A stretch of DNA of 64,000 bases from Rhizodiscina lignyota (Eukaryota), in assembly GCA_010015805.1 (NCBI GenBank), contig ML978125.1:2232001-2296000 (forward strand), written 5' to 3'. The position numbers and the translations under genes were made by a program. This document shows positions 1-64,000 of the stretch, one piece after another. Positions within the stretch are counted from its first letter, which is position 1; every line of letters begins with the position of its first letter. The notes beneath the pieces are model-generated. The model had not been told where the DNA came from. It searched no databases and saw only the letters and a program-made list of their open reading frames with translations.

Positions 1-9
1 GCGATTCAG

Positions 10-229
10 ATGGCACGGCACTATCCTCGCAAAGCTAGCACTAGTAAAGCAGAACGTCATGAACTCCTACGCCGACCCCATACGGGAACAGGCATCAGAC
101 GCAGGAGCAGCGAGAGAAGGTGATTTCGTTACCTACTTTGGACTATGCGACAACCCCCCGCGAAACTGCGAAAACGAGATGCAACCATATATCGATAAAG
201 CCACCAGGCAATACAACAAGATGAATTGA
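10..229 (+). CDS. 3' exon of a GT34 family alpha-1,6-mannosyl/galactosyltransferase (Mnn11-like), partial
   Basis: After the cag acceptor (7-9) it reads WHGTILAKLALVKQNVMNSY...EGDFVTYFGLCDNPPRNCENEMQPY...*, matching the WHxTILxKLAL...GDFV..F.GC C-terminus of fungal GT34 proteins. TGA at 227-229. Confidence 0.7.
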
Positions 230-735
230 TCTCGACCGGTATGAATTGGTTATGAAGCTTGGCTAGGGATCGACTTCTATGTATAGGACATATTGTGTTT
301 CAAGTCTGTGCATGAATGGCGTATGGTGTCTATGGGAGCACTGGAGAAGCAATAGGCGGCAGCTTTGTGGCCTCCATGTAGAATAGAGATATGCATTCGA
401 GCGTGATCATCTTTTGGCGTCGTAATTCTATCTTCTCGTTCTCGTGGACCACAGGGATTGATAGTCCGCTAGCAATATCAAATTGAGAAGATCGTACATA
501 CCCAGTACACATCTCAACTCCAACTGTGAACCGCTTTGAATCAATTACTCTGCAATGGCCAATGCAGCCTTCGATCATGAAGCTCACTTTCCGTAAATGC
601 CAGATATCACGTGAACGCGCGTTATGTCTTAATTCGCGTCTTGACAATCTCTTCCATCACATCCAATTTGTGCCATCGCAGATCATAAGCTTCTTCACGA
701 CCAATTCGAAGCTGCACGTACGACATTACGCAGCA

Positions 736-1971
736 ATGCTACCTCCAATCAGTCCTCAAGTTCTGGAGCAGAATCCGCGCTTCAAGTCTTTGTACAATGA
801 TCTCAAAGCGTCGCGATTGACCGACGACGGCTCCTCCAAGCTCATCAAGAAACAGAGAGCTCAAGAAGAGTTAAAGAAAGTACGTGTTCTTGACTGTCTT
901 CCAACCTCAATGTTCTCTTTTTTGCAGCGTTCCGGTTGCTAGATTTTATCCTCCTTCCGAATGCGTCCCTCCCTGACTCCTTCATAGAAACTTCAATCTT
1001 CACGCACCGAATTCGCAAAGACTGTCATTCTACAAGATGGATTGGACAAATTGGGCTCAAGAAGCTCGGAATTGCCACCTGAGGTAACCCCAACAACCCA
1101 ATTGAGAGGACACCCGCTGATCCATACAGCTACGGCAAGTTATCCAAGTCGTGTGTGCCCAGCTGGACGGCTCCCTTTCTGCTGCAGACAGGGAGGTACT
1201 AGTCGAGGACTTTGAATATTTCGTTGTATGTCTGATGGCCCTCATCTTTCCCTACGCCCAGCCTCGAGCTCATTTTGGGACATTTAGGAGCACATTGAAC
1301 AAGTGTCAGAAGCGCTGTCGACGTATCTCACACAGAGTGCACAAGGGGTCGCTGCCTTGATTGCTGCAACAGGTAATCAATCCCCCAATCAAACGTCTAT
1401 TTCCAGCTGACTGAGCTGGTTGATAATAACAGACAACCCATCTCCGCAGAGACAACTAGCAATATCCCTTCTAGCATCGAAGGCCGTTGCTCTGCGTAAT
1501 ACTCTAACATTGCAGACGTCCAATATCGCCAACAAGACCATCCAGATCGCCGATCTAGCCGCTTCCATCTCCCTAATCAACCGGGATATCCTCCAGGTCA
1601 CAGTTCGCATCCTCGAGCAATCCATGCACGGAAGTGTATCGCGCGCCACTCGCGCCAAGGCAGAGCATTTAGCCACCGTTGCTCGTGGAATGGAACTCAA
1701 GCTTTCGATCATCACGCACGCTGCCGGCTCGGCCGATGGAGCATCTGGAGGCGGGAGTGACGGGGTTGGTCGAGCTCTGAAGGCGTATGGCGCCCATTTG
1801 AGGAGGTTGAAGGACGATCTCAATGCTGAGGAGAGAGCATTGGAGACGAAGTTGAAGGATTATGAGAATGCCGGAGGAGGGATGAAGGATATCGCAAAGC
1901 GATATGCAGAGCTAATGACGGAGACGGCGGAGGTAAAAGAGGAGATTGCGAGACTGCAAGAGGCGGATTAG
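736..1971 (+). CDS. HAUS augmin-like complex subunit 4-like coiled-coil protein (multi-exon)
   Basis: ATG at 736 (MLPPISPQVLEQNPRFKSLYNDL), with GT..AG introns (e.g. 880-987, 1084-1129). The last exon ILEQSMHG...AEHLATVARGMELKL...LKDYENAGGGMKDIAKRYAEL resembles the HAUS4 C-terminus. Confidence 0.55.
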
Positions 1972-2023
1972 GCGCTGATGACATTTGTGCTTTACCCAGG
2001 TAATTGCAATCCGGTTCTACATC

Positions 2024-3376
2024 TCAAGTGTCGATTTCAGATCGAAGGAGAGGAATAGAGGCGACTTCCTCATAAGCTTCGTCCACAATGTTGCCGGCGG
2101 CGTCGAATGTTTTCTTCGCGCCCATCTTGCAGATTGCAATCTTCTCAATACGAACACCATCGGCCCACACGAAGTCTTTGTACAGCTCCAATAGGGCTGT
2201 AGCATCAACCCGGAGCGGCGCTCTCGCGTTTGGTCCGTGGCCAGAGCTTCTGTCCCGCGAACTTCGTTTTACGTAGATCGTATTCAACACTGTAGCATGG
2301 AGCTTCAACTGCCGGTCATCCTTAACCATGAGTCCTGCATCCGTGAAGAGCGTTCGGAGATGTTTACAGAGAGGAAGTAGGAGGCCCGAAGGGTCATCGG
2401 GCCCAGCGTATAGAATAGAAGTCTTCCTTGCGGGATGCATTGAGTGCAAAGATTTCAGTGCGACTGTTATGGTCGAAGCCCTCTCGTGGAGTGAAGATGC
2501 CGAGGTATTAAGGCCGCTTTTCGTCACTTCCTGGGCGGGCATTTCCTCCATTTTCGACTCCCCTTGGTCGCTAGCATGTCTTGGAGGTGAGACTGCTCGC
2601 TTGAGCGTGTGTATAGCGCCAGAGACCACACTCGACAGACTACTACTTCCTGCGGCAGATTCGCCACTAGCTTGAGTCTGTCCCTGGTCTTGTTCGAGCT
2701 CAGGGGAAATGATAGTAGAAAGGTCCACCTCGTTCAGCATTTGGAAAGCTGCATCTATTCTGTCCGGGTCTGTCAAGCTCATCACTCCGATTGTTAGATG
2801 TAGTGCGCCAACAGGACGAACAGCTGATGCAGGAATCTGCTGACCACGACTTGCGCCTTCATTATTCGCTTCATTTCCTTCTAAATGTTCTCCGAGTGCC
2901 CCAGGGTCCTCAGCAGAGACAGCATCGCTAGACCTGCTTGCTGCCAACTTGATATCGTCCCGAAAGCGAGCTAGAGACTGTTGGAGTTGTGGTCGCGATG
3001 AAGCCGTCACTAACGGAACGCAGAGGAAATGTGTCAGAGGAGGCTTTTTGGGCCTTTGCGACGTTGACGATGTAGACTGTCCCTCTACTGATTGGTCTTG
3101 TGCAACCCCTCCTTTGAAGGCTTTTGAGATGTTTCTCCCGCCTCTTTTCCGAGCCATTGTGGACGAACTTAATGCGCGATGTTTCTGGAGGCTAAGTTGA
3201 GGAATCAACAGGTCCAGATGAATTCTTGAGCGGAGAACTGTTGACTGGCGATGATATAGCTGGTTTCCCCTAGGCCTTTGAAGGCAAGTTTCGAGTAGCG
3301 GAACGGGCGGACGGGTTACATTTAGAATAAGTTTGCGGAGTGCGGTGGTGGTTTGGAAGCTCCGATGGTGAAGCAT
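2024..3376 (-). CDS. 2H phosphoesterase, AKAP7 / ASCC1-like (2'-5' RNA ligase-like domain)
   Basis: THFLCVPL plus two HxT motifs (LHLTIGVMSL; LKLHATVLNT) and C-terminal IAICKMG. Candidate ATGs at 3376 and 3157. Confidence 0.8.
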   Translation of the reverse strand: MLHHRSFQTTTALRKLILNVTRPPVPLLETCLQRPRGNQLYHRQSTVLRSRIHLDLLIPQLSLQKHRALSSSTMARKRGGRNISKAFKGGVAQDQSVEGQSTSSTSQRPKKPPLTHFLCVPLVTASSRPQLQQSLARFRDDIKLAASRSSDAVSAEDPGALGEHLEGNEANNEGASRGQQIPASAVRPVGALHLTIGVMSLTDPDRIDAAFQMLNEVDLSTIISPELEQDQGQTQASGESAAGSSSLSSVVSGAIHTLKRAVSPPRHASDQGESKMEEMPAQEVTKSGLNTSASSLHERASTITVALKSLHSMHPARKTSILYAGPDDPSGLLLPLCKHLRTLFTDAGLMVKDDRQLKLHATVLNTIYVKRSSRDRSSGHGPNARAPLRVDATALLELYKDFVWADGVRIEKIAICKMGAKKTFDAAGNIVDEAYEEVASIPLLRSEIDT

Positions 3377-4620
3377 CAACAAGCAGTCGTGATTCCCCGG
3401 GCTACTGGCTGACGCCCAAACACTCTCTACAGGCAAATGAGAGTTATAAAGCTACTTGAATGGAAGGTTGTACGTTTTGGGCACTGAATACATAGAGGCT
3501 GATGAAGAAATCCTCACGCATTCTAAATTCAAATTCACGTGACCATATCAAATTTAAACAATTCATGTCACTTATCGTATTAAAGCTCAATTGAATTGAG
3601 GCAGGTGTCCACTCTCTAGAAGCTGAAAACTTCTGTTATCAGAGCAATGCGGGAATAAAATTATGTACGGCCTCTCTCGGACCAGTTCTCATGAGAGAGT
3701 AGCGCACCGCCACATGTCGGTGCCCACCGGTAAATAACCTGGTTGCGATTCGTACAACCTTGCCCAGCTGAAGCCAGGATCCTTGGGCATCTGCGTAGAT
3801 CTTGGTGGCATCCTTGTTTGCCAGCCACTGGCAAGGATGTGATGGCACTTCGTTATTGGATGCATCGATTATGGAGGAACGTTCATGACGCGGTTTGCTG
3901 CAAGTGGGGAAAACCGGTGGTGCGGCATGGAGAACAGCTTAGAGATGGGAGCAGGATCGTAGACGTCATTACAATGGCATTGTAATGTAGAAATGAGTGA
4001 GAGGAGGAAAGGGAGACACTCATGTGCTGCGACACGCTGGGTTAGAGCAGGGCAAGGGTTCGGCTACGGATCGGCGGCGAGACAACCACAACCACAACCA
4101 CATTCGAAGAGTGAACATCACAATCATGGCAAAGCATCGATGAACCATTGAACATAATACTTCTGTGAGGATAATATTGCATTCTACCTCTGTACATTCG
4201 CCTGTACCGCTACGTGCTACGTGCTCCGTGCGCCTTTTCGCATACCGTCAACTCCGATCATCAGCTATCAGCCATTACGGCCTGTGAAGGCCCAAAGCAA
4301 AGGGTGTGGTGAAAAATTCATAAACTTGGGTATCATGAGCGCATGCTATTAGGTGTACACATCAACCGCCGTTCCGTTTGGGTATCGTCGTAAAGGAGTG
4401 TCAGGGAGGCAGCGGCTGACAGGTGTGGGAGGGAGTGACCAGTTCGGTTCTTTTGGAGTATCGCCGTGTGCCATGAACAAAGAGCGTGGAGAAGATAAAG
4501 GGTTATGAGGACCAGCAATCAACCTCATCGATCGAAGCGAAGTTGTGAAGCAGTGCGATACAGGATATGGATCCAGCAAAAGCAAAGGACCGGCTGAGCC
4601 ACTTGGATAGTATGATCCGA

Positions 4621-5552
4621 TCACAGGAGGAGGACAGCAGCCGCAAGAGCACCCATACCGACGAGAGGAGCAGCAGTAGCAATGGGTGCGAGGCCAGCCG
4701 AGCTCGAGCTTGCGGCGGCAGACGATCCCGATGAGCTTCCTGACGCTGAACTTGTCGACTCCGAACTTGCTGATGCTGAACTTGCCGACGCTGAGCTTGC
4801 CGATGCCGACGCCGACGCCGAACTTGCTGACGCTGACGCTGACGCTGAGGCCGAACTTGCTGATGCACTGACACTGGCTGCTATGCTCTGCGCTGATTTG
4901 GAGAGGCTCGCGGCTGAGGCTGAGAGGCTTGCTGCTGATCCTGAGAGGCTCGCAGCGCTTGCTGTAGCACCACCAATAATGCTGAAGAGAGTGGAAGAAC
5001 CTTTAGAGACGAGTGACGATGATGGGCCCAAAGAGACGGTTGTGGTGAAGGCAGAAGTGGTGATCGGCGTCGAAGAGGGAGAACCACTGCTGCCAGGGCT
5101 CGCGCTGCCAGAGCCTGTCACCGCAGCCTGTCCCCCAGTAATTGCGACCACAGCCGCTGGGGTGCCAGTCGTGATTGCCGCTAAGCATGAATCAGTCAAA
5201 GACCTCTCAAACACTCTGATGAGAAAGTATCTTACAAGTGCAGTAGCCGACGCCGTAGGCGATGATATGGGAGGCCTGAGAGGCACCGCAGGCCTCGTTG
5301 CCACAATCTCGAATTCCGTAGCCGAATTTAGGCTCGTTGCAGTAGCAGGTCGCGTTGCCATTGCTACAGCCAAACTCCTTGGCGGCGGTGGCAAGCATGC
5401 GAGTGATACATCCAATCTGCGATTTGAATTAGTAAATAAACAGTGCTCTTGTGGAGCGGAGCAATTGGACTTACACCGCAGGAGTTGATGTCGCTTGGGA
5501 ACTGAGCAACAGCGAAAGCCGTGAGGACAGAGAGGATAGCGAAGGACTTCAT
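4621..5552 (-). CDS. CFEM-domain, Ser/Ala-rich GPI-anchored cell-surface protein
   Basis: Signal peptide MKSFAILSVLTAFAVAQ; CFEM cysteines spread over exons (SCG|..CLATAAKEFGC...CYCNEPKFGYGIRDCGNEAC...YC); SA-repeat stalk; hydrophobic C-terminal tail; two introns. Confidence 0.85.
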
Positions 5553-6581
5553 CTTGGAGGATTGAGGATCACGCTGGCGTTTAAGCTAAAGTTTGGAAGA
5601 TTCTAAAGCTTAGGATGCAGAGAAGAGGTCGCGGCTTAGGATAGCTGGTTGTCGACGAGGTGTGTTTGTTGATGAATGAAGAAGGAAGGGCAGGAGATGT
5701 GTGGGCTGGAAGCTTTTAAAGAGGGGCGAGCTGTTTGTGCTTCAAAGCTTGTTGTGACAGCATGGCAGCTCAGTCACACCTACCTCATTGCCAATGGCAA
5801 TTTCCAGCTATGGCAGGCACGCGGCTGCGTCATTCGTGGGAAGGACAGCGCTGAGACACGTGCAGGTGGAAAGCTTCATATGTCAGGTAGCGCGCTACTC
5901 AAGCTCTCCTCTCACAGCTCCCGAGCAGCGCCCACCAAGCTTTTCCCAGCTTTTCCCAGCTAGCCCGAGGAACTCAACCACGCCGCGGCGAGAATCGCGT
6001 CCTTCCAAGTTCTGCGCGAAGTTCTAGCCACTGCAGTAGCAAAGCTACCCCTGGTCGTTCCATGACGATGCGACAGGCTCTAGCCGGTTGTGGTTAAGCG
6101 CGATCTGCGGCGCGGCACGGTAAGTGGCTGGTTGGGCCAATAAAGCACTAAGGACACGGTTGGACGGCCGGAGAGGGCCAGGCACGGGCCAGGCACCTTT
6201 TTTCACGACGGCAGACGGGAACTCCTATCAGTCTGCCAGCACCGCTACACCACTCATTTCACTTGTCGAAGAGCAATTCATCCAAGACGAATGGGGAGAC
6301 AGACGTCATTCAACCGTCAACTCGTTTCGCCCGTCTACGTAGTAATGCTATCCAGTCTATTTGCCAACGCCAATGGACAGCAAAGAGACGGTCAAACAAC
6401 CTAGCAAACGCAAAGACCTCGCCAGGCGGGGTACCCGATACATCTGGCGAGTGGAGCTTGCAGCACAGACATGACGTGTGGCGCAGCGAGGCTTGCTTTG
6501 GGCCTCTCCACGGCTGAGCATGGAAGCACGGCAGCCCCAGACTGGCAGAAATTTCCTTCAATGCACCCATGCAGCTCCATT

Positions 6582-8598
6582 TCATGCTGCGAGGTCGACA
6601 TGTGCGTTGGTGCGTCGCGGTGGCTCTCCATTCACCAATCCAGCATCGTCGCGACCTTGCTCACCGATCGACGTCATCGGTGCTACTGCAGGCTCCGCAC
6701 CGGCTTTTGTCTCTTTCTGCTGCGCTTGTGCCTCCAAGTGTTTCTTCTCGGCACGCGCAATAGTCTGCATTGACGCTCCGAGCTTGTTAATCGTCTCCAC
6801 GTATTCCTCATAGGGGTCGGAGTCAAAGACGATTCCGCCGCCGGCCTGGAGGTATGCGATGCCGCCCTTAACCAGCATCGTTCGCAGTGCGATGCAAGTG
6901 TCCATGGCACCCTCTGATACTTGGCCATTCTCTGCCACGCTGTCGTACCCCTAAAACAGGATTATTAGGATGTTACAAATATCAATATATGCAAGGTTTC
7001 TTACAAAGTACCCCACCGCTCCGGCATAGACTCCACGCTTTTCCCCTTCGAGTTCCGCGATCAGCTCCATCGCGCGCACCTTGGGCGCGCCAGAAGTCTA
7101 GTGTTTAGTGAAATTAGTACGGTTTCGGACCGGTCCTTGCACCACTAGGGCTAACCTACTGTACCAGCGGGAAAGATCGATCGGAAGGCATCAAAACGGG
7201 TTTTGCCCTGCCGCAGTACGCCCGAGACTTCAGACGTGAGGTGCTGCACATGCGAGAAACGTTGGACTATCATGAGTCTGTCAACCTTTGTGGACAGCGG
7301 ATCTGCCACCCTGTTTACATCATTCCGGGCCTAAAACTCATGAGTCATCATCCTAACAAAATATACGACGTTCTTACCAAGTCAACCAGCATGACATGTT
7401 CTGCTCTGTCTTTCAACGAGTTCCGAAGTTGTTCCGCTAGCTCGTCGTCCTCTTCAAGAGACAATCCTCTTTTGACCGTTCCAGCGATGGGGTGAGTGAC
7501 GATTCTGCCTTGCTCTGACTTTACCAGAACTTCTGGAGAGGCCCCAACCAGCTGGAAATCTTGGCAGTCCACGAAGAATAGGTATGGTGACGGATTGACC
7601 GTTCGTAGCTCACGATAAATGTTGAACGGATGCAACGATGTCGGACGAGCATATCGCTGGGAGGGTACGCATTGAATGATATCTCCCTTCATGATATGTT
7701 TGCGGAGAACTTTGACGTGGTTTTCATAGCCGGACTGGCCAATATTCGATACTGCCTCCTGGTTCGGTACGATAGGCCCTTGTGGCGGGAGAGGTGTCTC
7801 CTCACTTCTCAGTATGCTGACCATCTCTCGCAGAACTTTGCTGCCTTCTTCATACGCTCGTTCCAGATTGCCATCCTCCGGTACCCGTAAGAAAGTAATA
7901 ACTTGGACGAGCTGGAAGAAATGGTCGACTGCGACGACGGTATCGAACAGCATGAAGAAGCTCTCCGGTATCTTCAATGGATCACTCATATCCCGCTTTG
8001 TCTTCGGTTCGAAATATTTGACGCAATCGTAACCCACATATCCAATACCTCCTCCAATAAGTGGGGGTAGCCTCAGTCCAGGTATTTGCGCGACGCGAAA
8101 CTTCGACAATTCTTGCTGGAGAATTGGCAGTGGGTCTGTTTCTTCGCCAAAGCCGGGGCCCGTCTGTATAACCTTTCGAGGACCTGCAAGCGATAGCTTA
8201 GCCTGGAGATCATCCATCCCAACTTTAGATGACTCACCTGTGCCAACGAAGCTGTACCTTCCAATTGTACCTGTTGTTCCGGCACTCTCGAAGAGAAATG
8301 ACAGTTTAGATTGTGACCTAGTCCATCTCTTAGTATATGTGTCCAACTGCATGTTCCGTGAGTCACTGACTTCGCTGTGAGTTTCAGATATATCGAGGTA
8401 GGTGTGAGAATGTCTGCGGAGATGGGTGCGACCAGAGGAATGAGGTTTGGAGGATTCGGCGAGTTTGAAGAGGAAGAAACCGCCTTTTGGACAGCGTCTA
8501 AGGAGGGTAGAATATCGAGCTATAACCCAAGATTATTAGCAAACTTGTTTGCGGGACTGGACGGAGAGGTAGCGAATCTAGCGTACCCTGGACGCCAT
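6582..8598 (-). CDS. TRP2: Anthranilate synthase component I
   Basis: [58 protein letters not shown] and MDTCIALRT...[10 protein letters not shown] motifs. ATG at 8598 and several GT-AG introns. Confidence 0.97.
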
Positions 8599-9038
8599 CC
8601 TGTCCGACTCAATTGGGCCAATCGTTCCAAAGTTCGAGCAAATGGATTATTGTTATAAGATAGGTGTCATGGGAAGAGTTCAAATAGAGTTGTCGGAGCA
8701 GCGCCGGGATGACAGTCGCATGTCGCATCACCTTCGAAATTTCAAAGTCCAATCCCAGCATTCGCAGGTCTTGGCCGCACCACCCATGTCGATCTTGGCG
8801 CGGGGCAGATGAATAGCCCCGAACTTCCGAATTAGTGCACACCTCCACCAGCCTCCCATCCAACCACTCGCCTTGCGCACTGTCCATCCACCGCTTGCAG
8901 CACAATAGCGGGAATTAGCTATTCATCATGTGCTCTCCCTCCCACATCTCCTAGACCACCATCCTCCCCGTCGCAAAAACACATCGCATCGACCAAAATC
9001 TCTACTCACCGCTATCTCGCGTTTGCCTCCGCACTGCG

Positions 9039-10493
9039 ATGCTCTCAATCATGACACCCTCCGCATCGGCCGAGCCGCGAACGCCCTCGCCTTCTCGTCC
9101 ATCCACTCGCGGACTCGTCGATTCGCCGTTCAGTGACTATTACACCGACTCGTCGGCCTTCTCACCCGACCCACCACCGCAGTTTGCGCAGTTTGCGTCG
9201 CCTGCGCAAAGGAAGCTTCTTACTCGCCTCAATCGCATCGGCACGCAGATTCTAAAGCGCACGCAAAGCGAAGATGCGAACAGCGTGTTGAGTCGCGAAT
9301 TGGACATATTGGAGAGCGCGGTAGGCGCGCCGATTCCGAGGACACGGGAGGGAGACGACGTGGTCGATTCAGCGCTGTTCATGGATGAGGACGACGGTGA
9401 TATCGAGAGCTCGGACGACGAGGAAGAGGAAGGTCAAGAGCAAGGACAGGGAGGACAGGAAGAGATGACCGAGTCGCGAAATGGACTTGGTGCGCGCATG
9501 AGCAGTAGCCCCGAGTCTGAGCTTTTGGATTCGCCTGTCGAAGAGCAGCAACACCAAGAAGAGCTTGAACATGACATGTCCGGCAAAGTCGTCATGGATG
9601 CGGAAGATGCGCATGCATTGGTCGCGAGGGTCACCAAAGTTGCGAGTGAGCTTCGAGAGAGATTTGAGGAGACGAAGCACATGAACGACCTTATGGTCAC
9701 GAAGATGGAGACTGCCTCGAATGAAGTTCTTCACTTGAGATCGGAGAATGAAGCGTTAAGGGCCGATCTGTCATTCGATCACTCGGAGCTATTGTTTCTC
9801 AAGCTTCAGCTCAAGGCGGTCGAATTGGCGATCGACGCACATGCAGACGGCGACAAGCAGTTCACGAACAACCTCAGCAAGAGCTTGACCGACGGCATCG
9901 AGAAATGGAAGAGCGATTGGCAGGACGTCGATCTCAAGTTCAAAGCACGACGCGCCAAGTACGGCATGACTGAGCCTCCGGAAGAGCAGACGAGCCCATC
10001 ACCCAAGACTTTCGACGAGGATGGACATATCAAGATGCCTGAGGTCATGAAGGCTAAGATGCCGAAGAAGATCTTGTCCATCACACGCCCACACAACACG
10101 AGGTCTTTCACGGCTCCACCACCGATGCAAAATCAGCCACCAACCCCGCCTCTGACTGCTAGGGATGGCGAGAGTAATGGTGATGAGGATGAACAGGCGG
10201 CGATACTGGAGTCGCAGAAGGCGCTAGATTCTGACGCGATCACGACTTCAGACGAAGAAGAGGAAGACGATATGGACGACTTATCTGACGGTGACGAAGA
10301 AGAAGAAGAAGAGAATGATGAAGATGAAGATGGTGATGACGATGACGATGATGATGAGGCCTCCGTTGATGAAGAGGAGGATGTTGACGAACTTGAAGCT
10401 GCAGCGCCCGAGAAGACTCCTTTCCAGGAGCTTTGGGACAGCTTGACTGAATTTGTCGGTATGGCAAGAGGTGACGACGACGACGACGACTGA
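9039..10493 (+). CDS. Hypothetical protein with central coiled coil and very acidic tracts
   Basis: Intronless 484-aa ORF with heptad region LHLRSENEALRADL...LKLQLKAVE, D/E-rich tail and the motif KTPFQELWDSLTEFVG. Divergent from TRP2. Confidence 0.75.
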   Translation: MLSIMTPSASAEPRTPSPSRPSTRGLVDSPFSDYYTDSSAFSPDPPPQFAQFASPAQRKLLTRLNRIGTQILKRTQSEDANSVLSRELDILESAVGAPIPRTREGDDVVDSALFMDEDDGDIESSDDEEEEGQEQGQGGQEEMTESRNGLGARMSSSPESELLDSPVEEQQHQEELEHDMSGKVVMDAEDAHALVARVTKVASELRERFEETKHMNDLMVTKMETASNEVLHLRSENEALRADLSFDHSELLFLKLQLKAVELAIDAHADGDKQFTNNLSKSLTDGIEKWKSDWQDVDLKFKARRAKYGMTEPPEEQTSPSPKTFDEDGHIKMPEVMKAKMPKKILSITRPHNTRSFTAPPPMQNQPPTPPLTARDGESNGDEDEQAAILESQKALDSDAITTSDEEEEDDMDDLSDGDEEEEEENDEDEDGDDDDDDDEASVDEEEDVDELEAAAPEKTPFQELWDSLTEFVGMARGDDDDDD

Positions 10494-11110
10494 ACTCTGC
10501 ACCATCCCTTTGACGATACATGTGCGTGGGGCATCTACTCACGCTTCGATCTTTGAGGGTTTTGCACTTTGCGGGGGCTAGTTGTTGCACTTTTGGATGG
10601 GCTCACAGTGACCACAAAGTAGCATTTGCTTCACAGCATCTTGGTTACTGTCACGAATCTCTTTCCTTTCTTTGGATGATGTGAATGGACTGCGAATGGA
10701 ACTGGCATTCTGCATGACTGATACCCCGCGCATTGAGGATGGTACATATGCGGCGTTTGGGGGATACTTGTGTCCGAGCGTGCTGGAGTATCTTAAAGTC
10801 TATTCTGTAGTTCGCTATGCATGCAGGCAGAACAATACAGGACAAATTCAATACCAAACTCGATTTCTGTGCCCCGGTTTAATCAGTCGTGTGACTGAGC
10901 CCATATTGATGCGAATCATTCTTCGATCGGAACCCCACCATGCCCCTCTTGCCTTATCAGAACAGCTTTCAAGAGCTATCCTCTCCGCCGGCCACTTAAA
11001 CTGAATGTCCTTCACTAACTTTGAGCTGGCTCATGACTCGCAACTCAAGGGGTTAAATTCATCTAGTTTCCTGTCCTCCAGCTAGAGTCCTAATATCCGA
11101 AGCTGCTGTC

Positions 11111-12089
11111 ATGGCGGCAACCTTAGCACATTCACATGACGGCATCTCGCATGCTCACGACGGAGTGAGAGACCATGGACACAGCCATGAGATACTCGAC
11201 GGACCAGGGAGCTTCCTTGGGCGAGAGATGCCGATAATAGAGGGCAGAGATTGGAACGAGAGAGCATTCACTGTGGGAATTGGAGGGTAGGTTAACGAGT
11301 TTCAACGCTCATCTCATCAACCAAATTCCAGTCAATGTCAACATCTCTCTGCGTGGCCACCTTCTCAATTGAATTCTTCAAATACCTATTGGTTGCTTTG
11401 TATGTAAAGTAAAAATGCTCACAGCCTCCCTCTAGCCCCGTCGGCTCGGGCAAGACCGCCCTGATGCTCGCCCTCTGCCAATCCCTTCGCGACAAAATCT
11501 CGCTCGCCGCCCTCACAAACGACATCTTCACCCGCGAAGACCACGACTTCCTCGTGCGGCACTCCGCTCTACCAGCATCCCGCATCCGCGCCATCGAGAC
11601 GGGCGGCTGCCCACACGCCGCCGTGCGCGAGGACATCAGCGCGAACCTGTCGTGCCTCGAGGACCTGCACCGCGAGTTCGACACGGATCTGCTGCTCATT
11701 GAAAGTGGAGGGGATAACCTGGCAGCGAACTATAGCAGGGAGTTGGCAGATTTCATCATTTATGTCATTGATGTGAGTGGTGGGGACAAGATTCCGAGGA
11801 AGGGCGGGCCTGGCATCACGCAGAGCGATCTGCTGATTGTGAACAAGACGGACTTGGCGGAGGCGGTGGGCGCCGATTTGGGGGTGATGGAGAGAGATGC
11901 GAGGAAGATGCGGTACGTCCGATTGCGCTCATCAACTCTGTGTGATATGGTACTTACTCAAGATATAGCGAGGGCGGCCCGACAATATTCGCGCAGGTGA
12001 AGAATGGTAAGAACGTGGATCACATAGTCAACCTAATACTCAGTGCATGGAAGGCAAGTGGAGCAACGCAGGCACAAGGCAAGAGATAA
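11111..12089 (+). CDS. ureG: Urease accessory GTPase UreG
   Basis: His-rich N-terminus ([20 protein letters not shown]), P-loop [33 protein letters not shown] and NKTD. Two introns; last exon ends ...GKR TAA at 12089. Confidence 0.96.
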
Positions 12090-15000
12090 TCAAGATTTGT
12101 TCATTGAGATGACCTTCCAGACCGTCGCGTTCTTTTGCGGTGGATCTTGCCTCAACCCCGTCCAAACGTACTTTCGCACTTCCTGAGCTGTCGGCCAGCC
12201 ACCCCATTCCTCAATGCTCATGAGCTTGGCTCTGACGAGGGCCATTAGGTCTGGGCTGGCAGGCTTCATCTCACTAGGTACTTTGAACTCTCTCACTCGA
12301 GTGTCCAAGTGCGGGTATTCCAAGAAGACGCGTATCGCTGTGAGCAGCCTCCTCCAACGCGTCCTTCCGTTGATCTCTTCCTTCACCTGGATCCACAAGT
12401 CGTCTTTATTTTCTACCATCCACTGCACCAGGCTCCAAATACCTTCATGATCTCCAAGCATCCCCAAAGCCCGCACGAATGCGTGAAGCTCTGCCGAATT
12501 CGGTATAGACAGGAGGTGTGGAATATACGGAAGGTCTGGACGGGGTTGGGCACTCGGATTCATACCATTGTCTCCTCTTCTGCTGCCGAATACGATGCTT
12601 TGAAATAAAACACGCAGAAATTGAGAGGACTTGTCCAGGACTTGGTTTGCTTCGGCAAAGGTGCTCGAAGACAAGCTTCGTTTGGACGTGGTAAAGCCCG
12701 CATCTTTGAGATGCTGACGGTGTGCTTTCTCCTTTTCGTATTTGCGCCATCCTTCCTCTCCACCTTTGCTCTGGATAATGAGAGACGACAGGGCAGCATT
12801 CTCAATCCCGTTGCTGATATATCTGAAGCCCTCCGTGTCAAGCCCAACCCCAGTACTCTGCATCGCGCTGAGGATGGAGCGCATCAGTTTCCATGCAACC
12901 AAGGTGTTTGTCCCAACAACCGAACCTGGAGCGAGATGGACGATGCGGACACCTGGATGCGCCAGTGCTCGCAGAACATTGTACCAAGGCTTCCGATGTA
13001 TCGGCTTGCGGATCATGACGAGACGAAGCGCATGAACAGCTAAGCTGTCCCAACGCAGCGACCACCCCGGAAGGATGTGAGACCACCTTTGATATTCGTG
13101 GGAACGACTAGCCCCGAAGTACACTGGACACGATTGAAAGCGGGACAAGACGGACACGAATGCTGAGAACCTGCTGAGAGGGAGTTGCTGAAGATCTGCT
13201 ATATCCTCCTCGTTGGACGAGAGAAGTATCTCGGCTTCTCGTTTGCCAAGTGCCGAGTTGGCCTCTAGAAACCTGACCGCTTGTTCGACACTGTTCGCGT
13301 GCTTTGCGAGAATGGCACGTGTTTGGCCACTGGGATCGATGCCTTCATCTAGCATTCGTTGGAACAGCGCATCTGGCCCTGGCGGATCGGTGCGAGTGTA
13401 TGTGAGTTCCTGGGGTGAGATTGGATCTGGGAAGGGCTCTATAGCCTCTCCAGGCAGAGCTGCGAAAGGCTTCCACTCGGTATATTCCTCTTCGTCTGCA
13501 TCTTGCCCTCGTAATTCCTCATCGAGATCCTGCTCCCTTGCAGATTCCGTAGTTTTGATTTCCTTCTGCGTAATTGCTTTCAGAGTGGTCTTATGGACCA
13601 ATAATAATCTCTTGACCATCTCTCTGTACACGATTTCGCTAGGAGGTGCACCAGAATCCTTGAAAGACTCGAAGCAAGCCCAAGCTTCACGTGCAGTTCG
13701 AGTGGTAGTGATTCGTGCTGCCCACAACATCTCCTCCTTCTGTTCATTTGTTGGCAGAAGATGTCTCGTCTGCACAGTTGGACTCTGATCCGTGTCCCAA
13801 CCCGTGAACAAACGGGCGACATTCTCCCAACTCTCATCCGCATATCCCGCCTCCATCATACGGCGAATGGAATGTCCGGCGCGAGAAAGACCGTACTCCA
13901 AGTCTTTGCCTTCGTCCAGACCAGTGCGATTCTCTTTCCACGGCGGCCATGACTTAGCTTGCAATGAGGACCAATCGCGCTCGCGGTCGGTTTTATTACG
14001 AGCAAGCTGTACTCTAGCGACGCCCCGGTAACCTTCCTGAGTTACAGCAAGCGGTGGTAGCTGCTCGGTCATTGCACGAAGCAGATTAAACTGGGCTTGT
14101 TCTTGAAAGATGGATGATGCGAATGGTCTAATGGAAGCAGGGAACGCGAGCAAGGACAAAGCCCTGTTGTAAAATAAGGTTAGGCGAGAAGCGCGCTCAG
14201 CAGCCTGCTCTGCAAACAGGCCGGCTGATGAGTGATGCTGCCGAAGATATGTCGCTACAATAGACGAGATGTTGATTAAGGCACTTGGCCAGACCTTCCG
14301 AGCGTGCCGGCTAAGGCGGACGAACATGATGAAAACCGTTTGGTCGCTTATGCTAGTTTCGTTATGCAGAGTCTCATTAATTTCAAACTCGCTGAGAGCG
14401 TCTTGGTGAAAGCTGTCGTCCTTCCCAGCTTCGTAGGAACTCCGCTTGTCGGTGGTGGCAGGGGAACTAGCACCGAGAATTGCCCAGGCGTGCTTCAGTA
14501 GCAATTGAAGTGACAATGCGTTGACATGTACCCTCCGGAGGAGAAAGAGAAACAGAAACAACGGTAGACGCTGATGTGTTTTGCTCATATCATTCTCAGA
14601 GGATCCGCTGAAGGATTCCAAGGCTTTCGGCAGATTCTTCGCCACAAGAACGGCAGCCCAACGTGATAGATCATCCACTAAATAACCTCGACATTCTAAA
14701 TACCGAGTCTCTTCATCGGAGAAGCTCTCATGTTTCAGGTAATGAGGAAGAGACATAAAGTCTATCGGATTGTTCGAAAGTTCATTACTATGCATCGACA
14801 TGATATGCTTGGCAAGAATGGACTGCAGTGATATTGTTCTTCGCGAATCCCTAACTTGGAAATGCAACTCCGATGGTCTGTGCCCCTCGATAGGTAGGGC
14901 GTTGGCTTTTCTTGCATTCCTGTACGACAGGTCTTGTCTGGTGGTTGCCAAAGGCAATACATGGTGGTTGTCGGTGAGACGCAGTGCATTGATAAGGTGG

Positions 15001-15665
15001 GTTGAGGGACTGGGCCGTTGTCGTTGTCGAGTTCGGCTCGACACTGTTCCTACTAAAGCAGGTTCATTTGTTGGCGAAGGATGGTCGGTGGACGTAGCGG
15101 ACGCTGCAGAATCAGTCGGTGGAAGTCTCGCGTCGGTGCTGTTCACCCCAGGAATAAAATCCTCCAAAAAATCATTGTCGAAATTGTCCCAAGATACTGA
15201 ATCAGACTCATCCCGTCTCTGGTTCGCGTGGTCTTTCTCCTTGTGTGAGGCCGTAGAGCCGAAAGACTTGTCCACAGACTCTCTTAGATTGGTTCGACGA
15301 AACCCAACAGGTGCCCGCTGCCTGTCTATTGTCCTCTCTTCTCCGACATGAGAATTTTTGCTCCACGAATAACCATCTTTGCCTGTATTTAGGAGGCGAG
15401 ACTGGTCATGCAGCTCGTCAATCTGCAAAATATGCCTTTCTTTGGCTCCACGTTCGCCAGATAGAGCGCCATTCATCGCAAGCGGTCGTACCACTGGTAG
15501 TGAATAGAATCGCCATTGTGAAGCCGATAATGCCTGGAATCTCGGTGCATGCTGCTTATCGCTCGTTAGCTCGCGGCCCAGCAAATTTGAGAGGGAGAGG
15601 AAGACAAACTGCAATGAACAATTTGCCATGGCGAGGCGCCACCCTGCTAATTGAGAGTTGGGCAT
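12090..15665 (-). CDS. Large conserved fungal hypothetical protein, probably a mitochondrial helical-repeat (PPR-like) protein
   Basis: Intronless 1191-aa ORF with ascomycete-type blocks (WPPWKENRTGLDE, GWDTDQSPTVQTR, WAARITTTRTAREAW, LHAFVRALG, WGGWPT). Function is inferred only. Confidence 0.6.
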   Translation of the reverse strand: MPNSQLAGWRLAMANCSLQFVFLSLSNLLGRELTSDKQHAPRFQALSASQWRFYSLPVVRPLAMNGALSGERGAKERHILQIDELHDQSRLLNTGKDGYSWSKNSHVGEERTIDRQRAPVGFRRTNLRESVDKSFGSTASHKEKDHANQRRDESDSVSWDNFDNDFLEDFIPGVNSTDARLPPTDSAASATSTDHPSPTNEPALVGTVSSRTRQRQRPSPSTHLINALRLTDNHHVLPLATTRQDLSYRNARKANALPIEGHRPSELHFQVRDSRRTISLQSILAKHIMSMHSNELSNNPIDFMSLPHYLKHESFSDEETRYLECRGYLVDDLSRWAAVLVAKNLPKALESFSGSSENDMSKTHQRLPLFLFLFLLRRVHVNALSLQLLLKHAWAILGASSPATTDKRSSYEAGKDDSFHQDALSEFEINETLHNETSISDQTVFIMFVRLSRHARKVWPSALINISSIVATYLRQHHSSAGLFAEQAAERASRLTLFYNRALSLLAFPASIRPFASSIFQEQAQFNLLRAMTEQLPPLAVTQEGYRGVARVQLARNKTDRERDWSSLQAKSWPPWKENRTGLDEGKDLEYGLSRAGHSIRRMMEAGYADESWENVARLFTGWDTDQSPTVQTRHLLPTNEQKEEMLWAARITTTRTAREAWACFESFKDSGAPPSEIVYREMVKRLLLVHKTTLKAITQKEIKTTESAREQDLDEELRGQDADEEEYTEWKPFAALPGEAIEPFPDPISPQELTYTRTDPPGPDALFQRMLDEGIDPSGQTRAILAKHANSVEQAVRFLEANSALGKREAEILLSSNEEDIADLQQLPLSRFSAFVSVLSRFQSCPVYFGASRSHEYQRWSHILPGWSLRWDSLAVHALRLVMIRKPIHRKPWYNVLRALAHPGVRIVHLAPGSVVGTNTLVAWKLMRSILSAMQSTGVGLDTEGFRYISNGIENAALSSLIIQSKGGEEGWRKYEKEKAHRQHLKDAGFTTSKRSLSSSTFAEANQVLDKSSQFLRVLFQSIVFGSRRGDNGMNPSAQPRPDLPYIPHLLSIPNSAELHAFVRALGMLGDHEGIWSLVQWMVENKDDLWIQVKEEINGRTRWRRLLTAIRVFLEYPHLDTRVREFKVPSEMKPASPDLMALVRAKLMSIEEWGGWPTAQEVRKYVWTGLRQDPPQKNATVWKVISMNKS

Positions 15666-16335
15666 GCCATCTGAAGAGCCATGAATCCACAGCGGTCAAT
15701 GGCATTCATTTGTCCAGCTCGTCCACAGCGCACAGTTTGCTCGTCTGGTCGCACGTCAGGAGCTCTCGAGCTGCATTTCGGTCACGTTCAGGGACAATCG
15801 GCGGCTCGGCCGGGTAAATGTCGGAGATGCGCGCAGGGCTTGGCGCATGGCCGAAAGTGTGGATCGCAGTCAACACGTCTGCGCAGAGCCTGACTCCGAC
15901 ACAACCAATATCACTCTGCACTTCTTCTTCCCAATTTCCTCATCGGTGCACAGGCATCACATCTCCTGCGTGTATTCCTCGCTATTGACGTGAGGTTCGT
16001 TGTTGCTGTTGCGATCGCAGCCCTGCAGCGCCTCGCGGGCCTAAGAAAGCGCCCTTGCCATTTGTCGCTAGGTGTCTTTGCACTTTGATCTTCACCAACA
16101 CCCATCATCGTCCCGCCAGACCCCCGACCTTCGACGCTCCGGACGCCGCAACCCACTTGAACTTTAGGAACAACTCGTCACGCGTGCCGACCGACTGCCT
16201 CAGCGTGTCTCCGCCGACTCATCACATTCGGTGGCGCGCCCCTGGGGCTCGGGAGTGTTGCGATCCTCTACGCCCTCGAAAAGCGCGTCTCTGCATCCCT
16301 ACACGTCCTCCGAGCGCATACCACAATTGGTCGAG

Positions 16336-19252
16336 ATGGACAACCACGCAACAAACGGCACGCTGACGCCGCCTTCAATGGATGGCCAAACAAGCGCAGC
16401 TGCCGTACCTACGGCCAAACGAAAACGAAGCGAGGGCGACATTTCCGTGCATATGAATGGCACGATAGCAAATACCGACGCTGGCGAAACGCGGCCTCCG
16501 AAGAAGTCGAGACAGTCCAATGGCGACGATAGCCTACATTCCATATACAGCATTCTGAAAAGGTATGTAATAGGTTCCCTGATATCAATATCAGCCCACC
16601 TGTCTTTGCGCTTGCAGTCTGCAAATTCCGCTGACTGACGGTTTTTACTACAGCCACGATACTTCTCCTTCACTCCTAAACCTCCCACTCGAGCCTGATT
16701 CTCAATCTACGTCAAACGCAGATGAGCTGAATTCCACGGGCGTTTCCGCTTCCTCCCAATCCATATCATCAAAGATGGAATCGGGATCCTATTCATCTGC
16801 TGAGCAACTGGTTAAGGACGTTGAGACTGCAGGTACAAAGCTTGTCGCTCCGCTCCTAGCCAAAGAGGCCACACAGCCCCCTGGGAGTTACGCAAAGGTG
16901 AATCCTTTGTCACTCAGCGAAACGAGGTTGATGACTGGTGCATTGGCGTTGCAAAAGATGGCTAAGAGCCTGGTTACCAGTGAGCAACGGCTCAAAACAC
17001 ATCTGGAAGAACAGTCTGGAGCAAACAAGAATGTGAAGGAAGAGTACCCAAAGAACAGTGGTGCAATTGAAATCAAGCTGGAAAGCAACGACAACGATTC
17101 TTTCGATTCATCAGCAAGGTCAGTCCTGACGCTCTTTGGAAATGCGCAAGGTCCAAAGCAACTCTTTTCGAGTCTACAAAAACCTTCCAAGGCTGCGACT
17201 GTCCTTGGCAAACGGTCGGCATCAGAGCTTGATACCAGCGTCGATGTGAACATGCCAATCCGCGACGAACTTCTGCCAAACATGATCTCTACCACTAAAA
17301 TTCTACCTATCGATACGGGCGATGCGCTGTCAAAGAAGCGGACGCCGACGATTGGCGAGCTGTTTGCTGCACCGGCAACGCTACATCCTCTCACACCACC
17401 GAAGCATGCGAAGTCCACTACTGCGCGCGCGCCAACAATAACCTGGGAGTATCCAGAGTCGCGGCCGAAGACACGCAGAGGCAGCTACAATTATTCGCGT
17501 GAAGTTCTTAGTGTTGGCCAGTGGCTAGGATACAAGGGAGTCGACCAGCCACAGGAGCCAATTTCCCCTGAAGCGAAACGGAAGCAGAGGGATCGCGCAC
17601 TAAGCACTGGTGAGGCGCAACCAAAGCTTTCAGAAGAAGCACGACTGGCGGTGGAACAAGCGAAAGAAGAGGCCTTGTTCCGCAGTGTGTACTCTAGTTT
17701 CGCACCCACCCGAGATGATTCTGCAGCAGTCGTGCCAACTGAGACAAAAGACATGGTTTGGTGGAGCAGGGTTGGAGAGAAAAAGTTCCAGCAAAATTTT
17801 GCAGTTGATATACAGTTGATAGACCCTGAGCTCATGGACGACGATACAGCGTCTGGGAACGTGACCAAGGATGACGAGGACGCAGCATTCCGGGAAGCCA
17901 TTGAGACATTCGAACCAGAAGGTCCATACGAAGATCCAGCCAGCAAGAGCGCCCCAAAGGACGACATGGACGAGTTACTGAAGGAAATTTCCGAGCTCCT
18001 GGAGACTCTCAATTCGTACCAGAGGATTCGGAATGCCTCTCTTGCTTCCCATTCTCACAACCGAACACCAAGCGTAACCAGCCAGCAAGCAACATTGGCA
18101 AGTATGTCTGGTTCACCAACCTCTCCTACGAAGCCCGAAGTGGACGTCTACAATATGCTCAAGATGCAACTTTCCATCTTGATCAACCAACTCCCACCCC
18201 ATGCGGTTGCGAAGCTCAATGGCGATCAGTTGGCCGATCTCAACATCAGCAAAGACATCCTCATCGAGACCAAAAATTACCGTGGAGTCATGGAAGAGGA
18301 CCAAATAAGTCGTCTAGCGAAAGCTGCTGTACTGAGTGCCGCGCCAGCACCAAGTATGCCCCGAATGAACTCTAGCAGTGGACAATATCCAAACTCTACG
18401 CCACAGTACGCTCGTCCGTTGGCCGGTGGGCAGTTAGGGGCTGCTCGGCCGCAGGCCAATTATTACCCACAACAACAGCCACCAAATCGTACCCCCGGTA
18501 TGCCTATCCAACGAACGGCAACAGGTCAATTCGCAACACCGACCGCTTTTGGCGGTAATAATCCTTCGCGTCCTACCTTCACAGCCCAAAGCTTCGGGCA
18601 GAACCCACCAAGACCGGGTCCAGGCCCAGCTTACGGCTCGACCTCATCGGGCGGCAGCCAACATATCTATCCTCAGCAGTCGCGCACCCCGCAGCAGTTC
18701 TTCCAGAATACCCCTCAAGCTGCTACCCAGAACCGGAACTACGGCCAGCAAGCGACAGGCGCCAATTATCAGCCTCGACCTGGCAGTCATGGTCCCGCTC
18801 AACAAGCTCCAATGTACGGCTATCCTGCAAACAACACGACGAACTCGCAGAGCTCGAGCCAAAGCCCACATGCGCGCACGGCGAGTCCGCTTAAGACTCC
18901 CCTTCCGCAGAATCAACAAGCTCGGCCATCCTATCCACAGCAACCGAGCGCACCCACGTATGGCACCCCCCCTACATCTACTGCTAACGCCGCTGCGGTA
19001 GCCGCGAACAGCCGCCCATACATGCAAGGGGGAAGCCAGCCAGCCACGCCATCCGGTGTCGGGCCAAGCGGATTCCACACGAGCATGAGCAGCGCGGAGC
19101 AGCAGAGCATGATGGAGCGCCAGCGTGCGCTTTTGGCGGGACAGCAGCAGCAGCAACGGGCTAGCTTGGAGCAGGCGATGGGGACTGCGAGTCCAGCTCC
19201 GGGCGCCAATGGACAGACGAAGCAGGTGAGTGGTGCTACGGTCGGAGCATAG
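16336..19252 (+). CDS. Rsc58/BRD7-9-like chromatin-remodelling subunit with Q/P-rich tail
   Basis: ATG at 16336, NLS KRKR, intron ~16563-16653. Bromodomain-like SIISKMESGSYSSAEQLVKDV, then QWLGY and YSSFAPTRDDS motifs, then a low-complexity Q/P/G C-terminus. Confidence 0.55.
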
Positions 19253-19899
19253 AAGTGGTACATGGGAACCAAAATGGGATGGCGCATATCCCTTGATTTT
19301 TGTTTTGATGAACATCTCTCTCACGTCATGAGCAGGGCCGCGATCTGAGCAGGTAGCTCCTTCTTTGAGCATTCGATGTTGGCGGCGTTCTTCAGTTCTC
19401 TTTTTCACATTTTCAGACGGAAAAGGTTCACGTTCGCGCGGGGAAAAAAATAGACTCTGTTGAATCGTGGTTTGGTGTCTGATAGGCAGACTGCATTTCA
19501 TGGTACATGCCATAGGCTTGTTTAATTAGAATTCCAGCGTGAATTATCAGTACGAGTTTCACTTCACCGCAAAAAACTGATCGAGAGAATCGTGCTCTAC
19601 GGGCTTATTCTGCTCGCCGTGAAATCCCTAGCTTCATCTGTCGGAGTAGCAAGTCATAAAGGCTCTGAAAGCTGATCGCGTTCGCAGATCATTCCTAAGG
19701 ATAGAGGTAGTTGCTATGATCATACCGTCGTAACCGTTGTGGTCGGCTTTACTGTCACCTTCCCGAACGGCTGTGAGGCATTCAAAGTCCTTGGAGAGTT
19801 CAGATTGCCCGCCAAGCGGTTTCGAGAGGAGTTGGAACGAACGGAGACGGATACCGGATTATTGGGAGAGATACACCCTGGCTTCGATGGGTTGATTTT

Positions 19900-20230
19900 A
19901 GATTAAATGTTCTAGTATTGTACTATCCGCACATCTGATATAGTACTACTCTATCTTCACAAAAGCCTCCTTACTCCCTGCTAAATTATTAATTGCTCTA
20001 TTAATAATGCTCTTCTGCTTCTTATCTGCTTTCAGGTATATCTTCATATAAGCCACTTTGGCCTACTTGATAAGCCCCGGACACACGAGCCAGATGCTTT
20101 CGGCGTCACGCACCTGGAGCGCCACGCCGGGAGTCTGAACCCAAATTACAGCATCTCCCGCCCAAGCAGATAAAGCTGCCTTGCTATTAAACAAGAGGTA
20201 TATCCCAGAACTCGACAGCATTTCCCAAAA
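19900..20230 (-). pseudogene. AT/TpA-rich degraded coding remnant (RIP-like; gene or TE fragment)
   Basis: The minus frame reads ...IWLVCPGLIK*AKVAYMKIYLKADKKQKSIINRAINNL...IE* with TAG stops, and TpA is visibly enriched relative to the flanks. Confidence 0.35.
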
Positions 20231-20268
20231 AGTTTTGCATTGTTTCGAAACCAACCACCATCCTTGCC

Positions 20269-22123
20269 TTATAACAGATACATCAAGACCAACAAACCCG
20301 ATATCAGATACGCAAGTTCACCAGTCACCTTTGACGCTGAATTCGTCGTTACTAACGCTGGCGAAGTCGCCGTCGCGTTCGGGTCGAATGATGAGGATGC
20401 CGACGAAGTGGTGATTGGCCCGCTTGGAGATTGCGGTCCTGGCGATTGAGATCCTGGAGATGGCGAGCTCGGCGTCGTCGCGGGTCCTGGAGATGGCGCT
20501 CCTAGAGATGGTGCTCCTGGAGATTGTGCTCCTGGAGATGGTGCTCCTGGAGATGGTGCTCCTGGAGATTGTGCTCCTGGAGATGACGCTCCTAGAGATG
20601 GTGCTCCTGGAGATGGTGCTCCTGGAGATGGTGCTCCTGGAGATGACGCTCCTGGAGATGGCGAGCTCGGCGTCGTCGCGGGTGCCGAAACAACGGACGA
20701 AGGCTTCGAAGCCGGCGACGATGGGGCCTCTGGAGATGGCGAGTTCGGCGACGACGCGGGTGCAGAAGGAGCAGACGAAGGCTTCGAAGCCGGCGACGAG
20801 GGCGCCGTGTGGGTTTCAGGGAGTGTGTTGGTTGTGCTCTGCGGCTGCGGCGCGGGTGCAGAAGGAGCAGACGAAGGCTTCGAAGCCGGCGACGAGGGGG
20901 TCGTGTGGGTTTCAGGGGGTGTGTTAGTTGTGCTCTGCGGCTGCGGCGTTGCCGTCACAGTCGTTGCCGGCCCGGTGACCAGGCCTCCAGTCAGCGTAGG
21001 AACGGCGTACGGAGGATCGAACAGGCCGAATCTGCCACATGCATTACACGGCAACGCCCAAGACTTGACGGGGCCCGGGGCCACGAGGATTGGGTCGCAG
21101 CGGCCGTTGGGCGCGGCCGTCGCGATGTATGAAGGCGGTTCGGACTGAGGACAGTCGGTACCCAGATCGTTCAGGGTGAGCTGGCGAGTGACCGACGACG
21201 CAGTAAGGACGACGGTGGAGACTTGGTCGAGGTCGACAGCGAATACAACATCAGAGCCGGCGGGTCCAGCGCGCTGGCTGGCGGAGTTGTAGCCGGCGAG
21301 GGTGTTGACGATCAAGTAGACGGACGGCGAGGTACTGTAGGTGGATTTCGCGTTAGTCTAGAAAGAATGAGGATGAAAATCGGGACGAAAGGGCTTACAA
21401 GGTGTAGTCGCGCGCCGTATCGACGTAGGTGGTTGGGTACGAATATGGCTTGCTCGTTGGCCAGTAAATGACGTTGACGGTTCCGGCAGACCTTCAAAGA
21501 CAGCGTCAGCGACATATATCTCGATCAGAACGGGCAACGTACATGGTACAATCCGTCGGACACGGGTTTGGTGGCGCTGTGATGGTCCTTGACAAGGTTG
21601 TTGACAAGGTTGTTGAGAAGGTTGTTGAGAAGGTCGTGCTTCTTGTTACAAAGCTGGTGATGGTACTCGACAGGGTTGTTGACAAAGTTGTGGATGTTGT
21701 GATGGTAGTCGATGAGGTTGTGGAGAGGGTTACAGACGTCGGTACGTAGACGGTAGTAGTATTCATCCGGATCGTCTTGAATGTCAGAGACTTTGTGAGG
21801 GTTGTGGACTTTGGCACATAAACGGTAGTGGTATTTTCCTTTGTTATGTACGATGTGAAGACCTTGGTCGTTGGCACATAAACGGTGGTAGTATTTTTCT
21901 TTTCCAGGGGTGCATGCAACGTTATGTACGATGTGATGACCTTGGTCGTTGGCACATAGGAGGTATTGGTGGCTAATTCTGTCGGACGAATCTGCTTTTC
22001 GATCGGTACATACGTTGTTGTTGCTTTGGACTCTGGCGCATAGATGGTAGCGGTCGACGAGGGTATCGTGTATTTTGGCGCGTGCTGCGAAGGAATACTC
22101 TGCTCTGGAGCGTGGTGGTTCAT
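20269..22123 (-). CDS. Thr-rich / Ser-Pro-rich GPI-anchored cell-wall protein with a small Cys-containing domain; 5' end uncertain
   Basis: T-rich exon ending PPNPCPTDC, spliced to SAGTVNVIYWPT...TSPSVYLIVNT...DLGTDCP...CDPILV...CNACG.FGLFDPPYA, then SPGAP repeats and a hydrophobic tail YLISGLLVLMYLL*. Confidence 0.7.
20484..20660. repeat. 15-bp coding tandem repeat (CCTGGAGATGGTGCT; SPGAP units)
   Basis: About 11 near-identical 15-nt units are visible. A longer ~110-bp duplication (PQPQSTTNTxPETHTxPSSPASKPSSAPSAP) lies at ~20750-20950. Confidence 0.9.
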
Positions 22124-22888
22124 GCTCCACGACTCGCTACCGTGCGGAGAGTGTGGAGCTTGAGCATCTATACCTTTTCAGCCATTGTGCTACGGAGTTT
22201 TTCGATTGTCACAACCTACCACCGCTGCCGACCAGAAGAAGTAGCAGTCCGACCGCTGCCCATAACCTCAAGGTAAACGACATTTTCTAACTTGGAAAGA
22301 GCGAGACACAGGCAGGTGCACAACGAGTGATGCGAATTCTGCCCAGTTGTCGATAGCCATGCGGAGACGGCTCGAATAAGTACCAGTTCTAGCAATGGGT
22401 CTTTGCATCCTACCGTCAATGAGGTAATGCCTCGTGTCCGTTGCCGGCATCGCAATCGACCCGTGCACGCCATGCTGTGCAGTAAGTCAGAAGGAAAGTG
22501 GTTATCAACACATCTTAGCCAGGAACAGCCAGGAACAGTACAGGGAAGCATGGTTAGTTGGAGCTATTGGAGCCAACCCCTCCGCGTCATGATTGGACGG
22601 CTGTGGAGCTAGGGGTCTTCCAAGTTTTTGGACTTGCCTCTTTCCCTCTTGCACACTCTGGCAACTGGTTTTGCCCCCTGTACCAAGACGTGTTGTGACG
22701 TGTGTTGCCGCGAGCATCAATTGGCCAATTGCCACATTTTACATATGCCATCATGTCTCCAGGCAAAATGGTTCGACTCTGCTGCCGATGTGGTCGCTAC
22801 GCGCCGCGTACTTACATTTACGCATTAACGAAGACTCCGTTGGCGCACCCCATGCCTTCTTCCTCAGGTTATTGTTGGGCTTTTCAAG

Positions 22889-24984
22889 ATGCGTCCTACT
22901 ATCATAAGGGCACTGGCGTTCTCTTGGATGCTGGCAGCTCCAGCGTCGGCCATTGTTGGCCGCTCCTCAACATCAACGGCTGTCGAGATCCCTCCTAGTG
23001 AATACTTGTAACTCTCAATAACACCCAACCTCCTCTAAACCGCTGACGAAGCGTTAGCGAAGGCAACGACGGACCATGGAGCTCCTTTTTCCTCCGCGTT
23101 GGAACCCCCGAACAAGACGTCAGAGTGCTTGTATCTACGGCCTCTCCAGAGTCAATGGTCGTTTTGTCAGAGTACGGCTGCTCAACGGCTGCCTTTACGA
23201 CAGTGCCGGCGAACTGCGCTGTCTCGAGAGGTAACTTGTTCAACCTCAACAAATCATCCAGTTGGCAAGACCTAGGCATCTACGGAATCAACCAGAATGG
23301 TGTCGGTCTGGAGGCCAATCTTGGCTATTCTCAAAGATCAGACTTCGCGCTGGATACTCTAGGTCCAGGTCTTACCGGACCGAAGCTCGAAAATCAAACC
23401 GTCGCCGGCATCGCGACTGCCGAGCCATTTTACCTGTAAGAACGCCAATGCGGTCCATGGATTTTTTACTGATTCGAGAATGCGTACAGCGGAATATTCG
23501 GCCTCAACCCTCAGCCGGTAAACTTCAGCTCGCTGGGGAATTTCTCCTCCCCCTCGTTCATTACAACTCTAAAAGATAAAGGCGTTATTCCAAGCCTAAG
23601 CTGGAGTTATACAGCGGGCGCCAAGTACCGTAGGTACCCCTATTAACTTTAAACTTGGATTGCTTCTATTTCTAATTCGGTTGCGTTCCAAACTAGGTCT
23701 CAAACAAGTCTACGGGCAACTCATTTTCTCCGGATATGATACCTCCCGCTTTACCGCGAACTCGGCGTCGTTTACTATGGCAGGTGACATCACGCGCGAC
23801 CTCGTTGTATATCTCCAGTCTATAACCTACAGCGGAACAAGCTCATCCGTGTTACTTTCCGACCCGATCCAGATCTTCATTGACTCGACCGATCCGAACA
23901 TGTGGCTCCCGAAGAGTGTCTGTACGGCCTTCGAGCAGGCTTTCGGGCTTACACTCGACGACGCAACTGGTATATATCTGGTAAACGATACTCACAACGC
24001 CGAACTGCTCAACTCGAATGCTCAGGTGGCCTTTAGGCTATCTGATGTGGCCTCCGGTGGGGATTCTGTGACGATAACTCTTCCCTACGCAGCCTTCGCC
24101 CTTACTGCGCAAGCTCCTTTAGTAAAGAACCAAAGCTATTATTTTCCGCTGAAACGCGCGGACAATTCGACTCAGTACACGTTGGGCAGAGCATTCTTGC
24201 AAGAAGCGTGAGTGAGAGGCATGCGGTCATTTTAAAAGCATGACATTAACCCCTCGAGTATAGTTACCTCTCCGCCGATTACGAACGAGGCGTCTTCAAT
24301 GTATCGGCATGTGCATGGAACGAGGGTGCCCAGGAAAATATCGTTACCATAACACCCAAGGGCTCCGCCACGTCCACTTGCTCTGGAAGCGCATGTTCGT
24401 CTAGTTCTAGTACTTCAGGAGGCTCATCATCGCTCAGCCGCGGTGCTGTAGCTGGTATTGCGATCGGGTCCATCCTTGGCGCCCTAATTCTCGCCGCAGT
24501 AATCTTCTTCATTATCCGCCGTCAACGCCAAAGGAAAGCGTTCAAAGCTACTGACCCTGAGCCGGATATGACTGTCCGCGAGGGCCCAGTCCTCAACGGT
24601 GACAACACCATCGTTCACGGCGCAGAACCCACTGGGACGCAAGCAGCAAAGTTTTATTCTCCAGATAGCGTCGCAGGCAGTTCTGCCGGGATCAACGAAG
24701 GGAGCAATGTGGGCGAGCACGGTCCAGAGTTGGACGGCGACGACACAGAGATCCAACCGATCTACCACGAACTGCCGGCCGCCGAGGTCGGGAGGACGGA
24801 GCTGGACCCGGAAAGCTCGGTGGACTCACGCGACGAGAGAGGAGCTGAAAGGCAAGCCCAAGGAGGAGACGAGCTCGCCGGGTTTTCGCCAATAGTATCT
24901 TCGCCGGGGACTGCGAGATGGCAGGATAAGAGGAGGACTGCAGCATCAGATGACTTGGTGTCTCCCGTAACACCTCATGACTAG
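22889..24984 (+). CDS. Membrane-anchored peptidase A1 (pepsin-like) protein, probably catalytically inactive
   Basis: Signal peptide MRPTIIRALAFSWMLAA; GNDGPWSSFFLRVGTPEQ; GIFGL; IPSLSWSYTAGA; IDSTDPNMWLP; YTLGRAFLQEA|YLSADYE; TM GAVAGIAIGSILGALILAAVIFFII. Four introns. Confidence 0.85.
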
Positions 24985-25683
24985 ACCACGTACAGTAGCT
25001 AATAGTATTTGAAGTTTTTCGTATGAGGGGGAGCCGTACCTGGAGGAATCGTATACACTCCATGCAGACTAGGACATTCGTAACTAATGTTGCCTTGATC
25101 TGTGGCGGCGTATCCAACGACATTGTCACCCGGAAAGAGAGGTTTGGTTAGAGCCCCATTGCTCCAAGCTTCACATAGAGGCGTATTGTGGTGCATGTTG
25201 AAGTATGTATCCGTATCGTCTTGTTGGATTTCCACTGTGCTTCTCCACATAACCCACAGCTTCCTAGATTATTGACTTCTCAAAACAAGAATTATTTTAA
25301 ACGTCGATTTTAGAATATTCCGTACTAACGTTAGTATTGTAAGTTAGGTGCGCACTGTCAGCTATAACCGACCACCCCCTGTCGCCCCGCAATCTCTTAC
25401 TACAATTTGCCAGGCTCCCAGGTACCTGCAGCAAACATTACACCGACAGAGCGAACAGTACACTATTCAACACTAGCACGCACATGGAGGTGCGCTAGAC
25501 GTTCAGTGGCTCAGTGGAGGAGAGCTCTTCCATTGATGGAATAATCTCCAAGAATCTCCTAAGTTCATTAGCCAATTGAAAGAATTTCAATGGTCTCGCA
25601 AAGTTTCATATGTGCTGTAAGTTGCCGCCGTGACATGTTATTACTGATGTCTGGCATTCTGCTTTCTCGATATCAAGTCCAAG

Positions 25684-28467
25684 ATGCGTCTGTATCTCGT
25701 TTCTCTGTTACTTGTGAGGTCTCTAGTTTTCTGCCAGTCCAACGATACGCTGGGACTGTCAAATGGCTACTCTACATACACAACTACGAACTGGAACATC
25801 AAGCTGGTCAAGGATTCACAAACACTAGCATCTCTTAAACCGAGTGGATCGAATACATTCGACTTCTCCCCATTTGATGTGCTGGGCAACCGTTCCGCAA
25901 ATGGGCAATATCACGTTGGGGATCTCACTTTCCGCTTCGACTAGAAGGCTCTAATTCATGGACTGATGGTAATACGGCTTCGAATCGGGCACCCGTGAGA
26001 AGGGGCAGCAATGGGAGTGCGCTTGCTACCTCAGATTTGGGTCCCACGCTTCCCGGATTAGCGGATCTGGACATTATTCGGCAGTGGATAGATATCGATG
26101 GAGATCTAGGACTTCTATACACAATCACTAATACAGCCAATGGTACTGTAGAACTCGGCAGCTTGGGGTTTCCGATTGAATTCAACAATATCTTCACTGG
26201 CCGACCTGCAGCAGACGTCGAAGCAAACTGTTCTCTCCAAGATCCCTACATTGGTCTCGACGCAGGTTACATTCAAGTGACCCCAGTCGACGGCACGGGA
26301 TCAGCCCTCGTTGTAACACCACTGAAAGAAAGCAAATTCGAAGCCTGGAGGTTTCTCAACGAGACGTACAAAGGGCCACCCCTCTACTATCAGAGCCAGA
26401 CCTACGAAGCCAACTACGAGTTTCAGGTTTATACGAAGGCATATGCTGAAAACGAATGGAAGAATGTCACCCCTTGGAATGAACCTACGTCGCGAATGTT
26501 GAGGTCAAAGGAGACGTTGACAGTTGGCCTGCGGTTTTCACTTGCTGCGGGAGGAGTAACGGACATCGCAGCCACCGCAATTCGTGCTGGCATTCCGCAG
26601 GCGCAAAGCGTTCCGGGATATATCGTTCCTTCTGATGCAGAAACCACTCTGACGCTCAATACCACGTCCCGAGTTCTCAACATAACCATCACACCTGCAA
26701 ACGCCTTAGCCATAACGCCCATCTCAAACGGCGTATACACCATTACTCCGGCAAGTAATGCCTATGGGCGCACGCGCCTTACGATAGCATATTCCGATGG
26801 CCATCAACAAACTATCCACTACAACATCGTCAAGTCCGCGCCCACCGTCCTGAGCGACCTCGGCCACTTCTTGACTACAACGCAATACTACACCAATACC
26901 TCCGACCCGTTCCACCGAGCTCCTTCTGTACTCTCTTGGGATCGCTCAGTCAACAACTTCGTCCTTCAAGACAACCGCGTATGGATAGCCGGTCTCAGCG
27001 ACGAAGCAGGCGCAGGATCATTCCTCGCTGCTACGATGAAACAGTCGGTACAAGCAAATGCAGACGAGATTGCGAGATTAGAGACCTTTATCCATCACAC
27101 TATGTGGGGCGTTGTTCAAGTGAGCAACGGGACCGATCAATACGCGGTGCGGAAGAGTGTATTTTACTACGGCATGCCTGGGTACCCGTACGATCCGAAT
27201 ATTGAGTGGACAGGCGCGTGGAATAAGACGGAGGCGTACAGTACGAGCAGAGCGTACGATTATGTGCACGTCAGTGCGGCATATTGGGCCTTGTATCGCG
27301 CCGCGAGAGCGTTTCCGGATCTGGTGAAGCTGGCGGATTGGCAGTGGTATCTGAACCAGGCATATCAGACGGTAATGTATGCGACGCAGATGACTGGGAA
27401 TGATACGTGGTTTGTTGGGTATGCAGATGACGGGCTAATGGGCGAGACGGTGTGGGGTGAGATCCTCAAAGATCTTGGACGTGAGGGCATGGATGATAAG
27501 GTGACGCAATTTGAGGCGAGAATGAAGGCGCGCGCCAAACATTGGAACTCACTGGCCGTACCATTTGGCAGCGAGATGGCATGGGATAGCACGGGGCAGG
27601 AAGGAGTGTACTACTGGTGCAAGTCAGTCTCGGCATTTCGTCGATGCGGAGCGTTATAGAACTGCTAACGCGGCTTCTAGTTATTTCAACCTCACAGCAA
27701 CAGTAACCAAGACCATCAACTCCATCCTGGGCTATATGCCAACCGTCGCGCACTGGGGCTGGAACGGCAATGCACGAAGATATTGGGATTTCTTGTATGG
27801 CGGCAAGATTGAGCGCATTGAGCGGCAGATTCACCATTATGGCTCTGGCTTGAATGCGCTGCCTCTACTCGAACATGTTCGTAACAACTCGTCGTCGATA
27901 TTATCAGATATGGATGCATATATGTTGCGAGTTGGGTATGGCGGAAACTCTGGCCCCTTGTCGAACGTCGATTCCGACGGGTTCGCCAGTGCAGCGTTCC
28001 ACAGTTGGCCGGATACGCTCAAGTGGGATCCATACAGTGGTGATTATGGTCCAAACTTCGTCGGACTCAGTCTCGGAGCAGGTTGTTTCATCGTACAGGA
28101 GCAAAGTGGGAATGTACAAACTATGGTGTACGGAGGCAATGTGAAGACGAGAAGCAATGCGACTCTACTTGTTGAGCCGCGAGATGCAGTACGAAGGAGA
28201 GTGTACATTGGTGCTTGGAGAGTACAGGTGGAGCTTGATGCGGGCGCCATCCAACAGATACAGGTCGACACGAGTAGCCAGACAGCTACAATTACGATAG
28301 TCGATGCGGTCACCGCTCAGGCCGCAAAGGCGAAACAGGCAGTTGTATGGGTGGACAACTACCAAGCTGGTGGTTTCAAAGTGACCACCTCTGGTCTACA
28401 GGCATCAAGAAAAGGCATTCTGGTGCTTTTGGTGAACGGAACGGCCAACTTCCAGGTTGGGAAATAG
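25684..28467 (+). CDS. Secreted DUF5695-family putative glycoside hydrolase, with an apparent -1 frameshift at ~25938
   Basis: Signal peptide; FDFSPFD; DPYIGLDAGY; DPFHRAPSV; RVWIAGLSDEAG; SRAYDYVHV; GLMGET; PFGSEMAWDSTGQEG; HWGWNGNARRYWDF; ERQIHHYGSGLN; WDPYSGDYGP. Intron ~27623-27680. Confidence 0.85.
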
Positions 28468-28757
28468 GACATTTCATTAAGGATCGTACAAATGGTCGAG
28501 ACTGCAGAATTGTACCCGTCGTGGAAGCCTGAGCTGCATGTGCTCTTCGACACAGCAATTTTGCTGTCGCAATATGCTCGCCATTCCTTTGAGCAAACTA
28601 TATGAAATTTGATGAGTTGACCCGAACCTACCGCTGCATCATCAGCATCTCATTGACAGTTTCACAAATTGTAAACTCCTTAGCTTTGCCCCTCAGCCAC
28701 TCTCAACCTGCGAATCAACCCAATCGATCGTTCTCAGTTCCTGAATTCGAGCTCATG

Positions 28758-30659
28758 TCAATTGTACCGCTGTATCGCTACCACCTTGTTGGTCGTTCCA
28801 CAGATCGGACATTTCTTCATCTCAGCACTCAGCATCCTCCAATTTCCACATTTCTCGCATCTGCTGGCCAATACATCGCGGCTGATCTTGTCCGGGTGAA
28901 AAGCCAGATCGTCGTCATAGTACCTGAACAAGCCTGCCCATCGGTTCCGGTACTTGCCCGTCTTGATGACTTCCGCAATCATCTTCTCCGACAAACTCAA
29001 GACCTTATCAACTACCTCTTTACTGGGCGCATCCGGAGCCCCCTCTAGTAGCGGAATGATGTTGTCCATGAAGGAAATGTACTCCGGTCTGTTTGCTCCC
29101 CATTCCCAAGTCGTCACGAGCTCGGCAACGCGGTCAAACTGCGTAAAGTCCTCGATATGCTGCCATTCGGCGTTACCGGTGCCGCAGAGGTACTGCCATA
29201 GAGGCCCAAGCCGTCCAATCTGTGGGGAGCGGAATAGCAAGTAGTTGCCAACGTTCATACGATGCAGATTCTCGATTCTTGGGCCGCAAAATTCGTTGTA
29301 AGAGTCCAAGATGGCGCGGCGGGCAGTCGAGCCTTGAGCAGCGAGGTATTTTGGCGTCTTTTCCGCAAGAAACACAGAGGTTCCCATGCTACAGTTGATT
29401 CCCGGCGAGTAGAGTGGGTTTGTGAAGCCCGTGGCATCCCCGATAGCGGCCCAACCTGTTCCTGCGGCGACTGGTGACTGATAGGTCAAGCTTTTGCGAA
29501 TGAACCACGTCGGTTTTGGGCCATATAGATCAGTTATCAGCACGTGTTGGTCCATCAGCTCCTGCATTCGAGGATATCGAGAGGTGATCCACTTGAACTT
29601 TCGCTCGGCTTCGCAAGTGCCGTAAGAGTTCAGATCGTCTGGATAGACAACGTCATTGCGAAGTGCGTAACCAATGCTGACTACCCAGCGGAACTTAAGC
29701 TTGAACTTCTCAACCAGCTGATGTGTTGATGGGTATGAGTCGGGAGCGGTGTTCGCCGCATTGAAGTCGAGCAGGTGGTTGATCATGGCAATGAGGTTTG
29801 GAAGTGGGCTCCCTTCCCACGATGGAAGACGGATGACCCAAGCCCATCCTTCGGCAATACAGATATGGTTCGTATGGCAAGATTCGTAATGATCAAGAGG
29901 TATGTCCGACTCGTCTCCAGACATCTCGAAATACGCCCAAAACGCATCCGTATTGAAAGGAGGCAAACGAGTGGTCTTGGAAGCCTTGGACGCGAGTCTG
30001 CGAAAGCGGCCAGTGCCATCAACAACAAGATCTGTGCTAATCTGGCCTTGACCGGAGCCATTCAACACGTCTACATGGCCGATACCGCCCGAATCCGCTT
30101 CTGGTAGTTGAACGGAGTCGATGTTTGCCGAGTGACCATGGAGAACTCTGACTCCCAATCTCTGGGCAAAGAGCGTAAGCAGCAGCTCGCTAATCTTGCG
30201 TTCAATCTGAAGCGTGGCCACAGAATCGCCTGGTGGACCATTGGCGCAAAAATCAGTGTAGCCATCGCGATCTCCGTTGTGGGGCAGAAAGTAGAAGGCG
30301 AGGCCATCCTTCACACCAAACAGTCTCCAGAGAAGCGCATTGCTGATGCCGATGCTCTTGAGCCACACACCAAAAGTCGTTAATGTGCTCTCTCCAATCT
30401 TGTAGCCTGGTGACTGTGACTTCTCCAACACAGTGATAGATATCGCGCGGCCTGAACCGGACTGCCGCAACGATTCGGATTTGATATGTGCATGAATGGC
30501 ATAGATCAGGGAGTGAATACCACCTCCGATCACAACCACATCCGAATGCGAAGGGATAGAGGAATCGCAGTTCTGAGAGTTGAGGCACTCGCTGTCTGAT
30601 GGAGTCGGACTAGCGAACACCAATCGCTTCATGTAACCGGCTAGATCATCCAAAGACAT
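28758..30659 (-). CDS. Flavin-dependent halogenase of the MalA type with C-terminal Zn-binding CxxC...CxxC
   Basis: Intronless 633 aa. DVVVIGGGIH, YKIGEST, FGVKDGL (catalytic Lys), LQIER, DGTGRFR, HTNH, WAWVIRLPSWEGSP, IGDATGFTNPLYSPGIN, CEKC...CPIC. Confidence 0.92.
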   Translation of the reverse strand: MSLDDLAGYMKRLVFASPTPSDSECLNSQNCDSSIPSHSDVVVIGGGIHSLIYAIHAHIKSESLRQSGSGRAISITVLEKSQSPGYKIGESTLTTFGVWLKSIGISNALLWRLFGVKDGLAFYFLPHNGDRDGYTDFCANGPPGDSVATLQIERKISELLLTLFAQRLGVRVLHGHSANIDSVQLPEADSGGIGHVDVLNGSGQGQISTDLVVDGTGRFRRLASKASKTTRLPPFNTDAFWAYFEMSGDESDIPLDHYESCHTNHICIAEGWAWVIRLPSWEGSPLPNLIAMINHLLDFNAANTAPDSYPSTHQLVEKFKLKFRWVVSIGYALRNDVVYPDDLNSYGTCEAERKFKWITSRYPRMQELMDQHVLITDLYGPKPTWFIRKSLTYQSPVAAGTGWAAIGDATGFTNPLYSPGINCSMGTSVFLAEKTPKYLAAQGSTARRAILDSYNEFCGPRIENLHRMNVGNYLLFRSPQIGRLGPLWQYLCGTGNAEWQHIEDFTQFDRVAELVTTWEWGANRPEYISFMDNIIPLLEGAPDAPSKEVVDKVLSLSEKMIAEVIKTGKYRNRWAGLFRYYDDDLAFHPDKISRDVLASRCEKCGNWRMLSAEMKKCPICGTTNKVVAIQRYN

Positions 30660-32438
30660 GTTGCCTTATCTGTCGCCGAGAATGGTGGGTTATATGAAGA
30701 GGATCAACAGGCTTTCGGTAGTTTGAGGTTGCTTTATACTCTTGAGAGGTGTTGCGAATCATTTCGCGGGAGCATGAGATAACACCGCCCTCGTGATGGA
30801 ATCTGCGGAACTCGTTGGAGCCGCCGGCGTCGTGAAGACGACAGGTGACACATGGTTGCCGTCACTGCGATCAATATTGAAAGTACCGTAACACCTTTCG
30901 ACCTTTACACGCTCTTCCTAGGAATTCAATAGGCCCTTTTGCAGAGAGGTTAAAAAGAATGACGACCTTGCAGTACAGACACTATGGGGAAAGAGAAAGG
31001 GAGAAACCACGATCGAAACAACCAAATTTCCTTACCATATGTCTAAGGGATGTATAACTCCGCTTGCCTGGTCGTTTTCCATAGCAATGCCTATGCCTTC
31101 AAGGATGGAATCTCTATGTCAATTCCAGGATTCGGTAAAGCCAGCGCAACTTCCTCGTAGCCGGCTTCGATACTTCTTCTGCACAAACACAATGCTAACT
31201 TCTGATCCACGCTTATTTCAAAGTATCTTCCGGTCTATTTCTGCATCCTGAGATCACTCTATTATCGTGTCGCTTTCTCCTTCGAGGACGGGAAGCCAGC
31301 GTCTAGCTCTGTATTTCCTCGCAGTACCCTTGTCTGTGCTTCTGCAGGAAGCGAGGGATAGATTCAAGCCTTTTCGAGTTCTAGATGGACCTTTGAAAAA
31401 ATACTCGACCGTTAGTATATACTGAACCTTTGGTGTTGACAACATAGCATACCTACTAGCCACCTCGCTTTCTCCAGCCACTTTTGACTTCACCTTGGCC
31501 GCAGCTGTCCCGAGGCCTGAAACCTTGGCTTTACATATCCATCGTGATGCGCACAATCTACGGAGTAATGCGAAAGCCGCAGAACTACAAAGCACGAGAC
31601 AAAATTTCTGCTAGGTCCGAGAAGAGAAGCATGGCTGGTGTTCGGCAAACGCCGCACAATCACATTGTTCGCTCGCTCGCCAAAACCTGGAGAAGCTTTG
31701 TCACTGCTCCCTTCAAGGCTCAAAGCCTCATTGCAGGGGATAGAGACACAGACTCCGGAGGCGTTCGTTACTTTAATTGGTGCCTCGGATCGTATGCTGA
31801 TCCACATCCGCCAGCAGTGCTCTCCGCTGTAATGCGACCAGCAAGCAATTTGGGAACAGGAGGTAGGGGTGGCCGGGAACTGTCAAAATGGACGCGAACC
31901 GACACCCGAAGGCTGATCATTGCGACAATGGGTATTGCTCCGTACGGAGCACTCGTACAGCGTGCCAGCGAATAGGTAGGCCCTGTGTTTGAAATCCTGA
32001 CTCGACCGTGTTGACCACCCCCACATCGCGGTAAGTTTGTCCAACAGACTCCAGGGGCATTAAGAAAGTTGCTTGATTGCATATATAGTCCAACATGCTC
32101 AATAGCTCGATCTTCTCTCGCAGAAGCTACAAGCCCAAGGGCAGAAGGAATTGGGAAAGCGCATAATGTCGGATGTCCAGATTGCAGGGCGCAAGGACCT
32201 GCTCGCGTAGATAAATAAGGGTAGCTCTGAACGCAGAAACCTGGTGGGAGCATTGCGTTTGAGATCCTTTCCAGCCCACTCAATGCTCCCCACATTATTG
32301 TGGAGAGAACAACCACAACTAACTTTGTGCCCCACTTCCCGACTGTCCATGTATGCGCACTTACTCCAAGAGGACCACGGGGGTGACAAAATAGCTGAGT
32401 CCCGTAAAGTTTAAACGTATTTGGCAAAAGCGAGGTTT

Positions 32439-32654
32439 CCTCTTCAACACCAGCGAGAGCGTCTCTGAAAGGTCGATAAAATATATACTAGAGTTCGCTT
32501 ATCTAACATGCGCAGCTTCAGCGTGTATAACTTATATTAACTATAAACCCTCTCGAACGCTAGCGAGAGCATCCCTAAAGGGTCGATAAATTATATACTA
32601 GAGTTTATTTATCTAAAACACGCAGCTTCAGCGTGTATAACTTATATTAACTAT
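32439..32654. repeat. Two tandem ~110-bp AT-rich diverged copies
   Basis: agcgagagc...ggtcgataaa.tatatactagagtt...cgcagcttcagcgtgtataacttatattaactat starts at both 32452 and 32562. Confidence 0.9.
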
Positions 32655-32908
32655 CGAGGATATACATTCTCGTAGTTCTATATATTGTAGCCATGACTCA
32701 ACTATTTTGTCACCCACTTGATAGGGGTGGTGGCGCAGCCTGCGGTGCGAAGTCGGATTAAGACGGGGATTCATTCCATTCAGCTCGTCTAGGGATATCT
32801 CAGAAATAAAGCGCGTATTGTAACATTGGAGTCCATCATAAGCCGCTGTCATATGACCAAAATGTCATTGTAAAAATAGCAAACCCCTAATTGTTGGTAC
32901 GTCTTCAA

Positions 32909-34684
32909 TTAGTGGCCTCCGATCTGGTGCCTGCTGATTGGCCTGATCCACGAGACCGCCAAATTGATCGCAATGGTGATGATACCGATAATCCAGAAAG
33001 CACGGGGGAAGTTCGTTCCATTGTACCTGTACTGACAGTCAGCATCGTTGTAAAAGATACAGCAGGAGCAAGAGTTCAGGCTTACCGGAAGATAATGGCA
33101 AAGATGATACCACCAAAGTTTCCAGCTGCGCCAGTGAAGCCGGAAACCACTCCATTAGCAAAGGGCGAGACGTGCGGTACGAGCGCGAAATTGATCCCGT
33201 TGCCGCCTTCGAGGAAGAAGGCCATGCCTGCAATTAAGCCAAACATCGTACTCTGGTCGTGGCTGTCCACAACGCCGATGACGATGAGAAAGATTCCAGT
33301 GATGATACCATATGTGTGAAGTAGCGCCTTCTTCCCCCAGACCGAGCCTGTGGATCGGTATACAAGATCTGCGACAAATCCGCCCAAGGGTCTAAAAATG
33401 ATGTTAAGCAAGCCAAACATCGCGGCCCAGTTCCCTTGTCCCTGGAGTCCGAGGTAGGGGAAATTGCGTTTGTAGAAATTACCCAAGATACTGTTGACGG
33501 CAAGCTCTGCACCAAAGCTGCAAAAGTAGCACGCCCCGGTGACGAGAGTCTGGAGGGTGAAAAGAACCTTCACGATCTCCTTGAAGGACGGACTCTGGAT
33601 AACTTCGCCTTTTGCTTCCTCGACCTGATATTCTTGTCCGATCGCAGCCTCAACTTTGGCGTCAGACGGAAAGTCCTTCTTGTCCTTCTCTTGTTCCTTT
33701 TCAAGCTCTGATGCTGCGGAGCCAGATGGTTTACGGTCACCGAGCTCGCCGGGTAGGTCAACGATTCCGCCGTCACCGGTCGTCACCGAAGCACGCCGGA
33801 AGTTTTCTTGAGCAGCAGTCTCGCGCTCCGACCATTTGCCCGTAGGGCAGTCGGGGCAGAGGAGAAGGAGAGCTGCTGCAGTCACAACGATGAGCACACC
33901 AGGCACGATGAAGTCCACACGCCACGCAACATGAGGGGTGAGCCCATCTGAGATGAGGCTGTTGTAGATAGCAGGCATGACGAAGTATGTGATGCCGCCA
34001 CCGGAATTTCCGAAACCACCTGTAAGGGCATTGGCTGTTCCGACGACGCTCTTGTCAAAGAATCCAGTTGTCCATACTTGGCAGGGTACGAAAGCACCAC
34101 CTAGGATGCCGATGAAAAACCGGAGAGCGTAGAGCCCCGCTGCATTAGTGACACCACCAGCACAGAATGTCGGAATGGCACCAGCGAGGAGGCATCCTGC
34201 GAACGTCCAACGAGGACCGAAGCGGTCACATGCGGGCCCAGCTATAAGACGTATGAGGAGACTATAGGGCATAAAGAGTTAGACCAGACCATTGCCTTCG
34301 TACAGCAGAAGTTGACTTACGTTGCAGTGAGGCCGATAATATTTGAATTGGCGACTTCAGCTTGCGAAAGATGGAGATCTTTGGCGATGATGTCGCTAAG
34401 CAGCGGAGGGAAGGCATACCTGCGGAGTGCATTAGAGTAGCTCCCAGTGTCAACGGTTGCATGGATCAGAGATAAGGCTTAGATGTGGCCCGATAGCAAC
34501 GGGTAGCGTGTAGAACAGAATGTGCGATGACATACCATGACCAGAATGCAATCATAAAGCCAAACCAGGCGAATGTAAACACTCTGCCATAGAGGTTGAT
34601 TGGGTTGAGCGCTGGGATTGATTTGGCCTTGCCGTTGATGGGGTTGATTTCTGGCGCTCGCCAGAGGAGAGTTGGGTCGAACAT
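32909..34684 (-). CDS. crnA: High-affinity nitrate/nitrite MFS transporter (NRT2 / CrnA-NrtA family)
   Basis: [33 protein letters not shown], nitrate signatures GGFGNSGGG and [32 protein letters not shown]. Three introns; stop at 32909. Confidence 0.93.
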
Positions 34685-34858
34685 TCTAACCTTCGGGATT
34701 TTTAAGAAAGATCCAGGGCCTTGCTGAAGAGACGATGATGCTGTATATGGGACGTTGCACTGTTCAATGACGTTGCAAGCTGGTCAAGTCTTCGGGCTCA
34801 AGACGTCAACTTGGATGCTGAGCAAGGCTCAAAATGGGCCTTTTCAGACATGCTCCCT

Positions 34859-35083
34859 TATAAAGGCCTAATCCCCAGCTGGAACGACGTGAATTGAGCT
34901 TCTCCGGACGCTGCGATCGATATCTTGCTTGACAATGCAATTCATCAACCGTAACTGTCGACGACCCCAAAACGAGTATATCCGCGGATAATCTTCTGCA
35001 ACAGACGGCAGCTTACGCCACGATGCAGAAGGTCTGGGGCACCCTGCTCTGGACCGGTATCCTTGGCCGCTCGTGAAGATAAG
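34859..35083. promoter_or_regulatory. Nitrate-inducible promoter: NIT4/NirA-type octamer TCCGCGGA plus GATA (NIT2/AreA) sites and TATA
   Basis: TCCGCGGA at 34981-34988 overlapping GATAA; GATATC ~34919; TATC ~35058; GATAAG at 35078-35083; minus-strand TATAA at ~34859-34863. Confidence 0.7.
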
Positions 35084-37493
35084 AGATCGCGCTGTGTGAC
35101 AGGCTGGAGTGTTACGCAAGGCCCAATGCTCACCAACGCCGGACTGGGCTACAGAGCGTCACCAGCAGAGCACAATCCAGCCTAAAGCGATGGCAGCGGA
35201 AATGCGCATCTGCAAAAAGATCAACGCAAATTTTTGTGCCAAGAGGAGAGATTCAGTAGGATAGATCTGATCGGGAGGCGCGTTTCCAAAGACGCAACTA
35301 GGGTATACCACCAACCACCACGCTCTATCCTTTATCGGAATGATATCTCTGCAAGATGGACGGGGGTATCAGGAAAAGGCAGTATTTGAAGAGAAGACGA
35401 CTTTTCATTGGGCTGAGAGAAGAGAAACCTCGGAGAAAGTAGAAACACTGCTTATCTGGAGCAAGAAGGGATAGCGCATAAGCCTTATCAGGAGCTGCAA
35501 GCAACAGCCTTGTGTGGCTCCACAAAGCAACAACCTCAGCCAAATTGCTGTCGACAGTACTTAAAGTGCCTGAGGTGCCTTTCTCCGCGGCCAGCTCTAT
35601 TATTTGATCGCCGGGCCTGCTCTGCGAAGGGTGGGAGCCTGGGAGGGCGATTTCGACACTTCGTGTTGAGTCTCTGGACGTGCGCTTGTGCAACTGGGAG
35701 CCCTTTCCTGCATTCAAGAAGCAAGCGATCATGTTTTTCAAGAAGCCTCAACGAGAGTTACTCATGAACATCGTGGTAGGTTTGTGGTTGGATCGTTTGT
35801 TTCCATTCAAGCTCGACCAAAGTTCACTTGACGTTCATCTAGACTTCCTTTCTCATCGCTAGCCCGCCCGCCGCCTTATCATCTTCATGTCAGCCAATCA
35901 TTTCTTTCCTAGCTCTGGTGACGAACTGCCGATGTACTCACTATGTATCTCATATTTCACAGCTCTACACTCGAGATGAAGTCTCTTCCAGGTGAAAATG
36001 CCCTCAAGCACCTTGACCACACTTCGTCTACACTTGTGGCTTCTCAATAATCGAGAGACGTTTTACATTCGGAGCACAACTGGTAAAGCTTATTCTCTGC
36101 CCATTAGGGTTGACATCTTCCTGAAGGATTTGATGATAAGACTCAGAGAGGATTCCGGAAATAGGCCATCAGCTCCGGCTGACAGAGGTTAAGATCTTGA
36201 AACATAATTCCTCTCTTGCGAGCTGGTCATTGAATTGCTCCTGAATGTATACAGCCGAGTCACCCATGGCGGAGCTCGTTGCTAGGACAATTTCAAGCTC
36301 GAAGGCGATGGACCAAAGGCAGCATCGTCTAACATTTACCTTTGTGGGAAATGTTGAATCGCCCTGTCCATAGAGACCATCTTGGTTGCAATTAAGCATA
36401 GTTCTTTTCATAGCTGTTTGATTCGTCGCCTGCATACTTCAATTCTTGTGAGACTGCAACCTTAAAACGCCACGCAACCCCGCTGCATTCTTCAAGAAAC
36501 ATTATTCCATGAATAGCATCAATCGTCTACACGGACCTGCTGATCTCCCTTGCACCTTTTCGCATTTCTGCAACCAATTCTCTTGTCTCAAAAGCTGTCA
36601 ATCCGATCCGATACTCCAGGGTTTCTACCACGATTTTCATCCTGCGAGCACTCGAACAGCGAATATCATCCCTTCAGAAAGCGCCTAGACCAATTTCGCA
36701 TACAGCTATCCTCGATATTCATTGCAAATTTCCCGAATTGTTCTCATCCGCAACATCGGATTTGCTCCTACGTATGTGAGTAAGAAAATGACCTGGCCAA
36801 TCGCCGAGCATTGGGCGCTGCTGCACAGACATGGGCTGTGCCACATAGAGCGGAGTCGCGCAGCAGGGGAGCTGACGGAGCAACGACTGTCTTTCATAAA
36901 GCCATTGTGTTGGGCCTTCCACATCTCAAGGTGCAAGCGATTCTTCTCTTCCGACCTCACGTTCCCTCGAACTTGCACAGCATTGGCCAGGCGCATGCTC
37001 TACTCTGGATATTTTCTACGAACATAACAGCTCCCCTCTCCGCCCAAAGAATGCGAACAAATCCTTTTCTCCACAGCTCGCTAGTTATTCGCTTAAATCC
37101 GAAACAATATTCTGATCCAATATTTTTACCTGCAATGACATTTGTCCATGCCAATGCCACCCATGGCCATCCAAGGTAGACCAGTCCAGTAACGAGCGAC
37201 GAAGACGCATCGAAGGTACTTGAACAACTTGAAAAACACAGAACTCCAAGTACATGCAACCCACCCCGCCGGGAGTTCATTCATGCGAATGAGAGGAGCC
37301 ACCCCAGGAACCAAAAAGCTTTTGCTCAGCTAACGAACGCCTTCCTGCCAATGCTCTAGAATAAGGATGCCGAGATGAAGATAACTCCAAGCTGTCGTGT
37401 CGTCATGTGCGAGAGGAAGAAGGCCACCAATTATGGATTACCGGAAGATGCGCGTCATAAAGTCGGCCGTTATGTGTTCGATGCGGGTTCGCG

Positions 37494-39104
37494 TTACTTT
37501 GAAGTAATGTTTTCCGGCTTGCGGCCCCATACAACGTAGCTGTGATATTTCAAACGTCAGCGTTGGTTCAAAATCGTTGGCAAAGAGTGGTCGAAACGGA
37601 AAAGGATTTCCGAAATTGGAATTGACCGCTCAGAGCACAAGCAAAACCCAAATCAGGCAGATACAAAGGGTCCACGTACACTTTCTGATAGGCGTGCACC
37701 CTCTTGTCCTGCAAGGCCTTCCTCACATCCACAAGGTATACTTCTATTTCTTCCTTCGTCCACCCGAGTCCTCTATGGAAGAATGCCAGACTGAAGCCTT
37801 GCAGTCCATCTAGCATATTCCGCTCATGAAAGCGGCCGATCAACTTGAATTGAGGGTCCTTGGGCCATGGATTGATCGGCACCTTGAACACTTCCTCCTT
37901 GACGTCCACGAATCCTGCCTCAGTGTACCAACGCTTCAGCTTGTTCGCGATCCGAAGTGGTCGACCCATATTCATGGCCGCCTCGTCATGGAGCTTTGCC
38001 CAGCGAAGGAGTGGCCAGTCGGCGGGCATAGTGCCATCGTCACAATATATGGATGGATATACCTCCTGGGACTCAAACCAGCCACCAGGCTCGACGTAGC
38101 GGAACGCTTTGCGGACAACATCACGGAAGTCGGTGAAAGAGCCGAGCATTGTGCGGGTATGGATGTAGGAGATGGAATTGGGTGGCATCATCCAGTCGTC
38201 TTCAGAGGCATCGTCGATGATAAACTTGACGTTCGCAGGATACCTATCAAATCACTGGAAGTCAGTATTGTGCCAGAACAGAGGACCAGCACATGCTACT
38301 CTTCATCGCAGGCATAGGCATGCATATTCCGAAGGTTCGAAATATTCCAAAGAAGCTGCTGACGTACCATTCTGGCTGGATGGGAGAAAGATCCGTTCCA
38401 ATCACCTATTCCTCCCGTCAGCGTCTCCAATGCTTCCGTTTCAGATACTTGACGTACCTGAGCATTCGGAAATTCTCGCGCCACCTCAATTGCCCACTTG
38501 CCGGTCCCGGTCCCAAGATCCATGATCTTAATGGGCGCGTTTAGAGGTGCAAATATATTCCTGCCACCAAACAGTACTTTATAGACGTAGAAGGCTAGGT
38601 CGAGTCTCTCATTTTCGGCCTAGATATTCGGTGAGTGAGGAAAGGCTTATCGAGGGAAGATATGGTCATACAAGGTCATTCGGCAGCATATAGGCTGGAT
38701 AGCGTGTCAGTATCGGAAGCCTTGTGAGAGATGGTTTGGGGAAGATACTCACAGCCTGCCATGTACGAATGATACGTTCGGCCATTCTCTTGTATGTAGT
38801 TGAAGATGCTGTCTCGAAGAGACTTTGTGCTACTGTAGAAGTTGTCAGCAAGGCTCCCGATACGCGATTGAAATGCGCACTCTTCCTCTGTCCGCTCTCC
38901 GACTTCGCTCAAGTTCTCGGACTGCCACGATCTCAGTCGCGCTGCCATCAATTGGCTAACGACACTGCTTCCAGAACTCACATCATCTGGCTCGATGACT
39001 TGTCCCACGGAACGCCCATCGTTGGATGATCCTGCGGAGAACTGTGAATTGAGACTCGTAGAGCTCGCCGCCATGTTCATCGAAGAGACGTCCACCACCC
39101 GCAT
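37494..39104 (-). CDS. Class I SAM-dependent methyltransferase, LaeA-like (Llm/TAM family)
   Basis: YIQENGRTYH, YMLPND, MDLGTGTGKWAIEVA, GTDLSPIQP, FIIDDASEDDW, YIHTR, PGGWFESQE, GFVDV, INPWPKD, final exon YVVWGRKP. Multiple introns; start uncertain. Confidence 0.9.
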
Positions 39105-41696
39105 GGGTCGCTATCCCGCGCTCTTGTGACAGTGACACACGACCAGCAGACTGGGCCACCGCGCTCCTCACACAACGCAGCGTCTGCCCAAGAGTAACAA
39201 TTCGCAGCTGGAGCGGCGAGCGACGTCGAGGCTAGACCCACGGGGGCGGGAGCGAGTAAAAAAGCAGCTGGAGGCTCCTCAGGCACACAAGGCTCGCCTT
39301 TTGCGGCAAAGAGCAGAAAAAGGTCGAGGCAGCACCAGTTCGCTGGGAATTCTTGCAACAACCTCTTCCCTCGAGAATCCCAAGCGAGCGGGTCGAGGGG
39401 TCGAGTTATTGGATCCCGTGGGCATGGGAAGGGCTCTGCTAAGCTCAGTTCCTCCTCACCGGGCAGCCGGCTCTATGGCCATTTTGCAGTAGACCGGACG
39501 ACTCGCTCAGATGCGCGTCGCCGCAAGCGGACTAACGCCGTCTGCAGTACGGGGCACGGCGAGGGGCAGCTGGGGCGTGCGCTGCAAATCACTCACCTTC
39601 ATCCGGCAAACGTTCCATGTCGAGGCTGGTCCATCGTGCAATGCCTGGCTGTCTGATCAGACTGCCATGGGTCGCCGACGCTCAGGCAAGACTCTAGCGG
39701 AACTGCGGCCCGTCTAGCAGAGCTTATTTTGAGGGGAAGCCAACCTGCAACTTCAGGCCTGCCGTCTTTGCCCTCCAACGTTGCATTTTCTTGTGATATA
39801 ATTTTCGGTCCACTGTCGGGTTTGTGTCCACCTACGGCCCGCCACCGTCGTACGTGACGCACGAGACCGACGCCGACACCGCGGCGAGCGCACGTCGACG
39901 TCTTCGACGCTGCTCTTCGTGTGACACACCCTCCGAGCGAGCGAGCGAGAGGCGGCAGCCCGTCATGTCATCCGCAGTGATGTGTCGCCAGGGATGATTG
40001 CGATTTCGAGGCTGCCCTGCTGAAATCCCCGCATCTCCACCGTGTCGAGATACTTGATCAACGAGCATGAATCCTGAATCAAATGAAACATACGTCTGCC
40101 CGCCGCTCCTGCCGCTGTACATGAGAGCGGTGACAGCTCTCCAGCAGCCATGAGCCACACAACTGTCAGACATTTTTTCAAGAAGCTCAGCCAGGTTTCC
40201 AGGTGAGTGGAACCGTGAATCCCACGTGTCAATCATCGCCAGCCACCTCCCCTAGCCTGGAGTGGCTGCCGGGTGGAGTGGAACCGCGTATGATTTGGGC
40301 TTCGTGAGCCTTTGGGCACCTCTTCTTTTGCTGCCAAGCTGACGGCTGTGGATGCATCCTTGCGGGCACTGCCGCAGCCTTGCGGAGAAGAAGCTTATAA
40401 ATTATATACAGGAGGTCCGGACGGAGCCGCAGGCTGACGACCATCCCCACTTGCTGCAAGCAAAGTTCCCTATGAGTTACATACAGGAGGCCGTGGTTTC
40501 GCGTTACTGGTGCTCGAAGAGATTGCATATTAGGGCTGTAAAAGTCCAAGCCAGACAAGCTGTTCAAAATTACCTTGCGCGAATATGAAGGCCGACTCAA
40601 ATCTCTAGAGGCCGCACGAGACAGATCATCCCCTTTCGTATGGAGTCACAGACATAGGTGAGCTTGCTGGTTCTGACAGACGAGGGTCTTTTCTTTCAGG
40701 ACCTGCAGTCCTAATCAAGCTGCACTCCTGATTTCGTCAATTGTGCTGCAGCGGAAACGCTCCACGCAACTGGCACAGACCTCACCATAATGGACGATTT
40801 CTCTGGCCACCCGCATCCGCACGATCAGCACTGCATCTCGGGTGATCCGGCAGTGTTTCAGTGAATGCATGTTAATGAATTCGTAATCCCGTTGGACAGG
40901 CCGCTGCGTTGTATGTTCTTTTGTCGTTCCTAAATGTGGTAGGATATGCACGTAGTGGCTCCCGGAGATTTTTCCGGCATAAGGCGAACGCCTCATCGCA
41001 TCTATACTGCCGCCGGACCAATGAGAACACACGGGATGGCGGTGAGTACTGAAGTCGTGGCTAGAAGCTCTGACAGCAAGCACAGAATAAGGCTCTTCGG
41101 TATGCTTTGACGAGCCCTAACGACGTATCGTCTCGTGCGCAGGAGCCAGAATAAGTATCAAATAGGCGACTGTGCCGATCGAAGGAGCGAACCTGCGCTT
41201 CAGCAGTCAGCAGTGCTTTCTTGGCTTGAGAAGTCTTTCAGATTCGTCGAAACAAGTATGCAGTAGACATGAGGAAAGAAATAGAATTGATGATCATATG
41301 CAAGGAAATGACCGAGGTAATGGGGAGAGCAACCAAAAAGCACCACTGCGATTAACAGAAGCAGGAATGAAGACGACTGTAGCACTCTCTTCTCAGGCAG
41401 CCGCTCATGTGTCAACGACTTAGGCTCAACTGTGCATTGAGCGGGAGTGCTTTCAAAGCAGAAGGCCAAACATAGCTCACACATTATGTAAAGACATGAA
41501 CGGCGTTCGAAATGTCCAAATACGATAAAGTTTTCCGAGGTCAAATGGATGTCTTCTGGAACCAAAATTCCCAAGGCGTTCTGAGTTGAAACACCGGAAA
41601 CACTGCGGAATAATACAGACAGGTGAAGAAGGGAAAGAGAGGTGCGGAGAGAGGGTACAATCAAATAGCTCATGCATCTAAACGTGAAGAAGACGA

Positions 41697-41714
41697 CAAC
41701 AACAACAACAACAA
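41697..41714. repeat. (CAA)6 microsatellite
   Basis: Directly visible in the sequence. Confidence 0.85.
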
Positions 41715-42075
41715 CGAAAACTTGCTATTGTAGAAAGGCACTGAGAGCATCGCCGTTTAAAATCGAATGAAATTAAACCTTCAAGATTTAATCAGTGCCT
41801 CGAGCGTGACAAAATAGCTGACCGCCAGCGAAGCCCGCAACGACGAAAGTGGCGCACTCGCACTTTAAGGCAAGCGAGACTGGAGCTGAAATCTTAGTTC
41901 CACATTCAATGTTCTTTGGAGCTAACTTCACAATAACACGCCATTGCAAAGTTATACGATTTTATTGCTTCCAGAGGCCCGACACAACAGCTGCTCAGAG
42001 TCTTGAACGAAGCTGCGTGCCAACAGTTTTAACTTTTGTCACGTGCCTTGACGTCTATCGCCTGGTCCGTGCCCG

Positions 42076-42099
42076 ACGCGTCGATCCAACGCGACGCGT
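42076..42099. promoter_or_regulatory. Cluster of MCB (MluI cell-cycle box) elements upstream of UNG1
   Basis: ACGCGT at 42076-42081, ACGCGA at 42089-42094 and ACGCGT at 42094-42099, about 150 bp before the ATG. Confidence 0.65.
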
Positions 42100-42244
42100 T
42101 CTCGAATTAGGATTAATAGGATTTCGTGGCGTCACACACACAGACCAACGGTTCCAGCTCCAGGCTCCAGGCATCCCCTTCGCTGTGATTCAATTCTCCG
42201 TCCTCTCCTCAATTCTGGCTTTCAGACTCCTCACGATATCAGCA

Positions 42245-43307
42245 ATGTCTCTAAAGAGGAAGGCAGGAGACGCTGCTGCGGCTGGCGCGAAGAAGCCGAA
42301 ACAGGACAGCAGCATCACGTCGTTCTTTGGCCAGGTAGGTAGATCGCCGTCCCTACATTGCAACTGCTGACCCTGTTTCTAGCCAAAGCCGGTGTCCACT
42401 ACCGCGTCGACAGCTCCGAACAAACCTCCAGCTCCAAAATGGGACAAAGATGCCTGGGTTGCAAAGCTCAGCGATGAGCAGAAGGAGCTCCTTAAGCTCG
42501 AGATTGAGACGCTGCATGAGAGCTGGTTGCAGCATCTCAAAGATGAAGTCACGAGCCCATCGTTCTTGAGCCTTAAGAGGTTCCTCAAGAAAGAGAAGGA
42601 GACTGGAAAGACCATCTTTCCACCACTCGAGGATGTCTACTCGTGGTTTGTCGCCGTCTTTTTCTATGAACCAGGCAGCTCGCAGTCGAGCAAAATCGAA
42701 TCGTTCCTACAGGACAACGCTAATTAATCTCATCTTCAGGTCTCGTCATACCCCTCTCTCAACTGTCAAGGTTGTCATCGTCGGACAAGACCCGTATCAT
42801 AACGTGAACCAAGCTCACGGCCTCTGTTTCTCCGTCCGTCCCCCAACCAAGGCTCCACCGAGTCTCGTCAACATTTACAAGGGCTTGAAGAAAGACTATC
42901 CTTCCTTCAAAGAACCCCCCAACAACGGAGGTCTTCTCACACCATGGGCAGATCGCGGCATTCTGTTGTTGAATACTTGCCTCACTGTGCGTGCACACCA
43001 GGCAAACTCCCACCAGAATCAGGGTTGGGAGCGCTTCACCCAGAAGGTTATAGACACGGTGGTCAAGGAGCGTAGGAATGGCGTTGTCTTCCTTGCCTGG
43101 GGAACTCCTGCACAGAACCGTGTTAAGAGCATTAGTGGAAAGCATTTGGTGCTAAAGTCTGTTCACCCGAGTCCTCTGAGTGCAGCACGTGGATTCTTCG
43201 ATTGCGGGCACTTCAAGAAGACGAATGAATGGCTGAAGCAGCGATATGGCGAGGGAAGCGAGATTGACTGGAATCTCAACGTTGACCCAGCGGACGCTGG
43301 AGTTTAA
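42245..43307 (+). CDS. UNG1: Uracil-DNA glycosylase family 1
   Basis: PIP-box-like [55 protein letters not shown] and HPSPLS. Two introns. Confidence 0.97.
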
Positions 43308-44776
43308 ACGTGCTGCAAAGCGAACAAAGGTTTGCTTCCGCGGCCAAAGGCTGTCTGCCTTTTTTCGGTTATAGCTTGGTGTTGAATGGTGTTCTTGAAT
43401 TTTTCTTACGACTATGGAGCTAAAGCTAAATTGATTAAAACGCGTAGGAGTTCAAGCCAGTTCAAGCGAATGAATTAATGGTATCTGAAGCAGTGTCACG
43501 TAGTGAACAGTCCACCAGGAATTTCACACTAATTTCTAGTAATATTGTGACCCAGTATCTATTACTCTTTTCTTCGGTCTAATTTGACTATTGGAAGAGA
43601 GTGTGATAGGTACAAATGCATGTTCATACCATCAGCTGACGACGGGATCAGCGAGTTTGTGTCCGATATTCTTCAGTAAGTGGATTGTTACACCATCATG
43701 TGTTCAACTTCAAGAAAGCAACCACTTTAACTAGGCCCCCAGGACGATGAGACACAATCACTCATGCTCAATCCGTTTTAGGGGCAACTGTACGAGTTAC
43801 GGATGTTCCGCCATCCTAAAAGAGGCATTGGTTGAACTAACTGAAGCGGATCTTACCCGACGGAGTAAGCCCATTTCATATTTAATGCTTAGCTCCACAC
43901 CAAAACCCATCACATCCATGCAGGGACAAGATGTAAGCCATGCCATGGCAAAATGAAGTCATTCCCTCTTTGAGAATCGGGGCTTTGATCACCCGGTGGA
44001 AAAGTGTATGCGATCTGAAGAGTGGTAGCGAGCAATGCCCTTTCAAATACCTACTTTCCCCTTTCTTCATCACACCGCTATCCATGCTCCCAGGAGTTTC
44101 CAAAGTTGGACAGTCAACACTAAAGCCATTAACGCATCTATCATCTGGTGTGGTACACTGACCAGCGGCCGTCAGGACCGCACTGCTATTGTACTCATCC
44201 GCTTTCACCGTCACTGCATTTCCAAGTCAGCTAATCATCTTAATTCTCATGCTAAGCTCTTTAAAGTGGAGAACCTAATATGCGAAGACCCACGATTGGG
44301 CCGCTACTAAGACTTACATTGACACGTTGCTGTAACAAATTCAACGAAAACGGCGCCGACGTTAATACCCGATCGTGACCGACATACGTTCGTCGACGAG
44401 GTGACAACTGCGCTAGTCCCACTGGAGCCGGTGCAGCATCCACCGCATTAGAAGGTGGTCTGGGAAGAGACAGGTTCGCTTGGATGATGATAATAACAGA
44501 GCGCGAAGAGGACGGGAGGGCCAATGTGCCCCCCAGTGGCTGCCACATGTTGGACATGCAATGTCACTGAGTCGGAATAGATCCCTCTTTACACTCTTCG
44601 AAGACGGCGGGCTGATTGCTTGGAAGCGCCTGGAATTTATCCGAATCGTAAGTATTGGAACCGAGTGTTACTCTAATTAGGGGATTTTGCCTTAGTCAAG
44701 GTAGTGAAGAAGCTGTTTCAAATTATTATTATTTTCTACATATTCTTTATTAGAGAGCCGAGACCGTTCAGGAGCG

Positions 44777-46332
44777 TTATCTAGCAAGCGGACTTGAGAA
44801 CTCTCTAGTTTCAGTATTTCCCTTTGTATAATCCGCCGGAAGTCCCTGGTCTCTCCATTTTAATTCATCGTGACTTGCGGCTGTAGTCCATGGATGCGCA
44901 AGGCAATCTTCAATCGTCGGCCGCAAGTCGGGGTCGACAGTAAGCATGCGGCCCACTAGATCCACTGCCGCATTGCTGATAGTGTCCCAGTATGGACTGG
45001 TAAACGTAAATTGGCCCAGCTGTATCTGTTCACGCATCTTGAACGGAAAGCTGGGGGAGTATAGCTCGTCGCTGAACGGTGGGAAGCCACAAAGACTGAC
45101 GTATAGTACTACGCCAGCGGCCCAAATATCGACAGCACATGTATAGTGCCGCCTCTCCTTGCCAACAAGCTCAGGCGCCATATATGCAGGCGTACCACAA
45201 GCTTCCGTCGAGATATAATCGGATTCGCCGACCTGGGCGAGGCCAAAATCGCAGAGTTTAATATTCAGCTGGTGATCAATGAAAAGTATGTTTTCGGGTT
45301 TGATGTCTCGATGTACGATATCTCGGTTATGCTGGCTCATGCGATAAGCGATCCCATCCATAAAACCGTGTTCACATAGTGACAACTCACCAGATACTTC
45401 AACGCCTCACCCAGCTGCTTGAAGACTTTTCTGGCCTCAGGCTCCTTCAACTTCTTTATTCTCACGCGATCGAAGAGTGAGCCTCCAGCGCCAAGCTCCA
45501 TCACAATGTCTGTCTCGGCAGTCTCTGTGAAGACGTCTCGCAAGTCCAATATGCGTCGGTGTTTCAGACTCATCATAACACCAATTTCGCGAATGGAAAA
45601 CGTGTGATTTGGTGCGCTTCTCTTGACCGCATATTGCTTCCCCGTGGACCGCTCCACGCACCGGTACACTTTCGCAAAGTGGCCCTTGCCAATACACTCC
45701 CGTTGGGAATACTTTGCCACAAATGTCGTAGCCTGCCTTCGTTTCACATACCAGAATGAGCATAGACCGGCCCCGGTAACTGAGAAGGAAATTTGGTCTC
45801 CAAAGCGTAACCGCCTGCGGCGGTTCTGTCCGACAAGTTGGCCGTTGACAAACGTGCCCAGCGTTGAGAGGTCTTGGACATATGCTATCAAGGTGCCAGC
45901 TTCACCTTGAGGGAATATTACGCAATGGCGCTCTGACACTGTGGGGAAATGTATGCTCCTGTCTGGGCTACCGTCAGCATGGTCGTCCAGCCTCGAAGAT
46001 ATCTCATCCAGAGCATATAACGACTACTCACCGCACTCGGAATGGTTGCCGAGAAGATATCCCTTCCCTGAGCTACGAGCACTACACTCATAACACGGAT
46101 CTCGTCGAGCTAGCTTGAGCGGATCGCCGAATAAAGGATCGTGCGGATACAAATATCCCCAGATCGCATCTTCTTGAGCGTACTCCTCTTTCGCAGTTGT
46201 TACAGGAGACTCTGAGCTCTGGCTAGACAGAGGCGAGGATAAATAATTACCGGTAGTGGAGAACGAGCTCGTGGCGTCAGAGCAATAGTCGCTGTCGCCA
46301 GTGCTATTATTGTGGATTATTAAACTACCCAT
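44777..46332 (-). CDS. FHA + Ser/Thr kinase, divergent Chk2/Cds1/PRD-4-like
   Basis: WGYLYP, FHA (GNHSEC|DRSIHFPTVSERHC...DLSTLGTFVNG), GKGHFAKV, AVK, HRDIKPEN, DFG, CGTPAYMAPE, GFPPFSDELYS, SPYWD. Two introns. Confidence 0.88.
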
Positions 46333-47797
46333 GTGATACAAAGTTGAGAGTGTTCAAAGACGGTTCTAAGATAAAGTCGTGCATGACTTCGGTGTTATGG
46401 GAATCAATTGAATGAAATCCTTTTATTCTTCTATTCATAAGCCACAAATGGTGAGGTTAAGGTGTGGCTTGAGAGTCCACATGGCGATGACGACAGCGTT
46501 GCTCAACGTACCATTCAGGGCAGGCGAAGCCGCCATGCTTGGAAGCTGGTTGGCGGAAGCAAGACCCGGAGATGAGCGTGAGTCTCGTGATGTTAATATC
46601 TTACATGTATGCTGCATTCTTCCCGTGTGCAGCAATGGTGGCAATGTCTGTTGAATTCAGTATTAGATCATCTGTGCCGCCCTCTTGTGGTCAGAGCAAC
46701 GTTCTTTCATAAACCCGGAGGCCCGGCTTGTGTAGGCTGGGGTGACAGATGTCGGACATGAAATCAAGAAACCGGTGAGCAAGACGTAATGGTCGTATAG
46801 AAGGCGTCCGACGGAGCGGTATCATGGCAAGGGCAGGTCAGCCACATGAAGATCGGCTAAAGATCGGCATCGACATGGGTCGGCGGAATAGACTCCGTAG
46901 ATAAAACCCTGAAAACAACTCTCTCTGACGTCGGCGGTCCCCCACGCTTGCACTCGTCTGAATCAACTGCAACAGGCGAAAAGTGCCTGTGCCCGAGAGC
47001 TCGGACGTGGGGCTTTTCTCTGAAGTCATCCTATCCTCCGTGCAGATGCTACGGAGACAGATCCGCCGAGTTCCAATAATCCAATTCGCATAACGCGGCA
47101 TTACGGAGACACATACAAGTGGCTGTGGGCGTTGCCCGGTGTTGCCATCCGGGCGAATCAATTTGCTGGGGCTATGGATTTGGACAAAAGGAAACGCCCA
47201 CCCAAAGACGTGAGACCGTAACAGCTACTACGCGTATCTTAGAAGCAAAACTTCAAATCGTCAGTTGAAAGCATGCTATCGTTCTAGTGCACTTAGTGCA
47301 CTTCCTCTCGGTTGACCAGGTCTAATTTACGTAGGTTCAACCCTAGGCATTTAGATATCGTTGTAACTGATGCATTAGGACTCTATAGTACCTCGCGTGA
47401 GCCGCATATGTGCCTATCAACTCTTTTCCTCAAAACCCGGATCTCAATGTGAGATTTCGTGATCAAAATCAGAACTCGAACGACACCAGTGTCTCAACTA
47501 ATGGTTGCATTTATTATCCGTTGTTTCCCAGTCTTACGGGCGACGTTTCGATAGCTGCCCAATCCTCAGCACTGACTGGATCGTCATTGTCAGTGACAGG
47601 ATGAATGGGGCAGGAACTTTCATTTTCCCCGCACAGCTATGCAAGATTCCGCGCTTTCGTTCTTCATATCCTCTTTAATGGAAGAGCGCCTTGGTTTTCA
47701 AACTGAAGAGTTCTCATCACTATCGAACAGTCTTTTCTAGCACATACTTCACCGTGGGCTTCTCTTCCATTACACTCTTCAGCCGTGCCTCTTCGTC

Positions 47798-48631
47798 ATG
47801 CTCACTTCCACCAGATTGAACGATATATACAGTGCCACCACTATGTCCGAATTGACAGATTATGCTTGGCCATCTGACCGACACATTTTCAGAGCTGACG
47901 ACAACGCCTGGATCACTTCCAATGCTGCTGAGATGGAGACTTTGATCGAGTTGAACCCTATGCTGGTCGAACACATGCCTCTCTTCGACGAGGCATCCTA
48001 TCCGTCAGCTCAGAGACGGAGTATAGACTTTTCGCGTGAGACTACGCGCGTTGTCCCGCCCAAAACGGCGCGGCACAATGAGGCTCGACAGCAGACCAGT
48101 TCCGTCTTCAAGGTAGACGCAGATAAATCCAGATATGGACCAAGCGAAGCAACAACTGGTAATGTGGAACACGAGATGGCTCGACTGCGCCGGCGAGCTT
48201 CGGATCCACGTCCACCATCCCGCAACGAAGGAACAGGCAGCATCAGCAGCATGAACAGCGGTACCGGTAGCCGTAATCCCCATGGCAGCATTCGTCGGAA
48301 CAAAATGGGCAGACCAAGCCGACGATCAGCAACAGACGCCAATGAAGAGGGCAGCAAGAACATTGACCACGAACGTTCCCTGCAACGCAACCGACAGGCA
48401 GCGGAGCGGTGCAGAATGAGGAAAAAGATCGCCGAGACAGAGCTGCAGGAAGAAGTGCACGGTATGGAATCGAACAATGCGCATCTTAAGGATCAGGCGG
48501 CAATGTTAAATGACGAGGTTCTAAATCTCAAGGCGGAGTGTTTGCAGCATGTGAACTGCGAATGCGACGGTATCCGGCACTACCTCACCGAAAGTATCGA
48601 CCCGGGTCGACGAGGACAGGCTGTCCAATGA
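47798..48631 (+). CDS. bZIP transcription factor, ATF/CREB (AtfA-D)-like
   Basis: Basic region RNRQAAERCRMRKK, leucine zipper, and LKAECLQHVNCECDGIRHYL tail. The 5' end is uncertain. Confidence 0.85.
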   Translation: MLTSTRLNDIYSATTMSELTDYAWPSDRHIFRADDNAWITSNAAEMETLIELNPMLVEHMPLFDEASYPSAQRRSIDFSRETTRVVPPKTARHNEARQQTSSVFKVDADKSRYGPSEATTGNVEHEMARLRRRASDPRPPSRNEGTGSISSMNSGTGSRNPHGSIRRNKMGRPSRRSATDANEEGSKNIDHERSLQRNRQAAERCRMRKKIAETELQEEVHGMESNNAHLKDQAAMLNDEVLNLKAECLQHVNCECDGIRHYLTESIDPGRRGQAVQ

Positions 48632-49107
48632 TTCTTGCAATAATCATCAATGAAACAAATTGAGGGAGACAGCGACTTGTCAGAAGACATAGTCGAAACA
48701 TGCATAATTTCGGCTTGGTTCAAAGCTCTATTCGGGCCTGAGAAGCCGTCTATTGGTCAAAGTCACAAGACTTCATTGATTCATCGCATTCCAGTCTTTC
48801 TAGGAAGATGCCAACAGCAAGCTATTAATCGGACCAGAACTCGAGCAGGGTACTGAACATGAAGTTAATTATTTCGTGTAAATTTTTATCGCTCTCATTC
48901 TAACAAATTTCCTCTTTATTCGTCCTTTCATGTTTACTATCAATCTTTTCAATTTTCTAAAATTAGGCTTTGTTCCCATCCGATAACTTCTTTGTTCGAG
49001 CACTGACGTCTGAAGGACTATGCTCCTCAAGCATCTGCCCAAGACACAAAGGATGGCAACAAAGAACTTCTTAGGCAGAGAGTCAGGTTCATATAGGGAT
49101 TGAGGAG

Positions 49108-50112
49108 TTGCGGCGCAGTCGGTACAGAAGGCTTCAGGACACCCAACGAATCCAGAACACTGGAAGCAACCAAGTACACAGGACCACCAATCATCAATTC
49201 ATACCACCTATAACACGACATCAAGCCACCAGTCATCTACCGGTCAATCACCAATATTTCCACCCGCCGCCACCTCCCCCGGGACCATCTACCGCATGGG
49301 CGCAACAATTCCAAACAGTATTCGGCAGAGGAGGTCAGGGTGTTCCTCATGTGCGCGAAGCCATCCTCAATCACCTATTCGAAGATATCAGTAACCCAGA
49401 CGAATTCGAGATTCGAGCTCTCCATGGTGAGAATCGTAAGACAGTCACGTACTCTGGTCATCTTCCGGGCCGCTGTGTCGTCTGGGGAGGTGTTCCCGAT
49501 GCTGTCAATTCGAGCGGGATAAATTTGCGGCACTTCATGGCCTACAATGACGACATGTACTGGGAGTGCGTGTCCGCCATCGTAAAGGGCAACGTTTTCC
49601 ATTTCGAGACCATGAAGGACGTCTACATGTTCCTCACACACCTTAGGAAACATCCAATGATCTACGGCAATATCCAGCCCGCAGGCCTGCTCCGTCATGT
49701 ATTTGGGCTAACGCTCGAGCAAGGCTGCGACCAATACTGGAGCTGGGCTTTAGACTTGCTGGCGTACTGTCCGAACGTGGAGATACTAAAGCTGAAGAAC
49801 TGTCGCGCCTGCCGCTGGTTGAATTGTCCGTTTGCTATACGCCATAAGTGGGATACACTGAATGCTCGTACTAATACCAGGAACCCGCATCGACGACCGC
49901 CCGTCATTCCACCGCGACCGAATGGGACAATACCGCCGCAACTTGCTACGAACGCAACTGGCCAGCCGACCCGTTATGCACAGCTTTTTATGTGTAGCAT
50001 GCGACATCTCGGAATCAGAGACTGTTGTAACAGGCCAGGGAGATGTAGGTCCAACCTTTATCCTTCACACATTGGTTATTGCTCATTTCATTGTGAATCA
50101 ACGAGGGACTGA
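49108..50112 (+). CDS. Orphan hypothetical protein with Pro-rich linker and Cys-rich C-terminus
   Basis: 334-codon open frame with a globular-looking core, but no ATG near the 5' end and no recognised domain. Confidence 0.4.
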   Translation: MRRSRYRRLQDTQRIQNTGSNQVHRTTNHQFIPPITRHQATSHLPVNHQYFHPPPPPPGPSTAWAQQFQTVFGRGGQGVPHVREAILNHLFEDISNPDEFEIRALHGENRKTVTYSGHLPGRCVVWGGVPDAVNSSGINLRHFMAYNDDMYWECVSAIVKGNVFHFETMKDVYMFLTHLRKHPMIYGNIQPAGLLRHVFGLTLEQGCDQYWSWALDLLAYCPNVEILKLKNCRACRWLNCPFAIRHKWDTLNARTNTRNPHRRPPVIPPRPNGTIPPQLATNATGQPTRYAQLFMCSMRHLGIRDCCNRPGRCRSNLYPSHIGYCSFHCESTRD

Positions 50113-50765
50113 CAGAGATTACTGCAGGGCTCCTTCCTTTTCCATATCAAATACGGCTCGGTGCGGGGAGTGCCGGATTGAAAAGGCTTAATACTTTCCC
50201 GTCGAACATCGCGTACAACAGAATCATTCAACCCCCACCTTGACCGCGCCAGAGCCTCAACATGTGCGTCCAGATGGGTTATGTGGATGAGAGGAACGAC
50301 AGCAACGACAACCTGTCGATGCGTGTTATAAACCTCATCGAGGGGAAGCCGGACGCTCGTATGCCGCCGGCAAAGTACTGTCGTCTGTGCACTCCGTACT
50401 ACACTGCCAATATGACAGCACTGCAAGCGCACGAGACCTCCCTCTTCTCGGCCTTCACTTATAGATCGTATAGAGAGCAACCAATTAGCCACTCACTCTA
50501 CCGAAAGTAGCACAGCTTAGTCGCCGCAACCTTCCACGTTGTCAAATGTTGTCAATATTTCACCCAGGTGACTTTTACTTGCCGCTCAGGCATGGTCATA
50601 AGAAGCAGCAAATAGAACAACACACAAGGAGGAACAGTATCGTACATTCGCCGCTGATGTCCACAAGCTGCTTATTTGCAGCGCGCGTGGCACTTTTTAC
50701 GACTGCTTCCTCCGTTTGTAATCCAGAATGACCGCATACCATAGAGTTAGTTTCCCGCGAGCGAA

Positions 50766-51194
50766 CGGTCTATAGAGCCACTCTGTTATGTCACCTTTCA
50801 GCACTTCTAAGAAGCTTCCGCATGTTGGTAAGTTTATGTTTGAGGTTATCAGGGAGTAGCTTGCTAAACATACCTTAGATAATTTGCTTCTCGTTTTCGC
50901 GGAAAAGAGATATTGCTATCGATCCCGTACACGTACGATAAGTTCAGATCCGAGATCGTCGGGGGATAGCTTATCTAGCCTGCTTCAGGAGATTTGCTTT
51001 TCGTTACTACGGAAAATAGACGAAAGCACAGGTCTCATCCGCTCACGGTAGAGCTATTTACTACAGCTACCTTCAGCACTCCTAAGGAACTCCCATATAT
51101 TAATGAGTTTATGTTCGAAGTTATCCGGGAGTAGCTTACGAGGCCTGCCTTAGAGGATTTGCTTCCCGTTGTTGCAGAAAAGGGATGCTGTTAT
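50766..51194. repeat. Diverged direct repeats: two ~150-bp copies plus a partial internal copy
   Basis: ttcagcact.ctaag.a.ct.cc...tttatgtt.ga.gttatc.gggagtagctt...ccttaga..atttgcttc.cgtt...gc.gaaaag.gat at ~50797 and ~51072; partial copy at ~50962-51019. Confidence 0.8.
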
Positions 51195-51426
51195 GCAATT
51201 TAGGTCTGATTTTATGCTTTCACACCAACAGGTTCGCGAGCAAAGCTGAGGGGACAGGTTTACTGTATTTGTAGACGGGGGTATCAATTTAAAAGCTTTA
51301 ACTGTGAGTGAAATCCATTCCTCTTCCCCAACCCCCTAACCCGCTGCGAATCTCCACTAGCTCACCACACCCGCCCGAGTTCAGTGACTTCGTCGAGCCT
51401 TGCCTGTACGCCGTACAGTGAGCGAT

Positions 51427-51651
51427 TTAGCGATTGCGGATCGGTCCGAGCGGAATGCCTTGGCTCTGCGCGCCCGTGGTTTGCGCGGTCGTGTTTTGGG
51501 GTGACGGAAAGCAACGCCAGACCGCGTACCACATTATCCCAACGATGATGACTGAGCCGATTGCAAGGCCAACAATACATCCTGTACCGCAATGGGCACC
51601 TCCTCCTTGGCTGTGCTGCTGATGACCCTGGGGCATCGTGCCGGTAAGCAT
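51427..51651 (-). CDS. Small (74 aa) single-pass membrane protein
   Basis: ATG at 51651; TM segment CIVGLAIGSVIIVGIMWYAVW followed by RC; minus-strand TATAAA at ~51774-51779. Confidence 0.5.
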   Translation of the reverse strand: MLTGTMPQGHQQHSQGGGAHCGTGCIVGLAIGSVIIVGIMWYAVWRCFPSPQNTTAQTTGAQSQGIPLGPIRNR

Positions 51652-51800
51652 GTTTGATGTTTTCTCACCCAGAGGAATCGTTTGTTTGAGGGAAAATGTT
51701 CTCACAAGATGAGTTCGGCGCTGTGGAGATGGAAGTGTGAAGTTGTTGAAGAGATACAAAGAGATACAAGGAATTTATATACCTCTGAGAAGCTTGCTTA

Positions 51801-51915
51801 TTGTGCTCTGCTCAATAGCACAATCATTCTCTTCACAAAATGAACGGTTGCCTGCCGCAATTATGCTTTGGTCAATAACACAATCATTCACCTCACAACG
51901 TAAATGGTTGCCTGC
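51801..51915. repeat. 60-bp tandem duplication
   Basis: tt.tgct.tg.tcaata.cacaatcattc...tcacaa..t.aa.ggttgcctgc at 51801 and 51861. Confidence 0.85.
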
Positions 51916-52747
51916 TCCGCTCTGGATTTGATCAAGGCACGACAACAGTATGAAACCGAGGGAAAGGATCTTAAAGTGTATATTTGACGTGGTTGTCAAT
52001 GTCCACACTTGATGTGCGGCAAACCTTTCCAGAGCGATGTGGGCGTTCGTAAGGCCGTATCCCAAATTCATGCAGAAGTTTAGGTATCGATGAACTCCAT
52101 ACTCAGCTAGGCATCATTTACATTACCTACATATAACACCGCCTATTGAGCTTTGATTGAAGCCCATGACAAGCTAAAGAGTCTCCATTGATGTGGCTTG
52201 GGCCGGCTCGACAAGGCTCGACAAGCCCGTTGCTACAGAAATGAACCGGATTTCGGGTGACGAATATCCCTTTACCTCCACAATCAAACAAGTAGAACTA
52301 AAACGATTCAAAATGGGGAAAGATGTTAGCCCGAGTGAATGATTAGCATCAGAGTGAGGTTGGACCTTAAGAAAGCTTGTCGTTAATGGACACCGCCCAA
52401 ATTGGATTAGCGCCCAAAGCCACTTCACTTCCATTTGGAATTTTCAAACTTTCCACGAAAAGGCATATCCAGACGCCATGATAGTTCTTTAATTACGTCG
52501 AACCCGCGTTGTGAACATAAAAGTCGACGGGAAAACATTCTGACCAGCTATTGGACCGAAGCCCTATCATAGTCATCACGCTATCGCGCCAGACGCGTGG
52601 CCGTATGTCCGAGTCAGGCTATAGCGTACGAAGGTAAAGCTGCGTCTGACCCGCTTTCCTTTTCGTTAAGGAGGATATCTAGACCATCCTGACATGTTGT
52701 CTTCCTGCTATTACCACTGAGACATCGTTGTTTTGGTATCTCAAAGT

Positions 52748-54343
52748 ATGCTACTACGTTCGGCGCTTACTCCCATGTCCACCGTTTGTCTTATTCTCAC
52801 GCTCGCAGTTCGAGCATTTTCACACGCCCCTGATGCGAATCACATCTTCAATGCAATACACTCTTCCCTAAGACAATTTCCCTCTTCATTAAAACACAAT
52901 GGAATGTCCGTCTTCCTGGCCTCGGTGCCCGCTGGCTCGCCTTTCTATCACGGCGGGTCATCGCCAGATCCCATAACCGGGATGGAGTGGCTGGCGTTTG
53001 AGCCAGAGCATGCGATGATGTTTGCCCGCTTCTTCAGTACTCCACCGTTACCGAGCACGGAGCAGCGACCACTGTTCAGCAGTTCGAGCTTGTTGCGAGG
53101 AGAAGAGCATCCGCTGTTGGCGCTGATGGACGACGAAAAACCACCCGGCCCACCTGGGGGAGGACCCCCTGGCGAACGTCCACCTGGCAAGCGACCGAAA
53201 CGTCCGCGCTCTGAGCCTGGGTGGCTGCACACGTACCGCACAAAACACGACTTACGCTTACTCTACGTGGACGGCATGGGCGCTGGCAAGACTGCCAACG
53301 GCACGTTGGATACACAGGACTACCTCCTGCTCCTGGGCTCCCATGGTTCGCATCCTAAAATGTGGGATATCGAGCGAGGCGAGGCACTCTGTGCTCTTGC
53401 AGATAAAGATTGGAATGGCAAGATTGACGGGTTCCTTCGTATGGAGGCTGGTTTCGAGATTATCTTGTGCGACTTCGAACGGCATCTCGACACCATCTAC
53501 GTGGAGCGCGTGAACGACTACCTCGCGGAAGATGCTCTGGAGCCTGAGAAGGAAGCTCTGGCAGCTGATGTGTGGTTCAACTATTGGCGCGCCATCGTGG
53601 ACCGATTCCACGGATTCCCTCCCGGAAGAGCGAAAGTGTATTACGACGAGTTTGTCACCGCATACGGCCATGGCTTCGACCTCCATAGCGAAGATGAGAG
53701 CAAGCCCAGACTGCTGAACGTCTCTCAGTCCGACCTGGAGTTACTGCGAGCCAATGTGGATGATCTCGTATTCAACAGCGACACCATCTTCTACAATGTC
53801 CATGAGTGGTTCGACTGGCAATCCACCGTCGATTACATCGTCACCCGCTACGCTTCACGCCTCGAGTACCTCACTTCCCCGCGGTATGCAGAGTCGCAGA
53901 AATACCTGCACCACGAGCTCAGGCGCACGCTGAACCCGTTCATCGACAACGACAATCGCGCCATCCCGGCCGAAATCGAGCGCTGCACGTCCCACTTCCT
54001 GCCCAACAATAGCTACCCCCACCCGTTGTCGGCATCCTTCGTCGAGAACGTTATAACGTCCGTCTCGCGCAGCGTCTGTGAGCGCCTCTTCACAGCGCTC
54101 GAATCCTCGGACCCGAAGGGTACTGGCGCTGGCGATCCATACAAGGAGTTGAGAGAGCTGATGGCGTACCTCAATTGGACGGTGTGGAAGGAGTGCGGGC
54201 AGTGTGCCGTAGACGAGCTGTGCGTGGTGCCGGTTTGGCCGTTCGGCGCGCTGGAGGACCATGAACGGCCGAGTTGCCACAATGCGACGGTTGGATTTTC
54301 GCAGCGAGGCTATTGGGGGAATGGGTTTGGGGGTAGGTCGTAG
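52748..54343 (+). CDS. Conserved fungal secreted/membrane protein of the YOR389W/YPL277C-like family
   Basis: N-terminal hydrophobic segment; NHIFNAIHSSLRQ, HNGMS, FYHG, EWLAFEPEHA, LLYVDGMGAGK, DGFLRMEAGFEIILCDF, DWQSTVDYIVTRY, LNWTVWKECGQC..DELC.VP.WP. Confidence 0.7.
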   Translation: MLLRSALTPMSTVCLILTLAVRAFSHAPDANHIFNAIHSSLRQFPSSLKHNGMSVFLASVPAGSPFYHGGSSPDPITGMEWLAFEPEHAMMFARFFSTPPLPSTEQRPLFSSSSLLRGEEHPLLALMDDEKPPGPPGGGPPGERPPGKRPKRPRSEPGWLHTYRTKHDLRLLYVDGMGAGKTANGTLDTQDYLLLLGSHGSHPKMWDIERGEALCALADKDWNGKIDGFLRMEAGFEIILCDFERHLDTIYVERVNDYLAEDALEPEKEALAADVWFNYWRAIVDRFHGFPPGRAKVYYDEFVTAYGHGFDLHSEDESKPRLLNVSQSDLELLRANVDDLVFNSDTIFYNVHEWFDWQSTVDYIVTRYASRLEYLTSPRYAESQKYLHHELRRTLNPFIDNDNRAIPAEIERCTSHFLPNNSYPHPLSASFVENVITSVSRSVCERLFTALESSDPKGTGAGDPYKELRELMAYLNWTVWKECGQCAVDELCVVPVWPFGALEDHERPSCHNATVGFSQRGYWGNGFGGRS

Positions 54344-55215
54344 ATTGTTGGAGTCCGGGAAAGGTTGCCAACAGTCCACGTCGGATTTTGTGGCGACCTC
54401 GGGAGGCTATGAGTGGTTGGTTCGGCGTTTGCGATCTCCTAGAGCGTGAGATGAAATGGTACGGTTAGAATCTGAATGTGATTATGTGTTTTGTACGAAG
54501 AATGACTGTCACTCCCGAAGACTGTGAGATGGTATTAATACAAGTCTTTCAATTCCGCCGTCCGACACCATCTACCTAGCTACTCAAACATGATTTCCGC
54601 TGTGCACCCTCCCACTGCCACCCACGCGTCCCCGGATCTAATCAAAACGGACAAACAGGAAAAAGAGATCTTCTCCATCATGATGGAACCGACCAGCAAT
54701 CCCGTCCCACTGCCACCAACTCGCAAAGGGGGAAAGAAAGAGTCTGATTCTACAAGGTGGTATTTGTGAAAGGAAGAAGGGAAAGGGAGCAATCTCGCTG
54801 CCACAAGCAATCCACCGCAGCAAAACTTTTCTTCTAATGAGAGAAAGCGGCCAAATGACCCGAGGTAAAAGCATGGACAGCATGAAAGAGTGTCGGTCAA
54901 GCATGAATGCTTAACAAACGTAAGGATCGACAGCAGAGCGGCATTGCAGCAGCTCCGTGAAAAGGAGTGACCGGATGTCTGTGGCCCCGTGAACACCACG
55001 AGGCCAGAGATGTGTACGTGCGTCGTGACGATTGAACGCTTATCATCGAAAGTGACACCAAGATTCGCCGAAAACACCGAAGGACATGATGGACAAGAAA
55101 ACGGAGGATAGGACGATGGCTGATATCGTGCGGATGAAGGTATCGAGGAGTGAGCAGGGTAAAGGATGCTGGTGACGACCTTGAGCGTGGAGAAAGAAGC
55201 TCAAGGTGCGAGTGG

Positions 55216-56202
55216 CTAATTGTCACTAGGATTTGCAACCTATGAGAAAGAGTCAGTGGGATTGTGTCTTGAAGATTCTACGCATCCGGTCATCTCACCC
55301 TCAAAATCCTCCTCGAGTAGTCCTGGTTGTCCGCGATACTGCCATCACTCTGCCTCCTGCTCATCATAACCTCCGGATCTAATCGCGAATCGTTCATGCT
55401 TGACGCGCTATTTCCACCGTACACACCCTTGCCGCCACTGACAAACTGCTGCACACTCTGCTTCTGCTGGTACTCCTCCTCTTGCAGTCTTCTCTTTCTT
55501 CGCTTCAAGAACAAGACAACACCTGCGATGAGTGCGATGAGCACGACGACACCGACGACAACACCGGCTGCGATGCCAGCTTTGTTTGTTCCGCCTCCGC
55601 CTCCGCTTGACGCGGTCTTTTGAGGCGCCGCAGTTTGAGAAGGGTCCGGGATGGTCTTGACGACGGTCGAGCCGCCAATTGTGACGACAGAATGCTTAGT
55701 GGCTGCCGATGAGGTGGATATGGAATGAGGATCGAGATTGGCGATTTCATTGCGTGAAAAGCCAGTGAGAATAACCCACCAGTAATCAGCACCACCGCCT
55801 AAATAGTTTGCTGTGTCAGCAATGATTCTTTCACCGAACTGTGCCTCGAAGCAATTGATGGAATGGAGTTCTGAGATAAATATGTTACACGCTTGATAGA
55901 AGTAAACACTTACATGATTCTTTGTCGTATCCAGCGCAACCGGTGCTGCACTTGTCGTCATCAACCTGGGAGTCTTTTGGCGGGAGCAGTGGTCCACAGC
56001 TGCAGTTTGTGCCGCTGGTCAGACCCATCACAGGTTGTTGGAGTTCATAGCAGACTTTCTGGCAGTTGCCACTTGACTGGAACTCGTAGGAGCCGTGGTC
56101 CACAAGCGGCGTCGGAGTTGCGAAGCAGCCGACGGTTGTGCTGGCTTCCATCTTGCCGGTGAAGGTCCCGGAGGATATCTGCGTGCCTTCTGATATCGAC
56201 AT
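55216..56202 (-). CDS. WSC-domain cell-wall integrity sensor (Wsc1/WscA-like)
   Basis: WSC cysteines (VGCF...FQSSGNCQKVC...CSCG...CSTGCAGYDKESC|GG...W), S/T stalk, TM AGIAAGVVVGVVVLIALIAGVVLFL, KRRKRR, and conserved tail SRLDP...SIADNQDYSRRILR|VANP. Confidence 0.88.
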
Positions 56203-57871
56203 GTTGGCGATTTGTGATGTGGTGTTCTACCGCGTTGTATGCGGTAAAGGAGTGGAAGTGGTCTCGTGTCAAGCTCCGGGAGAGCGGAACACTCGGAATG
56301 AAAGGGTTTTCGATCAGAACGAGGCTCAAGAAGTTCGAGTGAACTCTTGCGCGTACTGGTTTTGGTGTATACGTGTGCTGATGAAACGCGTAGTGGTTTA
56401 CAAGGGCATTTGGAGAGCAAAACGCGACTCAAGTGGCCGGTCGGTCGGTCGGGGTGGCCAAAATGTTGTCAAAGACCGCAGACTCGTCAAAGGAGAGGGT
56501 CAACGACGATTGTTCACACCCGTGGACAAAAGACGTCTTTGACGATGGGCCGGTCTTGTTCCGCGGAGGCCGTTAGAGCTTGACTTGGCCGTGGCACCGA
56601 TGTGAAGAGCGGCTCTGGAGTCGTCCCTGGGCCGTAAGGGTGAACGGTCGAGGCAGGCGTGCGTGTGTTGAACGAAGGTGAGAAGGTTCAAAGCTCAAGC
56701 GAAGGTCTTTGATGCTGTCGACAGCAGCGGTGCATAAGGAGCGTGTTGTTCTGAGGGAAGTGAAACGACAGTCGCGGGTCAGGTGTTGGCTTGCGAGCGT
56801 GGTGTCGCGAGTGGAGGTGAAGGTTTGGTGGAAGGGAGCGAGTCTCTGGCTTGGGGCGGCTTGAGAGCAGGCTTGGCTGGGACTAGGGCGCGGGCTTGGG
56901 CGTGAGGGCGGACACTGGACTGACACTGACAGGCTCAAGCAACGGCCGCGTGCCCCTTGCTCGCTTGCATTGCCGCTCATCGCGCTAGGCCGACAAGGGC
57001 AGCCGTTCCTGAACATCGCGTCCAGGAAGGCGCGTATGCCAGGCACCACCGCCGCTGCCAGCGACAACGACCCGCGAGCCTTCACGCGCCATCCACCGCC
57101 GGGCAACACGCCTATCTGCCGCCTCTCCCACCGCCTCGCTGCTCAATCTCCTCGACACTTTTGCTCGTGCCAATCGGCGCAAATTGCTCTTCGCCCTCCC
57201 CCTGCCCACTCTGGAACACGCTCCCCGGCACACGAGCAGGCCTCGCTGTTTCGTGTCAGCCGTCACCTCTTCCGGCTGAACACGTCTGCTGCAAAACAAT
57301 CTCTCGTCTTCGAGGCCGCTGTCATCCTTCATAGCCTCCACTCTTTCGCCCATTTGCAGTACCTACCAGGAGACTGACCCTGCGCACGCAAGGGTGCCGG
57401 ACTTGTTGGGAATGACCTGCTCCACTCTTCTCCGCAAACCTGCCCTTTCCACGTGTACGCGCGCGAAAACGCCGTCCCTGAAGGCTCCCGATCGCGAGAT
57501 TGCATCGAATATGATCTCTTGCAGCGGCGTGAAGCCAGAACGTTTGACCAAGTAGCTTGCCGATCTGTACCTCCTTTGTCCATACTAACGATGGAAGATC
57601 GTCTTTCTCTCCGCATTCCTCTCTCAAACGTGGAGCTGGCGGGTCGCAGCTGACATGTAAATCAATGCTCTCACAACCTCTCACTTGTGGTTCATTGCAG
57701 TGCTGAATTTCGAATATCAAACTTTTCTTGCACTACTACATCTATAATCTCGACAAGCCGGAAAGTTAAGTCGTTCCCAATTTTGTTTGTGATATCAACA
57801 TCGAGTTCTGACCGCGCTCACCAAAGAGCAAAGAGCAAAGTAAGCTGTCGAGTTATGTGGAATTTGGAACT

Positions 57872-58330
57872 CTATTGGCTCCATCTTACTCTTGTGATCT
57901 CGAGTTCCCGTCTCCTCATCATTCTCCATAGTTTCCGGAACGTTTTCATGGTTGTCTCATTAGTGCCGTCCGGCAGCTGCTTATATCCCTTCCTAACCAT
58001 ATCAATGCAATAAAATTGGTCCGTCACAGAGCATCTCAACAGGCTTTTGACAGCATTGCAAAGTGCTAAAACGACTGCACTATCTCTGTCTTCCTCTCTA
58101 TCTTCCAGATGTGCCTCCATTTGGATTGCCGTCAGCAAGACACTAACGTCATCTTGAGCATCTTCTCTAAGGAAACGAAGCGCTTCCTGGAAGAGCTCCC
58201 ATTCATGGTCAAGGAACGAATCGCTAAGGAGACGAAATAGCTCTTTGATCTGATCAAGGATCTGCTGTTCATCAAGCGTGAAGTGAGGTCTGGCAGAACC
58301 GCCCTCTCCGGCTCCAAAGTTGTCCATCAT
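57872..58330 (-). CDS. Small acidic helical hypothetical protein (152 aa)
   Basis: ATG-initiated ORF with amphipathic helical composition and an AT-rich TATA-like element just upstream. Confidence 0.5.
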   Translation of the reverse strand: MMDNFGAGEGGSARPHFTLDEQQILDQIKELFRLLSDSFLDHEWELFQEALRFLREDAQDDVSVLLTAIQMEAHLEDREEDRDSAVVLALCNAVKSLLRCSVTDQFYCIDMVRKGYKQLPDGTNETTMKTFRKLWRMMRRRELEITRVRWSQ

Positions 58331-58505
58331 GTGCGATCTACGATTCTGGGAAGGAGAGTGACGCTTTAATATTCAGAAGGATGCATAGTTTGCTGCAGTT
58401 GTAGAGCAAATATCTAAGTGAGTGTGGGCGAAGAAATGATGCCTTGTGGTAAATATAGCGCTTATCCCAAGCCAGGCCGTCAAACAATTGCAAGGTCGCA
58501 ATTAT

Positions 58506-58916
58506 CTACGGCACAAAAAGTTCCACGACCCCCCTCCAGAAACGCACCACCCTCCGAAGCGCATCTACTGCAACCCGGTTATCTTCATTCGTGGCGGCTT
58601 CCATCAAATCGCAGGCTTCCGTTATCCTGTCCAAATGCCAATTCGCTCCATGGATGCCCCTGTACATGTGATTCATCGCAAATAGCGCGTGCGCATACCC
58701 CCAAAGAGCCAGCGGAGTTCCCGCCTCGCTAAGCAGTTGGTTGCAAAGATTGCGGTTCTGAGTCCAGTCCGCCGCGTAGCAGGCATTTCGAGCTGCTTCA
58801 AGCACTCTGCGGCTGTGGGAAGAAAGAGGCGGGAGGACTGGAGAAATTCTCCGATATGCACCTTCCTCCACGACCCGTAGAGGCATACCACGCCCAAAAC
58901 GTATATCATCACTCAT
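58506..58916 (-). CDS. Small helical (TPR-like) hypothetical protein
   Basis: ATG at 58916, minus-strand TATAAAA at ~58977-58983. Motif CNQLL...PL...LFA...LDRITEACDLME is shared with 59578-60081. Confidence 0.55.
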   Translation of the reverse strand: MSDDIRFGRGMPLRVVEEGAYRRISPVLPPLSSHSRRVLEAARNACYAADWTQNRNLCNQLLSEAGTPLALWGYAHALFAMNHMYRGIHGANWHLDRITEACDLMEAATNEDNRVAVDALRRVVRFWRGVVELFVP

Positions 58917-59577
58917 TGTTGCAATCTTCGATATGAAGGAAGTGGCTTGACCGAAGCACAGGTCGCGACATGGAGCTTTTATACACAATGTCAAGAGCAT
59001 CATGGGTTAAAACGTTGTCCACATGACAGAAAGGCAAGTAGCAAAGAAGGTGTTTGCCATTAATGTATATTGGCATGTCTCATACTCATCCTCTCGGTTT
59101 CCAATGCCCTTCAGAATGCACGCCGCGGCCAAAGCCAAACAACCATTCACGCCGCATGAGCCGTCAAATCCACCGAATGTACTCTCGTCGCTGTATGATC
59201 AGTCCCTTCTGCGTCCGCTCCTCAATTCTCCCTGTCTCATCGTACGGATAATATGAGTACGCTCTTCTTGATCTCCCGTTCCGCTTGCGAATGGATGATG
59301 ACCGAGAGCTACTTTTCGAAGCCATTTGAAAGGATCTGGAGTGTTTGGCCAATTGCGTTGCTGGCAGGTTCGATGCATTGGTTATTGGGTGGCTCATGTG
59401 GTTTCCGCAGACGATGACCTTGTAGGCGGTTCGATGCTTCTGCGAGATTATGGCAGAAAGGAAGCTGTACCTGCTGCGATGGCATATGCATACTTTCAGG
59501 TTAAGGGTGACTTGGTGTTGGTGAGTACTGGTGAGAGTGCTAAATAGTGGACGAAAGAGAGTATCAAAATGCAATCT

Positions 59578-60081
59578 TCACTCATGCGAGGTTTCCCCGA
59601 GAGCTCTCATCTTTACAATATCTTCCTCGATCTCGTCCGCCACATATTCCAACCCGTTTTCCTCCATTTCCTCACATAGCTCTTCCGCTCTCCCCAAAAA
59701 CACGCGTTTCTCCATCATTCCCTTGAGTGGTGGCAGGGTTTTCGGCCATATCTCCGCGAGCATTAGATATGTGCGAGCTCTCAACGGCAAAGGCAGGACA
59801 GAGACGAGAAGCTGCTCGCACGCTTCATGGCTTGGATCGAACGAGTGATGCTCTAACATCCTCCTCGCTCGACGATCAATCTCCTCCAGCTGGACATCTA
59901 GGCCAAGTGTAGCCAATGCATTCTTGTAGACCATCGCAAATGAGTTCTCTCCTTTAGGCGGCTGGTATCGCTCTTCATACTCCCGGATCTTGCGTGCGAT
60001 GTATTCTCGAGATCCGCTCTCCTCGAGCATGCTTCTTGGTCTGCCCAGTGGGGAATTGTAGAAAGTATCTGACAAGGACAT
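59578..60081 (-). CDS. Small helical (TPR-like) hypothetical protein
   Basis: 167-aa ATG ORF with motif CEQLL...PLPL...LMLA...LGRAEELCEEME. Confidence 0.6.
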   Translation of the reverse strand: MSLSDTFYNSPLGRPRSMLEESGSREYIARKIREYEERYQPPKGENSFAMVYKNALATLGLDVQLEEIDRRARRMLEHHSFDPSHEACEQLLVSVLPLPLRARTYLMLAEIWPKTLPPLKGMMEKRVFLGRAEELCEEMEENGLEYVADEIEEDIVKMRALGETSHE

Positions 60082-60923
60082 TTCGAGCTATGATGTGTCA
60101 CGTTCCAAAGGGCTTCCTCACTATAATTGTTGCTCTGGCTGACTGCATGACAACGGCTATATGCAGAATATTTAAAGGATCAAGTCGATCGACGTCTAGG
60201 AGGATCGGGCAAGCAATCGATTTGCTATAATTGCACACCTGATGGAGCACAAAGCCTGAAGATTTGTCCCGGTTGAAAAGGAGCGCAACCCAACAAGTTT
60301 AAAGGGCCTCACTACTGGAAACTGCCAATGCAGCTATGGATCAAACATGAGCTTAAATTACGATTCGATATATGAGGTAAGAAAGTACGCCGCAAGACTT
60401 GGGCTGTGTGTTGTTTTGGAGTAAGTGTAGCGCAGTGCCGTTGGCTGACCATAAAACGGAGTTAAGGGCTCACCCCTGGAAGCGCTTTTCCAATTTCAAG
60501 CATGACAAGGCAGTCCCTGTTTACTCGTGTAACTAGCACCAAGCATTGCAAGGCAAGAGCAAAAACATTGTAGTTGTTGCTCAAATTCCGCAATTGCTGG
60601 AGGTATCGCAGCAAATCGAGATTCTTGAGCTTCTACTAGGCCTGCCGAAGCCGTCGGCTTCAATAACTTCAGCGCGGTCTACATACATCACGACCCTGCA
60701 GTTTCATTTTCTTTTGAAAGAGCCAGAGTAAAACAGATGATTTCATCTGCTGAGAATCAGGCACATAGCGGAGCAGAACAGTTGATTGATTGAAGCCAGA
60801 ACGGGTGCAAAGCACCCTCATATATACAAGAATAAGGGAGGTTGGTACCCAGGGGCCGGGTGCCACCCACCCAGAAACAGGGTTGCCAGCCACCCCTGCC
60901 TCCTATTTTCAACAGCATCCTCT

Positions 60924-62162
60924 TCAACTGAATTGTGAGATCCAGGAGATCATTATATTCGACAGCTCGACAGGAGCTTCCTCTGGCAAGAAATGTCCAG
61001 CGCCATCTCCAATCCCTTCGACCTTGAGGTTCGCGCCTTCCTGTACCCATCCTTTCCACACCTTCTCCATGTCATATCTCGCGCCTAGGTATGCGGATGA
61101 ATAGACGACGAGCGTTGGAACTGCAATCTTTCTCCCCTGCTGCTGGTCTTCCTTCTGCAGCTCAACATCCTCGAACGCCCCAGCGCGGTAGTCCTCGCAT
61201 GACGCTCGCACGACGGACTCGCGCTCAAAATAACCACAGTACCGTTCCATGGCGTCATCTCCTTTGAGGCCCTTCAACCGATGCTCGTTCTTGCCGGCCC
61301 ACCGTTCGATCATGGCCTGGCACCACCAGCCGCCGCCGGTAGCGAGGATCATCTTGGTTGCGAGTTCCACATTGGCGAGCAAGGGCCAATGAAACGTGCC
61401 TACTGAGCTGGCCGAGTTCCCAAACGTTTCAAACTGCGCAGAGGTTGGTACGATGTCCAGAAAGATGACGGAGACGAGGCTGAAGGTAGAAGAGTGTTGC
61501 TCCGCATCGACTGCTAATCGATGGCAAACGCGCGCTCCTCGATCGCTTTTACTAATTTAGTGACCATTCGACCTTAAAAGACTTGGTGACCTACTGGCCA
61601 CACAGAATGATCTTCTGTGAGATAGGGCCTGATGAGGGAAGAGATTTCTCAAGAGCCTCTAGAACAGCGGCTCCGACAGTGCGTTTATCACCTCTCGGAG
61701 GTGGAGTTGAGTTGCCATAGCCCGGGAGCTGTTAGTGCTCGTTAGAGACTCTACGTCAATGGCATGACAGTTACGGTTGGAAGAAGAGAACAACATACGT
61801 CCGGAATGAAAATGGGTACATCTGGAGGCAGTCGAGAAACCACCTATCGCTGAACCATCAGCATTTGAGCAAGAAACCAGATCAGGCGATGGGTCTGTAC
61901 ATGACGGTACCTATGTGGCGTCAGCGATCTTCCTCAAATGCAGAAGAGGCAGGCCGTTAGTATGTACATATATGCGCTAGCATCATATTAGCAGTTTGTC
62001 CATCAGAATGGCAAGGCAATCTTACGATTGAGGATAGCCGTGGACAAGAATCAGAATCGGGTTGTCTGGAGAGACAGTCTCCAAGCCTCTTGAGTAGTAG
62101 TTCACCGCGGACCCACATGATGTTGGGACGCTGCTCGATTTTTCAAAGAACTCGGACGTCAT
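60924..62162 (-). CDS. Alpha/beta hydrolase, haloacetate (fluoroacetate) dehalogenase / epoxide hydrolase-like
   Basis: LVHGYPQS, IPD|LPGYGNS, CGH|DRGARVCHR, LDIVPT, FHWPL, CEDYRAGA and GHFLPEEAP. Several short introns; ATG at 62162. Confidence 0.85.
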
Positions 62163-62479
62163 CGCAGTTGATTTAATCCTCACAAGAATATATAGGATTA
62201 TCTTGGAACGAAAACGCTTCAGGTGGACTTGCTGTTGAACAGCATGAGGTTGGTGAGAGGGAACGACACTTTCCGGCAAGGCGGAGGGGTTGTCAGCGGC
62301 TCGGTAGCGAACCGAGTCCATTGATAATTAGTTTCCAATTGAATTCGCCTGTTGGGGTATCAACTATTATCGGAATTGCTATATGACTGACTGCTCTCTT
62401 CTACCGTAGTTATAAATATAAAACAGAACCGCAGAGCAAAGAAAAGGGCGTAATTGATATGCCGTTGGTATATTGATCC

Positions 62480-64000
62480 TTAAGTGCTAGTCATAACAGC
62501 CTCATTGTGATTGATCCTCAATCGAACTTTCAACTCCTCTGCCTTCTTCGTCAACCCCTTCTCCGACATGCCGTGCTCAGCATTTATATTCTCTCTCGCT
62601 TTAGCGTCAAAGCCCAAGAAAATAACCGGGAGAGGATTCAAGCCCCAAGCGAACAGGCCTGCCCTTTTTGTCTCGATGACGGTCCCAACAAGGAAAACAA
62701 GGCCCAGTAACCAAATCAGCACCGGCAGACAAATCCAGACCCATGACACGACGACGTAGGTTACGGGAGCAAGGACATGGCCTTTGGCCATTACGGGCTT
62801 CGCCGTGTCGAGATTCCAGCTGGAGTCTCTGATCGCCTTCGTCATGCCCAAAGCCAGATTTTGCATGGCACAAATGTTGCCGTTCTGCGGCGTTTCACAC
62901 GTGCTGTAGTTGCCCAAAAATATGGCCTACGTTCCTGTTAGTATCTCATTAAAGGGAAGACAATATTGGTTCTTACCTGCATCAGGTCCGCAGTGAGATC
63001 GCCATTTTGAGTCTCTATCCCCGCCTCTTCCGACTGGTACTCGTAGTCATCGTCTCCTTCAGTACCAACGTTGCCGCTAAGAATCGATGCAAGATAGAAA
63101 CTGATCCCGTGGTTGATATTGTACGGGATGGTGTAGTTCTCGGAGTATATTCCCAGGGATGGCACGATTGACATTGGAACGATGGAATCTTGCGTATCCT
63201 CGTCAACGATATAGCCAGTGAAGGGAGAACTAATCGTTTGCTCATAATATTGAGCGCCAGATAATGCAGCTTGAGTTGACCTAGACGAGGACCCGATCGA
63301 AGTGTTGTAGATTCGTACGCAGGGCGTTAATGCACACTCCGAAGCAACGAGCTTTGTCGTTGAATTCACAAGATGGCTGCCGAAAGCAGAAATGGAATCC
63401 ACAATGGCCATGGGCCGGTTTAGGACCAGTTCCTGATATGCTTCCACAACAGGCTCCGTTGGTGACCCGATACGCATGACGTTCAAGTTATGCGGATTGT
63501 CTTGTCGTCGGAGGGTAAAGCCATTTGGCAGCCATGCATCGCACCAAGTTGACGCATTCACATTGTTAAAATCAGCACAGCTCCTTTTAAGCCTGTGCGT
63601 CAAATCAGTGCACTGTGCACAAACACCCAGACTTGAATACGCATCCCAGGTACAATTTCCGGTGGGACAACTGTATTTGGCGACCTTCCAATCGTCGTTG
63701 GCATTGAAGAGGGATGAGAGTATATTGGCTTTCATGCTCACATCCACAGTAGCATCCGCATGAACTGAGAATGTCTCCGGGTTGTACTTCGTTGTGTTTG
63801 CGACGTATGCATAGCCAGCATTTTGAGAGACTGGGTAGCGGAGGTCATATGCAACCAGATTTTGGATAAAGGGATCGAAGCCCAAAGAGAGAACCATGGC
63901 GATTGCACCGACGATTGCAAAGTGCTTCCCCTTGAGACTCCAGGCTAGCTTCAAACTGCCGGTAAGACCTCGTGCAGCGGAATCAAACTTGTCCAGATCG
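62480..64000 (-). CDS. DUF3176-family membrane protein, 5' truncated by the window edge
   Basis: FDSAARGLTGS, SLGFDPFIQ, CPTGNCTW..YSSLGVC..C, ECAL.PCV, NLALGMT.AIR, VSWVWICLP. Intron ~62927-62977. Confidence 0.8.

Follow-up and report, generated by a model that had tools for sequence, protein, structure and literature searches.

A predicted MalA-type flavin-dependent halogenase of Rhizodiscina lignyota, encoded among ordinary genes and placed in a sister clade of MalA

The window, that is, the whole stretch of Rhizodiscina lignyota DNA analysed here, is 64 kb long. About 28 kb from one of its edges and 33 kb from the other lies a gene whose product, the query of all comparisons below, resembles MalA, the fungal flavin halogenase with which the Zn-binding class was founded and whose structure has been characterised. 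The gene, its motifs and two of its neighbours are the following:

28758..30659, minus strand: halogenase coding sequence (protein P0001), a single open reading frame from ATG to stop, 633 amino acids plus stop
30510..30527, minus strand: FAD dinucleotide-binding motif GGGIHS, a GxGxxS variant, residues 45-50
30300..30320, minus strand: FGVKDGL, residues 114-120, including Lys117, the equivalent of MalA' Lys108, the lysine that directs the haloamine or HOCl
30237..30251, minus strand: FCANG, residues 137-141, with Ala139 in place of MalA' Ser129
29823..29849, minus strand: GWAWVIRLP (then SWEGSP), the WxWxI(R/P) halogenase motif, residues 271-279; MalA' has GWVWVIRLP, of identical type
29394..29426, minus strand: FTNPLYSPGIN, the Fx.Px.SxG halogenase motif, residues 412-422
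29163..29186, minus strand: CGTGNAEW loop, residues 492-499, at the site of MalA' AGIE(494)RYL, with no aligned Glu
28800..28859, minus strand: C-terminal Cys4 zinc ribbon CxxC-x12-CxxC, Cys601/604/617/620, corresponding to MalA' Cys597/600/613/616
33085-34278, minus strand: MFS transporter gene (Pfam), 2.4 kb upstream of the halogenase gene
37571-38619, minus strand: Methyltransf_23 gene (Pfam), within 9 kb of the halogenase gene

The reading frame is uninterrupted and aligns end to end with MalA' without gaps of intron size, so the gene is intronless. An earlier note on this DNA had described an intact, intronless halogenase frame of 633 amino acids, and each of the motifs it quoted could be located. 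The database gene model, P0002, has 624 amino acids and begins at Met10 of P0001.

Pfam families were sought, with E<=1e-4, in 134 of the 135 stop-to-stop frames of at least 112 amino acids in the window, the 135th being the halogenase itself; 17 of the 134 matched a family. Among these 134 frames there is no PKS, NRPS, DMATS, terpene synthase, P450 or flavin reductase, and 23 frames without a match, scanned again at E<=1, yielded nothing biosynthetic. Smaller frames, of 50 to 111 amino acids, were scanned between about 19.0 and 42.0 kb and yielded nothing but exons belonging to the DUF5695 and methyltransferase genes; AMP-binding, Condensation, PP-binding and Trp_DMAT domains appeared neither in the 134 frames nor in these small-frame scans. 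The neighbouring DUF5695 and methyltransferase frames have no sequence match in the PDB. The halogenase gene sits among ordinary genes, without a biosynthetic cluster within the window: the scans bear out the earlier statement that no NRPS, PKS, prenyltransferase or flavin reductase lies nearby.

Two further observations concern the surroundings of the gene. An anthranilate synthase gene located 20 kb away encodes an ordinary TrpE, 64-69% identical to those of Dothideomycetes and Eurotiomycetes; a functional tie with the halogenase was rejected, both for this reason and because no such neighbour occurs at the loci of relatives. Nor does base composition hint at a recent transfer, since the GC3 of the halogenase gene, 0.596, falls inside the range of its neighbours (0.49-0.61); a recent horizontal acquisition was rejected on this ground.

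The best match among PDB sequences is wild-type MalA' (5WGR): the phmmer E-value is 5.1e-158, between residues 18-622 of the query and 16-618 of MalA', which excludes similarity by chance over that span, and identity is 42-45%. The predicted structure (AF2, pLDDT 89.4, pTM 0.91), when superposed on the MalA structure as the earlier note had proposed, agrees with it: the Foldseek alignments with five MalA' entries span 638-640 columns and give TMq 0.91-0.92 and TMt 0.87-0.88. In the zinc-ribbon region the model has pLDDT 86-93 (last blocks), and short beta strands at residues 598-609. The next fold after MalA' is PltM, with TMq 0.60.

Two other kinds of halogenase were considered and set aside. 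Close similarity to phenolic halogenases of the Rdc2/RadH type is lacking: RadH (8GU0), the second-best PDB sequence match after MalA', reaches E 6.1e-9 over residues 35-278 only, and TMq 0.46. Similarity to the PrnA/RebH type of tryptophan halogenase does not extend beyond the FAD region. Among the 14 PDB sequences with E<=0.01, the lone one named as a tryptophan halogenase is 9LU2, a “putative” one, which covers residues 40-114 only (E 3.9e-6); the Pfam Trp_halogenase match scores 45.9 bits and is strongest over residues 40-112; and there is no PrnA or RebH entry among the best 50 Foldseek matches. With the fold, the C-terminal domain, the lysine, the motifs and the four cysteines all present, the query is, as judged from sequence and model, a homologue in the Zn-binding MalA-type class of flavin-dependent halogenases.

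The earlier note called the protein MalA-type, and the E-value and TM scores uphold this for the class; the query does not, however, belong to the MalA clade, an outcome that the same note had counted against its own reading. FastTree places the query in a deep sister clade, clade I, that comprises 40 of 106 rows with support 100. In an IQ-TREE phylogeny rooted with bacterial homologues, the outgroup to both fungal clades, the query's clade comprises 18 of 40 rows, with SH-aLRT 98. Constraining together the query, P0003 and the MalA subclade (four rows: P0067, P0080, P0089 and P0097), a group named after the tree was seen, costs 557 units of log likelihood, and the AU test gives p-AU 1.1e-5. 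FastTree and IQ-TREE thus place the query outside the MalA clade, and its union with MalA is rejected by the AU test.

Clade I is widespread in Dothideomycetes, Sordariomycetes and Leotiomycetes, with a few Agaricomycetes: its members come from Botryosphaeriaceae, Pleosporales, Sordariomycetes, Botrytis/Sclerotinia, other Leotiomycetes and those few Agaricomycetes. An orthologue is kept in at least eight named species of Botrytis/Botryotinia and in Ciborinia, and is present in every Botrytis species among the matches listed; that of Botrytis cinerea is Bcin10g01950. A search for the latter by gene name returned no literature, and none of the papers listed on B. cinerea flavin halogenases, judged by title or abstract, deals with it. 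Titles and abstracts on MalA-like or zinc-binding flavin-dependent halogenases revealed no characterised member of clade I, and in the literature searched no halogenated metabolite was found tied to the clade.

The HMMER alignment with MalA' contains the three differences that the earlier note had presented as changed substrate contacts: FCSVG becomes FCANG, AGIE becomes CGTG with an adjoining insertion of four residues, and GAGIHG becomes GGGIHS. The differences are real, but they are signatures of the whole clade, and are thus uninformative on this gene specifically. This can be read from a MAFFT alignment of 107 rows, 39 of clade I and 68 of clade II, the latter containing the MalA subclade. 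The third glycine of GxGxxG is Ser in 30 of the 39 rows of clade I, Ala in 5 and Thr in 2, 37 rows together, versus Gly in 65 of the 68 rows of clade II. Alanine stands at the position of MalA Ser129 in 38 of 39 clade-I members, and the CGTGN-type loop, longer in the query than in the MalA subclade, is general in clade I, in the pattern (C/I/S)GTGNxx(W/F)(Q/R). In all, 20 positions are specific to clade I, among them those aligned to MalA' Pro85, Ser129, Leu135, Leu137 and Gly251. Histidine at the position of MalA' His253 occurs in the query and in a total of 11 of the 39 rows. The roles of Ser129, Pro85 and His253 in MalA' are assumed here.

The catalytic apparatus varies far less. The lysine equivalent to Lys117 is present in 39 of 39 rows of clade I and in 101 of the 107 rows of the family, histidine replacing it in six basidiomycete relatives of clade II; within FTNPLYSPGIN, positions T413, N414, P415, L416, S418, P419, G420 and N422 are invariant in clade I; and each cysteine of the zinc ribbon is conserved in 105-106 of the 107 rows. 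Where not invariant in clade I, WxWxIR, FTNPLYSPG and the four cysteines are still conserved to at least 90%, whereas column identity averages only 45%; this contrast indicates that the catalytic machinery is under purifying selection. The xER/xDR segment that carries MalA Glu494 is found, by contrast, in only 4 of the 107 rows, all of the MalA subclade, and Glu494 itself is the derived state. In the query, Glu498 sits in the insertion next to the site aligned to Glu494. Glu494 contacts the indole NH in MalA, where E494Q is inactive and E494D is weak (PMC8407142).

The 229 window frames of at least 90 amino acids, the halogenase included, were compared by tblastn with 30 metagenome loci of relatives: matches were obtained only for the halogenase frame and frames overlapping it, and no neighbour in the window is shared with any of the 30 loci. 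For the relatives in clade I (L002, L003/L004, L001 and L007), flanks reach 10 kb per side at most, those of L001 and L007 being no longer than 1-4 kb; 54 of their 77 frames of at least 130 amino acids were scanned, the 23 that overlap the halogenase being omitted. No PKS, NRPS, DMATS or terpene synthase was found in these flanks: the genes there are housekeeping or simple metabolic ones. At L003/L004 they include an AMP-binding enzyme, an enoyl-CoA hydratase, a PurU-like formyltransferase and an FAD_binding_4 oxidase, which could form a non-canonical pathway. The neighbourhood check proposed in the earlier note thus gives four other contexts without core genes. Elsewhere in the family, the clade-II relative L013 adjoins an isocyanide synthase, with an MFS gene 3 kb off, so small clusters without PKS or NRPS do occur around MalA-type genes; and the bacterial homologue L026 adjoins an indoleamine-2,3-dioxygenase fusion and a methyltransferase.

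Taken together, these results lead us to favour, as the probable though by no means certain reading, that the gene encodes a working two-component, FADH2-dependent halogenase of the MalA class, belonging to clade I and acting in trans on a free aromatic substrate. The mechanism can be modelled on that of its homologues, MalA and other flavin-dependent halogenases: FADH2 from a generic cellular flavin reductase would meet O2 at the GGGIHS/FAD module, forming a flavin hydroperoxide. Hypohalous acid would then arise by oxidation of chloride or bromide; the WxWxIR motif would hold the substrate off the flavin, and Lys117 would capture and direct the halogenating species. Electrophilic substitution would halogenate an electron-rich aromatic or heteroaromatic compound, in a pocket formed together with the C-terminal helical domain, itself presumably stabilised by the Cys4-Zn ribbon. 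Because clade I lacks Glu494 and carries its 20 specific positions, the substrate is most likely not an alkaloid of the premalbrancheamide type. Because core biosynthetic genes are absent both beside the query and beside its relatives in four other contexts, the most likely mode of action is in trans, the substrate being a small molecule, free and diffusible, that is provided either by other parts of the genome or from outside.

A point to be set against the favoured reading is that the glutamate essential in MalA is absent here, with no identified replacement. The neighbours at L003/L004 and the isocyanide synthase beside L013 weigh against it too, and core genes may lie beyond the flanks and window edges covered.

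What is known of MalA itself invites a comparison with the hypothesis of a late-stage chlorinase of indoles or indole alkaloids, one that would bind the indole NH as MalA does but whose gene was displaced from its cluster. The fold and catalytic lysine common to the query and MalA' fit such a chlorinase, as do the histidine kept at the His253 position and the dioxygenase fusion beside L026; RumH, the sole further characterised relative that the literature mentions, likewise uses an NH-heteroaromatic, a pyrrole (PMC9643285). However, the query lies outside the MalA subclade (AU p 1e-5), has no aligned counterpart of the indole-NH contact required in MalA, carries replacements at the positions of MalA' Pro85, Ser129, Leu135 and Leu137 that extend across clade I, and is surrounded by 64 kb without NRPS or prenyltransferase. 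We thus regard a displaced indole chlorinase as improbable. A protein that is no halogenase in vivo, having drifted to a monooxygenase, binding or regulatory role, or being encoded by a silent gene, has a similarly small chance. The serine at the third Gly of GxGxxG, the missing glutamate, the lack of a halogenated metabolite linked to clade I in the literature searched, and the six basidiomycete sequences that show that the family can lose its lysine would all agree with such a loss of function. However, the frame is intact, GxGxxS/A is a conserved state of clade I and no lesion, the orthologue is retained throughout the Botrytis/Botryotinia species and Ciborinia mentioned above, and across 39 members, drawn from three classes of ascomycetes and from some basidiomycetes, the lysine, the two halogenase motifs and the Zn site show little or no variation.

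The two neighbours listed at the outset raise the question of a minimal local pathway: the halogenase, the MFS transporter and the methyltransferase might form a small, non-canonical cluster without PKS or NRPS. The transporter and methyltransferase genes lie within 9 kb of the halogenase gene and on its strand, and L013, with its transporter near an isocyanide synthase, and L026, with its adjoining methyltransferase, offer parallels in clade II and in bacteria. However, MFS and Methyltransf_23 genes are very frequent in fungal genomes, the frames lying between these ones have no Pfam match, and the window's MFS, methyltransferase and DUF5695 genes are without homologue at the 30 loci of relatives; such a pathway is very unlikely. 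Acceptance of an unclustered enzyme allows a bolder conjecture, which we consider doubtful but somewhat less remote: clade I would be an old, mostly vertically inherited, non-clustered lineage that halogenates a common aromatic compound not made by a cluster, such as an indole or amino-acid derivative of primary metabolism, a naphthol of the melanin pathway or a plant phenolic, in a cryptic pathway independent of biosynthetic gene clusters and with an ecological role. We know of few or no halogenated metabolites from the plant-associated genera that conserve clade I, for example Botrytis.

Relatives of MalA are wanted as biocatalysts for late-stage C-H halogenation. Clade I delimits a concrete set of enzymes, some 40 sequences, whose substrate is not to be guessed from an adjoining pathway: five contexts are non-clustered. 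The set contains orthologues of tractable plant pathogens, such as the B. cinerea gene. If active, these enzymes would broaden the substrate scope of the Zn-binding class, and would point to halogenated fungal metabolites overlooked by cluster-based genome mining; if the query is only a trans-acting tailoring enzyme of a remote cluster, it adds one more, routine member to a family already known. A 2022 review (PMC9144378) had already reported MalA analogues from fungal genomes, 277 of them uncharacterised.

Among known systems, the closest is MalA/MalA' of Malbranchea aurantiaca, a late-stage dichlorinase of indole alkaloids from malbrancheamide biosynthesis (PDB 5WGR and mutants). It shares with the query its fold over about 640 columns, the lysine, WxWxIRLP, FTNPLYSPGIN, the Cys4 ribbon and the histidine at position 253. 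The query differs in belonging to the other deep clade, in having a longer loop at the site of Glu494, to which none of its residues corresponds in the alignment, and in lying outside any NRPS/prenyltransferase cluster of the bicyclo[2.2.2]diazaoctane type; it also differs by clade-wide replacements, namely Ser129 to Ala, Pro85 to Thr, Leu135 to Asp, Leu137 to Val, Gly251 to Ser and, in GxGxxG, the third Gly to Ser. The pyrrole chlorinase RumH, from the rumbrin polyene cluster of Auxarthron umbrinum, is reported to be phylogenetically near MalA and to use an off-line, or free, substrate (PMC9643285). The broader family thus has a second characterised enzyme that works on free NH-heteroaromatics; in contrast to the query, RumH has its gene within a 10-gene HRPKS cluster (PMC9643285).

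Rdc2/RadH (8GU0) and the bacterial PltM belong to the same superfamily of flavin-dependent halogenases, with its FAD module and catalytic lysine, but the similarity is remote and neither matches the C-terminal region of the query. Bacterial MalA-type Zn-ribbon halogenases are homologous over the full length, with 29-36% identity over residues 5-627 for L018 and L026, and have paired C-terminal Cys motifs, CxxC...CxxC in L026 and CxC...CxxC in L018; they differ in their GC content of 65-68%, and are often fused to sensor domains, for example a cNMP-binding one in L026. ArmH1-5 of Armillaria mellea and PloN of Lachnum palmae are, we presume, of other flavin-dependent halogenase types, without the Zn ribbon. 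These halogenases are encoded off-cluster and act in trans on the products of remote clusters (PMC9144378), which is the mode of operation proposed here for the query.

The halogenase gene is a single open reading frame that runs from ATG to stop over 28758-30659 on the minus strand and encodes 633 amino acids, just as the earlier note had read it; the database gene model of the same locus, P0002, starts at Met10 and is 624 amino acids long, with 100% identity. The 633-residue protein, P0001, scores 45.9 bits with the Pfam family Trp_halogenase, whose cut-off is 21 (E 4.8e-12), and zinc-ribbon families match its C-terminus below threshold only. Each motif quoted from it earlier was found in its place:

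Sequence motifs of P0001
Residues 45-50: GGGIHS, the third Gly of GxGxxG being Ser
Residues 114-120: FGVKDGL, with Lys117
Residues 137-141: FCANG
Residues 271-279: GWAWVIRLP
Residues 412-422: FTNPLYSPGIN
Residues 492-499: CGTGNAEW
Cys601/604/617/620: CxxC-x12-CxxC

In a phmmer comparison with all PDB chains, P0001 matches 14 distinct sequences with an E-value of 0.01 or less, and the first five are MalA', the Malbranchea aurantiaca halogenase of the malbrancheamide pathway, as wild type and mutants (E 5.1e-158 to 1.2e-156), with residues 18-622 of P0001 aligned to 16-618; the next match, RadH, has an E-value of 6.1e-9 and covers residues 35-278 only. An AlphaFold2 model built from an alignment of 39 clade sequences (mean pLDDT 89.4, pTM 0.91) was superposed with Foldseek, as had been suggested, and it matches the MalA' fold: the five MalA' entries give a TMq of 0.91-0.92 over about 640 columns, followed by PltM at 0.60 and RadH at 0.46. 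As judged by these PDB matches and by the superposed model, P0001 belongs structurally to the Zn-binding MalA-type class, with a predicted zinc site.

The homologue search with P0001 scored 8000 candidates, and 173 proteins reached E<=1e-10. Among the best 120 of these 173, the closest, 53-77% identical, are uncharacterised fungal proteins from Botryosphaeria, Macrophomina, Neofusicoccum, Poronia, Anthostomella, Sordariales, Stachybotrys/Paramyrothecium, Pleosporales, Mycena/Crucibulum and 17 Leotiomycetes, Botrytis and Sclerotinia among them. MalA ranks low, at 45% identity. The MalA row P0089 is the E494D mutant sequence, with Asp at 494, consistent with the title of entry 5WGU.

A FastTree phylogeny of 106 full-length rows divides the family into two clades. 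Clade I (40 rows, support 100, stem 0.41) contains the query; clade II (66 rows) contains MalA, many proteins of lichen fungi and metagenomes, Trichoderma and Pyricularia, together with other basidiomycetes, one chytrid and Calcarisporiella. In a quick IQ-TREE analysis (LG+C20 PMSF) of 40 rows, where the two bacterial homologues of the metagenome loci L018 and L026 serve as the root, clade I (18 rows, SH-aLRT 98) is sister to clade II (20 rows, 91), and the MalA subclade of four rows has support 100. Forcing the MalA subclade to group with the query and the query's nearest relative, a grouping named post hoc, once the tree had been inspected, costs 557 log-likelihood units (p-AU 1.1e-5). Both trees place the query outside the MalA subclade. 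The proposed MalA-type identity stands as membership of the broad family and fails as placement in the MalA clade; grouping outside that clade, which the earlier note itself had counted as a refutation, applies in this narrow sense.

The family is compact: a clade I profile run against 1.84 billion representatives matches 1142 proteins at E<=1e-3, of which 266 reach E<=1e-10 and 99 reach E<=1e-30; many of the matches are fragments. The Botrytis cinerea orthologue, Bcin10g01950, lies in a 90% cluster whose 37 members come from Ciborinia and no fewer than eight named Botrytis/Botryotinia species, a span that points to stable vertical descent in that family.

Full-length bacterial homologues, 29-36% identical, were found in loci of 65-68% GC, and their C-termini carry paired cysteines (CxxC...CxxC in L026, CxC...CxxC in L018). 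The L026 protein (locus 2555-9118) has a cNMP-binding domain fused at its N-terminus; after it come a SAM methyltransferase and a 1141-aa protein that joins indoleamine 2,3-dioxygenase to a flavin/NAD reductase and cytochrome b5, neighbours that hint at indole chemistry in the bacterial branch.

The earlier note listed three residue changes relative to MalA as altered substrate contacts; all three are signatures of clade I. Ala occupies the MalA' Ser129 position in 38 of 39 clade I rows, and the third Gly of GxGxxG is Ser in 30 of the 39 (Ala in five, Thr in two) and Gly in 65 of 68 clade II rows. The segment bearing MalA Glu494 (AG-IE/DRYL) occurs in only four rows of the 107-row alignment, those of the MalA subclade; at this site clade I has a longer loop of the type (C/I/S)GTGNxx(W/F)(Q/R), and most clade II rows read AGIGIPGWQ. 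Judged by this distribution, Glu494 is a derived state confined to the MalA subclade, and P0001 has not lost it. According to two reviews (PMC8407142, PMC9144378), Glu494 adjoins the indole NH, E494Q is inactive and E494D weakly active.

In all, 20 positions are clade-specific, with conservation of at least 90% across clade I and no more than 10% sharing with clade II, among them the following:

Clade-specific residues of P0001, with MalA' equivalents
Thr94 (Pro85), Ala139 (Ser129), Asp145 (Leu135)
Val147 (Leu137), Arg221 (Gln212), Ser260 (Gly251)

Despite a mean column identity of 45%, the catalytic apparatus as read from the alignment is strictly kept within clade I: Lys117 is invariant (39/39), FTNPLYSPGIN is mostly so, and conservation is 90% or more for both Trp of WxWxIR and for the four Cys.

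Elsewhere in the family, six clade II basidiomycete proteins (P0114, P0116, P0118-P0121; Lentinula, Lyophyllum, Collybiopsis, Mycena) have His at the position of the catalytic Lys, and this subgroup may therefore not halogenate as usual. The 1009-aa clade II protein P0110 of Paramyrothecium foliicola, a MalA-type halogenase, carries a precomputed PF01757 (acyltransferase_3) domain, the result either of a fusion or of two genes merged in one model.

Around the halogenase, a Pfam scan covered 134 of the window's 135 stop-to-stop ORFs with 112 aa or more, the 135th being the halogenase itself. Seventeen have a family at E<=1e-4, three genes accounting for two ORFs each:

Pfam-matched features of the window
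2027-3451, minus: AKAP7-like 2',5'-ligase
6585-8532, minus: anthranilate synthase component I, 20 kb from the halogenase
11413-11997, plus: CobW
16583-19249, plus: DUF7785/DUF7877
23600-24208, plus: aspartyl protease
24250-24981, plus: TM_ErbB1 transmembrane-segment match (26.7 bits, slightly below the 27.1 cut-off)
25648-28464, plus: DUF5695, full-length, three exons (E 1e-229, main exon)
33085-34278, minus: MFS transporter
37571-38619, minus: Methyltransf_23
Further along: uracil-DNA glycosylase, FHA-kinase, bZIP, WSC, DUF3176

No ketosynthase, AMP-binding/condensation, DMATS, terpene synthase, P450 or flavin reductase family appears among the 134 ORFs. Nothing biosynthetic emerged from 23 no-match ORFs rescanned at E<=1, nor from the ORFs of 50-111 aa at 30.6-42.0 kb (106, plus 11 larger) and 19.0-28.9 kb (86, plus two larger), small ORFs being covered over 19-42 kb of the window only. 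These scans agree with the claim that no core biosynthetic gene lies nearby. The halogenase has a GC3 of 0.596, inside its neighbours' range of 0.49-0.61. The DUF5695 gene faces the halogenase tail to tail, with 294 bp between its end and the halogenase stop; its protein has no PDB relative by sequence, and tblastn finds no counterpart near the relatives' halogenases in 30 metagenome loci. The anthranilate synthase, 64-69% identical to TrpE of many Dothideomycetes and Eurotiomycetes, looks by sequence like an ordinary TrpE, so it probably lies near a putative aromatic halogenase by chance.

Two other stretches drew our attention. A 1201-aa open frame (12093-15695, minus) matches no Pfam family, not even with the threshold relaxed to E<=1, its sole trace being PPR_2 at 12.6 bits, and at 38679-41724 (minus), beside the methyltransferase, seven chained ORFs of 122-174 aa with changing frames and no Pfam match may form an intron-rich or low-complexity gene.

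The metagenome contigs yielded 30 loci with relatives, of which L001-L008 (48-66% identity) appear to belong to clade I. By blastn, L003, L006 and L008 represent one organism (98.6-99.8%) and L004 and L005 another (99.9%), L003 and L004 being syntenic at 76% identity; this kinship leaves five independent contexts, the window included. When 229 window ORFs of at least 90 aa were compared with the 30 loci by tblastn, only the halogenase ORF and its overlapping frames matched: the proposed synteny comparison finds no common neighbour. In the clade I flanks, Pfam was applied to 54 of 77 ORFs of at least 130 aa, leaving out 23 that overlap the halogenase:

Flanking genes of clade I relatives
L002 (within 10 kb either side): dihydroxy-acid dehydratase, DEAD helicase, RPN11
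L003/L004: PurU-like formyltransferase, AMP-binding enzyme, enoyl-CoA hydratase, FAD_binding_4 oxidase, amino-acid permease, HET
L001 (1-4 kb only): fasciclin protein
L007 (1-4 kb only): weak short-chain dehydrogenase match

No PKS, NRPS, DMATS or terpene synthase is among these 54 ORFs, the flanks of L001 and L007 being 1-4 kb. Among clade II relatives, L013 (45% identity) has its halogenase at 9827-11992 within 5306-16990, flanked by genes for a DIT1_PvcA isocyanide-synthase homologue (5306-6946), a GST, an MFS transporter, an intradiol-type dioxygenase and a DJ-1/PfpI protein; the locus may represent an isocyanide cluster of non-canonical type that includes a halogenase.

P0001 is a sister-clade, non-clustered MalA-type halogenase homologue. 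What the earlier note observed holds, and its interpretation holds in part: the MalA-type class and the missing core genes stand, the MalA clade and the gene-specific contacts do not. On the best-supported reading, which we think somewhat probable, P0001 works as a two-component, FADH2-dependent halogenase of the MalA structural class. Lys117 would deliver Cl+ or Br+ to a free, electron-rich aromatic substrate, with the enzyme operating in trans. The substrate probably differs from that of MalA, because clade I has its own conserved residue set and no Glu494.

That P0001 is a true indole or indole-alkaloid chlorinase, as originally proposed, seems unlikely to us: the MalA' fold would suit it, and the residue next to the indole NH in MalA belongs to the MalA subclade. 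With no neighbour recurring in the 30 relatives' loci, we also hold it unlikely that P0001 forms a mini-pathway together with the MFS and methyltransferase genes close by. A non-halogenating or silent flavoprotein is unlikely as well: the invariant Lys117 speaks against it, and the His-bearing basidiomycete proteins, which show that the family can lose this Lys, speak for it.

The existence of many uncharacterised MalA homologues is already published: a 2022 review (PMC9144378) counts 277 MalA analogues in MycoCosm, 38-77% identical, all uncharacterised, and literature searches turned up no characterised clade I member. What is new is that clade I is distinct from MalA's clade, that the supposed differences of P0001 mark the whole of clade I, that MalA Glu494 is the exception within the family, and that non-clustering recurs across the five contexts examined. 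The significance would be greater if clade I runs a BGC-independent halogenation pathway in plant-associated fungi. Among known systems, the same review describes fungal halogenases encoded outside their own clusters (ArmH1-5, PloN), and RumH, the pyrrole chlorinase of the rumbrin HRPKS cluster, is placed phylogenetically close to MalA by its authors (PMC9643285). The closest likeness is to MalA', where Lys117 of P0001 corresponds to Lys108, and Cys601/604/617/620 to Cys597/600/613/616.
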